Below, in pieces: positions 1-64,000 of a stretch of DNA of 64,000 nucleotides (positions are counted from its first letter, which is position 1; each line of letters starts with the position of its first letter). The translations under genes and the position numbers were made by a program. A model generated the notes under the pieces. The model was not told where the DNA came from and ran no database searches. It saw only the letters and a list, made by a program, of their open reading frames with translations. The DNA lies in the NCBI RefSeq assembly GCF_041956535.1, contig NW_027192202.1, forward strand, positions 666,870 to 730,869. Direction: 5' to 3'. The DNA comes from Calcarisporiella thermophila CBS 279.70 (Eukaryota > Fungi > Calcarisporiellomycota).

Positions 1-29
1 TATCTTGAGCACACGAAAATTCTATCGAA

Positions 30-103
30 GTTTTCGTGGTGTAGTTGGTTATCACGTACGCCTCACACGCGTAAGGTCTCCGGTTCGAACCCGGACGAAA
101 ACA
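30..103 (+). tRNA. tRNA-Val(CAC)
   Basis: Acceptor stem GTTTTCG/CGAAAAC, anticodon arm TACGC-CTCACAC-GCGTA (CAC at 64-66), T-loop GGTTCGAACC, followed by a TTTTT Pol III terminator at 104-108. Confidence 0.96.
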
Positions 104-1215
104 TTTTTCACTTTTTTTAAAGTGCATGAACCATATATTTATCTTTAGAACATTTTACTCGAATTTCCTGACGCGCACCTGCTGACTATGGATCGACTCT
201 GAAGCTGAACAGCTAGCACATAGCTCTATATGGATTATTAGTGTTGTTATAACTTCCTTTTAGGATGTCGAGCTATGTAAAAACATCTTTGCACCAGCAT
301 TTGATTGGAATGGTTAATATCTAGTGCATCCAAAAGCCGGTCGTTAGTTTTTGAATATTTTTCCGAGGAATCGTATTCGACAGAATCATATTTTGAGATA
401 CCCCGAAATTAGTAGCTTGCATTTTCTTCATATGACTTCTGCATCCTGTGTCTGCCAATCTTCACCCCCAAAAATACTGCATCCTCCAACATACGGAATT
501 TATATTACTTCAATACCCAATGGGAATATGAGGGAAAGACTCAATAGTGGCGAGGATAAAGGCTTCAAGGGTGAAGCTGTGTTTGTAAAGAATAGATAGA
601 TTTTATCACAACCTATTGGCTAATACGATAGCCAAACGCGCAGAGAGCGGCACTGGTTGAAGAGCAATTTAAATATCAAAGGTTTACTTTTTTTCGCTCT
701 ACGTCATTGGTATAGCATTATTGTTTTCACGGGCACTTCCTTCAAGACGGATTTCGGTAGAGAAATTAAGGTGAAACGCGAGCGTTATGGAGGTCAAAAT
801 TAGATACATCCTTTAGAGCGTATATCATCATATTCTTTAGTTTTTCTTTTATCTATATTTGAAGTGCCTTAAGATAGCAGATCTAACTAGATTGCTAGTA
901 CATTGCACTGGACAATTTTTATGAATTGTCTAAAACGATGAATCTTATAATGGACCGTAAAGCTTAAAGAGCACAGCGAAGAGTGAAAAAGAAAAGCTTT
1001 TTATTTCCTGTACGAGATCAAAAGAAAAAAAAGTAGGCTAAAACAAATAAAAAAAGAGACTTAAGCAAGAAAAGTTAAAACCGAGAAACTTTAAAAAGAA
1101 GAAGTATAAATTTCTCATACACACAAAAGAGAAAAACAGAGCCCTCTAAGCACACACACACCCCCGCTAAATAACAGACAGCAACTCCACCTGGAAAGAT
1201 GGGAAATCCAACACT

Positions 1216-2006
<791 letters not shown>

Positions 2007-2578
2007 TATGAATTATCTAGAATTTTAGATCTTTCACAAATCTACAAGCCAAAAAATGGGTGAACGCAACAGCAGTAACAATAGAAAAAAAGGGAGTGGA
2101 AAAGTGAGGATAAATTGAATAGGGTACCTATGAAATTTGATATAGTCGAGGGCAGGCTTTCCCCCCTTATTTAATTCATTGCGCAGCAATTTATTTTGCG
2201 AAACACCCGATTTTCTTTAGAGACACATAGGTTATAGGGAGGGGGGGGTCCAAGAGATCCACAAAATTACAAGTTTTATTTGTTCCTAATCCTTTTATCC
2301 TTACTCTATCATTCTACTGTACTCCATTCATTATTTCTCTTTATATTTAGAAAGGATTTGTACTTTAGTGTATGCTTGACTTTTCAGAACAACTCCGAGC
2401 TTTTTTCCTGGCATTCCAATCCATCCTCCTATATCAAACTAGGAGACCTGGCGTCTCATACCTAACATCTCTCCATTATTAACTGTTACATACCCTCCTC
2501 TTCAATTTTCCTCGCTCTCGACAAAACGCATTGACTACTAGGCGAGAGGCGAAGAATTCCGCAGATAAATTCGCAGTC

Positions 2579-4291
2579 ATGCCTTCTCCCCAAAATCCCT
2601 CCATCAGCACCAAACCACCCTCTGCCACTTCTTCAGCCGTGCCAACCCCCTCTTCATCACACAAGCTTAAGCATCTTCTAGATGCCGCACATAGTAAAGC
2701 CCACATGGCTGTTCTTCTAGATGAAGCACATAGATATCAAGAGGCAGTCAATGTATACCGGGAGGCTGTTGCCATGCTCGCACATCTTGTCGATGTAGCT
2801 ACATCGTCCGGTCACCGCAAAAAATTAAGGCACATAGTGAGTGGCTTGATCGCTAGCCATTTCTCGAACGTCAGATGCTAATGATTTTAATATTGCCACT
2901 TGATACCTAGCATGATACCTACGAGAGGCGAATAACTATATTACTGGACGCCCTGTCGTCACCGACCGGAGTGGACCAACATGGGGATAACGGGAAACTC
3001 TCAAGGAGTGAAAATCTGATGACTCCAATGAGCCCTGCTTCCAATATCTCCTCGTCGCAAAATACCTCAACTCCATCCGAACCATTATCCACCGAATCAG
3101 TAGCTGGTGTCCCCAATGTCGAGAGTGGCCGTCTAGAGGCTAGGCAATCTCCAAGCATGGCTATTTCGCCTCTACCAAAACCCCAGGTAGAGTGCATATC
3201 TCCAGGGTCACAATCGCCTACAGAGTTGGCTCCCCCACCTTCATACCCCCAACCGTCCTTGAAGCATTCATCCATGTCTAGCATCGATTCGCTCATGTCA
3301 TCATCAACCATAGCATCTACTTCGTCTGCCTTGACCTTTAGATTGAGATCCGGGTCCGAGGAGGTTTCGGTCAAATCACGTCATCGCAAGAAGGAACCAC
3401 CCACCCTCTCCTCCGCTCCGGCACGAGAGCAACCGGCACCCTCTTTGTTCCAAATGGAGAAAGAGGACGGGCAGGAGAGCGGGCGTCCAATAGCCACCCC
3501 GTCCACACCATGGATGTTTGCACCGATGACACCCAGTCATGGCGAGTACTATCCAATGTCTCCCCAATATCCGGTAGAAAAGCCCCCAAGAGACATCTAT
3601 CAACGCTCGTTTTGGCTGATGCGGAATTTAGAAAGAAGTATGCGAATAGGCTCGTATGTGAGCGGAAGGCTCTATATACCGCGAGGGATTTGGTAAGGCG
3701 GTTAAATTTCGATGCATCGAGAGCTATAGGAGCTTATATGCTTATTTTGGTTTTTTTTTTCTTTCAAGGCTTCAATCGAACATTCGGCTCCCAAACCTTG
3801 AAACCAAAATACAACTCTGTGAAACCATTGGCGAAGCCCTTTCTCGGTTGGCGCAGTGGGAGAACCTGAGTGATATGGCAGGGATGCTACATGAATTAGA
3901 GTCCGTTCATACCGCTCTGGAAACGGCGCAGTCGATTCTTACACGGAAGCTTGGAGTGCGGCTGGATTCTCTCGCCGCCAAGGCTGATGAGAGTAACAAC
4001 GCGATCGTGGAGGTGGGCAGCGCTCGAGGGCGAAAATCCTCGATCATTGCTTGGGGCTCAAGGCTTTCGCTCTCTATGGACAGGATGCTCTCACGCTCCA
4101 TCCAGGATTACGTGGAGGGGGTGATGAAAGTGTTTGCGCTGGCGCAGCGCTTAGAGACGTGGCCACGATGCGACGCCCTCGTTAGCTCACGGCTGGAGCA
4201 ATGGGTCCAGGTGGTTGGATGCGGGTTGTGCAGCATTGTTGTGGAGGACTTGAGTCTGTTAGTAGCCAAATGGATTAAAAGAAGCGAGTAA
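2579..4291 (+). CDS. MIT-domain protein (2 introns)
   Basis: N-terminal AHMAVLLDEAHRYQEAVNVYREAVAML...HDTYERRITILL fits an MIT three-helix bundle. A Ser/Pro-rich linker and helical C-terminal region follow. Introns ~2837-2910 and ~3693-3768 join the ORFs in frame. Confidence 0.8.
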
Positions 4292-4436
4292 CTTATTTGT
4301 TACTTTATGATGATTTGTATTCTCGTTATGTGACATTAGCTTTGACTGCAAGAAGACGAGTAAACTGTACTTTATTTCCTTCATAAGTTCGAACCCCTTT
4401 ACCTAAGTATCGGGCACTACAGTGCATTTGCTCACA

Positions 4437-5173
4437 TCAACCATAGCGCAGCCCCACGTAAAAACCCGCAACAAAGCTCCCCTTGAACTGGAAGTTAACG
4501 GTGAGCAAATCGATCAACCGCCGCAGCAGGCTCCGGACCTCCACCTCCCCCTCCTCGTTTGCCGCCAGCCGTTTTCTGAACAGAGACTCTAGCTTGCCCC
4601 ACTGGACGTTCACCACTCCGTGGTAAGCCAGGATTTGCAGCACCACGAAGCTTGCTCCGACGAAGAGCGCGAATAATTTACCGAGCTTTTTGACCAGATA
4701 TCCAGTGCTAAAGCCGAGCAGCGCACCGAAAGTGATTTTTTCGCGAGAAAATGATTTGGTCGGAGTGTTCAGGAGCTCGTCAGGAGGTAGCGGTTCTGCG
4801 AGCGATTTTTTTGCAGTGGGCGTGGGTTTTGTGGAATACACAGCTAGTATCGATTGGCATCATTATTAAAGGGATCAATGGCATTGGAGTTTAGCACGAA
4901 TGGCTTACTTGATTGGCAGTAAATCGAGCGATGCAAGGGGAAGATTCCAGCGGTTACTGCTCCAGCAGTGACGATGGGTGTCATGAATGGCCTTAGCGGT
5001 GGTGCAGCCTTGGTTTGCACTACATTACTCGCCATTTAGTCACATTCCATGCGCTGCTGATTTGGCTATATATTACCTGGGGCGAGTTTAGTACGGAATG
5101 CCGGGGCGAAGTGATATCGCGGGACCTGGGATCTCAGGAGTGAATGGGCTCGTGACGAGAGAATGCGTTGCAT
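4437..5173 (-). CDS. FUN14: FUN14-family mitochondrial outer-membrane protein (2 introns)
   Basis: Arg-rich presequence-like N-terminus MQRILSSRAHSLLR. FUN14 core ITFGALLGFSTGYLVKKLGK...LQILAYHGVVNVQW...GSFVAGFYVG. Intron 4844-4908 restores frame. Confidence 0.9.
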
Positions 5174-5424
5174 TGTGGATCTTGCAGAGAACAAGGGTAA
5201 AAGCAAAGAAAGTGGCCAAGAGCAGAAAAGGTAGTTAGGCCTTATTTTTTCATACCCCAACGCCGAGCTCTCCTGTATTGGCGTTATAAGATAATAATCT
5301 CCGAACAATTTTATTACAAGTGCAAAATATGATAAAATGAACAATGCCAGTACAAAAATAAAACGTTGGTCTAAAGTGATTAAGGGAAAAAATAAAGATA
5401 GATAAGCTTCTATAAATGTATGGT

Positions 5425-5649
5425 TTACAATGCTAACAATTCCTCGCTCTCCAGCTTCGGGGATAACGACATCTTAATGACGCGCTCCTCTTTGAGCATC
5501 TCGTCGAATTGCCTTTCTTCTCGCTTCGCCTTATCTACGGTGGGCATTAACCCGGCGCCCGTCAGAAGAGGGTTCGAGAGGGCGTTCTCTAGCCCAATGG
5601 AGGAGCGGCGAAGGAGCTTGTGGAGAAAGTTCTTTTGCTTAGTCTTCAT
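5425..5649 (-). CDS. Small hypothetical protein (74 aa)
   Basis: Intronless ORF MKTKQKNF...EELLAL with an A-rich ATG context, a pyrimidine-rich 5' tract and TATATA ~140 bp upstream. Confidence 0.6.
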   Translation of the reverse strand: MKTKQKNFLHKLLRRSSIGLENALSNPLLTGAGLMPTVDKAKREERQFDEMLKEERVIKMSLSPKLESEELLAL

Positions 5650-6872
5650 TATGGGATTGGAGGAAAAAAGCAAGAGGGAGAATGTACAGCGAGCGTGTAG
5701 AGGAAAGAAGAGGAGGGGGGGGAGGGGCAAGGATGGAGATGGGAATGGGGATGAAAAAGCCAGACGGCGAGAGCCGGAATCCCCGCGCTATATACCTAAA
5801 GAGCTGCAAGTATTTTTAGCACGGCTTCGAAAGCCTGTATCTCGCTCACCCACTTACAAAGAAGGGGTTTTATTTCGAACATTTGGTCGGCTCGCGGGTC
5901 TGCACGACCCAATCGTGCTACGGCCGATTTACCAAGGAATCGAGCAATCCCAGCCGCGGTTACCAAGCCCAGCCCTGTGGGAGCGTAACCCGAGGACGAA
6001 AATAAGAAAAGCCACCCGAAAGCGCCTCTAATGGTAGGTGGTGAGCCCATATTTCCCTCGACAAGGGTGAGTGTGGAACCAGTTAGTGCAAATTCCCCCC
6101 CTGATTTGGAAACCCCTCTTGTTGCACGGGCTCTCCAAATAATTTGGCCCATTTGCGCTAGCAAGCCTTTGGGCAAGAGCCTTAGACATTTGGGTGCTCC
6201 GCGCCCCTAATTCAGTCAGACCCCAGTTTCCGCAAGAAACAAGGCCCTTCGGCGCCGCCTAACCAAGGCCTGTATCACCCCCTAATCAGCCAGGCCAGCT
6301 GCCAGGCCCTGGCGGCGAAGCGCTTAAGTGGAATAGGCATTACCACATGATTATCAAAAAAGGGTAGGACGGGCTGGCTGAGGGTGTTCTCGCGCAGGAA
6401 ATATTACCTCAGTCACGATGGATTGCAGATGGGCCTCAATGGACTCGTATGGTTGGAGTGCGGTGCGTGCAGAGGGAGACCGTATAGATTAAGGGCCGCT
6501 GATTTGGTTAGACAGTGGGGCTGGAAATGAAGAAATGGCAGGGCAAGCCATCCAAAAATTGCGAAAGAGATCTAGCTTACTTGAGACATCGGAGTAACGT
6601 ATCCGAGGTGTTTGTGCTTCGTCATGCTACCTCTCAATGTTCCAAGGCCAAAAAAAATGGATACAATATTTTTTATTCGTTCTTGGCGGGCGACAGAGGA
6701 TTAAGATAGACGAAGAGCAATATATGTATCATTATCTTGCCATTTTCATAATCGTTTTGGTAAAGTTAATGGCAATGACCCTATCAGTAAAGAAAGGCCG
6801 GAAAATCGCAAAAATTAAATTACCTGAGAAAAATCTAAATATTCGACAGTGAAATCCCGCTCAGCGATTTAA

Positions 6873-6943
6873 GCGTCAGTAGTTGACTGGTACAATATTT
6901 CCCTTCCAAGGAAAAGGACGGGGTTCGATTCCCCGCTGACGCA
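6873..6943 (+). tRNA. tRNA-Gly(TCC)
   Basis: Acceptor stem GCGTCAG/CTGACGC, anticodon arm TTTCC-CTTCCAA-GGAAA (TCC at 6905-6907), T-arm CGGGG-TTCGATT-CCCCG, T-runs at ~6964-6974. Confidence 0.95.
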
Positions 6944-7297
6944 GAATACGATGGTCTAATTTCTTTTACTTTTTCATTGCCCGAACGCCTCCTAGTTGAA
7001 GACATAACAAAAGTTACATTTATTGCTAATATTTGGATGCTTTAATAGGGGAAGAAGACACCATAATTTTTCAACGGTTGGTTTCGATTAAGATTGCAGT
7101 AAAGGAGAGAAAAGAGGGAGCGTATTATTAAAGAGAGGAACAGGGTATTGAAGAGTGACAAGGAGCGGAATTAATGCAAGACTATGTAATAGACTATCCC
7201 AAAAGAAAAATAATATATATACTGTAGAATTATATTAAGGATATTATTAAAAATACGAGTATCGGAGCCTATCCCTAAACTTCTCAAAGAAAAAACT

Positions 7298-8917
7298 TTA
7301 CATTGCCAGTATCAAAGGCTGTTTTTCCTTTCGCTGTAGTTGCTCAAGCACCAGGCCTTCCAAATTGCCACAGCGCTCACGCAGCTCTTGCACTTCGCGC
7401 TTCAGCTGATCTCGTTCTACAATAAGCTCTCGGATCTTGCGGTAGGCAAGGGCCGACAGGCTTTCGAACTTGTCACGCGAATCGCGCATCGCTGCAAGTA
7501 GGCGACGGCGAGACCGTTGGTGGGAGGCAAGCTGAAGCTGGGTCTCGTGGAGTTGGGCGGCTAGATCCTGTGATTTGCTAGCAAGGGTGTCGGCCGAGGT
7601 AGAGGCCGGTGATGGGAGTGGGCGAAGAAGCTCGATGGAGTCGTCGGCAGTCAGGGTGGTTGCCGTATTGGTGCTTGCGGTGGAGAGATTGAGCGAGGAA
7701 CGCTGCATGATAAGGAACATGGGTGGATGGTGTGTGGGAGACAGGCTGGTTAGATCCCATGGAGTGGTAGCCTGTGAAGCCTTGTGGTGGGTCTCGACTG
7801 TGATGGTTTGGGTTTGAACATGTCGCACACGAACCGTGACTGTTTTGGACGTGGACTCGGCCCTTGCTGCCTCCCCACCTTGCTTGTCAGGTAGTGCTCG
7901 AATGCTTTGTTCGAGATGCTGAACATGCTCCTTCCCTAAGCCTTCCTGGGCAGATTCATTCTCGGAACGATATGGCCGTACACGCTCAGCTAAAGCATTC
8001 TCATCCGGGTCCAACGGCTGGTTGTTGGCTCCTTCACCCTTCCCAACCTCTGGTCGCCAATTAGCGCTTTCTGGGTCTTTAGAGCCCACGGCTTCAGCAG
8101 CCCTAGTTGCTATATTAGAATTAGATACAGCATCTATTTCTCCTGAGTTAGCACAATGGAATCCTTCATTCGAGAGAGGCCGTGAGAATTTTTGCCCACC
8201 TTGTCCATTTACTCCCTGTGCTATTGATATGTTTAATCCGGGCATCGAGTTACGATGGTTCAATACTCCCGAGCTGGTGTCGGTTGCGGCCGACTGCATC
8301 ATCGTGCTATGTGGAGGAGATAAGGGCGACAAGATACGTCCAGCTGCCGCTACGTCGTCAAGGATCGAGAAATTGCCGGTGTCAACTGTAAGCACTCCTG
8401 GCGTCACAGTTGTTGAAACAATTGTCTCGGCGAGAATGGATGAGTCGCGCTTCATTAGGCGTGGCGTAACAGTCGGTGGAGGGGGTCGGGCTGGAGGTGA
8501 GGTGGTGGAAAGCGGGGTGTAGTCTGTTAGAATCGGGGTGTGCTTCTTGGCGCCAATATTCACGGCAGTTCCATTAAGTGAATTTTTGGTATTATAAGCG
8601 CTGTTTGACAAAGCGGGACGAGCTGGATTAGGCGAGGGGAGAAATGGGCGCTCTTCGGCAGCTACCTGGCGCTTGGATAACTGCTTGCGCATAAAGAAGA
8701 TGCCACGCTTCTTTTGCGATTGCTTTGATGGGATTGGGTCGGGTTCATTGAGGAGCTCTGGCCCTGTGGTAGCAAGGAATTCGGCAAGGCGTTGTGTGTT
8801 TGTGCGCGGTTTCCTGGAGGTGGTGGTGCCGGAGAAAAAGTCATCACTGGAGTCATCGGAGTCTTCGTAGACAACGGTGAGCGGACTCTTTGGAACAAGC
8901 TGGGTATGTTGTGGCAT
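7298..8917 (-). CDS. Hypothetical disordered protein with C-terminal coiled coil (539 aa)
   Basis: Long intronless ORF, Ser/Thr/Pro-rich, with heptad-rich C-terminus (LAAQLHETQLQL...LKREVQELRERC). Confidence 0.85.
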   Translation of the reverse strand: MPQHTQLVPKSPLTVVYEDSDDSSDDFFSGTTTSRKPRTNTQRLAEFLATTGPELLNEPDPIPSKQSQKKRGIFFMRKQLSKRQVAAEERPFLPSPNPARPALSNSAYNTKNSLNGTAVNIGAKKHTPILTDYTPLSTTSPPARPPPPTVTPRLMKRDSSILAETIVSTTVTPGVLTVDTGNFSILDDVAAAGRILSPLSPPHSTMMQSAATDTSSGVLNHRNSMPGLNISIAQGVNGQGGQKFSRPLSNEGFHCANSGEIDAVSNSNIATRAAEAVGSKDPESANWRPEVGKGEGANNQPLDPDENALAERVRPYRSENESAQEGLGKEHVQHLEQSIRALPDKQGGEAARAESTSKTVTVRVRHVQTQTITVETHHKASQATTPWDLTSLSPTHHPPMFLIMQRSSLNLSTASTNTATTLTADDSIELLRPLPSPASTSADTLASKSQDLAAQLHETQLQLASHQRSRRRLLAAMRDSRDKFESLSALAYRKIRELIVERDQLKREVQELRERCGNLEGLVLEQLQRKEKQPLILAM

Positions 8918-9914
8918 TTAGCGCGGTATTTTATAGTTCAGATGCTCTCTACACACACTCGTGGGAGTATACAAGAAATGAGTGATGTGCTCACGCTTTA
9001 AGATTATAAGGAGATGTACTGAAGGGTTAAGGAGAAAGGACAGAACGAAAAATGAAAGGTATCAAAAACAGTAAAAACAAGAAATAAACAGGAAATGGGA
9101 TGAGGAACAAACAATTCTAAGAAAACAAAACGCTCAAAAAAACTTCGACAGGTTTTTGCCTACCATACTAAACTGTGATTGTTAAGCTTACAAATTTTAA
9201 TTGCATTCGTTTCAAGCCTAATTTGAGATGATCTTAAATGCACAGGACTGGTCCCCCCGCCCCCAGCTGCTCACGGACGGCAACTGCACGTCACATAATG
9301 TCAGCACATCATGGCATCCAAAAAAGCTCAGGTCAAGGCTGTCAATGAAAACGTCTAGTGGATGGATAGTCACTACTAACAACGACACGATACAAGTTTT
9401 TTTCTGGTATTGTAAACAGAGGCTGAGGTCAAAGAAGCGGATATCATGCAGTTTTCCTATCTATATCCCGCAAACGATTCTATTGCCATAGGGTAGTTTT
9501 CCCCTCCCCCGAATTCATCCTCACCGATGGCTTTGTAGTATCAAAAACGCTATCTACTCCAAGCAGTCGCACTCTATTCCCTAAACTTTACAAATTCTAC
9601 CAACTCAGCATTGGGAAATTATCTTAATACTGCTTAGCTGCCGATGGATTTTGGCGACCGTGGTAAATATAGCGCATTTATCCAAAATTTATTAAACATA
9701 GTCTTAGATCTGGGCAATATGAAATATGGATAGAAAGTTAAAAAAAAACTAAAGGGAAATAGAGAATAAAAAATTGAAAGTTCGTGAAAAAAAGGAATAA
9801 AAAATAAAATACAATTCCCTCAATGTGATCCTTAGAAATCAGAACTCGAATTGCATTAACAATAAATCAAAAGGACCTCCTTGCACTAAGGGGTGTAAAG
9901 CGCAAAGTCATAAA

Positions 9915-12900
9915 CTATGCGTCAACCTTCTCCTCACTCATATCGTTTTTAGCGCTACGATCTACCGTTGTCTTCGGCATATTTTCCATTGGGTTGGGCC
10001 CACCGACTTCTGCTGGAGGGGTGCGTCGTCTCGTGTTCGCTGAGGCAGCTTCGGCATCAACATTGGCACCTCGTGAAAACGAGTAATTACCGGGAAGCTT
10101 CAGATCGAACCGGGCTCCCTTTTTTGACTCTTCAGATGGAGTCCGCACCTGCGATCGTCCACGTGCGCGTTTTGACTTCTCCCCTTTACCGGAACCATTG
10201 CCGAAATCCGAGCCCGAACGCTCTGCCATATGCAAAGTGTCCTCTGCCTTCTTCCACCGTCGCCACCCTTCGAAATCAATCAAGGCCTGCATGCAGCCCC
10301 ATTCAACGATCTTTCTCTCCAACCAGACTAGCGAAACGGGTTTCGTCAGGAAATCATTACATCCAGCCGCCAGCGCTGCATGTCTGTCAGATTGCAATGA
10401 ACTGGCCGTCAGTGCAACAATGATGACCGGCGAACGGAAAGGTGATGGAGGTATTGGGACACCCTCTGTTTCGGTAGCCGTAGGTTGTTTGGTGGCAAAT
10501 ACTCCGACATCATGATCGCGCTCATAGCGGCGGATTTCTTTTGTTGCGTCGATGCCACTCATTACCGGTAACTGGATATCCATCTATCAGAAAGAGATCA
10601 GATTTGAGCATAAGTTCGTTATGGGAAATGGGAGGTTAAGAGAATATACCAGCACTAGATGGAAACCTCCTTGTTTCCACTTTTCCACCGCTTCCAGCCC
10701 ATTATTAGCGACAGAATACTTGATCTTCCGCTTCTTCATAAAAGTCGATAGAATGGTTTGATTGATTGGGTTATCCTCCACAATTAGTACGTTAATTGGC
10801 GGACTCTTCACAAGATTGTGGATCGGCTTCGGGGGCCCTGCGGGTGGGTCGGTTGCTCGCCGCTCTACCACAGGGTTGGGCTCGAATTTCTGAGGGGGTG
10901 CAGCGTGAGGAGGAGAGGGAGGAGTTTGGGAGGCGGTGTTCCCGGGGTTATTCCCCTTTGAGCCAATTTCCTCCCCGCGTCGAACATCCGACGAAGACCG
11001 CTGACGACGTGCCGGCGCGCTAGGGGATCGCGGTCGTCTTTGGGGTGGGAAATTGAACACGGGAGGACAGCTCGCCGTAGCCTTAGAACTGATATTATTG
11101 GGGTCAAAAAGTACGCCATGAGGTGTGGGAACTCCGGTTGGGGAGCCTACATACAATGGGATTTGGGAGTCTGAGTGATATGCCACCATATTTGGTTTCT
11201 TTGTGCGCTCGAACGCAGTTGCAGCAGCGGGAGATGGGGACGGTAAATGGTAAAAGGGGTCTGACATACTAATCGGCGTGGTTGCAAGAGGGACGTAGTT
11301 TCCATCAGTTGCCAAGTGGTGGAAAGTGGCATATAATGCGGTAAGAATGCGCCGAGGTCCCGCAGGTTTAGGGAGGATTGCAATCTGAATTGGAGTCAAA
11401 CCGGCGGCCGCAACCGACGTTACATACTGCTGGATATCGTACTTGACTTGCTTATATCTTTGAAGAGATGTGAAATAGATGACAGTAGAGTCCACTTTCG
11501 GCCGGGAAGAGATATGGTGATCCCAAGTGGTAGGCAGGGAATAGGAGCGACTTGGGCGTATTTCTTGCTGCTCATGTACAATACGCTCGAGGGTTGCCAC
11601 ATCATCGTCGATTATGATGAATGTCGGTGGATCCTGGGATGGTCCCTGCTTGGCATCATCAATATCACGATCCTCCTTTTGCTGCTGACTTGGTTGGTCG
11701 TGTGTTTTCTTCACACCCTCATCCGAAGTTGCATCCTTGGCAATGCCCTCGGACTCCTCTGATCCTTCTCCGACTGCAAAGTGTGATACATCCAATCCCC
11801 AGATGGCAAGTGAGGTAGTGATGTGTTTAGCAAACACAGACTGAGCTGACGCGTGAAGTGCTACCTTCAATCCAGATACCGACTGTGAGAAGCGCTGTAA
11901 TTCCTCATGTGTTGGCTCGGGCATGGACTTAATGTCAATCCGAGGGCAGTTCTCCAGGGGCTGTATCTCTTCTATTGAGTGGTGCTCTTCTCTAGTTGAA
12001 CCTGACGGCATCTGGAAAGTGACCAAGATATGTTGACGGCCATCCCTATCTTCCGCCGATAGCGTTGCTCCGATATACTTCAGGATATTGGGTAATAGGT
12101 TGGCATTCGGGGAGAGGATTGGGTCAAGGGACGGTGTCTCTGCCAATTGTTGCGATAAGTTAGCAGTAATCTCGAAGGTCACCTGTACGTGGTGGTCACC
12201 AACGGATTCTGAAGAATTGATTGAATCTGAATTTGAGTTTGGAGAAACCGGTTGAACTTGGAGGCCCATCTCTATTGAGGAACCAGGGTTGCAAGAATCT
12301 ATGAGCGTTTTCAATAGCTAAGAGTTATCAGAACATTAGTGGGGGTCGGTCTAATGGATATGGATGGAGAATTCAAATTACATTCATCAGCGCATGTCTG
12401 AGCAACCCTTCATCCCCAATAATATTCGAATGATGCAGCCCATAATCGATGTGATACAGTACCAGCTCTACATCTGCTGCTGATGCAGTCCCGGCAAGTA
12501 AATCGCCCAAATATTGCATTAGCCCACAGATATCAAATTCTTTCTGTACAGTGGTACGCTCAGTCAATTCTTCTTCCCCCAGTAATCGGTCAATGGTGGG
12601 CAAATTGGTTGAGAGATAAGTCACATGTTTGGTGGCCAAGTTGAGTGCAGTGAGAGAGGGGGTGGGTATTAGGAGACCGCTTGCGGCCAGTTGCTCCTGT
12701 GGCTTTAGCAATTGTCTTTTGGGACACACTAATTGCAGAGTGTTGCTGGACAATTCCATGGCGTCGAGCAATTCATTCGTTAGCATTTGCATCAATTGAT
12801 TTTTTCGCGCCGCGCTCCGCGCTGTGATCTGCTTTATCAAGCCATCTGTCTGATCCAGCCTGTGCTTAAGAATCTGACGTCGTTTTTCAACATCGCGGTC

Positions 12901-13497
12901 GTGTAAATGTGAAATGACAAACAGCGCGCCGAACAGTAGCAGCACACCTGGCGGCATCACGCGATGATCACAGGCTGGACTCGTTCCGCTACTTAGTTTA
13001 TGCCATACTTGAAGACCCAATGTGGAAATAGATGAAGTAACTGCCAGCGAACCCGCGAGGAAGAGATTCATGCGCAGATGAATGGCATTATAAGCCATGG
13101 TCCAAGAAAGCCCGCCCCATAATCCAGCAACCCCTAAATAAATCCAGCCTCCCCATCCCCCATTCGTTACTTGGCATTCACTTGCTACCAACGGGACGGT
13201 GGGTAATATTGTTGATAATGATCGCACTATGATAGACGGTAATCGTGTTTTCCATATACTGCTGGTCCCACGAACAAATGCCCATACCGAACAATAGCCA
13301 CAAACAAAGGCAGAAATTCTGCGGATGCCAAGACCAACCAGATCGGGAGGAAAAAGCGTGTGCTCATTATGATCGATGACAGCAGATTCTTCTTCGCGAA
13401 GTATTGAGGCAGCATTTGCTGTAACGGCTTCACCTTTGGTCTTTGCCTTGCCAAAGAACGTGACTCGGCGAGATGGGTCCACTGTGACCGTGGACAT
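9915..13497 (-). CDS. SSK1: Ssk1/Mcs4-type response regulator with N-terminal membrane domain and pseudo-histidine-kinase region (2 introns)
   Basis: Receiver PPINVLIVEDNPINQ...VL|MDIQLP...IIVALTAS...FLTKPV followed by the Ssk1-typical EWGCMQALIDF. Introns ~12318-12381 and ~10585-10649 join three ORFs. Confidence 0.9.
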
Positions 13498-13806
13498 TGT
13501 CTAAATCTGTGGATCTAACTTAGATTAGCTTGCTTCCTTTGCGCCAATCCAAAAACGTTTACGATGAGATTTCTCACCAGACAAAACAATTCGAATGAAA
13601 GATCAATGTAAACAATGGTAAGGATTCAGGCCAAAAGAAATCATAAAGATCGTATGTATGCGAAGAGAAACCCAATTATTTTTTTTATCAAAATTTTGGT
13701 TTTAAACAATCCCCCATGTCCAGGAGAAAATGGGCAATTTTAAGTTTCAATCAAAATGGCTAAATTTTTCACAAACATAATTTTTATTTCGAATAGCAAT
13801 CCAAAT

Positions 13807-15457
13807 CTAATCATTCTGGCAATTGACATATTCTGCAATAGTTTCATACACGAGATCATAGAGATGTACCTATCAATGTAAAAAAAAATCAAGGATGAGC
13901 GGAAGCAGACTAGCGGGAGCCTTGTTAAACCCTTACGTTATTATGATGCGCCCACACCAAATCTAAATATATTAGCGCCGATGGTCCTCTAGGAATTCTA
14001 GCCAGTTCATATTTAATCCCTTCCTTGGGGTATACCGTCTTTTGTACACTTGGATCGTATATACTCGTGCCTCCCGAGGCGTGCCAAAAGAGTCTCTGCG
14101 AGTGGTAGTAGGGGATGATAGAGTCTTTAAGCCCATGGAGTAGAATTATTGGCGTTGTGATGTTCTAAAAAATTATTGAGACTTATCAATCATAGAGGGG
14201 AAAGCACCGGGGCACAATCCCTCACCTGAATACGGGAATAACTATCGAATGGATGCCGCACCAATGACATTATCGATGCTAGCGAATTACAGAATTAATA
14301 AATATTAAATAGGGTTATTAATAGTATTTCAATGAAAGCCAACGCATTATATAATACATCTTAGTCTATGGAATGACCTCAAGGGACGTAAAATCAATCG
14401 AACCATGCGATAGTCAAACATGGCTTCACGAATTGAGCTGTAAGGAGCCAGTAACACGGTTGCCTTCGGCGGCGTATTACTTTCGGAAAGGTTACGTGCT
14501 AACCAGGTGGCTACTCCAGTGCCAAGAGAGTGACCAAGAAGCGATATATTATCCTGTGCAACTAAATGTCACATTAAAAATCACTCAGTTCTCCTTCTCT
14601 ACTAGTGAAATTTGTCAACACTGACCTCCATTATCAATCAATAGCTTCCATGTTGCATATGCATCTGTGTATAGGCCAGTTTCTGAGGGAATCCCCTTCG
14701 AGTTCCCAAAACCTCGATAGTCAATCGTGATAACATTCATGTTGAGACGATCAGCCAATTGCTATCAATACCAGTTTCTTCAGTGCCAATACATAGGCAT
14801 TTGAGTGGAGCTAGCACTACTTACACGATATGTTTCCACTCGCCAAGGAGCGGCGCGATTCCCGGCATTCCCATGAAAATAGAGCATGGTTGGATAGCTG
14901 TCTGATCTGAGAGCCTCGAAATATATTTCGGAGTCGGGATTCTTTAATCGCTCCTTGTTCTTTCTGTAGAAATGAGAAGGCAGTACATGCCAAGCACCTA
15001 TCTGTCCATCTGGTGTTTCGATCATAAAATTCCTCACTCGATTCTCTAATTTGCAAAGAAATGTCAGCTAAGAGATCCATGTACAAAGAAGTGGCGAATT
15101 ATTACGTGGAAATCCAAATTCCTCTGGAGAGTCCCAATCTACGAAAAATGGGTAATTTATCCAATTGAGAAAGATCATTCCTCGTTGGGGAGAGTCCAAT
15201 GAGAGTATACCGAGCAAAGCCTAATTGCAATTAAGAAGAGAGGCAAGTTAAGAAGTATGCCGCGAAATCCCAATCGCAGTAAGAATGTTGAAAGCAACAT
15301 ACTAAATAGCTGTTTAGATATTGTTAATAAATGTTTCATATAACATAATTCGATTGCGCAAATGATTGAATAAGACCTACCTCAGCAATACCAGTAGCCC
15401 TAATTTCACCGAACTATGTATTAATGACTCCAGAAAACCTCTCTGTGTTGCTGCCAT
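13807..15457 (-). CDS. ABHD12/ABHD13-like alpha/beta hydrolase (many introns, 7-nt microexon)
   Basis: N-terminal TM segment, LYFHGNAGNR, IDYRGFG, nucleophile GHSLGTG, LLHGLKD acid, WAHHNN His region. Confidence 0.88.
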
Positions 15458-15929
15458 TTTGCTACTAGCTCTTTCTTCGAGTATTTCTCGATAATTATGT
15501 ATTTCACATTAAAAGAATTAAGCTATTCGTTCCACGTGAATAACTGCCAAAATTCTTAGTCAACTTCTAGGAGACAGGTAAGATGTTTCGGACTGTGTTA
15601 TTTTCTATCCAAGGAATTTCGAGCTATTAGCTTTGGTATCTTACATTCATTCGAAATGGCTTCAAAACGTTTACTTGTCAATTAATTCAATTTATTTTGA
15701 CAACGATTCGTGAAGAATGACTTGAATAAAGAAATCAGGAAAAAAATTATTTACAAAGAGAGGGTTGTAAAAGTTCTTTCGGAAGGAGAAGAAATAAAAA
15801 TATCACAAATTACCAAAATAAAAATCGAGTTCTACTGAATTAATAATAAAGCAGCTTAATCTTTCAGGATCTTATTTTCCCGCCCGGTCCCACGGGAATA
15901 GATACCGCCGAAATGATGCTCTAATTGTG

Positions 15930-18518
15930 CTATGATATAGTGGCATGATCTTCAACGAAAGGGCATAATAAATCGGAGGGATCGAATATCAAATTATCAT
16001 CAGTGGGTACAGGACAAGCGCTAACTTCCTTGTGGAGCTGGTGACCACGTCTGATTAATTCTTCAAAAGGTAGGACCTTTCCCCACAAATCCAACACCGG
16101 CAGATTTTCCCATTCTGGCGCCTTCCCACCAGGCAATTCTTCCAAGATGAGGTCCTGCTGCATCAAAGGCACAGCAAACTCATCGGCCTTGTCACGATTA
16201 GTTCGAATATGAGTTCCAAACTCTAAGTGGTTGGTAGAAAAGGCCTTCAGGTCGGCGAAATTGGGATAGAGCATCACATATCCGCGAAGATAAACGAGCT
16301 CAATGAAATATTTCTTCCAGGACTTGGTCCATTTATTGGAGCGTGCGCCAGGTACAGTAATGGTCTGAAGCTTCTTGCCGTAGACATCCTCAATTCGTGC
16401 AGTGAGATAATAATGAAACTCGCGCCACTGCTCAGGGAAATAGACGGCTCCCCAACTGCAGGGTATTTGCGAGAGGTATGGCGTGCGTAAGGGAAAACCA
16501 GTGCCTGTCAGTGAAGAATCAGGATGCCATCTGTGTCGACCGTCCGCAAATAGCTCAATATGTCGCGGGCCGTATAAGCTTAATCCATAAAGTCGCTGCG
16601 CCTTCGTAGATCCATACCGGTACTTGAGAATATTCATTTTACTCCACGTGTAGAATAAGGGTGATACTTCGATGTCATCCTCTAACAATACTGCGTGATC
16701 ATGGTTATCCGAGGGATACCAGGATTCGACTATGGCTGGCATCAGTCCGCCCTGCCGTATGCGATGTCTTAGGTGTTTTGGACCGTGATTCCACATGAAA
16801 GTGTTGACAAGTAATGTCGTCACACGGTCCGCACTACGTTCCATATTAATCGTAAGGTCGACAGCATCTCCTAAGTAATAGGCTGAGCTAATGGATCGAA
16901 GTAGGCGAGAGAGAGAGTGAGGGCGGTTATTTGTGATGACCACAATTTGAATCCGCACAGTATGCCATTCTATGATAAAAAGAAATTGGTGAATCCCAAG
17001 GTAGCATGTATATTATTATGATCAAGCAAAACAGAGATAGACATACTTTCTAGCACGTTGACTGGCAAGTCCGCAATCCAAAGCGCATGGTCAAAATGAT
17101 TGTCGGGCATCGAAATCTCTATCGCCCCGATGCGCCTCGCTGCACCAGACACCATTGCAAGCATATTCGAAGATCGGTCCTCCACGTGCAATACGACTCG
17201 CGGGCGAACTAGATCCATCACGTGTTGTACCCCGACTGATAAATCTGCCAAATCATGCATAAGTGAATAGACTAGTACTCCTTCACACCCAAACTCCATT
17301 GGGGAAGTATCCGAAATAACATGGATCACACGATTTGAACTACGGAAACGGCAGATAAGTGCGCGAAGCGAAGCAAGTTGTCTAGGGCCGTGAACTGCAA
17401 TCACGATGCCATCCTGCTCCATCTCCAACCTTTCTGAAGGGCGCGGAATTCCTGTAAATACCATGTCTTTCCACAACCTGTGGTTTTCAAACTGGTTCTG
17501 AAGCTGCCGACATCTAGATTTACCCCCACCTGCAAGCTGGGGAAGGGCGTATGAAGGAATGCCGTGATATGCAAAGCTATAGCTCAAGATAAATCCAAGC
17601 GGAAAATCGGAAGACAATTGCCAGAATTGTTCTCCAAGCAACAAAGGTATCCAGCTACGGCGAAGTATCCAGGCACCCTCAAGGATATCTGCAGGAAAAG
17701 TAGTCGACTGAGGCAGGCATTTGATTTGGGTGTTTTGTGCCCGACGGGAGGGTAGGACTGCACCTTGAGTGCCGATTACAGTTTGGCGATAAGGTTGGGT
17801 GCCGGCAACATAGAAAAGGGCTTCCAATGTTTGTGTAGTAGAGAGTGGCTCCGTAAGTAGTAATACGTACTCTGTAGACTTCAAGGAAGAAAGCTGCACC
17901 CATGAGTGGGGCAAATCGCCAACTACGTGCAAATGAATAGGTATTGATTCATGAACGGAAATTAGGGTATTTATTGCAATTCGTGCATCCCGTTCCTGAG
18001 CAACAGTGCAGCCCACTAAAATAGCTGTAGGTTTGATAGACTGCTCAAAGATGGATCCGATGGTTTGTTCGAATTCCTTGTTAAATTGAATTATCGCCAC
18101 TATTGACACACGAGATGATAATTGGTTTTCTGATGGAAGCTCAAACAACTCTTCGAGAGTATGTTGCCTAAGATCGAATGAGTTGTTTTCCCATGATTCT
18201 CCTGAAATCGGATGGCTCCCTATTGTAAAAATATATATTAATACAATGCTAAAAAGTGTAGCGATGAATTGACGGACCAGTAGTAGGATATTCCCATTCA
18301 TTTTCTCTTATGTTAGAGTCATGGCGGAGTGAACGTGAAAAATGATGCGACAAGAAATAAACGACGGAGAGAGTGGTCAAAAGAAAGCAAGTAACCAACA
18401 GATGCCATCGGATACGAGAATGGTCCCAACGAGTCGATCGTGCTCCATGCGGTGAAGGACTCTGTTTTCGGGGCAGTGAACCTCTTGGGCTCCTTAATGG
18501 CCGATCCGTTCTATTCAT
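15930..18518 (-). CDS. Type II membrane GT-A (GT2-like) glycosyltransferase (2 introns)
   Basis: Signal anchor WHLLVTCFLLTTLSVVYFL. C-terminal domain VITNNRPHSLSRLL...GLMPAIVESWYP...LLEDDIEVSP...QIPCSWG. Confidence 0.82.
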
Positions 18519-18921
18519 AAGAGGGAATTATAATAACAAGATGCCAAAAGAAAAAGACTAAAGGGGAGTATAAATATAGGATGGTATTCTAGTCACATCA
18601 GAGAATGGAAGATAAAAACAAGCTAGGGGAAGTTGAAACGCTCTTTCCCACTTTATTTGCCCGAGATTGATTAGGAAACTAATGGCGGGATTTAAATTTA
18701 GTGTTAATATTCTATATCGAAGAGAGTAGGGGGAATTCAGATTTTGTTTTGAAAGATGGGGAAAATGAAGAACTATATCTTTACGCAAACATCGTTAGAA
18801 GAAATGTGGCATGGGAAAGTGAGATGGTAAAAAGAAAACAAGATAGAAAAAGAAACATCAAAGAGCTAATTACACGTTTCGAATTAGATATAACTTAATA
18901 TAGGGAATCTTGATACTGGTT

Positions 18922-19518
18922 CTATCCCCAAGCAGCACTAGTGCAGTAATTAATGATAAGATGCCCATCCGTGCTGAAGCACTATTAGGTAAAAAGACAT
19001 GGTCACTATTTCAACTCTGTATGCACCAAAATGGATCTTCTACCCTATGCAAATTCCCCACTATCTCGTCAGGAGCAGGTGAGAATGCACTGTTTATGTA
19101 AAGAAACTATAGTTATATAATGATGAAGAATTAGATGAGGCTAGATAAGTGAATAAGATATGATATTGGGCATACTAAAGGATCAGACGGCTTGTAATTT
19201 AGCTCTTTACGCAAAAACTGGATTACTGCTTGAAATTTGTTCGATGCTGTTATTTTGTAGAAATTCTGCTTCATGATGGGTGCATTTCCAATAGCACGGA
19301 ATCTCACAACCACTACAGTAGGCACAAAGATTGAGTTAAAATGTATAAAGAAGGAGGGCACCTATATTACCTTTTCCAGCATCTTTCTTTTTTAGATCTG
19401 CGATAATAGACTCAAAGTCTTTATTAGGTGAAGGCGCGCTGACTACTGGATCTGAAGCGGGTTCTTGTGATGTGGATTCTAGCGATGCTTCTTTTGCGAC
19501 TGAAGTTGAAGGATCCAT
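18922..19518 (-). CDS. ATG12: Ubiquitin-like autophagy protein Atg12 (3 introns)
   Basis: [15 protein letters not shown]...[14 protein letters not shown]...[12 protein letters not shown] with terminal Gly. Confidence 0.96.
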
Positions 19519-19747
19519 TATTGAAGATATAAAAATAAAACCGATATAGATTCGTGATATAAGTAAAGGGCTGTGACGTGTATTGTGACGTTATTTCAAT
19601 TATCATAATTTATCTCCTCACTGCCTCTCATTTTCAATAAACTTTTCTGATCCTACTTCAAAAATCCTTTATACCTTTTTTGTTTTATAAGCGAATGTAT
19701 TTTTCCTGACCCTATTTTCTTATATAATCTCAACACGATCGCTGCCC

Positions 19748-21413
19748 ATGCTGCAACCGCAGGATCATCAAAGCCGGAATTTTAACGAGGAAGATCTTGA
19801 GACCTCGTCTGAACGAGTGGTTGCCGATCCAAATATGGCATTGCGCCCCTCTGAGGGCCTCAATACAAAACCACCTCTTCCGAATCCACCTAAGTGCCGC
19901 TCACGAGCTTCAGAGGAGCTGATATTGCAGCAGCAACAGCAGAAAAAGCAAGTGTGGAGTAATGAGGGAAGTGACCGGGTGATGGAGTTTGAAACGGCTG
20001 TGTGTAATGATACGGGTGCAATTAGAGATAAAGGGAGGAGGGGGAACTCGGTTAATATTAAATTTTGCTTGCTGTTGTGCGAGATGTCGGTCATTAATTT
20101 CATAATTACATATAGGTTGGCGATTCTCCTCGACCTACATTTTCATCAGAGTCGGTTCGATCAAAAAAGAAGAAAAGACCGCCTCTCAAGCAATCAACCA
20201 CACCCGCGGATATTTTTGCAGCAAATGTTGCAGAGGCAGTTGAGGAAGCCCAGGGTAAGTTCGATATCAGTACGCAGCTTGGATTTTTTCCTCCATTCAA
20301 TTACCAATCATTATACTAGCCACGGAAGATGACGAGCAGTTCGTGTATCGAGATGGGGGTCTTCATTCTCATAGCTCCTCTAGCAATAGCCTTGCACCTT
20401 TCCCACAAGGACATGGGACCTGGTCGCCAGCTCTCCCTCCACCCATGACACCTCATCACCCTGTTCCGGAGCCATCTGAGCCCTCACTTAATCCTGTCAG
20501 GCCGCGCTATTCCAGAGGCCAGGATAGCATCAATTCAAACGATCATATTAACAATAATGGCCGTATGCGAGTCTCACGGAAGATCTCAACGGGAAGTGTT
20601 AGTAGCCTTGAGTCATTTGGTCAGCGTCCTGTGGTGATGCGTGCAGCACCTGAAATTGCGCGGACAAAAGGCGGCTACGGGCATCTTTACACACATTCAC
20701 CCCACAATTATTCTCTACAAGAGTGGTACACGCATGATGAGGATGAGCGCATTCCCTTTATCCCCAAAAGTCCGCGCTACCGATCTCCTTGTCGCCGCAT
20801 TGGTGACTACTTTCTCTCGATCGTTCCCATGCTTTGCTTGATCTTTATGCTTTCGATTATGGCTGCAATTTTCTCCCTGTCTATACGCCCGCTTACTGAT
20901 GTTTCCATCAGTGAAATATCTAATGTGCTCGCTGCGCAGCGTGAGCTTATTTTTGATATGCACGTGCGAGCACGAAATCGCAATTTATGGAGTGTTCAGA
21001 TCGATCGCGCAGACTTGGGTGTGTTCGCCTCACCTGCAAAGAAAAAAATGAGTGCAGTACATGGGTCAGAGCCACGTGAATTCCTCGGGAATGTGCGTGA
21101 GCTGGATGAGCCGCTGGTGTTCTCGTCAGGACTGGATCGATGGGGGGTAGTGAGCGTTGCAACCTCTCAGGTTAGAATCAAGAACCCTGGGGAATCGGAG
21201 GATGGGGACGACCGAGGGAATGAAAATTGGGCGCGGATCATTAGGATGCCCTTTGATCTTATTGTGCGCGGGCAACTTAAATATCGGTTGCTATGGTTTA
21301 GACGTCGAGGGGCGCGTGTTTGCCTTGCTGTCACGGTAGATCCAGAGACGGGGGAGGTGTCATTTGCAGATGAAACAAGAAAGCTTTGTGAACGTGGGGA
21401 TGATCCAGCGTGA
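19748..21413 (+). CDS. VAC7: Vacuolar segregation protein Vac7-like (2 introns)
   Basis: Disordered N-terminus, single TM, then RPLTDVSISEISNVLAAQRELIFDMHVRARNRN...FLGNVRELDEPLVF...PFDLIVRGQLKY, typical of the Vac7 luminal domain. Confidence 0.82.
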
Positions 21414-21627
21414 GTTTGTTTTTTATTTTGCCTTCTATTACTTGTAATTGTGATACTTTCAACCTTTCGCATATTTCCAATTCCGTTTTCTCTCTCAATG
21501 TAGTTTATAGTTGCTGCTTGTATTAAAAACTAAAAGGTTTCTTTGCCAGTTGCGTATCAAAATTAAATTCATTGAATACCTAGCTATTTACATTACGGAA
21601 TATTACACATTATCGTGGCCACCCCCA

Positions 21628-21970
21628 TCAGCCAAATCGTGGTCGATTAGTATCATTCGTCGATAGTTCGAAACCTTGATTCTCATTCATTAATGCCGAT
21701 GCAGCGCTCGCACTTGCAATCGAGTAGAGGGATGCCTTGAACAATGTGTGCACTAGGCCCATTTTGCGCTCTACACCACGTAATTTCTCTATGGCCTCGA
21801 CCATATCCTGATTGTTCATTTCAGTGATTGTTGAATTAAGCTTTCCATGAGATGTTTATCAATTAGATGTCGAGAGTGAGATACAATAACAAATAGAGAT
21901 AATATACCTCATTAATATTGCTAAGGAGTTGCTCGCACGCAAGGATGATGCCTTTTTCAGTGTTAGACAT
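21628..21970 (-). CDS. DAD3: DASH/Dam1 complex subunit Dad3 (1 intron)
   Basis: LRGVERKMGLVHTLFKASLYSI matches the Dad3 signature. Intron ~21841-21907. Confidence 0.87.
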
Positions 21971-22999
21971 TTTTTTTTACGTGTATATGATTTCAACACG
22001 CGTACCATTAAACTATAATGTAGTTTCCAATTAATTCAAACTTATCAGCCACCAAGAGAAAATTGATTAATATGTTGTGGTAAAATACCTTGTATACACC
22101 ATAGTAGCTGGATTCTTGGAATCACAATAATACTCTATCCGAATACCTAAACACCAACTCTTTTCTCATTGGCAGGTAAAAAATAAACATTCCCTCTAAC
22201 AACCTCCTCAATAAGTGCAAGTATAAAAAAAGCCTTTAATGACTGAGGCTCTTAAGGTTTGTCAAAGCAATTAAATTGATTTATATACATATTGCAAACC
22301 AAGTGGATAGGATTTACCATCTCCTATAACAACATTCATGTTGACAAGATAATACAATCCACCTAAGGTTGGGCTGCGAAAGATTTTTCTCTCTTTACGA
22401 TTAATTTCTAGTATGAGGAAAGAACTTACACTGCTCAATGAGTTCTATTTAATATCGATCCGTCTTTACGGGGCTTGCATCCGTATCTCTTCTTCCCATA
22501 TTCCTGCACATCCAAACTGGCAAGCTCATGGATACAAATATACTTTAGCTGATTTGTTTATAGGGACGCATCGCGATATCTTGTGGCTGTATGTCTATAG
22601 TAAGAGCGGCTATCTTACATGAAAACATATTTCTTTCGATCTCAAAATTTTCGATTTAAAATTTGAAGTATTTCATTGGAACTAGGAATGTTCCTGGCAA
22701 GTTTGTTTTTTAAATATATGCCCTACCTTTTAAATATGTATTAAAGTCGTCTTATCGTTACGGCTCATTTTGAATAGGATATCTTCGTCCAAAATTGAAA
22801 GAATACCAAGTCTATTGACGGTCACAATAGTGGCTGAGGTTGAGGGCAATTATGTAAACTGTGACACATTTTTCATTTTTAGCAAACAAAAAAGTCTATT
22901 CGAACATTGTTGAAGGCAACAGTTTTTGCATTATATATATATATTTAATCCATATTCTTTTACTATATTGTTTATCAGCTATATTTAATCCCGCAATCA

Positions 23000-24374
<1,375 letters not shown>

Positions 24375-25026
24375 TATGTTGCTGATGCTTTTCCATTCCA
24401 ATACAAGTTTTCATATTCCACTGAATAAGAAATGGCCAAATTTAATAAGCTTGTTTTCACGCTCCATGGTACAAGCTCATTGGGGAAAGTTCCAAAGTCT
24501 CGAACTAGTCTTTTTTAAGTAGTCTCTGCCAGGGAGAGAAAATCCTGCGGAGTGTGTAACTATGGAGATGTAAGAAGAAAAGAAAGGAAAGCAATAAAGG
24601 GCATTCGGAAGGAATTATGGACAGAAAGGAATCGATAAAATACACTATGGCCCACAAGAGGAATAGTGAAGCCAATTTTCCAGGGTCAAAAATCCATGGT
24701 TGATTTGCATCCTTATTTAATCGTCCTCCATTAATATTCTCACAGTAGACACCGCCAAAGGAAAGTTCGCCCGATAAAATCCTTTAGAGCATCCAAAAGA
24801 GAAAGCCACTCCCGTTTTTTTATCTTCTTGATTATCCACGCATTATTTCATTTACATATTCTTCCCCTAAAGAACATTACAACTATGTTTCATTAAGAAA
24901 ATCGTGAACCGAACAAGACTTTATCAGAGGAATCACACCACCACATAGAGAGCCCTTCTAAATACTGCAAGAATTAGTCTAGTTCATTGATCAGCTAGTG
25001 CTGTTGGAAGAAAAAATAAAGGGGAA

Positions 25027-26143
25027 ATGACAGATTCCGATGGTTTTCTTGTGATGTCCTTAACGGTCCCTTACCAAGACAAACTGCTGCCTGGTGAGCT
25101 GCATTTGCCTCCAGATGAGAAAGCTGGCATCTGCGTGGTAAGGCTGAATCTTGATGTTTTTATTGAAGTGGTCGTAGTTTTTTTAACTTTTTCTCTGCTC
25201 TAAGTTTGTCCATGGGAGTGGATCCTCAAGGTTCTCTTCACGGTAGGAAGGGTTGATTTATTTCTCATTTGTAACAGTCATTAACACACTGTGTTGTATT
25301 GTTTCTATGTGTATTTGTGTAGAAATCGGTAATTTTAATTATGGTATTCCAATTAAGCATATCCCATAGCTAATCGTTTGCTAGTTATATTGCCGAGATG
25401 TTACGGAAAGCCGGGGTGGGTACATTCCTTATGGATCTCCTGACGCCCGATGAAGAGTATGTCGACATGGTGACACGTCATTTACGATTTGATCTTGGTA
25501 TAGTGTTTGACTGGCCATTTTGTTTGACGCCTTGCTCTAACCTCGCGAATATGTTAACCCAGAGATGTTGGCAGGGCGAGTAGTAGCGGTGATTGATTAT
25601 TTCACGCGAATACACGAGGGAACACGCTCAAAGAGGATCGCATTATTTGGGGTACCTACGCCTTTTCAAGTTGTGTATGGTTTGACTGAAGCTAACCCTC
25701 TCTCAATATTTTCTCTAGGCTTCCACAGGAGCAGGGGGTAATTCGACACCACACAAGACTCGCTTTCCCTTCTCATCTTAACCAAACATCTTCTTTAATT
25801 GTTAGCTGCTTTTATCGCGGCTAATGCGCGCCCCGATAAGGTACATCTGGTCATGGCGCGAGGCGGTCGCGCCGACCTCGTCCCCCCGCACCTGCTACAC
25901 GCAACGCGCTGCCCCTCTCTATTAATGGTGGGGGCAAATGACACGCATGTGTTACATCTCAATCAGCAGGCGTTCGCTGATCTGGGCTCGAAGGAGAAGA
26001 AGCTTGAAGTGATACCCGGCGCTTCTCACCTCTTCGAAGAGGAAATATTTCCTCAGAACGAAGCTTACAACACAGGAACACTAGAGAAGATTGCTGAGCT
26101 AGCCTCCGAATGGGCAAAACGTTACCTCTTGTCACCGGAATAG
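25027..26143 (+). CDS. Bacterial-type alpha/beta hydrolase (DLH-like, GASTG Ser nucleophile), 6 introns
   Basis: Spliced product ...FVHGSGSSRFSSRNRYIAEML...DLLTPDEE...RFDL...FGASTGAGAA...ARGGRADL...VGAND...IPGASHLFEE. Exons 25027-25137, 25205-25242, 25323-25328, 25385-25497, 25563-25651, 25719-25737, 25806-26143. Confidence 0.88.
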
Positions 26144-26721
26144 CGTCGGACGAGCTTTTACATTGTGGGATTGGGAATTTAATTTCTATATATATATCGT
26201 TTTAATTCTTGATTCATTTTTCTTTCTTTTATTCTAGCATTGAGATTTTTGAAAGGGTTTTTTTCTTTACTTGATTTCTTTTTGCAAATGTATTTTTCGT
26301 TTTTTATTTCTTTAGTAGGCTTACTTTGTTCTTTTTCTGCTTTCTTCTTCTAATCTTTAATTTTCGTCAAAAATAAAAAAAAAATGATCGACAGCTTGGT
26401 AAGATAGACCCCTATTTGTGTCGCAATACTTGAATTGATCACCTCCAGAAATTCCTCTTTTATTGCCTTTATTCCAATATGGTTCTATAGCCTCTCCCCC
26501 CCGCATCCTCCCCGCTTACTTTGTCAAAACTTTGCATCAACCATCATTTTAAATATTCATTCCTTCATCCGTTATTGTTCTTGTCATCCCTCCTATTCTG
26601 TCAACCCGCTCATTATAGCTTACTCCCGTCTCCGAACCACCACCACCACCTCCTCTCCACTCCCATTCCCATCTTTAGAAACTTTATTTATTAGCTACCC
26701 TCAATTTACCCATAATAGACC

Positions 26722-29612
26722 ATGGCACCCTCTCTCGACTCCCCCGCCTTAGTATCTAAATTTACACCCGCATTTCAGCGCTTGCAGAAAACACGGTTTC
26801 GACGCAGTATGTCAATGGCCACATCCTTAGCAAGTGAAAACTTCTCCCAGGAACCTAGTCCCACGCATACTCCACGCGTTCGACAGCGCTGCTCCAGCAT
26901 TGTGTTCAATTCTCTTGGACATGTGAAAGTGCTCTCTCGGCTCCAGGTCGAGAATGCGCGAACACCCCATCAGGTACCGGCACTTTCCCCTCTCTTCCCA
27001 TTTTAGTTCAATGCAATAAGAACACACGAGGTACTAATGGCTTCTTCTTAGGACTCGGCTTCATTTTTGATAGCAAGAGTGGAGCGGAATGTGCTATTGG
27101 ATGAGGCAACACAGAGCACAGAAATTCCCTTGAAAGATGAGACTTCGAAGCAGGGGGTGAATGAAACCGAAGTGGCCATAAGCCCAGGACGGTTGAGCAG
27201 ATTATCTGGACCAGATGAAGAGCTGGGAATCGACGAGGAAAAAGACTCGATGTTTCCACTAGAGCAAGATTCTAGCCGAATCGACTGGGAGTTCTGGGGA
27301 ATGGTTATCGATGACTACCCGTCGGTTGCCCTCAAGCTCCCTCATCTGATGGCATCGCGCGTGCGCCAAGGCCTTCCCCCAAAACTTCGAGGGCTAATTT
27401 GGCAGGCGATGAGCCAATCCTCCGCAACCCACGTAGAAACACTGTATGGTCAGCTGCTTGCGGACTCGAGCCCATACGAGCACACCATTCAACGTGATCT
27501 GGCGCGGACGTATCCGCACGTCGAGATGTTCAAACAGGATGGCGGACCCGGGCAGACTGCACTCCTGAACGTGCTTAAAGCGTACAGTCTGTATGACCCA
27601 TACGTTGGATATTGTCAGGGATTGGGATTCTTGGTGGGGCCCTTGTTGATGAATGTGGGTTGCCGTGTTAACTCTGTGCTCAAGCATAATTTAAACTCAT
27701 CTTTGGCTCTTCCTGACATCTAATGTCGCCCCCTCCCTCCCCCATGGATATACAGATGCCCGAGCAGCAAGGGTTTAGCGTTTTCGTTCGCCTCATGGAA
27801 ACCTACGACATGCGAACGCTGTTTACCCTTTCGATGGATGGTCTCCAGATGCGCCTCTGGCAGCTCAACCGCCTTCTTGAGGAGGACCTCCCGAAGCTGT
27901 ATGCTCACTTTGAGCGCCATGCAATCACAACCACCATGTATGCATCGCAATGGTTCCTCTCGCTCTTTGCATACTCCTATCCGCTGGATCTTGTGCTGCG
28001 CATCTATGACGTTGTCTTTGCGGAAGGCGCGCCAGAGACGATCATGCGCGTCGCAATGGCCTTGCTGCGCAAGAACGAGGAGAGACTGCTCTACTTGGAC
28101 GAGTTCGAAGACATCCTGGAATATCTGACGGGGCGGCTGTTTGATACTTATGGGCGCGAGGCCGATGGCGTTATTTGTGACGCCATCGAACTAAGCAATG
28201 TGATCACTAAGGCTCGCTTGGATAAGTTGGCCGAGGAGTACTTGGCCACAGAGGACATGCCAAAGCGCAATGGCGCCAAAGTCGCAAATAGCCCGAGTAG
28301 TGAGAGATTGGGGCTAGGGATTGACACCACCGTTGGGTTGAAGCATAGAGGATCGGGGCGTCGGAGTGTCGCGAGTCTCCAGTCGACGTTGACTGCAACC
28401 TCGTCCAACTCCTCCCTCTCAATCACGGGCTCAGCGGCACTGTCCACTCCTTCGCCTCACACCTCTTTGGAAAATACAAATTCCAGTCGCTCTCCCCCGA
28501 CGGTATTGAGCACAGCCAGCGATGAGTCAACCCAGTTGGCGCCGTCCATGCCGTGCGTCTCCACCCCTTCGCCCAACGACCACACCGAGATCCTCCACCA
28601 ACAGATCGAGGACCTTGTGCGTGCGCTCTCAGAGCTGCATGTTGAGCTCGCGCGGGTGACGGAAGAGCTCGCAACGGCAAAAGCAGAGACGGAGAAGGTG
28701 GCGCACGAAAACCAACTCCTCACCGCACGTCTCTCCGAGTTGGAGGGACGAGAGGAGGCTGGGGGCACTGACGAAGCGGATCTGAAGGAACACCATCAGA
28801 AGGGAGAAGGCAAGAAAGACGGGTTGAAGGAGCTGAAGGAAGAAAACAAGAGGTTAAAGGAGGAAGTATTCAAGCTACAGCAGCAACCGCAACCGCACTC
28901 CAAAGACAATCGCCCTCGCGACGCAAGCGCTAGTTCGAAATCCGTCGCAACGACTGCAAAGGTGGCGGAGATGAGGAACGAAGGGGCTAAAAAGCGGAAG
29001 AACCTCGGGTTGATCAAGGGGAAACCTTCGATCCATTCCGACCCAACCCAGACAGTGCCCCACAAGAGTCCTACAAAGACACAGTGTGCTCCTAGGCGAC
29101 CCACCTCGGTTGCGTCTCCGCGCTCTAGCACCGCGGGCTCGGTCGAGGCGAACACTGCCTCCGCCGCCCACCGAGGAGTGATGAGTCAGAAGCGAAGGGA
29201 TGCAGCTCGGCCAACGAGTTCGCCCACGCTGCACCGAGAAGAGCCCCGCACTCCGTCTCCACCGCTGGCGGCCCGCAACGCCGACGCGCCGCCGCCCGAG
29301 GACAAGTCCGACCTGCAGAAGCAGTGCCGGGAGCTCGAGCGCATGCTTGCCGAGGCCAAGCTGCGGATTGCCGAGCTCGAGACGTGTGCCAGCGGGAGAT
29401 CGAGCGCGGCCGCGTCGCCGAATCTTGGGGTGAGTGCGAGTTTCTGCGGGGGGGCTGAGAAGCATTCGCAGGCGAATGGGGTCGAGGCAGGGAGCCTGGG
29501 AAGGGCGGGGCGAAGGATCATGGCGGGAGAGTCACGGAAACGGAGTCAAAGTGGAACGCTAAGCACCACCATTTCGAGCCTGATGGGATGGCGGGGCTCG
29601 ATTGGCCGGTAG
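26722..29612 (+). CDS. Rab-GAP TBC-domain protein (Gyp5/EVI5-like) with coiled-coil tail (2 introns)
   Basis: GLPPKLRGLIW, IQRDLARTYP (Arg finger), VGYCQGLGF (Gln finger), YASQWFLSLF. Confidence 0.92.
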
Positions 29613-29937
29613 GTTGGCGGCGCCTCAAACCAATCCCCACCCCCTAATGAAACCAGACAATTTAGACCGATTTGTTACTCGTCTTGTTATTCGTATATTT
29701 TTTTTTTCTAATTCTTCCCACACTCTCTTTATCACAGTATATCCATGGTATACAGATACACAATCAACACGTAATATTATCCTCTAGCGGTGTCTTTCCT
29801 TCATTTTTCTTTTTCCGTTTTAGTTTGATAATGCTTCTTTTCTTTTTGTCAACCTATCCACAATTTTTCATGTTCAACCATGCTGGATCCATCCATGTAT
29901 ATACATATACAGCTTCAATAAAAAGGGGAGCATCGAA

Positions 29938-32900
29938 TCATCCCAGACGCGGCTGTCCTCTAAGGAATGGTCGAAGCCGTTTCCTCTTGAGCGCCTCCGC
30001 CTCCGCCTCCTCCTTCTCCTCTTCTTCTTCGGAGTAGCCCTCCTCCTGCCTTGAGAAAATATCGAAGCGGGAATCCTCGCTCACCGATCGATCACGGCTC
30101 CAGGGGGAAATTGCTCCGTCATCGATCATATGCCCAAATTCGTCCTCGTAGTCATATGCATCCTCGCCACTACTATAATCATAACCAGAGTAATACTCGG
30201 GCCAGAGTTCTTCATCCTCATCATAGGGGTTTTCATCATCATCATCATCATCATCATTATCTTCCTCATCCTCTTCCCCTTTATTCTCTTCCCCTTTATC
30301 CTCTTCCCCTATACTAGTCGCACTGCTCTGACTTCCACTTGCACTGTTTCCCATGAGCAACGAATCCAGTTCACTGGCTTTGGGATCGTCGTCAACCACA
30401 ACTTGCATGTGCGCGCTTTTGCCCGTGTCTGGTTCAAATCCTTCACGAGCAAAGAGTTCTTTCATTTTTTCGCGCAATGCCCGCTCTCGCTGGAAGAATG
30501 CTTCATCATTCTCGTCATCGCTCGAATCAATCACAAACTATGTAATTGTCGCAAAGTAATTAATGGAATGGGGACAAGATGACCGAGAATGATCCCGTGG
30601 ACTCACCTGTGCAGATTTATAGGAGACGGGCTCTTCCATCTTCCTTTTCCGCGGCTCTCTCTTCTCATCGCCCTCCTCTTCCTCCGGGTCTCGCTTCTTC
30701 CGTTTCGCGCGGGGCTTTTTCTTCGATTGGCCGGCTTTAGGAGGCTTTGCGACGTACTCGTCGAGCAACCTTGCGTCAAGCTCAAGATCGGCAGTACTGA
30801 CGGTCGCTGGGACAGTCCACCTCCCGGTTGCTTCGGCGATCTTTTCAAACTGAAGCAGCGCCATTAGGTGCTCCATCTTCTGGGCTGTCGAGGCCTGGAT
30901 GGCGCTCGCCTTGTCCTCTTCCATTTCGAGCCTTACATCGCGGTACTCGATCAGTTCTGCGTCTCCCTCCTCTCTGTCACCCTCTAGAATTCCTCGCTCC
31001 TCCAAAACAAGGCGAATACCTTTCTCGACCCACCTGACCCATTCCGCCTGTCCATCCTTTACAAGTGCGGCCACTGCCATCCCCAGTTTTTGACTCCAAG
31101 GCATCCCTGGTTTGATTCTCTCTTCAGGCACCCACTCTCCATCCTCTTCTTCGCCATCGCTCCACATCCTCTTCCCACGACTACCGCTGTTCTCTTGGCT
31201 CGTGGCTTCGGAAGGATCTGGACCGGTGATGCGTCGAATGTCTGCGCTGGACTTTGGAAACAGAATCTCTACGCACATGAGTGGGTTAGCAGCCCAGGCC
31301 TTGAAGAACCGACGCAGGCAATAGAGCATGAACTTGTGCAGCTCGGCGTGTGCCTGCGATTTAAAGGGGGGTGGGTGGTCGTTAAGAATGGCGTTGAAGA
31401 TCTCCAGGACCGACAACTGTGGCCGCCATGAACGAGAGAGGGTAGGGTAAGTAAACAGGAAGCCAATCTGGATATTTTTACACAACCATGCACTATAATA
31501 AACCGCCTCTCACCTTGAAAAATATGGCCTCCTTTCTCCTACATTTAACCATGATACGGTGGAATGCCGCCACTATATGGTAGAGCGTCTCCTCCGAGAG
31601 GTCGGCATATTCCTCCAGCAGGACCATGTAGGTTGTGACCACGCTCTCTGTGGCCAGTTTCTAACAATGGAAAGAAAAAAAAAGGAAAGGCCATCAGTCT
31701 AGCTGGATGGGAGGCACTAACGGGTCCTGTCAATACCTCTTGGAATTTTTCGAATTCAAAGCTTTTCTCTACAAATTCCAATCGTTCTTCTCGACTCCCT
31801 CCCTCTCCCTCGTCGCCCTCGTCCTCTTCATCCACCCCCGCCTCGGTTCCATTCGCGCCCACATGATCCGCATCGTTTTCCTCGTCTCGCTGCTCCAGCG
31901 CCCGTTTCTCCCCCTCTCCTTTACTCTTCGGCATCTTTCTCTTGCGCTTCTTTTGCCGGCGGCGCACAAACAGCTTCCCTCTCTCCTTCACGAATCCCTC
32001 CAGCACTCGCATCAAATGATGATTCATGGCCACGACCGCGCGTAGATATTCCCGGGACTGGCTCTCCTTGCAGGACTTGACAATCTCGGCCGCAAGATCG
32101 AAAACATAGGCATCATAGAAGAGGTTGTGTTGGATGTGAAGGGAGACCGCACGATACTCTTCGTGAGACGACTTTTGCATAGATTGAAGGGTGAGTAGCT
32201 ACATGTGCAGGACATGGGGTAAGGGAATCAATACAGGTGACTGGGAGCAGAATCTTAATGAGAATGGAAGACTGTTACCATTTGGCCGAAGCAATCCACT
32301 GTCATATGCAGCTCGTTCCATCTCTTGTAAAAAGAAAAAACACGTATACTTGTCAGGGGGATCGGGTGCAAACCTCTTGGAGAGAGGGAGAAAAAGCAGC
32401 TTGTGCGGATCTCTTTACCCTTTCTTCAAAGCTGGTCCGCATCCGCCGGACAACAAGAAAGAGGCTCCTCACGTCGAGCATACTTGCCACCAGGTCAAAG
32501 GAGTCTGGCAGCGCCAGTCGTTGAAAGCGCAGGAAAAATCGGACCAGGTAGAAAAAGTGCGCGTAGTCCTCGTTGCGCAGGGAGTCCTTTTCCTGCTCGA
32601 TGTCGCGCTTAATTAAGGGGAAAAAGGCTAGAAGAGGGAGGCGGTGGCGGGAGGGGAAAATGGAGGGTGTTAAACTTAAATTCGGAAACATGGAGTCTAA
32701 ATGTACAAATTTGAAACCCATACTATTGAAAGCGCTCTCGAGAAAAGATTCGCAGAATTCCTTGATACACAAAAGACATTTCCCGTTTTTGATCCACGCC
32801 CGCCTGTCATATGCATCCTAAACGGGAAATAGGGGATAGTTCGGTCAAGGTGGGGATCGAGACAAATGAAAATAGTTGCCGGAGGGATGATTACTAGCTG

Positions 32901-34350
32901 AGGCCGTGACCGCCGAGCCTGCTTCGCCTTTCCTTCGTCCCAATTCTTGGGCATTTCATCAAACCACTGCTTTTGCTTATGGGTCAGTACCCGCTGGCCA
33001 TCAAAGAACTTCAGTGCGATGGTCCCTCCGAACCGTGAGTGGCGCCCGTCGCTGCCGCGGTTTCTCCGTCGTCGCTCACGCTCTTCAGCAAGGAATTTTT
33101 CTCGGAGTTGCGAAGATGCGTTCTGATGGATAAAAAAAAAACCCCCCAGGGAGAACGATAGCCGATTCTTTAGAAAACCATCGAAGCTTTTCGGGAGAAT
33201 GAGGGTAAAGTTACCGTCACCTCCTCCTTGATATCCACCAGAGAATCCGGCTCTATCCGCAGAAGTAGGCCATGTAGGATCTCCTGGACAAGGGTTGTCC
33301 ACTCGCTGAATTCCTTCTCGTCCGCAGAGGATGCAAAAGTCAGTAGAAGTTCGAGCACATTCGCTTCTTTGAGCTGGATGATAAGCTCTTCCTAATGGCA
33401 AAAAAAAAGAGAGTGTGTGGAAGGAAGCGGGGGGTTATTTTGAAAGCCCACGATCGGCTCTGTCAATACAAGCCCAACCACGCACCTGCATCAGGCTTCT
33501 CTGGATTTGACTGTAGGTGGCCGTGGAGTGGACGATCGGGTCTCGTATAGCAAGTATGTTGCGGAAAAGAGCAAGGACGAGGCGAATAATCTCCGTCTGC
33601 CGCGCAGAGCGCTCTCTAGAAAGCACGCAAAACTGTGGTGAATAATTCCTGGCTACTGCAAGAAATGGAAGCTCGCGCTTACCGATAAGGAGTCGTGAGC
33701 GGCTTCAGCAGCACATCCATAATAGCTTCGATCACCTCCTTCTGCATCAGATGCCACTTGAGGTCGGGGAGGATACGGGAGGCTATTGTCAGGGCCGTCC
33801 CTGCCTTTTGTACGTTGAGGAGGTCTGAAGTTGTGACGGGCCAAGTCATGGGCACCATTAGTTCGACTAAGCAAGAAATGGAGAGAGCATAAGAAAAAAG
33901 CGAGGAAGCGGGCGCAGCAATGCAACGGGGTGCCATCGATTCTCACCACATGCCAGCGCGATCCGCTCCTGGTGCGGGGAGTCTCCCTTCGCGTTGAGGA
34001 GCAGTATGGGAATCAGGTCGAGATCCACGAGCGACATCTCAAACAGGGTCTGCAGCACGAACTTATCGGGATTGTCGTCATCTTGCCGGATCATTCGCTT
34101 GAGATCCTTGAGACATTCTTTGAGAGAAAAGAAGAGAGAATGAGCATGCGGGCGGGATGGAGAGGCGTCTGATCAATAGCTACGCACCTAGACACTCATC
34201 GCCCATAACGTACACCTCCTCGTACCGCTGTGTCGCCTGGTTGAAGCGGCGCTCCATGCCGCCCAGCGATGAGCAGGTGCTGATGAGGAAGGTTCTCAGC
34301 TTGTTCCATTCCTTGTGCCATTCGGCGATCGAATCCGACTCGTTGTCCAT
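29938..34350 (-). CDS. TOF1: Timeless/Tof1/Swi1 replication fork protection protein (~11 introns)
   Basis: SLGG...YVMGDECL|ECLKDLKR, ELMVPMTWP, LVLALFRNILAI, RHSRFGG, acidic C-terminus. Confidence 0.92.
30233..30257 (+). repeat. (TCA)n microsatellite encoding poly-Asp in the Tof1 tail
   Basis: tcatcatcatcatcatcatcatca run; read as GAT repeats on the minus strand. Confidence 0.85.
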
Positions 34351-34393
34351 CTTGCGCCTGCGATGCCGGCCGCTCTAATAAAAAAATAACGAG

Positions 34394-34408
34394 ACGCGTT
34401 TTTTCGTG
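34394..34408. promoter_or_regulatory. Adjacent MCB (ACGCGT) and SCB (CACGAAAA, minus strand) cell-cycle boxes upstream of TOF1
   Basis: ACGCGT at 34394-34399 and TTTTCGTG at 34401-34408, ~45 bp upstream of the TOF1 ATG. Confidence 0.6.
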
Positions 34409-35068
34409 TTCTCGCACCCGCACCAAACAGGAAGGCGGAGAAAAAGGAATAGTGCTGTGCCACGTCAGCGAGATAGGCAATGTGATAAGGGCGATATTCA
34501 GCAAATTTCCACATCCGCTTATCTCTGTACAGAAAATGTTAAACAGTTGGACCGGCGTTGAGGATTAAAAAAAAAAAGAGTGGCAAAGTGGAAATGTGGT
34601 GAGATTACTAAGGAGCCGATGTATATTGGACAATAAGGCGGTCTAGAAATTGTCCCATTCTCTAACCCCTGCATCACCCTTATTCGTTCTGATTTTTATT
34701 TTTTTTTTCACACTTTTTTATGTGATCGATCAAGTCAATTTTTAGAATTGCTAAATGATTAAATGGTGTTTTTATTTTTTCCCTTTCCTCCCTCTTTAAT
34801 CCACTTTTGCGCTTCCTCTTATAAGGCCGCCTCTGTCTTTCTTCGTCCGGATCGCTCTTGTGCTTTTCCTGATTTTTTTCCCCTCCGCCTCTTTCCCCTC
34901 CCTCTCTCCCTCCCCCCCTCCCCTTTCGGCCTTGCTGCTTCTTCCCTAGAAATAACACAAAACCATACTTTTTTGTGAAGTGTGGTCCGAGTGGAAACAA
35001 GTTTTTCGTTTTAAAACCAAAACTTCTTTTACCTCTCCCGCTTATAATATAATTATTCAAAAACCAAC

Positions 35069-36859
35069 ATGCACTCTACCAATACTCCTCTACGCATACT
35101 GCACTACACCCCTCACCACGGCACCGAGGGCACGACGCTGTGCGTTGCGCTGCACCCGCCCGCCCCCATGAACCTCAAGCTGGGCATTGGGGCGCTCATG
35201 CTCGAGACCCTGCACTCGCATACCCCCGCCTACGACACGCTGACGGCCCAGGTGCCTCCCCAGCAGCAGCAGGAGCCGCGCGTGCCGGTGTTTGTGCTGG
35301 AGGTGGCAGAGGGCGCTATCGTGGACAAGAAGTTCGTTGGCGAGTTCATCTATGAGGAGCAGGGCGAGTATACGAGAAAGCGCAGTGGAGAGGAGGAGCT
35401 CGACCAAGTAGCAAGAAAGCGGCTCGGCAGTATCAAAGGTATGGCTATTTTTTCTTTACAAGAGCCCGGAGGAGGGAGGAGAAAGAGAGGCTGCTGAAGG
35501 TCAAGTGCGCTGACAGAGAGACGTTTTTATTTTTCATTTTTAAAGAGGACGACTACTTGGCCTCGTTCTACGGCCAAAACCCTGCCAAGACCTTTCAGCA
35601 GCACCAGCAGCCGTGGAAATACACGGAGGGTAAGAGTTTGAGCTCCTTCTTTGCGAGGGAATGCAGGCGAAGGAAAGCTAATGCCCGCGCCTCCCTTCTT
35701 CTCCTTAGCCGACCAGCCGCTCTATTCGCCGTCCTACGTGTACGGCCTCGGGGTTCCGCCCCCCCTCAACACCGACTTCCTCTACGCGATGCCGCAGCAG
35801 CCGCAGCCGCAACCCCAAGCACAGCCCACCACCGCCGCCCCTCACCACCCACACCACCCCGGCAGCGAGAACAACGTGCGTGACAACCTGCGGCGGCAAT
35901 ACCAGCCGCCGCTCCCCGGCGCCAGCACCCCCGCCGTCTTGTCCAACTACAACTTTTACGCTAGTCTTCTGAACAAGGCGAATCTGAAGTTCAGCGGCAA
36001 TCTCGATGACATGGCAAGAAATTGGTAAGGAGTTGGTTTATTTGCATTGCCCACTGGGGAGGGGGGGGGGGCCAAGAGAAAGAAGAAGAAAAGGAAGAGA
36101 GCGTGAAGGATTGACGCGTGCGTGTGCTATCCTTAGGTCGCAAGAGGAGTGGGAGAACCGCCGGCGGCTCGTGCAGTTTTGGCGCCGACAGGACGGCAAT
36201 GACATCCACTGCAACTTCTCGCCCATTGCCCCCGCGGACTGCTCGCCCAACTCGATCGTGGTGTCCTGCATCTACTGGCAGGAGAAGAACGACTGCTACA
36301 TCACCTCCGTCGACTGCATCTACTTGATGGAGTCGCTGATCGGCGTGCGCTTCACGGTCGAGGAGAAGAACCGGATCCGGCGGAATCTAGAGGGGTTCCG
36401 GCCGTCGACGGTCAGCAAGTGCAAGCCGGAGAGCGCCGAGTTCTTCAAGCTGATCATGAGCTTCCCGAACCCGAAGCCCCGCAACATAGAGAAGGACGTG
36501 AAGGTGTTTCCGTGGCGGGTGCTGCCCTTTGCGCTGAAGAAGATCATCAGCAAATACGTAAGTGGCCGCGCGAGAGTTTCTCCTCCCCTCCCCCATTCGC
36601 ATGTGGCTTAACCCATTCTTTCCTCCGGTTTGCTTTCTAGACCGCAAGCTATAGCAGCACCGCAAGCGTCAATGTGGATGCATTCCAGGAATCCTACCAG
36701 CCCTCATCCGCGCCGCAACTTCTCCCCAACAGCCAGCATCCAATGCATCTGCACAATGCCAATGGGGACACGGAGCCCCCGCTGGGCTTCTCGGCATCGG
36801 GCGGTCAACATCTAGAGGTCGATGAGGGCGCAAAGCCCGGACATTTGATGGTGCCATGA
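35069..36859 (+). CDS. medA: Medusa (MedA)-like developmental transcriptional regulator (4 introns)
   Basis: KANLKFSGNLDDMARNW|SQEEWENRRRLVQF...SCIYW...ITSVD...FTVEEKNRIRRNLEG...PKPRNIEKDVKVFPW...ALKKIISKY. Confidence 0.88.
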
Positions 36860-37973
36860 GATTGATTTACACTACACTTTATTAATTTCTGTAATATTGT
36901 TTTCTTTTTCTTACAATTGTATTTTGAGTATATTATTTGTGTTCTGTTGTACTTTTGGCCGTTTTGGTTTAATTTTTTTGTATTATGGCAAAGCCCCCCC
37001 ACGTCCATAAATAATAATGGAAATGCTAAGCGAGACCAGGTTGGATGGCCGTCGCGGCCCTGGGGAGACGGCTGAGGAAATGCCCTCCGCCGTGGAGGCT
37101 CTAGAGGAGCCCACGCAGCAAATGGGCGAGGAGCGTTCTATTTCCGTTCCCGCGCTAGATTAATTTTGGCTGACTTTGATTGCTCGCCGACCGGAATGGA
37201 TAAAGTGGAATCGACGTGGTGCGGAGGCTCCCCACCTGGAGGGAGGGAGGGATGCTCCAGCCAGCCCCTCAGCGGGCCAGGCCCTCACGATTGCGCCCGC
37301 CTCCATCGGGCGCCAGGCCCCATGGATCCTCGGCCGGGTGCTTTCTTCGGGGGCCTGATTAGGCAGGCGTGGCGAGGGGCCACGGAGCGGCGGGTGGATC
37401 GGCAGCCGGAACCACACTGGTTAGGCCGTGGGCGCGCGGGAGGCGGCCAGCCAGAGGGCCGAGCGACAGAGCCAGCGGTGGGCCGCGGCGCGAGCGAGGA
37501 GTAGTTTGGCGGCGAGCCGAAATGGAAAAAGGTGGTGGAGGGTGAGAAAGGGAAAGGATCTGCAGGGGGATAAACGAAAACACTCGGGGTCAATTAACCT
37601 TGTGCGCTCATTGGTTTTCGGGCGGTGGTTAAGCCACCGAATTTCGAGGTGGATCACGCGACGTGGTGTCTTCTTGCTCTCCACTTTTTTTTTTCCCTCT
37701 CCTAAAGCCAAATCCGTTTCCCGGTTAAAAGGTCTCACAAATCGCTTGCCTCCGCCTTTAAAACCAAGACTCTATTACGTTTTTTCCCACTCGCCTCCCC
37801 CTAGACAGTATTTATAATATATTCTCTCGCCTATTGTATTTATTCCCGCCGCCCTTCTCCCTGGCTCTCCCCATCTATTACATTGCGGCCTCATCCATCG
37901 CTATTGACCCCCAATCCCTCCTCCCCAACCCTCCCAATCCCGCTCTCACGCAAAGCGAAACGCTCTTACCATC

Positions 37974-39573
37974 ATGCTCGAGCCACTGAATGTAAGCCGT
38001 GTGCGGACTTGCCCTTCTCTCTTTCTGGATGTATTAAATGACGCTTGCCTTCATGTAGAATGATCCCTTCCATTCCCCCCCGCGGGAACGCCCCATCCCC
38101 ACGCGTAGTCTCAACGGCGGCGGCCATGGTGGCGGTGACGACAGCTGGAAGGCCGTGGGGAGCCCCCCGCGGCGCCTCTCCTCATCCATCACCTCCACCA
38201 CCCCCACCGCCATCGCCTTCCCCGCCTTCCCATCCGCGCTCTTCCTCAACAGCCCCCCGCTGCACTCGCCGCCCCTGGTCCCCCCCGCCTCCGCGCCGGC
38301 ATCGAGCCCTTCTGTGGAGAACCGATTCTGGGCCAACTCTTTCGGGCTGCCGGCGTGGTCGCCCGCCGACAAGGTCGAACTCTTCTCGGAGAGGCTGCCG
38401 ACCATGCCGGAGGAGGAGGGGATGAGCGGCGAGGAGATGGACCCCCTGGGCCTGGCTGGAGAGCGGAGGCGAAGTCGGTCCAAGTCGTCCGCCGCCGCGT
38501 TTGGTGGATTGCGCGCGTCACAGGACCTCACAAGGCAGGGGGCTTGGTCCGGTGGCTGGGACCCGAGCTTCCTCACCGGCCACCGGCGCGCCTCGACCAC
38601 CTCCTCCGCTTCCCCGCTGGTTGATCTGACGGGAGAGGGACAGGACTCGGTGCAGCGCCGTCTCTCCATGGCACCCGTCTCCTCGGCTTTCCAGAAAGAA
38701 GAGCTCAGGTAGGCTCTCCCCCTCCCCCTCCCCCTCCCCCTTCCCCTCCCCCGTTACTAACGCTCCTGTCTATGTCGCTTTTAGCTCCCTGGAGGTCGAG
38801 TTCGGGCAGCGGCGCCATTCTATCTCAACCACCATGGAGCACATCCCCGACTCTGCCCTTCACTCGGGCATCCCGCAGGCGCACTCGCCCACCACCCCCA
38901 CCTCCACCCTCGGGGAGGCAAAGTCCGGCTCCCCCGAGCTGCAGGAGATGGGCCGGGGAATCCCGCTGTACGCTCTGCCGCCCAACCACCAGGTGTGCGT
39001 GGTGGAGTTCAAGGCCGGGCGCACGGACATTTTCTACGCCCAAGGATTTCGGGTTCAGACGGGCGACCTCGTGATTGTCGAGGCCGACCGAGGCAACGAC
39101 CTGGGCAAGGTCGTCAACGACCATGCCGACGTCGAGTGGAGCGGCGCGGATCCCGCCAGCCAGAAGACGGTGCGGGCCAAGCGGATCTTCAGACTCGCCC
39201 AGCCTGGAGAGGTGACCTCGCTGATCAGCAAGAGCTACGACGAGGCCAAGGCGATGAGCGTGTGCTTGAGTAAGGTGCGGGCCAAGAACATGCAGATGGA
39301 GGTGGTGGATGCCGAGTTTCAATGGTAAAGCCCAGCCCTTCATGTCCTGTCGGTCCACCGACAGTAACCCCCCCCCCCCCTCCCTCCTAACCCCCTGCTT
39401 CTTATTCTTTTGTGGCCACCTCTAGGGATCGCCGGAAACTCACTTTCTACTTTGTTGCTGAGCATCGCATCGACTTCCGGGACCTCGTCCGCGATTTGTT
39501 TAAAATCTACAAGACACGCATCTGGATGTGCGCGGTCGACCCCGTCACGTATCGGCCCAAGAGCAACAGCTGA
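37974..39573 (+). CDS. PSP1 C-terminal-domain protein (3 introns)
   Basis: [12 protein letters not shown]...[17 protein letters not shown]...VVDAEFQW|DRRKLTFYF...[21 protein letters not shown]. Confidence 0.9.
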
Positions 39574-40232
39574 ACGCTCGATTCTCCTCCTCCCATTTCT
39601 AAGTGTATATATCTCTTTCTAGCTTGCTATCTCCTCTATACAGCCTCTACCTATTTTATCAAAGTACACGATCCAAAAAAAAATGAGACTGTTATCATCT
39701 CAAAAATATATATTCTTTTTTTTTTTTACTCTTATATCGATTCTTCATTTTATATATATAAATATATATATATTCGTAGATTTCTTTTCATTTGGTTGTT
39801 TTTGCAGCAGTAGTTTTTTTTCCTTCTCCTCTCCTCCGTTAGATTTCTTTTTGTCGTTTGGTTTGATCTCTTTACAAGAAGCCTAGTTATTAAATTTTGT
39901 CTTTGCATGTTTATTAATATAGCGTTTATTTTCTTTTCGTCGGATTTCCGATTGGAACAGTGCTGAAGCCCTCTATGCGATCAACCAATGCGGTGCGTGC
40001 CCTTTGAGCCTCCTCCTAACCTAACTACCCCACCTTACTAATGATCTCGGTTCGACCACATAACCTGCAGTCTAGCTAAGCCTCTATCCCTGGAAGATAT
40101 TTAATCTCTGCGGTATTCGTCAATGGAAATAGAGCTATGGTTTTAATTAGTTATCTGGCCTTGCGCGCCAGACACTTTCCCACCCTCGCTTTGTCTCCAA
40201 GTTTATTGAAAATCCCCTTGCGAACATACACC

Positions 40233-41013
40233 ATGTCCCACCAACATTGCGTGCAAAAACGTGTTCTTCCTGGAAATCCTACCGGAAAAAACATTAAAAT
40301 CGGCGGCCTCGACGCGTATCACGCCCAACCAGCCTCTCCGTCCGACAAGGGCATCCTTATTTTCACCAATGTCTTTGGCCTGTCGCTGCCCAATGTGAAG
40401 TTGGTTGCAGACCAGTTTGCACTCCATGGCTACCAGACTTTCATCCCGGGTAAGTGGATGCGAAGCAGATCCGACCCACAATGTTAACCTTCTCGACAGC
40501 TAGTCTAAGTGATTTGGCTTCCTGATAGATTTCTTCCGAGGAGATGTGCCCGATATAAACAACTTCTCTCCCTGGCTGGAACGAAATCCCGTCCGTCGGG
40601 CCATAGAGGAATCGGAACCCATTGTGGAGGAGATCCGCTCGAAATACGGGATCAAGAAGCTGGCGGGTCACGGCTACTGCTACGGGGCCAAACCGGCTTT
40701 CCACTTCAATATTGCCGGGAAGCTGGACGCCATCGTCGTGGCGCACCCAAGTTTCGTTACGAAGGAAGATATCAAGGCGGTGCCGGGGCCAGTGCTTTAT
40801 TTATGCGCGGAGGTGGACGAACTGTTTACCGACGAATTGCGGGCATTCGCCGAGGAAGAAATGAAGAGGCGGCAGGTTCCCTCGCGGTTTGTCCTCTATC
40901 CTGGCACCGTCCACGGGTTTACATTGCGATACGAACCCGACGATCAGGAGGCGGCGAAAAAGGCCCAAGACGCCCATGAACAGGCGCTCAAGTTCTTTGA
41001 CGAGCATCTTTGA
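40233..41013 (+). CDS. Dienelactone hydrolase family protein, copy 1 (1 intron)
   Basis: GYCYG Cys nucleophile, AEVD acid, VHGF His. Single intron ~40450-40529. Confidence 0.92.
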
Positions 41014-41724
41014 TTAGCTTTGTAATCCACGTTTTCCCCATATTGGGTTTGTTTGTTTGTTTTTTTGCTTGCAATGTTGATTAAGTGATGGAATGGATGA
41101 GCACGATTTTCCGTTCCACCTATTACTCTTTGCAACTACACATATCGAGGAAACACGGAAGCTCTAATGCCATTACTGCATACGTACTGCTTCTCAGCCA
41201 GCCAATTGTGTTGGAGAGCATATGATTTTTTTCTCTTTTGTCCGTTTTCCATTGTACATTAGTTTTATGCGGCGGTCGCTGGCCTTTACCACCGCACTTT
41301 ACTCTCCCTTGGATTTCGCATTGAAGCCTTAGAATCCGTTCAATCTGCCTCCGTGGATATGTAATAGGCAGCTATGCATTTTTTTACAATGACGGAAATC
41401 GATGAAAATCACGACGGCTGACTAATGGTAGGAGCCCTTGGCCATGTGTTTTCCAATGGTTGTCCTTGGAAGTGGCATATTTAGACTAGCATTGAGACTC
41501 TTATGTCACGCACAAGGCAAAAATTCAATCTGGTATATGAGCTTGTTTCTGGGCAAATTTCTTACCGTGGAATTCGGATCCAAGGTACAATTATTTCCCG
41601 CTTGATCACCAGAAAAATATATTATAAATTAATTCGAATCCTCTCCGATTCTTGGCTCCTCCGTTTTTGCATCCCCCCTCCCATTCCGAGCATATCGACA
41701 TTCTCTTTGCAAGCATACCTCATC

Positions 41725-42497
41725 ATGTCCCACGAACATTGTGTGCAAAAACGCGTTCTCCCAGGAAATCCTACCGGAAAAACCATTAAAATCGGCGCCC
41801 TCGAAGTATATTACGCTGAACCAGCTTCCCCATCCGACAAAGGCATTCTTATCTTCCCGGACGCTTTCGGGTTATCGTTGCCCAATGTAAAGTTGGCTGC
41901 GGACCAATTTGCACTCCAAGGCTATCATACATTCGTACCAGGTAAGTAAATGCGATTCATACCCGAATTCAAACCGACGCTCAACTGTGTACTTGGAATA
42001 TTGACTGGACAGATTACTTCCGTGGAGACATTCCCGATGTGAATAATTTCCACCCGTGGATAGAGCGAAACCCGGTTAGTCGCGCCATAGAGGAATGCGT
42101 CCCCATTGTCGAGGAAATACGCTCAAAGTACGGCGTCAAGCGGCTGGCGGGCCACGGCTACTGCTACGGGGCCAAGCTCGCCTTCCATTTCAACATTGCG
42201 AGGAAACTAGACACCATTGGGGTGGCGCACGCGTCTTTTCTCACCCAAGACGATATCAAGGCGGTGCCCGGACCGGTGCTCTATTTGTGCGCCGAGGTGG
42301 ACAGGCAGTTTACTGACGAGTTGAGGATATTTGCCGAGGAAGAGATGAAGAGGCGGCAAGTTCCCTCGCGTTTTGTGTTCTACCCTGGGACCGTCCACGG
42401 GTTTACCATGCGATATGATTCGGAGGACCAGGAGGCAGTGAAAAATGCACAGGATGCCCAAGAACAGGCAACCAAGTTCTTCAAGGCACACCTTTGA
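41725..42497 (+). CDS. Dienelactone hydrolase family protein, copy 2 (1 intron)
   Basis: Same triad motifs and intron position as copy 1. Ends ...FFKAHL. Confidence 0.92.
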
Positions 42498-42629
42498 TTA
42501 GTTTTTTTTTTGTTAGCCATCTCACCTTCATGTTAATTTGTTTCTTTGAATAAACGATTAAGTGATTGATCAGCGGGGCTATTTGCCCCTCCCTCCCCCA
42601 GGTTTCTTCTATAGATTCTGTTGTAACCG

Positions 42630-43160
42630 ACACAGCCACAGTAGGGCTCTGAAATTACTTCAATGAGAGGATCTGCCTCACTAGACATATTGTGTAGGAA
42701 TTGTTATTTTACTTACTTTTTTTCATTTTGTTCGTGTCTTCTTAAATTCTCCTTTACCTAGTACGTTAGTACGGACGTTTAGAGCAATATTTATTTTCCA
42801 TACTTCTAAGACTTACTCTTTGCTTTGCATTTTCTTCTCATCTTAGAACTATGTTAAATTTGTATTTTTTAGGGCCTATATAAATTTGTATTTTTTACGA
42901 TTATGAATTTATTGGATTGAATTAGGATGGACTCTATGCGATTGTGTCGTTCGACACGCCCCTTTCCAATCACTCGCCTTTATCGCGTAGTCCGTCGACT
43001 CCGTGGATGTTCAGGCGTCTTTCAATAGGCTGTTGTTGTACCGCGTGATATATAGCCTCAATCTATTTGCCAGACTCAGGTGGCGCGATTTGGTGTCAAA
43101 CCCATCCCCGCATTAGACTGCCAAGCCTTGATATATAAATCTATGCATATCTAGATCTTC
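42630..43160 (+). repeat. Direct repeat copy A: DLH-type promoter upstream of CYP51
   Basis: Long near-identical blocks shared with 45830-46295 (tagagcaatatttatt.tccatacttctaagacttactctttgctttgcatttt; gggcctatataaatttgtattttttacgattatgaatttattggattgaattaggatggactct; ttgatatataaatctatgcat). Confidence 0.92.
43132..43139 (+). promoter_or_regulatory. TATA box (TATATAAA) of CYP51, inside repeat copy A
   Basis: Consensus TATA ~200 bp upstream of the ATG. The same TATA occurs at 46268-46275 upstream of DLH copy 3. Confidence 0.65.
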
Positions 43161-43337
43161 AGATAATATACAATATTCCATTGACAACCGTTTCCGCTCT
43201 TCCATTGCCAACATAGCTACCCATTGCCAAAGCCTCGAGCCATCAACATCCGCGGCGTATCGTAGTTTTATTCTTCATTACCAAGCACCTTGCGGCCGAG
43301 GTGCTATATCCTTTCATTTGCTGAATCCTTCCCCGAC

Positions 43338-45347
43338 ATGGCATTCTCCGTGTCAGAATTCGACAAGATTACCCATCTATTGGGCTACCCTATCTTGGTG
43401 AAGTGGAGCGGCGTCATCGCTGCGCTTTTTACGATTGTTGTGTGTAATTATTTGCGTCTCCTGGTAAGTATTTTTTGTTTATTCGTGTTTTTTTTTGCTA
43501 TAGCTTGCCACTTCGTTTGTGTTTGAATAAAAAGTGGAATTATCACCCATCTTTGACATTCGTAACATAATCCATTGGTTTGATGTCTTCTACTAGATAT
43601 TTCGCGACAACAAAATCCCGCCGCAAGTGCCTTACTTCATCCCGTTCATTGGTTCGCTGTTAGATTTTGGTCTTGATCCGCTGGGATTCTTACAAAAGAA
43701 TCGCAAAAAGTATGGCGACTACTTTACGTTTAATTTGGCAATCTTGAAAGTCACGGTCTGTCTGGGAGTGGAGGGCAACAATTTAGTATTTAATGCGAAG
43801 CATTCGCACGTGTCGGCCGAGGATATCTACACCAATCTCACCACCCCGCTATTTGGCACCGGCGTCGTGTACGATTGCCCGAATGCGCTCTTGATGGAGC
43901 AGAAAAAATTCATGAAGTTTGGCCTCACCACTGAGAATTTCCGGGCCTACGTCCCAGCGATCGAAGAAGAAACCCGGCAATATCTCCAGCGCTGGAACAA
44001 GAAGAGCGATCGAGTCGATTTGGGCAAGGCCATGGCCGAGCTCACCATCATGACCGCCTCCCGCTGCCTCATGGGCAAAGAGGTTCGCTCACTTTTGGAC
44101 GAAACTGGTAAGCTTCTTCCCTCTTTATGTTTGATAAGTGATCTTCCGCTTCACTTTATAGTGTGTTTTTTTTTATCTGGAAACACTCAATTCCTCTGTT
44201 AATTTTTATTTTATATCCCACAGTCGCCGGCCTGTTTAAAGATTTGGACAATGGATTCCAACCCATTAACGCAGCATTCAAACATCTCCCTCTCCCAAGC
44301 TATTGGAGGCGTGATACTGCACACGTAAAAATGCGCAACCTATTCATGGATATTATGAAGAAGCGAAGGGCAACTGGTGACATGGTATGTAGACACTTTT
44401 TTTATATAGTATTTTCGTTTTTCATTATTATCGTGAACTTTTTTTTTTTCACTACTTCTGACAATTCTCATAATCACTCTCTATTTTCACCATCCATCAG
44501 AACAACAACGATATCATGCAATCTCTCATGGACCAAGAATACAAGAGTGGCCAGAAAGTCACAGATCAAGATGTCGCCCATATGATGATTGCGTTGTTGA
44601 TGGCCGGCCAACATTCCTCCTCTGCCACCTCCAGTTGGTCCATTCTCCATATTGCCAAAGACCGAAAATTGTTGAACGAACTGCGAGAAGAACAAATTCA
44701 GGTCCTGGGATCCTTGAACGAGCCATTGTCCTATGATAAATTGAAAGAGCTGCAACTTCACGACCATGTCATCCGTGAATCACTTCGGATGTACCCCCCC
44801 ATCATCATGGTTCTGCGCAAAGTCAAGCAGGATCTGCCAATTCCCAACACCAACATGGTGATTCCAAAAGGCCATTGTGTAAGCGCTTCCGCCGTGATTT
44901 CTCAATACGACGACAAATACTTTGAAGACCCGTTGACCTACAACCCGCATCGCTGGGAAACCATCACCGAGGCCGACGACGTTGTCAACGAAGACTATGG
45001 CTGGGGTACTGTCACCGGAGGCAGGAGTCCTTATCTACCCTTCGGAGCCGGTAAGACTCTGTAAAATAGGCAAAAAAAAACTGCCACATTTGTTTATTTG
45101 ATATTTAGAATGATGGTGCTAATAACGTTATCTTTTTTTTTTCTCGTGTTCCTCGCTAGGTCGTCATCGTTGCATTGGTGAGACTTTTGCCTACGTCCAA
45201 TTAAAGTCTATCATCGCTACTTTTGTGCGCATGTTTGATGTCGAGCTCACCGAAAAGGGACTTCCAAAAGTGGACTATACCAAACTCTTTACTGGCCCTG
45301 TGGCGCCTGCGGAGGTTATTTACACTCGACGAAACGAGAATGACTAG
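43338..45347 (+). CDS. CYP51: Sterol 14-alpha-demethylase-like cytochrome P450 (CYP51/ERG11 family, 4 introns)
   Basis: AEDIYTNLTTPLFGTGVVYDCPN, EQKKF, I-helix MAGQHSS, ESLR (ExxR), heme motif PFGAG|RHRCIG. Confidence 0.93.
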
Positions 45348-45829
45348 TCCCCGGATTAAGTGTTTAGTATATATCGTAGCGCAAACAATTTTATTTTGTT
45401 CAAGATAGTACTTTTAGATATCCAGTCTGTCTTTTTTGTATAGTGATACCTTCGGGTGGGATTTTTATGTTGAAAAATTACTCGGACCGAAATAGAAATC
45501 CAGAATTATATTAATTTAAATAGTTTCTGGAGTTTTTAGAGTTACTGACAGAATTGAATATTGTCTGCTTATGGGAAGAGTCTTTCCACACCTAAAAAAT
45601 ATTTTAAATAAATAAATGAATATTGTACCCCATCTTTCATACAAAGCTTCACCATTCTTCAATACACCGACGACCGGGACAAACGGCCCTATTTTGTTTC
45701 CTCACAGGCAATAAATTCATTAGTAGAATTTGCTCCGTCCGATGATATTCTAATTACTTTCATGTCTCACCTTCCCCCCGGTACACCCTTGGGCACGCCT
45801 TGTAGTGATTCGTGTGAAAAAAACACAAG

Positions 45830-46295
45830 ACATAGCCACGGGGATTACTCTAAAACTATTTCAATGGGAGGATTTGCCTCCTTACTAAAGAGATATTATA
45901 TAGGAATTGTTATTTTACTTATTTTACTTATTTTACTTTTACTTTTTCATTTTGTACGTGTCTTCTTAAATTCCTCTTTGCTCAGTACGTGTTTAGAGCA
46001 ATATTTATTATCCATACTTCTAAGACTTACTCTTTGCTTTGCATTTTCCTCCCATCTTAGAGCCAAGTTGTTAAATTCGTGGGCCTATATAAATTTGTAT
46101 TTTTTACGATTATGAATTTATTGGATTGAATTAGGATGGACTCTGCGATTTTGTTGTTGTTGTACCGCGCGATATATTTACTAGTTTTTATCCAGCTCTA
46201 TTTGCCAGGCTCTGATGGTGCGATTTCGTGTCCTATATTTCCCCCGCACTGGACTGCCAGGCGTTGATATATAAATCTATGCATTTGCAGATCTT
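45830..46295 (+). repeat. Direct repeat copy B: promoter upstream of DLH copy 3
   Basis: Homologous to 42630-43160. Carries a (TTATTTTAC)x3 expansion and lacks a ~90-bp block present in copy A. Confidence 0.92.
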
Positions 46296-46383
46296 AAGGA
46301 AATGTGCTAGACCTTTATTCATTTAATACCCGTTTCATTCCACTTCCAGGCCGACAGCAATTCCATATACTATATAATACAGC

Positions 46384-47181
46384 ATGTCCCACGAGTATTG
46401 TTTGCAGAAACACCGGGAAATCCTGCTGGGAAAAGCATCAAAGTTGGCGGTCTCGACTGTTATTATGCTAAATCTATCTCCCCGTCCGACAAAGGAACCC
46501 TAATCTTCACAGATGTCTTCGGCCTGTCGGTATCCAATGTGAAGTTGGTTGCCGACCGATTTGCACTCCAAGGGTACCCGACATTTGTACCGGGTAAGCT
46601 GAAGTTTCTATATTTCCTAAACTCTTAGAAGAGTTGTCAAGCGCCGAGGATCTATGCTTATTCTTAAACGACACGTTTGAAACCATTTCTCAACTGATTT
46701 CTTCCGGGGAGATTTGCCCGACACGAGTAATTACTGGCCCTGGGCGGAGCGCAACCCCATCAGCCGAGTCTTGGAGGAAGCTGAACGCATTATCGAGGAA
46801 ATCCGCTCGAAATATGGCGTCAAGAGACTAGCAGGTCATGGGTATTGCTATGGAGGCAAATCCACCCTTATCCTCAATATTGCAGGGAAGCTGGACGCGA
46901 TAGCAGTGGCCCATCCCTCCCTCCTTACCGAGAACAATCTTAAGGCCGTGCCTGGGCCGGTGCTTTATTTATGCGCGGAGGTGGATGAAATGTTTACCGA
47001 GGATTTACGAGCTTTTGCTGAAGAAGAGATGAAGACGAGGAAAGTTCCATCGCGGTTTGTCCTCTATCCTGGCACCGTCCACGGGTTTACGTTGCGGTAC
47101 GACTCCGACGATCAGGAAGCGGTGAAACAAGCGCTCGATGCCCAAGAACAGGCAATCAAATTCTTTAACGAATATCTTTGA
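46384..47181 (+). pseudogene. Dienelactone hydrolase copy 3, probable pseudogene
   Basis: 7-nt deletion after codon 9 relative to paralogues (AAA CA CCG vs AAA CGC GTT CTC CCG), giving a frameshift and stop at ~46501. The 3' splice acceptor AG is TG at 46695-46696. Confidence 0.85.
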
Positions 47182-47780
47182 ATGCTTTAGGATCCACGGT
47201 TTCTTCATGTTTGTTTATTTGTAAGTTTATTTTTTAGTTTATTGATTTATAGAATTAATACTGGAAACAATTAAACCATCCACCACTCCATGATTTGTGC
47301 CGTGGGATTATATTAGCAGGGACAAGAGGACAAGAATTCTCTAGTATAATATCTAATTGAACATCTCTACCACGTGGATGTATTGGTGAGTATATTTAAA
47401 TTACTATACTGGTTGTTGGTATCCCTAATCGCTTAAGCATTGGAAAACAAAACTCGCCATCTGAATCAATAATACAAGCCAGCAATGAAAAATTTCTGTT
47501 CATGACAGCTCATCTTCTTTTCCATCTATTTATTTCTAGAGCACTGGCATGCCGGGATAACCGCCAACCTCGCCAAATCCATTTTTCTCTTACTTAGACC
47601 GATTTTGCAGCAGTATCTTCCCACGCTACTGTTAGACCTCCTAATGTTTCGATTTCTTTTTAGGATAAAATCTTTCAAATTTGGTGTTTATGCTTATTTT
47701 TATTGCATATTTATTTGTTTTTTATCCGCCGATAAAATTACATATTTGAAATAGACACTATCTTACTAATCGATAAAGTC

Positions 47781-48000
47781 ATTCAATACGCGCCAATAGG
47801 TCTCCTTTAGCGCGTAGCCTGTCATCTCACACACTCACGCGTCTTACAATAGGCCCATGGTTCAACCGCACGACCAAAACCCATGCTAAAAGCCTTTGTT
47901 GCTTGGATGCCATATGTTGCGCGATGGTGCCGTAATCGGGAAAAATTTTCTGCACTGGGTTACAAAACTTGATTTGTTATCTGTGCATTTCTAGCTTTTC
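47781..48000 (+). repeat. Diverged third copy of the DLH promoter, upstream of DLH copy 4
   Basis: ccaat...cctttagcgcgtagcc...gcgtcttacaataggc and gcactgg...cttgatttgttatctgtgcatttctag align colinearly with 42945-43160. Confidence 0.7.
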
Positions 48001-48093
48001 TGGCAGAGAACTTGGCACTTGTTCACATTCACACCCTCTCCCCTTTTCTGATATCATCGCCATCCTCATTGTGAGCCTACTGCTTATCACAAC

Positions 48094-48892
48094 ATGTCCC
48101 ACGAACATTGTGTGCAAAAACGCGTTCTCCCGGGAAATCCTACCGGAAAAGAGATCAAAATCGGCGGCCTCGACTGCTATTACGCTGAGTCAGCCTCTAC
48201 AACCGACAAGGGCATCTTTATCTTCACGGATGTCTTTGGATTGACGGTACCGAACGTGAAATTGGCTGCGGACCGATTTGCCCTCCAGGGTTATCATGTG
48301 TTCGTACCTGGTAAGTGCAGCTTATTCTCGAATCTCATGGAGTGGCCATCGGGATGACATTGGCCTTTGAACACTTGATAACATGCGTGACGCCATTTTG
48401 ACGACAGATTTCTTCCGAGGAGATTTGCCCGACCTTAACAATTTTGGGCCCTGGATGGAGCGCAATTCTTTTAGCCGTATCTTGGAGGAAGCTGAGCCCA
48501 TTATCGAGGAAATCCGCTCGAAATACGGAGTCAAGAAGCTTGCGGGCAAAGGCTACTGCTACGGAGCCAAACCCGCTTTCCTTCTTAGCATTGCGGGAAA
48601 ACTGGACGCCCTTGCTGTGGCGCATCCCACTCTACTCAATAAGGACGATCTCAAGGCGGTGCCAGGGCCGGTGCTCTATATTTGTGCGGAAGTGGACCAA
48701 CAGTTTACTGACGAATTGAGGGCGTTTGCCGAGGAAGAGATGAAGAGAAGGCAGGTTCCTTCGAAATTTGTGTTCTATCCTGGCACCGTTCACGGGTTTA
48801 CTATGCGATATGATCCGGATGACCAGGAGGCAGTGAAAAAGGCACACGATGCCCGGGAACAGACGATCCAATTCTTCGAGGAACACCTCTAA
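48094..48892 (+). CDS. Dienelactone hydrolase family protein, copy 4 (1 intron)
   Basis: Intact GYCYG/AEVD/VHGF motifs and a canonical intron at the shared position. Confidence 0.92.
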
Positions 48893-49194
48893 ATTGCTTT
48901 GGGATCCGCCAGCTTGTTCATATTTATTTGTTTGATGAATTGATTAATTAAATAACGAGCCGATTGAAGGCAATGCCGTCGAAAGATTTGTTCTAGGTTA
49001 GAGGGGTCAAGGCAATTAGAGTGCCCTGGCATTGTTTCTGAATGAACATCTCCTTGTTGGATATATTAAAGAAGCTATTTACAGAACAGGCCAGATTTTG
49101 ACACTCATGACGCATGAGCCTCTGGCGACAAAACCAGGCTCAACCCAATCATACCAAACCACGGCAAGGCAAACTGACCATGAAAGCATATACA

Positions 49195-49915
49195 TCACGA
49201 CAGCTCGCCTTCCTCCTCCAAGTCTTCTTCCAACGCGCTAATGCGCGGCGGTAAGTCGCCAGATTCTTCGAGGGTATGCCGCTTTGCAAGCCGCGGGAGC
49301 AGAATGTCACACACTCGCTCTTCGTGGAGGAGCTGATCCACAAACTCATCCATATATGTCAGTACATATCCGACTAGAAGCCAGGAGAGCGATGGATTAG
49401 TATTCCAATGTCAAGGGGATCGAGGTTGCAAGATCACTTACAAACTTCTCGCTTCCGTAGCTTCCTATAGTCGTTTAACAAGGGTTCTAGGTATTGGTAG
49501 ATTTCAAGCGAGGATCCGGTTAATCGCATGTAAAATGCCCCTAACGCACGCAAATATTTAAAGTCTTCTTGTCGAATATACTCGATCACAATCTCTTTTT
49601 CCGGCTGGAGCTGGAGGAGTTTGAGTGTGAGACAAAGGAAATCGGTCGGGCGCTGATTAGCATAAGTCCCTCCAATAGCATCTAATTGGATGGCACGATC
49701 AATGATGGTGGCAGCTAATATTGAGAGATAACACGTTGGTTAGCTTCCATGGCAGAACAGAATAAAAGGAGGTAGTGAAATTCACTTGTTAAGGCAAAGC
49801 AAGATTCTTTCCAGTACAGGGATTCATATATTCGTGTACGTATGATCTTCTCTACAAGAAATTGCGGGTTCATTCCATGGATGGAATGCGCATCACCAGT
49901 GGTTCGATTCGCCAT
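49195..49915 (-). CDS. PRP38: Pre-mRNA splicing factor Prp38 (2 introns)
   Basis: MANRT...HGMNPQFLVEKIIRTRIYESLYWKE, PTDFLCLTLKLLQLQP, FKYLRALGAFYMRL, MDEFVDQLL. Confidence 0.96.
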
Positions 49916-50485
49916 AGTGTCTATTTAATCTGCTTGATCTACTTTCTCGTTGAATGGAGGTTACTTGACTGTATATGAAAGGAATCGTTTGACTGCGTGA
50001 CGTAGGCGTATGACTTGAAATTTTTTGAAATAAAGAGCTATTTCTTTTCTTAGGTGGTGTCTTCCGAAGTCTAAAAAAACACATCAAAAAATCGCCGATT
50101 GGAAAAGAGAGCAGAGAAGATAATCGCATTGCCTTTTCATTTACGGTTCATTTTTTCTCACTATTCTTTTTATTTATTTCACGTTCACCCATTTACTTAG
50201 TCTCATTTCTCTTGCTCTTCTGCTCCTTCCTTCGCCTTTATTTTCTATTGCGTTGATTGATCTGCAAAATTGAAGAGGTATCAATCAATTCATTACATGT
50301 TCAATCACAATCCATCTTCTACGCTATAATATCCTTCTTCCTTGGCTATCGTAATTGTATTTTTTTATAAACACGGGTATTTCATTCTCTTTCGTAGCAG
50401 ATTTCCTCTCATTTTCCAATTCTGTTTGTTTGTGATTGATGCCCTTTCCCTCAACCCTTTCCCCACCAAATAATAAGCAGAGACT

Positions 50486-53027
50486 ATGCCCACACACGAA
50501 TTGCCGATAGATGGACCCTATAGCAACCGTTTTCGCCACTTTCAGTCCTCCTCGCTTTCCACGGCCACGAAGCAAACATCGTCATTTGCGGGTGGCAAAT
50601 CCCCATCCACCCCCACAAGCCCCGATTTCGCCACCGGTATCAAACGGACTTCCTCAATGCATCGCCAGCTCCCCCAACGCTCTAGCACAGACTACCACCG
50701 CCAACGCAGCATATCCATGATTGCCTCGTCCTCAACAGGTAATCTTCATGAGACGGTCTCGACTCCTCCGCCCCCTCCACAACCAAGAGAAAACGGCAGA
50801 TTGAGCGCGGGCAGTTATCGAGGAATTTCTACCTCATCCGCTTCCTTGCGCTCATATGCATCGCCATTGTTGGAGCGCCGAGACAGCATGCCACCAAGCT
50901 ACATGGAGAGAACCAATCAAGAGGCAACGCCTCCGCCCTCCCGATTGTCCACAGCAAGTTTGAGCATGGAGCCGCAGCACGAGCGGGGAGGGCGGCTCTT
51001 TATTAACACCGACTTGGCAAGGAAACGGCATAGTTTGCGTACAGATGGCTTATTTGCTGAACGGCGATTTGAATCCGAAGATGTTCGGAGCGAGGTACGT
51101 CTATCTAGTCTCTGGATTCGCTTGAATTGTTTTCTAATCTATGCTCTATTAGCGAATGACTCGCACGCCTACCTCCATGTCTTCTCGACCACCCTCGAGT
51201 CGCGACCACTATGCTCCCGTCACAAGTCCTCTACGTCATCGCACCTCGTCCATCCCCGCCACCCTAAATCTCTCGCTCACCCCCCTGCTACGCTCTTCAG
51301 CCACCACACCAACTCCATCCAATCCTTCTCCCGATCGAGGGGGAATAGGGGGGAGCGGGGAGAAATCCCACTCGCCTGTTTCCGTGACCTCAGCCAGCTC
51401 CTCTATGTATCAATTTTCTCCTCGGGTCGCGACAAAGATGCAGGAGTATGCTGAGCGCGAGTCGCAGCGGAGTGTGGAGCTTCAGTCTCTGTTGCAGGAA
51501 ACGCGCGACTACTACACAAATTGCGTCAAGGGGTTGCAGCAACAGGTACGGGACCAAGCCAACCTCACCGCTGCTAAAGAAAAAGACGTGCAACAGCTCC
51601 GTGATGAAATTCGAACGCTGAGGAGGCGATTGAAGGAGGAGACGCGGGGGGGAGAGCGTCTAGGGAAGGAGCGTGAAGAGTTGAGCGGAAGAGTGGAGGA
51701 GATGCGGCTCCGAGTGGAGTTGTTAGCTCGGGAGAAAGAGGCTCTGGAGGCTCGAGTACAGGAGTTGGAGGCAGAATTGGTAGGGTTGCGATCCGAAGAG
51801 GTTGGCCGGAGTGGGCGCGATGCTGAAGTCCGCCAGCGCACCGAGGTATTCGCACGCGAGAATGAGAAACTGCGCAGGGAGCTTGAGGACGCCGAAGAAG
51901 AAATTCAGGATTTACAGGCGACCGTTGACGCGGAAATCAACCGCCGTGTTCGTGCGGAGCAGGAGCGTGAAGAGACTCGACGAGCCCTACACCATGCGGA
52001 GCAAGAGAACGCTAGACTGGAGGGGATTGTTGAGGGGATTGAGCGTGATCTTGGCAAATTGCCCCAGCAGGCTTTGCCGCTGCTGGAAAAGATCTCGGGG
52101 GCGGGGCGACAGGTTCCCGGTGACGAGATGGCGGACTCTGGGCTGGGCACATCCCCCCCTCCCCCCTCCAACTCCACCAGTCCCATGCCTTCTGCGGCCC
52201 TCCATCGATCCATACAACACCACCAGCATCACACCGATCCAAATATGCACCTTTCGCACGATGAGCTCGTGGAACGAAATCGCCGACTGGAGGTCGAACT
52301 GAACGCAACCAACGACGCACTTGCAAACAAGGTTGAGGAGCAGCAGGCCCTGCGACGAGAGGTGCAGGAGCTGCGCCAGAGGCTGGTGGAGCTGGAGGAG
52401 GCAGCGGCGGTGACGGAGGCGATGAGTGGCTCCAAATCCGGGACCGAGAAGGGCGAGCGCAGCGGCGGCGAGCCGCAAAAGCAGCCACCCATGGACATAG
52501 AACGCATATGGGTTGAGAAATACATGGAGCTGCAGCGGGAACATCTTCACATGGTCAATTTGTTGCGAGATGCCTACGATGCTCGCGATCGAGCACGAAC
52601 CGAAGCCATGGTGTGGCGCGACCGCTTCGAGGCTCTGGCTGGCAAGCAGAGGGGACAGCAGCCACAATCACAAGGTTACTCCACGCCGCAGGATGTGAGG
52701 CAGAGATTGGCATCAGGGTCCTCCGGGCGCTCTTCTTCGATGAACTCATGTTTGTCCGAAGAGGACGAGGGAGATAAGGATGGGTTCATGGATGCTGAGG
52801 ACCGGTTTTCTCCCGATTATAATCGCCTGCATGGGCAAGAGACCATGCGGGAGGAGAGAGGTGTGGATGAGGAGGATGAAGATGAGGGCGAAGAGAAGTT
52901 TGGAAGTCCAGTTGGGGAGTGGGACTCGGAGGATGAGGTGGACGTCCGCACAACCTATGCACATCGAGTCAAGGGGAAGAAAGTATCTCTAGGTCGGGAG
53001 CGCCCCCTTGAGCTAAAGGACTTGTGA
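50486..53027 (+). CDS. Hypothetical Ser-rich/coiled-coil protein (1 intron)
   Basis: Two long ORFs joined by a GT-AG intron at 51094-51152. Extended Glu/Arg/Leu heptads and an acidic tail. Confidence 0.85.
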
Positions 53028-53668
53028 TTTGGAACTACATATTCATGACGGAGGAGAGATGGGAAGGAGAGGGGCGCTGGTCGCTGGATTTATTATTGTT
53101 ATTATTCATTAACGCATTAGTATACTCTATTTTCTCTTTTTTCTTTTTCTTTTTACCATTGCATTCTCCCCCCCCCCCCCCTTTTTTTTTTCCCTTGCTT
53201 CTCCCACTGTTTTTCTTTGGAATGGCTAGATTTTTTTCCCCTCCCTTTGCTCCCTTTCTTCATTTTTATCTTACTTTCTGCTCCGACTTGCTTTTTAGCG
53301 TAATCTCTCTTTGCATTTATTTTATTATTATTATTTTGTTGTCATCATGAGAATTCTGTAAATATGTCTGTTCCCCTCCCTATTTTTTTCTCGTTTTTCT
53401 TTGTGATAAAGAGAATCCATTTGTTGATGAGATGAAATATATCATATAGAACACTAAAAATAATAATAGCCACGAAGTACAAATAAAGGGGAGATCCTTA
53501 AAGGGGAAAAGAGTGAGTAATGTAAATGCACAGTAATTTAAGAGAGTATAGAAGGAAAATACGATTATACAATAGAATAAAGGCGGGTAGAAAACAATTA
53601 AACATGGAATAAAACAGATAAAACACATTATTCGGGCATAGCAAAGGGACACAACCCCCGTTTCCGTC

Positions 53669-56496
53669 TTAGCAATCGTCCTCCCACTCCTCCTCGGTGC
53701 CCCACTCGGAGCCCTCGATCACTCGAAACTGCGAGAAGTTTTGCAAAGTTACCGAACCGGTCTTGGAGAGCACGCTTGTCCAGCTCGTTGCCGTCGAGGC
53801 CGAAGATCGGCGCCTCCCCGATGACAACGAGACGTGCCATTCACTCCCTGTTGTGTTGGAGCTCCAGCGCCGTTCATCCTTCTCTTCGCCCCCCGTCATT
53901 TCGCCCTCCTCCACTATCTCCTCGTATTCCGCATCAGGGGTGGGCGGCAACTGCATCAGCTTCTGTTTACGCGCGCTGCCAATCACACGACTAACCTCTT
54001 TACGCCTGGACTGCTGTGATGAGTGGTGACTGAGGAGCCGGTCCATAAGAGGAAGGGTGGCCATATCTCCCCATTCGCCTGCCGCCGCAACGTTTACTTC
54101 TCCTGGAGGCGATAGAAACCTTATTCCGCTCTCATAGGGGTTCTCTTCCGGTATACTGGTGGATGAGGAGAGGCTCTGACTGGGAGCAGAGAAATTCCGT
54201 CTTGCTTGCATATTCGTAAGAAAAGTTGGCTTTGGCAGGCCATTAGGAAGCAACGAGTTTCGTGTCACGCCCCCACCTACTACCGCTTTCTTCTTAGTTG
54301 TGGAGGAGAGAGGGTGAGGGACAGCGGCCACCGAATTGCGCTCTCCAAGCACTGTCTTGCCAATCTTGGGGGGAAGTCGGGAATCCCCTAGCATATGGGA
54401 GGCTAGCTTGATATCTGTGTTGGAGAGAGGGGTTGGGGTCACAATGGCCGGCGTTCTAGGGGGTGGAAAGAGGCTTTTTCCAGGCGTATGGACTCGCGTA
54501 GTGAGGGAACGCTTGATGGAGAGTCGGCGGTTGGTTTTGAGGGATTTTGGAGATTTTGGTTTAGTGGGCTATCACAGCAGATATCAGTGGGGAGTATTGG
54601 GGTGAAAACAAACAAAGACCACAAACCTTTCCTCCGAGGGGTTTCTCGGGATTCTCTTTCTTGCTTGCCACAGCACTAGGAGGTGCAGCAGTTTTGAGGG
54701 CCCTTGCTCCGACATGAGTGATCCACGGCTCGCCGAACACTAAGAAGTCCGTCCCAGTTTGGGCCTTATACTTTGCAAGGGCGTCCTCAACTTCTCTTTC
54801 GATCTTGATGAGATAAATACAGTGTTAATCAGAAAATTAATAGGGCCTGTGCAATTAGGTGACAAACCTTGGGCAATTCTTTCGCCATCCGTTTTCTGAA
54901 CTTCTCCTCTCTCAGCAACCTGCCAGGATCTCTGCGCTGGCCTTTTTGGAAGAGTCGGGACTGGTCCTGAGAGGCGAGCTAATATATTCAGAGACAATCC
55001 AATTCAACGGTTCAATCAGTGAAAAACCACTTATTTTCAGGGGCTATTTACCTCGAACTCGTGGGATTCTCCAAGTAGCTTTCGGTGTTTTTCAACCCTG
55101 GTTAGCAGCGGTTTCAATTCTTCCACCATTCTGTGCAGACGTTCGATCTCACGTTCATGGGCAGCAAGGCTTTCTTCATTAAAAATCCCTTTAAATGCAG
55201 ATAAACCAAATCAGTTCATTGTGTGGGACTGTAGTTAGTGGGCGAGAAGTCAGAGTTACCGCAGAAAGCGGGCATAAATCGACGGCGCTCTTCCTGCGTG
55301 TAGTAAAGAGTGTCCCACAGCTCAGCCAGCTCTTCACGTGCGCTCTCGATGAACATGGCGACATTCTCTTTTTTCAGTCGAGTCATTGTCTTCAGCTCTT
55401 GGTTGTACTATTTTAAGAAGATTGCTATGTAAAAAGGATGGAAGTGGCAGACTTTTAATTTGTTTTTACCGCTTCAATCACACCAGTTGATAAGCCCTGC
55501 TGTTCTTCTACGAACGCGTTCTGATGTTCGGGATCAATTTGAAGCTTCTTCCATAACAGCTGGAGCTGGTCATACAAGTTCTTAATGACCGTTTGTCGCT
55601 CCTGCTTTTCTTCATTTAGCGTCTCACGTTTCAATTCAAGTCGCTTCAGGTTCTCCTCAGTGGGCGAAATTTCTCCACGCAGTACCGCTTGGTCAAATTC
55701 CGAACTCTGTGCGACAATGCCCAGCTCGGTCCAAAGGTTGAGGATATCGGAAATAAGGGTCTCGACGCGATGTCTTCTCCTCAGCTATATGCAAGATGGG
55801 TTGAAGGAGAGTTAACATAACAGTGAATGCACGAAGAAATGTTCAATAGCAATTGACTACCATCTCCGAGTTGCATCGGTCAACTTCGTGCTCCAGTTTC
55901 GTTATATATTCCAGCGTGGTGGGGAAAGAATCTCCAGGCGGAGATATTTTGATAAACGACCCAAGGTATGGCCGGAAAGTATCTATGCGTTCGTGTAGAG
56001 CTAGTAGAAGTAAAGATAACTAAGTAATTAGATACGAATACTGTAACATCCCACAAAGTCAATACTCACATTTCACCATTCGCAATCGCTCTTCATAGAC
56101 TAGCTTTAGTGCGTCACGTTCACAGTCTAGAGTCTGTAATTTCGCAAGAAGGCCAGCCTAAAGAGAGAAATCCAAGTGAATTTAATTTAGCACACTTATG
56201 GCCAAAATGGCAAACAAAAAATTGCTTGCCTCCTCATTAAGAACGTGATTATCCTCCACTTCACCAACCGCCGTTTTAAGTCTTGATATCTCTGCTACTG
56301 CTTCAGCAATTGCTCCTTCTACACGCCTTATCTCGTGCTCCGCGTTATCAGCCTCCTCATTAAATAACTCTGTTATACGCACGAACACAGCATCGAGTTT
56401 CTTATTGACCTCTATGGAGGTGTGACCAAGTTTTGTATAGAGAGTATGGAGGCGGATGAAATAAGAAGATATATCAGGTATAGAGAGCTCTACCAT
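53669..56496 (-). CDS. ASE1: Ase1/PRC1/MAP65 spindle-midzone microtubule crosslinker (multi-intron; first intron GC-AG)
   Basis: ILNLWTELG, LQLLWKKL, HEREIERL, hallmark RDPGRLLREEKFRKRMAKELPK, basic disordered tail. Confidence 0.9.
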
Positions 56497-56742
56497 TGAT
56501 TCCTTTGGCAATAAAAAAAATTAAAGAATCGATTGAGAAAAAGTTATGAAAGCAATCGAGAATCAATCAATTGAAAGAAAATTGTTTGTAAAAAGAAAGC
56601 AAAGCACCGATATCGAAAAACCGTATATCAAATCTATATCCAGAGTTGAATGTGGAAAGGAAAGTGCGTTATCAATTCTGTAGGATAAAATTGGCACGCA
56701 AGAGTAGTGATGGAAATGGGGTATCGTCTGGCTATTTTAAAA

Positions 56743-56871
56743 GCGCGTTAATTTCCGCAAGAATGTACAACGCGTCCTAACGCGGGATCTCGAATTTGAT
56801 CGCGTAAATCATGTTATCGCTGACTCTCAATATGAAACCTCTGTGGCTTCTTTGAATGTATTAATTCGCGG
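56743..56871. promoter_or_regulatory. Cluster of CGCG-core (MCB/E2F-like) sites upstream of ASE1
   Basis: GCGCGT 56743, ACGCGT 56770, ACGCGG 56780, TCGCGT 56800 and TCGCGG 56866 in an AT-rich background. Confidence 0.5.
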
Positions 56872-57180
56872 ACGCCAATTATCCAAGTCGTGATTTGTTC
56901 AAACAACTTGGCTATAGTTAGAGGATGCTTAGTTTATAATGGAAATCCATACAATCCCATCTGCAGCATCAAAAACAAAAATTAATAGTCAATTCTATTT
57001 CATTTTAATTAAAACTCGATGGATCCATAGCAACATGACTATATTAGGATTCAGAAATATAAAAATTCACAGAAATAAAAAGTAAAAATATCGGTCGAAA
57101 TAAGCATGAAAGGAAGGAAGAGCACAACAAAATTTCCAAAAAAAGAAGGAATAAATAACAAATACTTCATGGACCATTTC

Positions 57181-60100
57181 CTAGGATGATGAGGGGTCGA
57201 ACACTGCCTCTAAACTCTTTGGAATATGGCCATGATGATCTAAATTTCCGGCATCGTTGCCAGCCGAGGATTCCCCATTCCCGTTTACCCCCAGCATGTT
57301 CTTCAGCTTTTCGGCAAGCTCGTGCCCAAGCAGTTGGTTGAATCGCCCCCGGGAGTGAGCCAGGAGCCGAGCAGGAGTGTCGAATTCCGCCACCTTACCA
57401 TCATCCATTACCAGTATCTTGTCCTTTTAACAAAAAGAAAAGGGGGTCAATATACTATTTATTGATAATAGGGTAGAATTCAGAATGATTACCGCTTCTA
57501 TAATCGTGTTCTGCAGTGAGGTGAACATTAAAAAATAAGAGATCAATTAATTTTACTCTAATCGGACTTTATAGTCTCTATAAGTTCTTACCAAACGTCT
57601 AGCTATCATCAGCACTGTATGATCTTTGAAATTCTTTCGTATTGTTTCGCGAATAATCGCATCGGTATGCAAATCTACCGCGCTTGTTGCCTCTATTTAC
57701 GAAACAATTAGTTCAAGAGAAATTGTTATACAGCCGTAAATAGGTCTATGCACACTAACCGTCAAACACAACAATTCGACTCTTCACCAAAATTGCCCTC
57801 GCGATACAGAAGAGCTGTCGTTGACCTAGCGAAAAAGTGCGCCCATTATCTACAACAGGGGTGTCTATTTTCTGCGGCATGGATCGAATTTTCTCGTCCA
57901 GGTGAACAGACTTCAGAGCAGACCAGATGGTTTGGTCGTCACATTGGTGGAATGGATCCAGGTTACTACGGATAGTGCCAGAAAAGAGCACCGGTTCTAA
58001 GTGGAAAGAGTCAGTAGCTGCAAACATTTGAGCATTAAGATGAAATTCACCTTGAGGGATGACAGCAATCACATTCCGCAGATTACGAAGACCGGCATTG
58101 CGGATATCCACGTCATCTATTAAAATCTGGCCTTCACTTGCCTCCACAATGCGGAGCAAGCTAATCAACAGGGTCGTCTTTCCAGAACCTGCTTTTCCTA
58201 CGATTACCACCTTTTCTTTTGGCTGAATATGAAAAGAGACCTTTTTAAGAACGGCATGGCCATATCGTTGGTATCGCAGCGTGACTTCTTTGTACTCGAT
58301 CTTGATAATAGTTACGTGGGTCAGATCCAAACCGAATATTTTCGGGGAATTCAAATGTTAGATCCTGATACTCACTTCGCCTTTTTGTGGCCAGTCTTCT
58401 GGAATGCCGCTATCCTCGATCACATGCGGCTGTTCAATCGGGATGTTCTTCCCATAGTAACTCAGTTGCTCCACGCTCTCCATTGCCAATTGGGCATCTT
58501 GGAGATGTCGAAGTACACGTTGTCCAAAAAGAAGTATCTGCAGGGCATTGGTAAGCGCAAGACCAGCAGTAGCAGCATCCACCTGCCACCACCCAAATTG
58601 CCTTTGGAACACAACTAGAAATAGCGCTGAAATGTAGACAAATAGAGAAGCGAGGAAGTCCAAATAGAGGTACAGCCAAGCTTTGACTAATCAAAAGATA
58701 AAATTGGTGTTAGAGTGGCAGTGCCAGCTAATCAACGTTCACATTTTACCTTGCATCAATCCGAACAGCGCTCTGTGATTTGTGTCTATCCGATCTAAAT
58801 TTCGCGCATCGAACGAGGATTCTGCGTGATAGACTCGGATGGTATGAAGTCCCTCAAGCGTAACGGAAAGCAACGAAAAGATGGGACCTTTGCTGTCCGC
58901 TATATTAGTGGCCAAAAATCGGTTAGTACTCCATCCAATTATGGAGAAAGTGTCCTAGAAAACTCCTTCATTACCATCAAGCTCCTTGAGTCTGCTCTCG
59001 GTGTCAACGGAAAATATCATGAGCAGCCACATCAGCCCTATCAGGACTATTACGGGTCCAAATGCAAATGGCACCACAACACACACAAGAATTACTGCTC
59101 CAACAACAATGGGTAACACATGTAGGGTTTGCAGTGCAGCGTCCGTCAGCACATCATCCACCGTGTTTTGATGGCGGGCAAACACACTTAGAATCCTGGC
59201 CAGTGGGGTTATATCGAAATAGGACATGGGCGCACGCAGGATACGCTTGAAGATGCGATCATGTAATGCAGCGCTCTTGCGTACCATAACCGCCGTGTAC
59301 AAAGAATACCGTACAAAAGCGCCCAATAAAATGGCCGCCACCATACCGCCGTATACACCCAAGAAGTACTGCACCGTAATTGGCCCGGCCACTGAGAACT
59401 TTAGCCACCAATCACTAACTATTCGCACTGCCTGCACGACGAAAAAGAGAACGATCACGGAAAGCGAGAAAGTTGCGCCAGGGTTTTTACAGATAAACCA
59501 CCACACCACGGGCCACCCTGTGCGTATTCTCTTCTGTCTCTTTAGAACTACTAAGCCAGTTTCTGGATCGATCGCCGCTGAGAGCACACCCTCTTGTCCA
59601 CTTAGTGAGTGAATTGTCAACTGGTTTCGCTCAATGGTGCGCTGTGCCGCGCTCATCTCATTAGCACCAGGCGATTGGGGTAGCTGGCTGGGTTCCACGA
59701 TAATGGAGCCTCGCTCCATCATTTGCGTCAGGGCGATCTCAGGGGGCGGCTGAGTACTTGCCAGAGCATTCAATTGATCATCGCCATGAGCTTCGTGCGA
59801 AACGGGCTGAGACATATCCTTTACGTCCGCATTTTGCACAATTGAATTGGGAATCATAGGCTGACTTGAGAGTGTAGGAGACCGATGCGCCAAGGATTCA
59901 GGAGCAGAAGAGAGTGTTTCTTCATCTTCTGCCTGGGGTTTCAGGAAGTCGCCTCCACTATCTTCAATCTGATCGTCTAAATCTTCGATCTCTGCAGAGT
60001 CTCCAGCAAGAGCGGCGAAGTTTACATCTTTGGCACAAAGCTCGTCATAAGTGCCTTCGTCTTCAAGGCTTCCATCTTTCATATACAGTACATAATCGCA

Positions 60101-62444
60101 GTGGGAAAGGTATTGTAGTTGATTTGTGACAAACACAACAGCCTTGTTCTAAAAATATGACAGAAATTAGGTCTCAAAAAAAAAATATGCTATAAATACT
60201 CTCAATTACCTTCAAGTATTCTTTGATACACTTGTTGAAAATATATTTGCCAACATGAGCATCCATAGAGCTAGTTGATAACATAATAGCAAAGAGTGAG
60301 GTGCCGACTCCTAGAAAAACGTCAAATTCAACCTACCTCAATACATCGTCTAATAAAATGATATCGGCGTTGCTATATACAGCTCGAGCAAGGCTCACAC
60401 GTTGTCGCTGCCCCAGAGTCAGGTTCACTCCTCGATCTCCAATTTCTGTCTCATCTCCTTGCCCAAGGCCTTCAATATCCTTTTTCAGCGCACACACCCG
60501 GATCACCTCTCGGTAACGTTCTGGGTCGAAGGGGGCACCAAAGAGAATGTTTTGTCGCAACGTGAGATTGAGAAGGTATGCATCATGTGGCACATATGCG
60601 ATACGACCATAAACTCGACGAGTACCCGCTGTAATTCGGTTTTGGCCCTATATTTTTGCACGAAAAATTAATATAAGCAATATATGCATTAACAAGTCCA
60701 CTCTACCCACCATAATAGCAGCCAAAACAGATGACTTCCCGGCGCCCACATCACCCACAATGGCGCACAATTCGCCCTCCCGCAAACGCATAGAAAAGAA
60801 TGCAACGGACGGCTTCGATGTGCCATCCCATTGTATGTCAACATTATCCTGGAAAATGAATAAAATCAACACCTTACCACTGATTGCTATATACCAAGAT
60901 AATCACTTACAAAATATACGCGAAGCTTTCCCTTCCCAGGGGGAGTATTTTCCTCAATTTCCCCAAGCGTAGTATCGTCCAAATCTGCAACGCCTTCCTG
61001 CCTCAGAAAATCGTCCAATTCACTGAATGAGGTCAATGCACCAAGAGTTGTGCGCACGGCCATAGGGAATATGATAAGCGGATATCGAAACGAGTTGAAA
61101 AGAGCCAATGCTATGAATACAGTGCTCGGTCGCATTGCGTCAAAGGATACAAGCCCCAATATACAGAATGCAGCAAGCGCGCACAGGACTGGTACCATGA
61201 ATACTGTGGCAAAAGTGATGCCCTTGACGCGCAGACTCCAATTAAGCCAACGCAGTTCTTTTGCACGGACTTTGCGCACTCGATCACGAAAATATGGTTC
61301 CCAGGCAAAAAATTTGATGAGTCGCATCGCGGTTAGCAGTTCAGACATGAGATGGATACGCTGAGTCGTTGCTGTACTCATTTGCACCTGAATGTAGGTG
61401 AGTAAGCGTGCAAAAATAAACTGGAAAACTATTAGGAGGACAATGACGATGAGGGCAGGTAAGGCGGCCACGCGGATTTCCAAAAAGGCGAGTACCAATG
61501 CAACTATATGGGGGGTAAAAGTTAGTGAGCTATGGGATGTACAGAGGGCTGGTTAGATCTCTGCTTACTGATGATATCCAATAATGCGCCCCACAACAAA
61601 TGAAGATTGACACAAGCTTCGGCAACTCTGTTTCAAAATAGAATTCAAGCAAAGCAAATATTAGACTTATTTGCTCCATTTTCTAGAAAATGAAAGAAGA
61701 TTCACCTATTGCAATGGTCTGCTACGAGGTTGACTATTGGATTCCATAAAAATTGTTACCAATACAATTGAAATGAATCAGTGCATATTCAATAATTACC
61801 AACATCCCCGATTCCTCCCTTTAAATAGCTTAATTTCAGACTCTTGCGATAGATGAGGGTCATTAATGCTGCGCGCACTTGGATTCCAATGCGAGTGCAC
61901 TCGCTTGAGAGCATATTTGAGCATATACTTGCACCTATACTTGCTAGGAACAATCCCACTGCATAGATATGACCCCCAGTTGCGTTTGGATCGTCTTCAG
62001 CACGTTCAAAATAGAGAAGCAGCTCACGCAACAGGTAGTATATACTCAAAAACTTGAACACACTCTCGAACAGCTTCCACAAGCCAACAAAAAGGTATCG
62101 AGTTCCGAAAGCTCGCCAAAGGGCTCGCAGCAGTGAAGGTTCTCTACATTATTCTTCAGGTTAATTAGATTAAATTAGGTCAATCGTGCAGTATATTACG
62201 CTTTGCCCATTTTCTCCGCTTCCCATGACTTCTCAAGAGCATCGCCACATGGACGCGCACGCTCACTCTCCTCAAGATCTAGCTCGGTAAGCTCGAGATC
62301 GTAGCGCCGTGAGTATCGCAGTATAGGAAACACCCAGAGGAAAAGCCATCGTGAGAAGATGTTGAGGCCTTTACCGCCGCGAATCATAAATTTCGGAAAC
62401 TGGGCTGGCGCGGGGACATCTTGCCTCCGGCCGTACCACGACAT
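57181..62444 (-). CDS. ABCC/MRP-type ABC transporter (short form, no TMD0) with degenerate ATPase motifs (~15 introns)
   Basis: Lasso-like N-terminus, TMD1 ([10 protein letters not shown]), NBD1 [22 protein letters not shown]2 ([10 protein letters not shown]), NBD2 [35 protein letters not shown]. Confidence 0.93.
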
Positions 62445-63012
62445 GTTTTAAGGAACTGGAGAAATAAATAGAGGATTTTTTTTCAGAAAAGGCGAAGAAA
62501 TAGAGCACTGTACTTTCACAATGGACGAATAGAAGAGGAACGGGGATTAAAGCAAATAAATATATATCTCGATGAAGAAGAGAAAATAAGATGCGAGAAT
62601 GCCTTAAATACCTCTATAATTGTTGGACGAAGAGGGGAGATAATGCCTCTTTGATAGCGTGTGTAACAGAAAATTAGGATGGGAAAAGGTGGATATAAAG
62701 TGATTTATGGAATCTGTTTAAAAAAACTCACCGTTGCATTTGCTAGTTTAAGAAATCCTCCAATCTTTTCTTTACTGCTCAGGTTAGGTTAGTGGGCGAT
62801 TGGTGCCATATTATGCCCCATAACTTTAATCCGCTGCAGGTTTATCTATTTTCTGTTGATCAATCTTCCCCTCACAATTTTGTTCGTGCTGTTGTAGTAA
62901 TCTTGGGATGATGTACTAGCATTTCAACATTTCTTCGAAATTATCCATCACGTTAATCTGTATCTGTACAACTAGCTAAATTCTCATCCAAGATTATTTA
63001 ATTCAGAATACA

Positions 63013-64000
63013 ATGTACGCTTCCCCGCATTATACAAATAGGAGACGGCGAGCTCTTCTCGCATGCTTGCGGTAAGCATTTCTCTGGTTAATTTGGTTTT
63101 ACTTGTGCAGGAAAGATAATTATCAATACTATTTGCACAAAGATGCCGTGAAAAGAAAGTACGCTGCTGTGGCCAGTTTCCCATGTGTCAGAGATGCAAT
63201 CTGAGTGGAGCAAAGTGTGTCTACGATGTCGAGCCTTATATGCCACTCTCAACAGAACAGGCCCCGGCTTTTGACGCCAAACTGCACGAAACTGTTCGAA
63301 ATTTACAGAAACAACTTGATAGCCTCGAAAAAGAGGTCAGAGAGCGTGTCGATTCCACAAAAACAGATAGAGCAAAGAGACAAAGGAGCGATGATAACAG
63401 CGTTGCCAGCGAAAGAGTTTGGTTGCAGCAGCGACGGCCTGTGTTAACGAAACCCATTAACTGGAGCGTTACTATGGGGGCGACCGGAGTCAGCGTAGTA
63501 ACGAATGCACAGAGCTTGACCGATTTATACCGAGCTCTCCGATCGATGATGGGGGACTCTATTCGAATCATACCAACTTCTGTGGGCATACAAAAGCCAT
63601 ACACAAAGCGCATCAAGAGTATGGCAGACGAGGACAAATTTTCTGAAGTTGATGTGGACGAGGAAGATGCAGAGGATGACGAAGATGCATGCCAAGAGAA
63701 TCGTCCTATGCTCGACTTTTGGAAGTTGACCTACGAATTGAGCGACGGACGTTCATCGCTCGACCTTGAAGATGAGGTTCCAAAGGCCTTTTGCGATTTT
63801 CTTGTGGATGTGTTCTTCTGCTGCTACTACAACCGCTGTCCCTTCGTCAACCGCCGTGATTTCTTGCGGCGATACCATGATCCACATGCTACGGACCCAA
63901 TAGATCCGCTCCTTTTGAACAGTCTTTTTGCCTTTGTGTGCCGTCATGCTTGCACATATCACTCCCATGATATCTCTCCAGAAAAGGCCAACGCCCTTGC
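63013..64000 (+). CDS. Zn(II)2Cys6 binuclear-cluster transcription factor (3' truncated by the window)
   Basis: After intron 63072-63142: ACLRCREKKVRCCGQFPMCQRCNLSGAKC, then a coiled coil and the start of a fungal TF middle-homology region (LVDVFF...PFVNRRDF). Confidence 0.9.

Follow-up and report, generated by a model that had tools for sequence, protein, structure and literature searches.

Four tandem genes of the dienelactone hydrolase (DLH) type and one CYP51 gene lie on the + strand of the 64,000-nt stretch of DNA analysed here (the window), in the order DLH1, DLH2, CYP51, DLH3 and DLH4, with CYP51 between DLH2 and DLH3. Exon coordinates bear out the order given in the preliminary description, namely DLH1, DLH2, repeat A, CYP51, repeat B, a pseudogene-like DLH3 and DLH4, all on the + strand. 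The host, Calcarisporiella thermophila, is a thermophilic early-diverging fungus, and to our knowledge its phylum has only one sequenced species. The features of the locus are as follows.

40233-41013, +: DLH1 (VTP21DRAFT_1825, 233 aa), exons 40233-40449 and 40529-41013; Pfam DLH match, match to protein P0002, codon alignment
41725-42497, +: DLH2, exons 41725-41941 and 42013-42497; from alignment and translation
42498-42628, +: 3' flank of DLH2, outside the repeat; limit set by the A/B alignment boundary
42629-43268, +: repeat A, consisting of spacer, promoter and 5' UTR of the DLH type and, behind them, the remains of approximately six initial DLH codons; 87.4% identity to B
about 42948-43030, +: 83-nt block containing the motifs CCTTTATCGCGTAG and GCGTCTTTCAATAGG as well as a CCAAT box (42966); in A and preceding DLH4, deleted in B
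43269-43337, +: unique leader (69 nt) from the repeat end to the CYP51 ATG
43338-45347, +: CYP51 (VTP21DRAFT_1827, 511 aa), exons 43338-43463, 43597-44107, 44224-44384, 44501-45050 and 45160-45347; Pfam p450
45348-45828, +: 3' flank of CYP51, unique in the genome, no DLH remnant
45829-46404, +: repeat B, which comprises the copy upstream of DLH3 and runs 21 nt into this gene
46384-47181, +: DLH3 (VTP21DRAFT_1829; the annotated protein of 253 aa has a contrived N-terminus), exons 46384-46593 and 46697-47181
47575-48095, +: copy C, a diverged homologous spacer and promoter preceding DLH4; from local score against a shuffled null
48094-48892, +: DLH4 (VTP21DRAFT_1830, 233 aa), exons 48094-48310 and 48408-48892; Pfam DLH

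The DLH array and the CYP51 gene

The four DLH genes, with two exons each, have no counterparts of this type elsewhere in the genome, and form a lineage-specific array of CMBL-like, cysteine-type dienelactone hydrolases. Matches to the Pfam DLH family were obtained at exon level for DLH1, DLH3 and DLH4, and DLH4 reached E 1.2e-30 and 107 bits against PF01738 (curated cut-off 21). Within this family the copies belong to the CMBL-like eukaryotic branch. The motifs GYCYG(A/G)K, AEVD and GTVHGF, with the G-Y-C-Y-G nucleophile and the VHGF histidine, are kept in all four of them and are candidates for the Cys-His-Asp triad. Among the Atlas clusters, plant DLH and animal CMBL come closest, and solved DLHs resemble the copies weakly (E 2e-8). 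DLH2 ends in AHL, a PTS1-like tripeptide.

The CYP51 gene model is intact, and the translations of all five exons are present in the database protein P0168. The protein carries a P450 domain (PF00067, E 1.5e-69), an intact heme motif FGAGRHRCIGE across the exon 4/5 junction, and both CYP51 signatures: IYTNLTTPLFGTGVVYD in the B' helix (expected Y-x-x-L/F-x-x-P-x-F-G-x-x-V-x-Y-D) and AGQHSS in the I-helix (expected G-Q-H-T/S-S). Its best PDB match is CYP51B of A. fumigatus (E 1.7e-134). Compared with the >=85% consensus of 49 relatives it shows only two departures, one of which (GQHSS) occurs in A. fumigatus CYP51B as well. The product is a canonical, predicted sterol 14-alpha-demethylase, the azole target.

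A check of the genome for further CYP51 genes found two paralogues beside VTP21DRAFT_1827, three in total. In the tree, VTP21DRAFT_1827 groups with the CYP51s of Mortierellomycotina and Basidiobolus (SH-aLRT 95) and not with the two genomic paralogues, and each of the three belongs to a different deep clade of early-diverging fungi. Two intron positions are common to VTP21DRAFT_1827 and a Funneliformis CYP51, and are absent from the paralogue _1779. Judged from the phylogeny, VTP21DRAFT_1827 is a member of an ancient clade and neither a recent nor an odd paralogue. A single clade of VTP21DRAFT_1827 and _1779 was rejected by the AU test (p 0.028), for which the group was picked after the tree was seen.

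The DLH-type region upstream of CYP51

The intergenic region of 840 nt upstream of CYP51 consists of about 130 nt of DLH2 3' flank, then the 640 nt of repeat A, then the 69 unique nucleotides. It had been described that some 0.5 kb upstream of CYP51, including its TATA box, is a close copy of the DLH3 upstream region, and this holds: A (0.64 kb) and B are 87.4% identical over 501 aligned nt (K2P 0.14), and each has two TATA-like elements (42877 and 43132 in A; 46086 and 46268 in B). The alignment has 63 differing sites (12.6%), 22 gap events and a longest perfect run of 72 nt. The centre reaches 94-100% identity and the 3' end about 72%, an unevenness that could reflect gene conversion instead of one duplication age. 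An expansion, (TTATTTTAC)3, and an additional upstream ATG at 46302 were acquired by B. In A, 26 nt including a TATA-like element are duplicated in tandem; since B has part of this duplication, it is not specific to CYP51. No ATG occurs between 43146 and 43337, in about 195 nt preceding the CYP51 ATG.

From the third copy, C, the polarity of the homology can be read, with the DLH genes as the source of the promoter. A is colinear with the region upstream of DLH4 as far as the DLH4 ATG, with a score of 67 against 17.8 +/- 2.4 in the shuffled null (z about 20); unrelated intergenic controls gave z of 0.6-2.7, and one z of 7.0 came from DLH 3' flank homology. The identity of A and C, judged by eye, is roughly 55-60%. 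The best-conserved part is the 83-nt block, which is lost from B and corresponds to the block of about 90 bp that had been noticed as missing there and present in the diverged copy before DLH4. Its two motifs of 14-15 nt occur without mismatch only in A and C. At its 3' end A carries a relic of a DLH start (about 43244-43268), 70 nt before the CYP51 ATG, in which the DLH ATG is destroyed by a 2-nt gap and 13 of 19 nt match at the expected position (binomial p about 3e-4).

Because A is colinear with the DLH4 upstream region, keeps the 83-nt block and ends in a DLH start relic, the upstream region of CYP51 is, on homology, DLH-derived, as the preliminary description had proposed for the promoter. 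Capture of a promoter by duplication is indicated by the A/B identity of 87%, the A/C z of about 20 as third-copy polarity, and the relic. The upstream regions of DLH1 and DLH2 showed no similarity to A, B or C, so no single DLH promoter is common to the whole array.

The A/B repeat has only two copies in the 28-Mb genome, and no terminal inverted repeats were reported for it in the repeat search. It is neither a MITE nor an assembly artefact, because only two genomic copies exist, and a collapsed or duplicated assembly would not yield 63 differences and 22 indels; a dispersed element or artefact can practically be discarded. A and B are direct repeats and could serve as a substrate for unequal recombination, as had been suggested. 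The arrangement had also been called young, which does not agree with a difference at 12.6% of the aligned sites, 22 indels and only about 72% identity at the 3' end.

Origin of the arrangement

DLH3 has two lesions, a 7-nt deletion following codon 9 and an intron acceptor CTG in place of CAG or TAG, and its exon 2 is intact. By codon alignment, dN/dS of DLH pairs is 0.09-0.18 overall and 0.09-0.15 for pairs involving DLH3. Since the DLH3 pairs resemble the other DLH pairs, the decay of DLH3 is probably much more recent than the promoter duplication. The DLH behind the sister promoter has decayed, as earlier described, but recently relative to the duplication.

We favour, with a probability of about 65%, the explanation that an old local event gave an ordinary CYP51 a DLH-type promoter inside the DLH array. 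A single local rearrangement may have set a 2.6-kb segment bearing CYP51 at the start of DLH3 and duplicated the spacer; alternatively, a copy of the spacer may have been pasted before a resident CYP51. Transcription of CYP51 would now begin in the DLH-type promoter and run through the ATG-free leader, so that the gene would have cis-elements in common with DLH4, namely the CCAAT block, and would once have had them in common with DLH3. The encoded enzyme would stay a normal sterol demethylase. The event would be old and not recent, with DLH3 long constrained afterwards and its decay beginning recently.

That CYP51 may be the newcomer is the more parsimonious reading; no genome of a close relative is present in any collection searched. 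In the opposite reading CYP51 was resident between DLH2 and DLH3, and a 0.64-kb DLH3-upstream copy including about 20 coding nt was pasted at -70 and replaced the original promoter, which would make the promoter the newcomer. This would give the same present-day structure. In GC3 this CYP51 (0.60-0.66) resembles the DLH genes (0.59-0.69) and not its paralogues (0.28-0.47), which fits long residence, and the search found no donor or empty site. However, at least two events are required, the insertion of the copy and the loss of the old promoter, and the spacer of 751 nt from DLH2 to the relic would match the normal spacers between DLH genes (711 and 912 nt) by chance. Linkage of CYP51 and DLH was also seen in no relative sampled, and in 24 loci with CYP51 relatives, 270 kb in total, no DLH lay close by. 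We consider a resident CYP51 possible, if somewhat unlikely.

The identity gradient bears on another explanation, in which the array once had five DLH copies, A and B are two of its old paralogous spacers, A belonged to a fifth DLH whose body was replaced by CYP51, gene conversion keeps the centres alike, and the arrangement is ancient. A perfect run of 72 nt, with 94-100% identity in the centre and 72% at the 3' end, has an estimated chance of about 4e-3 under uniform divergence. Long-standing constraint does not explain the perfect tract, because the tract is poorly conserved in copy C. However, neither DNA alignment nor a DLH exon 1 profile found a DLH remnant after A or after CYP51, and the repeat flanks are 88-90% identical, far above the roughly 55-60% (by eye) of A and C. 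A lost fifth DLH is doubtful to us, and the old local promoter capture stays our favoured explanation of the locus.

Functional reading and comparison with known CYP51 systems

The preliminary description proposed a co-regulated module of hydrolases and a P450 that would act against a sterol-pathway inhibitor, a lactone or an ester by detoxification or resistance; CYP51 would serve in it as a self-resistance copy or a neofunctionalised enzyme. Upstream elements are common to CYP51 and DLH4, the DNA 8-14 kb downstream carries an ABCC transporter and a putative Zn2Cys6 gene, and CMBL-like DLHs are by family ester and lactone hydrolases. On the other hand, CYP51 is canonical, two unrelated genes lie between the array and the transporter, and the literature search found no report of a cluster combining DLH and CYP51. 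The window yielded no core biosynthetic gene: Pfam families of PKS, NRPS and terpene synthase were absent from its 31 longer ORFs, a scan that small or intron-rich genes could escape. Because no such gene is nearby, self-resistance finds no support, and a neofunctionalised oxidase is at odds with a canonical protein of an ancient clade that departs from the consensus at only two positions. Such a module seems to us rather improbable.

Joining the regulatory and structural observations, we may speculate that xenobiotics or stress induce CYP51 through the DLH-type promoter along with DLH4, and earlier along with DLH3, which would provide the fungus with a second, conditional sterol demethylase. 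Unequal recombination between the 0.6-kb direct repeats, with their 72-nt perfect core, would then allow the loss or amplification of CYP51, and the locus would be a natural reversible "promoter-trap" of the azole target. We offer this with low expectation. If the captured promoter drives CYP51, the locus would be a clean natural case of regulatory rewiring of an essential-pathway paralogue, and would give a handle on the division of labour among several CYP51s in early-diverging fungi. Its value is limited because the organism is no pathogen and the event is old.

Like fungal CYP51/ERG11 proteins in general, the enzyme has the P450 fold together with FGAGRHRCIGE as heme motif, YTNLTTPLFGTGVVYD in the B' helix and AGQHSS in the I-helix, and the genome has several paralogues; it differs in its foreign, DLH-derived upstream region. 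In Pezizomycotina the CYP51 families are Cyp51A, Cyp51B and Cyp51C. Unlike these A/B/C groups of Ascomycota, the paralogues here fall in three deep early-diverging clades. A further multi-paralogue CYP51 family is the "Cyp51" group of early-diverging fungi (PMC9635630).

The locus resembles clusters for CYP51 inhibitors in having an extra CYP51 copy beside non-sterol genes. Such clusters, for example those of restricticin and lanomycin, carry CYP51 self-resistance copies. Here, in contrast, no PKS, NRPS or terpene synthase appears among the scanned ORFs, the array neighbours are hydrolases only, and CYP51 is of an ancient lineage and not a recent divergent duplicate.

Regulatory change of CYP51 is a classic route to altered azole sensitivity. 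The tandem repeats TR34 and TR46 of A. fumigatus cyp51A and the promoter insertions or repeats of plant pathogens are linked to azole resistance, whereas here the event is old, the organism is no pathogen and no resistance phenotype is known. In both situations the regulatory DNA before CYP51 was restructured by duplication, here including the 26-nt tandem duplication in A. In the known promoter cases, short tandem repeats have arisen or transposons have inserted within the promoter that belongs to CYP51 itself, and TR34/TR46 are short enhancer repeats of this kind. The present locus is a putative natural promoter swap at CYP51, in which the whole 0.64-kb promoter of a different gene, an unrelated neighbour, was apparently copied before an ancient canonical CYP51, with a polarity that can be read from the third copy.

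Repeat upstream of CYP51 and its copies

The four dienelactone-hydrolase genes (DLH1 to DLH4) each consist of two exons with a phase-1 intron, and self-comparison of 39-50 kb showed them to be 69-76% identical in DNA. DLH1 and DLH3 match VTP21DRAFT_1825 and VTP21DRAFT_1829, respectively, and DLH4 is 98% identical to VTP21DRAFT_1830. The genome (28.2 Mb, 116 contigs, with the window at 666870-730869 of contig C12) holds no DLH genes of the array type beyond these four. The C-terminus of DLH2 (42483-42497) is AHL, a PTS1-like tripeptide, in contrast to EHL or EYL in the other three. CYP51, lying between DLH2 and DLH3, was read from sequence as five exons with GT-AG introns, the last of which splits the heme motif FGAGRHRCIGE. 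All five exon translations were found, in order, in the database protein recovered by profile search (P0168, VTP21DRAFT_1827, 511 aa).

CYP51 exons and the repeat copies
42629-43268, repeat A, upstream of CYP51
43338-43463, CYP51 exon
43597-44107, CYP51 exon
44224-44384, CYP51 exon
44501-45050, CYP51 exon
45160-45347, CYP51 exon
45829-46404, repeat B, upstream of DLH3
47575-48095, copy C, upstream of DLH4

Besides the DLH units, the self-comparison of 39-50 kb gave one repeat (42647-43162 against 45848-46298), which pairwise alignment widened to the limits of A and B. The two are 87.4% identical over 501 aligned nt (K2P 0.14, 22 gap events) and share a perfect run of 72 nt; identity is uneven, dropping from 94-100% over the central part to about 72% at the 3' end. 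B has no counterpart to an 83-nt block of A (about 42948-43030). The many differences between A and B mean that they are not an assembly duplication, and the genome holds two copies only. The direct repeat that the preliminary description placed before CYP51 and DLH3 is thus real, and neither a dispersed MITE nor an assembly artefact.

The diverged copy said to precede DLH4 was also recovered. C shows homology to A along some 500 nt (local score 67, against 17.8 +/- 2.4 for shuffles), and the alignment reaches exactly to the DLH4 ATG. Unrelated intergenic DNA gave z of 0.6-2.7 as control, and a z of 7.0 with the DLH1-DLH2 spacer is due to homology between DLH 3' flanks; the upstream regions of DLH1 and DLH2 are unrelated to A, B or C. 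The 83-nt block missing from B, including its CCAAT box, is present in C, and exact occurrences of two of its 14-15-nt motifs were found only in A and C within the 64-kb window.

Within A, a 26-nt tandem duplication (42846-42897, 84% match) carries the TATA-like element TATA(T)AAATTTGTATTTTTTA; in B this arrangement recurs, shorter by 8 nt. The microsatellite (TTATTTTAC)3 at 45910-45938 is expanded in B relative to A.

Origin of the CYP51 upstream DNA and fate of DLH3

The 3' end of A, CAACA--TCCGCGGCGTATCG, aligns with CAGCATGTCCCACGAGTATTG of DLH3, which is the DLH start codon region. This relic matches at 13 of 19 nt in the expected colinear position, and a 2-nt gap removes the ATG. Therefore DLH-derived DNA gives way to CYP51-linked DNA near 43268, with 70 nt left to the CYP51 ATG. 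The CYP51 leader has no ATG in its last 195 nt or so. The interval from the DLH2 stop to the CYP51 ATG is 840 nt (130 of DLH2 flank, 640 of repeat A and 69 unique), and with this composition any promoter of CYP51 would have to lie largely in DLH-derived DNA. A is colinear with the DLH4 upstream region to its ATG and ends in the start relic, so the polarity proposed before, with a DLH-derived promoter, is well supported.

A further relic, of DLH exon 1 beneath the CYP51 leader and first exon (43203-43400), was considered. Translated in the CYP51 frame, this region scored 46 (BLOSUM) against the DLH4 exon 1 peptide, and among 3192 windows no other outside the DLH genes reached that score. But its DNA gave z of at most 1.7 against all four DLH exon 1 sequences, and it was not hit by an HMM built from the exon 1 peptides of all four genes. 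We treat the likeness as chance.

DLH3 carries two lesions, a 7-nt deletion and a CTG acceptor, and is probably a recent pseudogene. The annotated protein (P0003) keeps an open frame by using an upstream ATG within B and an alternative acceptor that bypasses FFRG. Between DLH copies dS is 0.8-1.8 and dN/dS 0.09-0.18, and the pairs with DLH3 (dN/dS 0.09-0.15) are within the range of the others; private amino-acid changes number 19 in DLH3 and 10-15 in the other copies. The 7-nt deletion is the only indel in the DLH3 coding sequence, against 22 in 0.6 kb between A and B, so selection must have maintained DLH3 during most of the period after the spacer duplication. Both lesions are recent, and the decay is much younger than the repeat. 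The DLH behind the sister promoter has decayed as described, but not in step with the duplication. The deletion (46411) is only about 10 nt past the point matching the 3' edge of A (43268); dN/dS and the absence of any other coding indel rule it out as a rearrangement scar, and its closeness to the repeat edge may be a coincidence.

Identity of the window CYP51

The search for a second CYP51 in the genome gave two, one of them on the same contig, 104 kb away.

CYP51 paralogues
C12:606613-607249, VTP21DRAFT_1779
C5:1299801-1300458, VTP21DRAFT_9634

The window CYP51 matches solved CYP51s over full length, with A. fumigatus CYP51B as best match (E 1.7e-134). It departs only twice from the >=85% consensus of 49 full-length relatives: G-to-I in the beta-1 region, and GQHSS in place of GQHTS, which is also found in A. 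fumigatus CYP51B. In a tree of 70 sequences, the three C. thermophila CYP51s fell in three deep clades. The window gene grouped with Mortierellomycotina and Basidiobolus (SH-aLRT 95), _1779 was sister to Mucoromycotina plus Endogonales (support 97), and _9634 was on a long branch (0.95) with Kickxellomycotina and Entomophthorales. Constraining the window CYP51 and _1779 together was worse by 50 log-likelihood units (AU p 0.028, for a group picked after the tree was seen); single-exon trees were too poorly resolved for use. Two intron positions are common to the window CYP51 and a Funneliformis CYP51 and are absent from _1779. By these sequence comparisons, the window CYP51 is ancient and canonical, not a recent or neofunctionalised duplicate.

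Rearrangement history and function

Three histories could give this arrangement. We modestly favour a history in which a 2.6-kb CYP51 segment was inserted where DLH3 begins and the spacer was duplicated; a single event suffices for this, and it leaves the spacer from DLH2 to the start at normal length. The segment is single copy, and no donor was found in the genome. An empty ancestral site was not found either: the Mortierellaceae CYP51 neighbours, HgmA and allantoicase, are on different contigs here. It would also fit that a spacer copy was pasted ahead of a resident CYP51 whose old promoter was lost, or that CYP51 replaced a fifth DLH while gene conversion acted between the old spacers. Neither DNA alignment nor the exon 1 profile revealed a DLH remnant past about codon 6.

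C. thermophila forms its own phylum in NCBI taxonomy, and because of this position no relatives closer than about 55% protein identity were found in the representative library, by word search or in metagenome contigs. Across 24 loci of CYP51 relatives, 270 kb in all, no DLH was nearby, and therefore the DLH-CYP51 linkage is not deeply ancestral. GC3 of the window CYP51 (0.60-0.66) resembles that of the DLH genes, unlike _1779 (0.37-0.47) and _9634 (0.28), which speaks against CYP51 having arrived very recently. Genes at 27700-39600, upstream of the array, have GC3 up to 0.82; the DLH/CYP51 island, with its AT-rich spacers, is much poorer in GC.

The array lies between ordinary genes, one with a PSP1 domain on its upstream side and one for a coiled-coil protein on its downstream side, and neither tRNAs nor Rfam families were found in 39-50 kb. 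An ABCC transporter and a putative Zn2Cys6 gene are 8-14 kb away, with two unrelated genes between DLH4 and the transporter exons.

57181-63700, minus strand, exons of the ABC transporter with Pfam hits to ABC_membrane and ABC_tran, 8-14 kb downstream of the array

None of the 31 longer window ORFs that were scanned proved to be a biosynthetic core gene. With this, the indels between A and B and a canonical CYP51, the young detoxification module of the preliminary description is unsupported. Because A and C share elements, it is plausible that CYP51 is co-regulated with DLH4 through them.

We found no paper that connects DLH with CYP51 as a cluster, nor any on the CYP51 of C. thermophila, and Calcarisporiella does not figure in the pan-fungal CYP51 survey. 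The structure at this locus is real, and it is a promoter rearrangement at a CYP51 gene.
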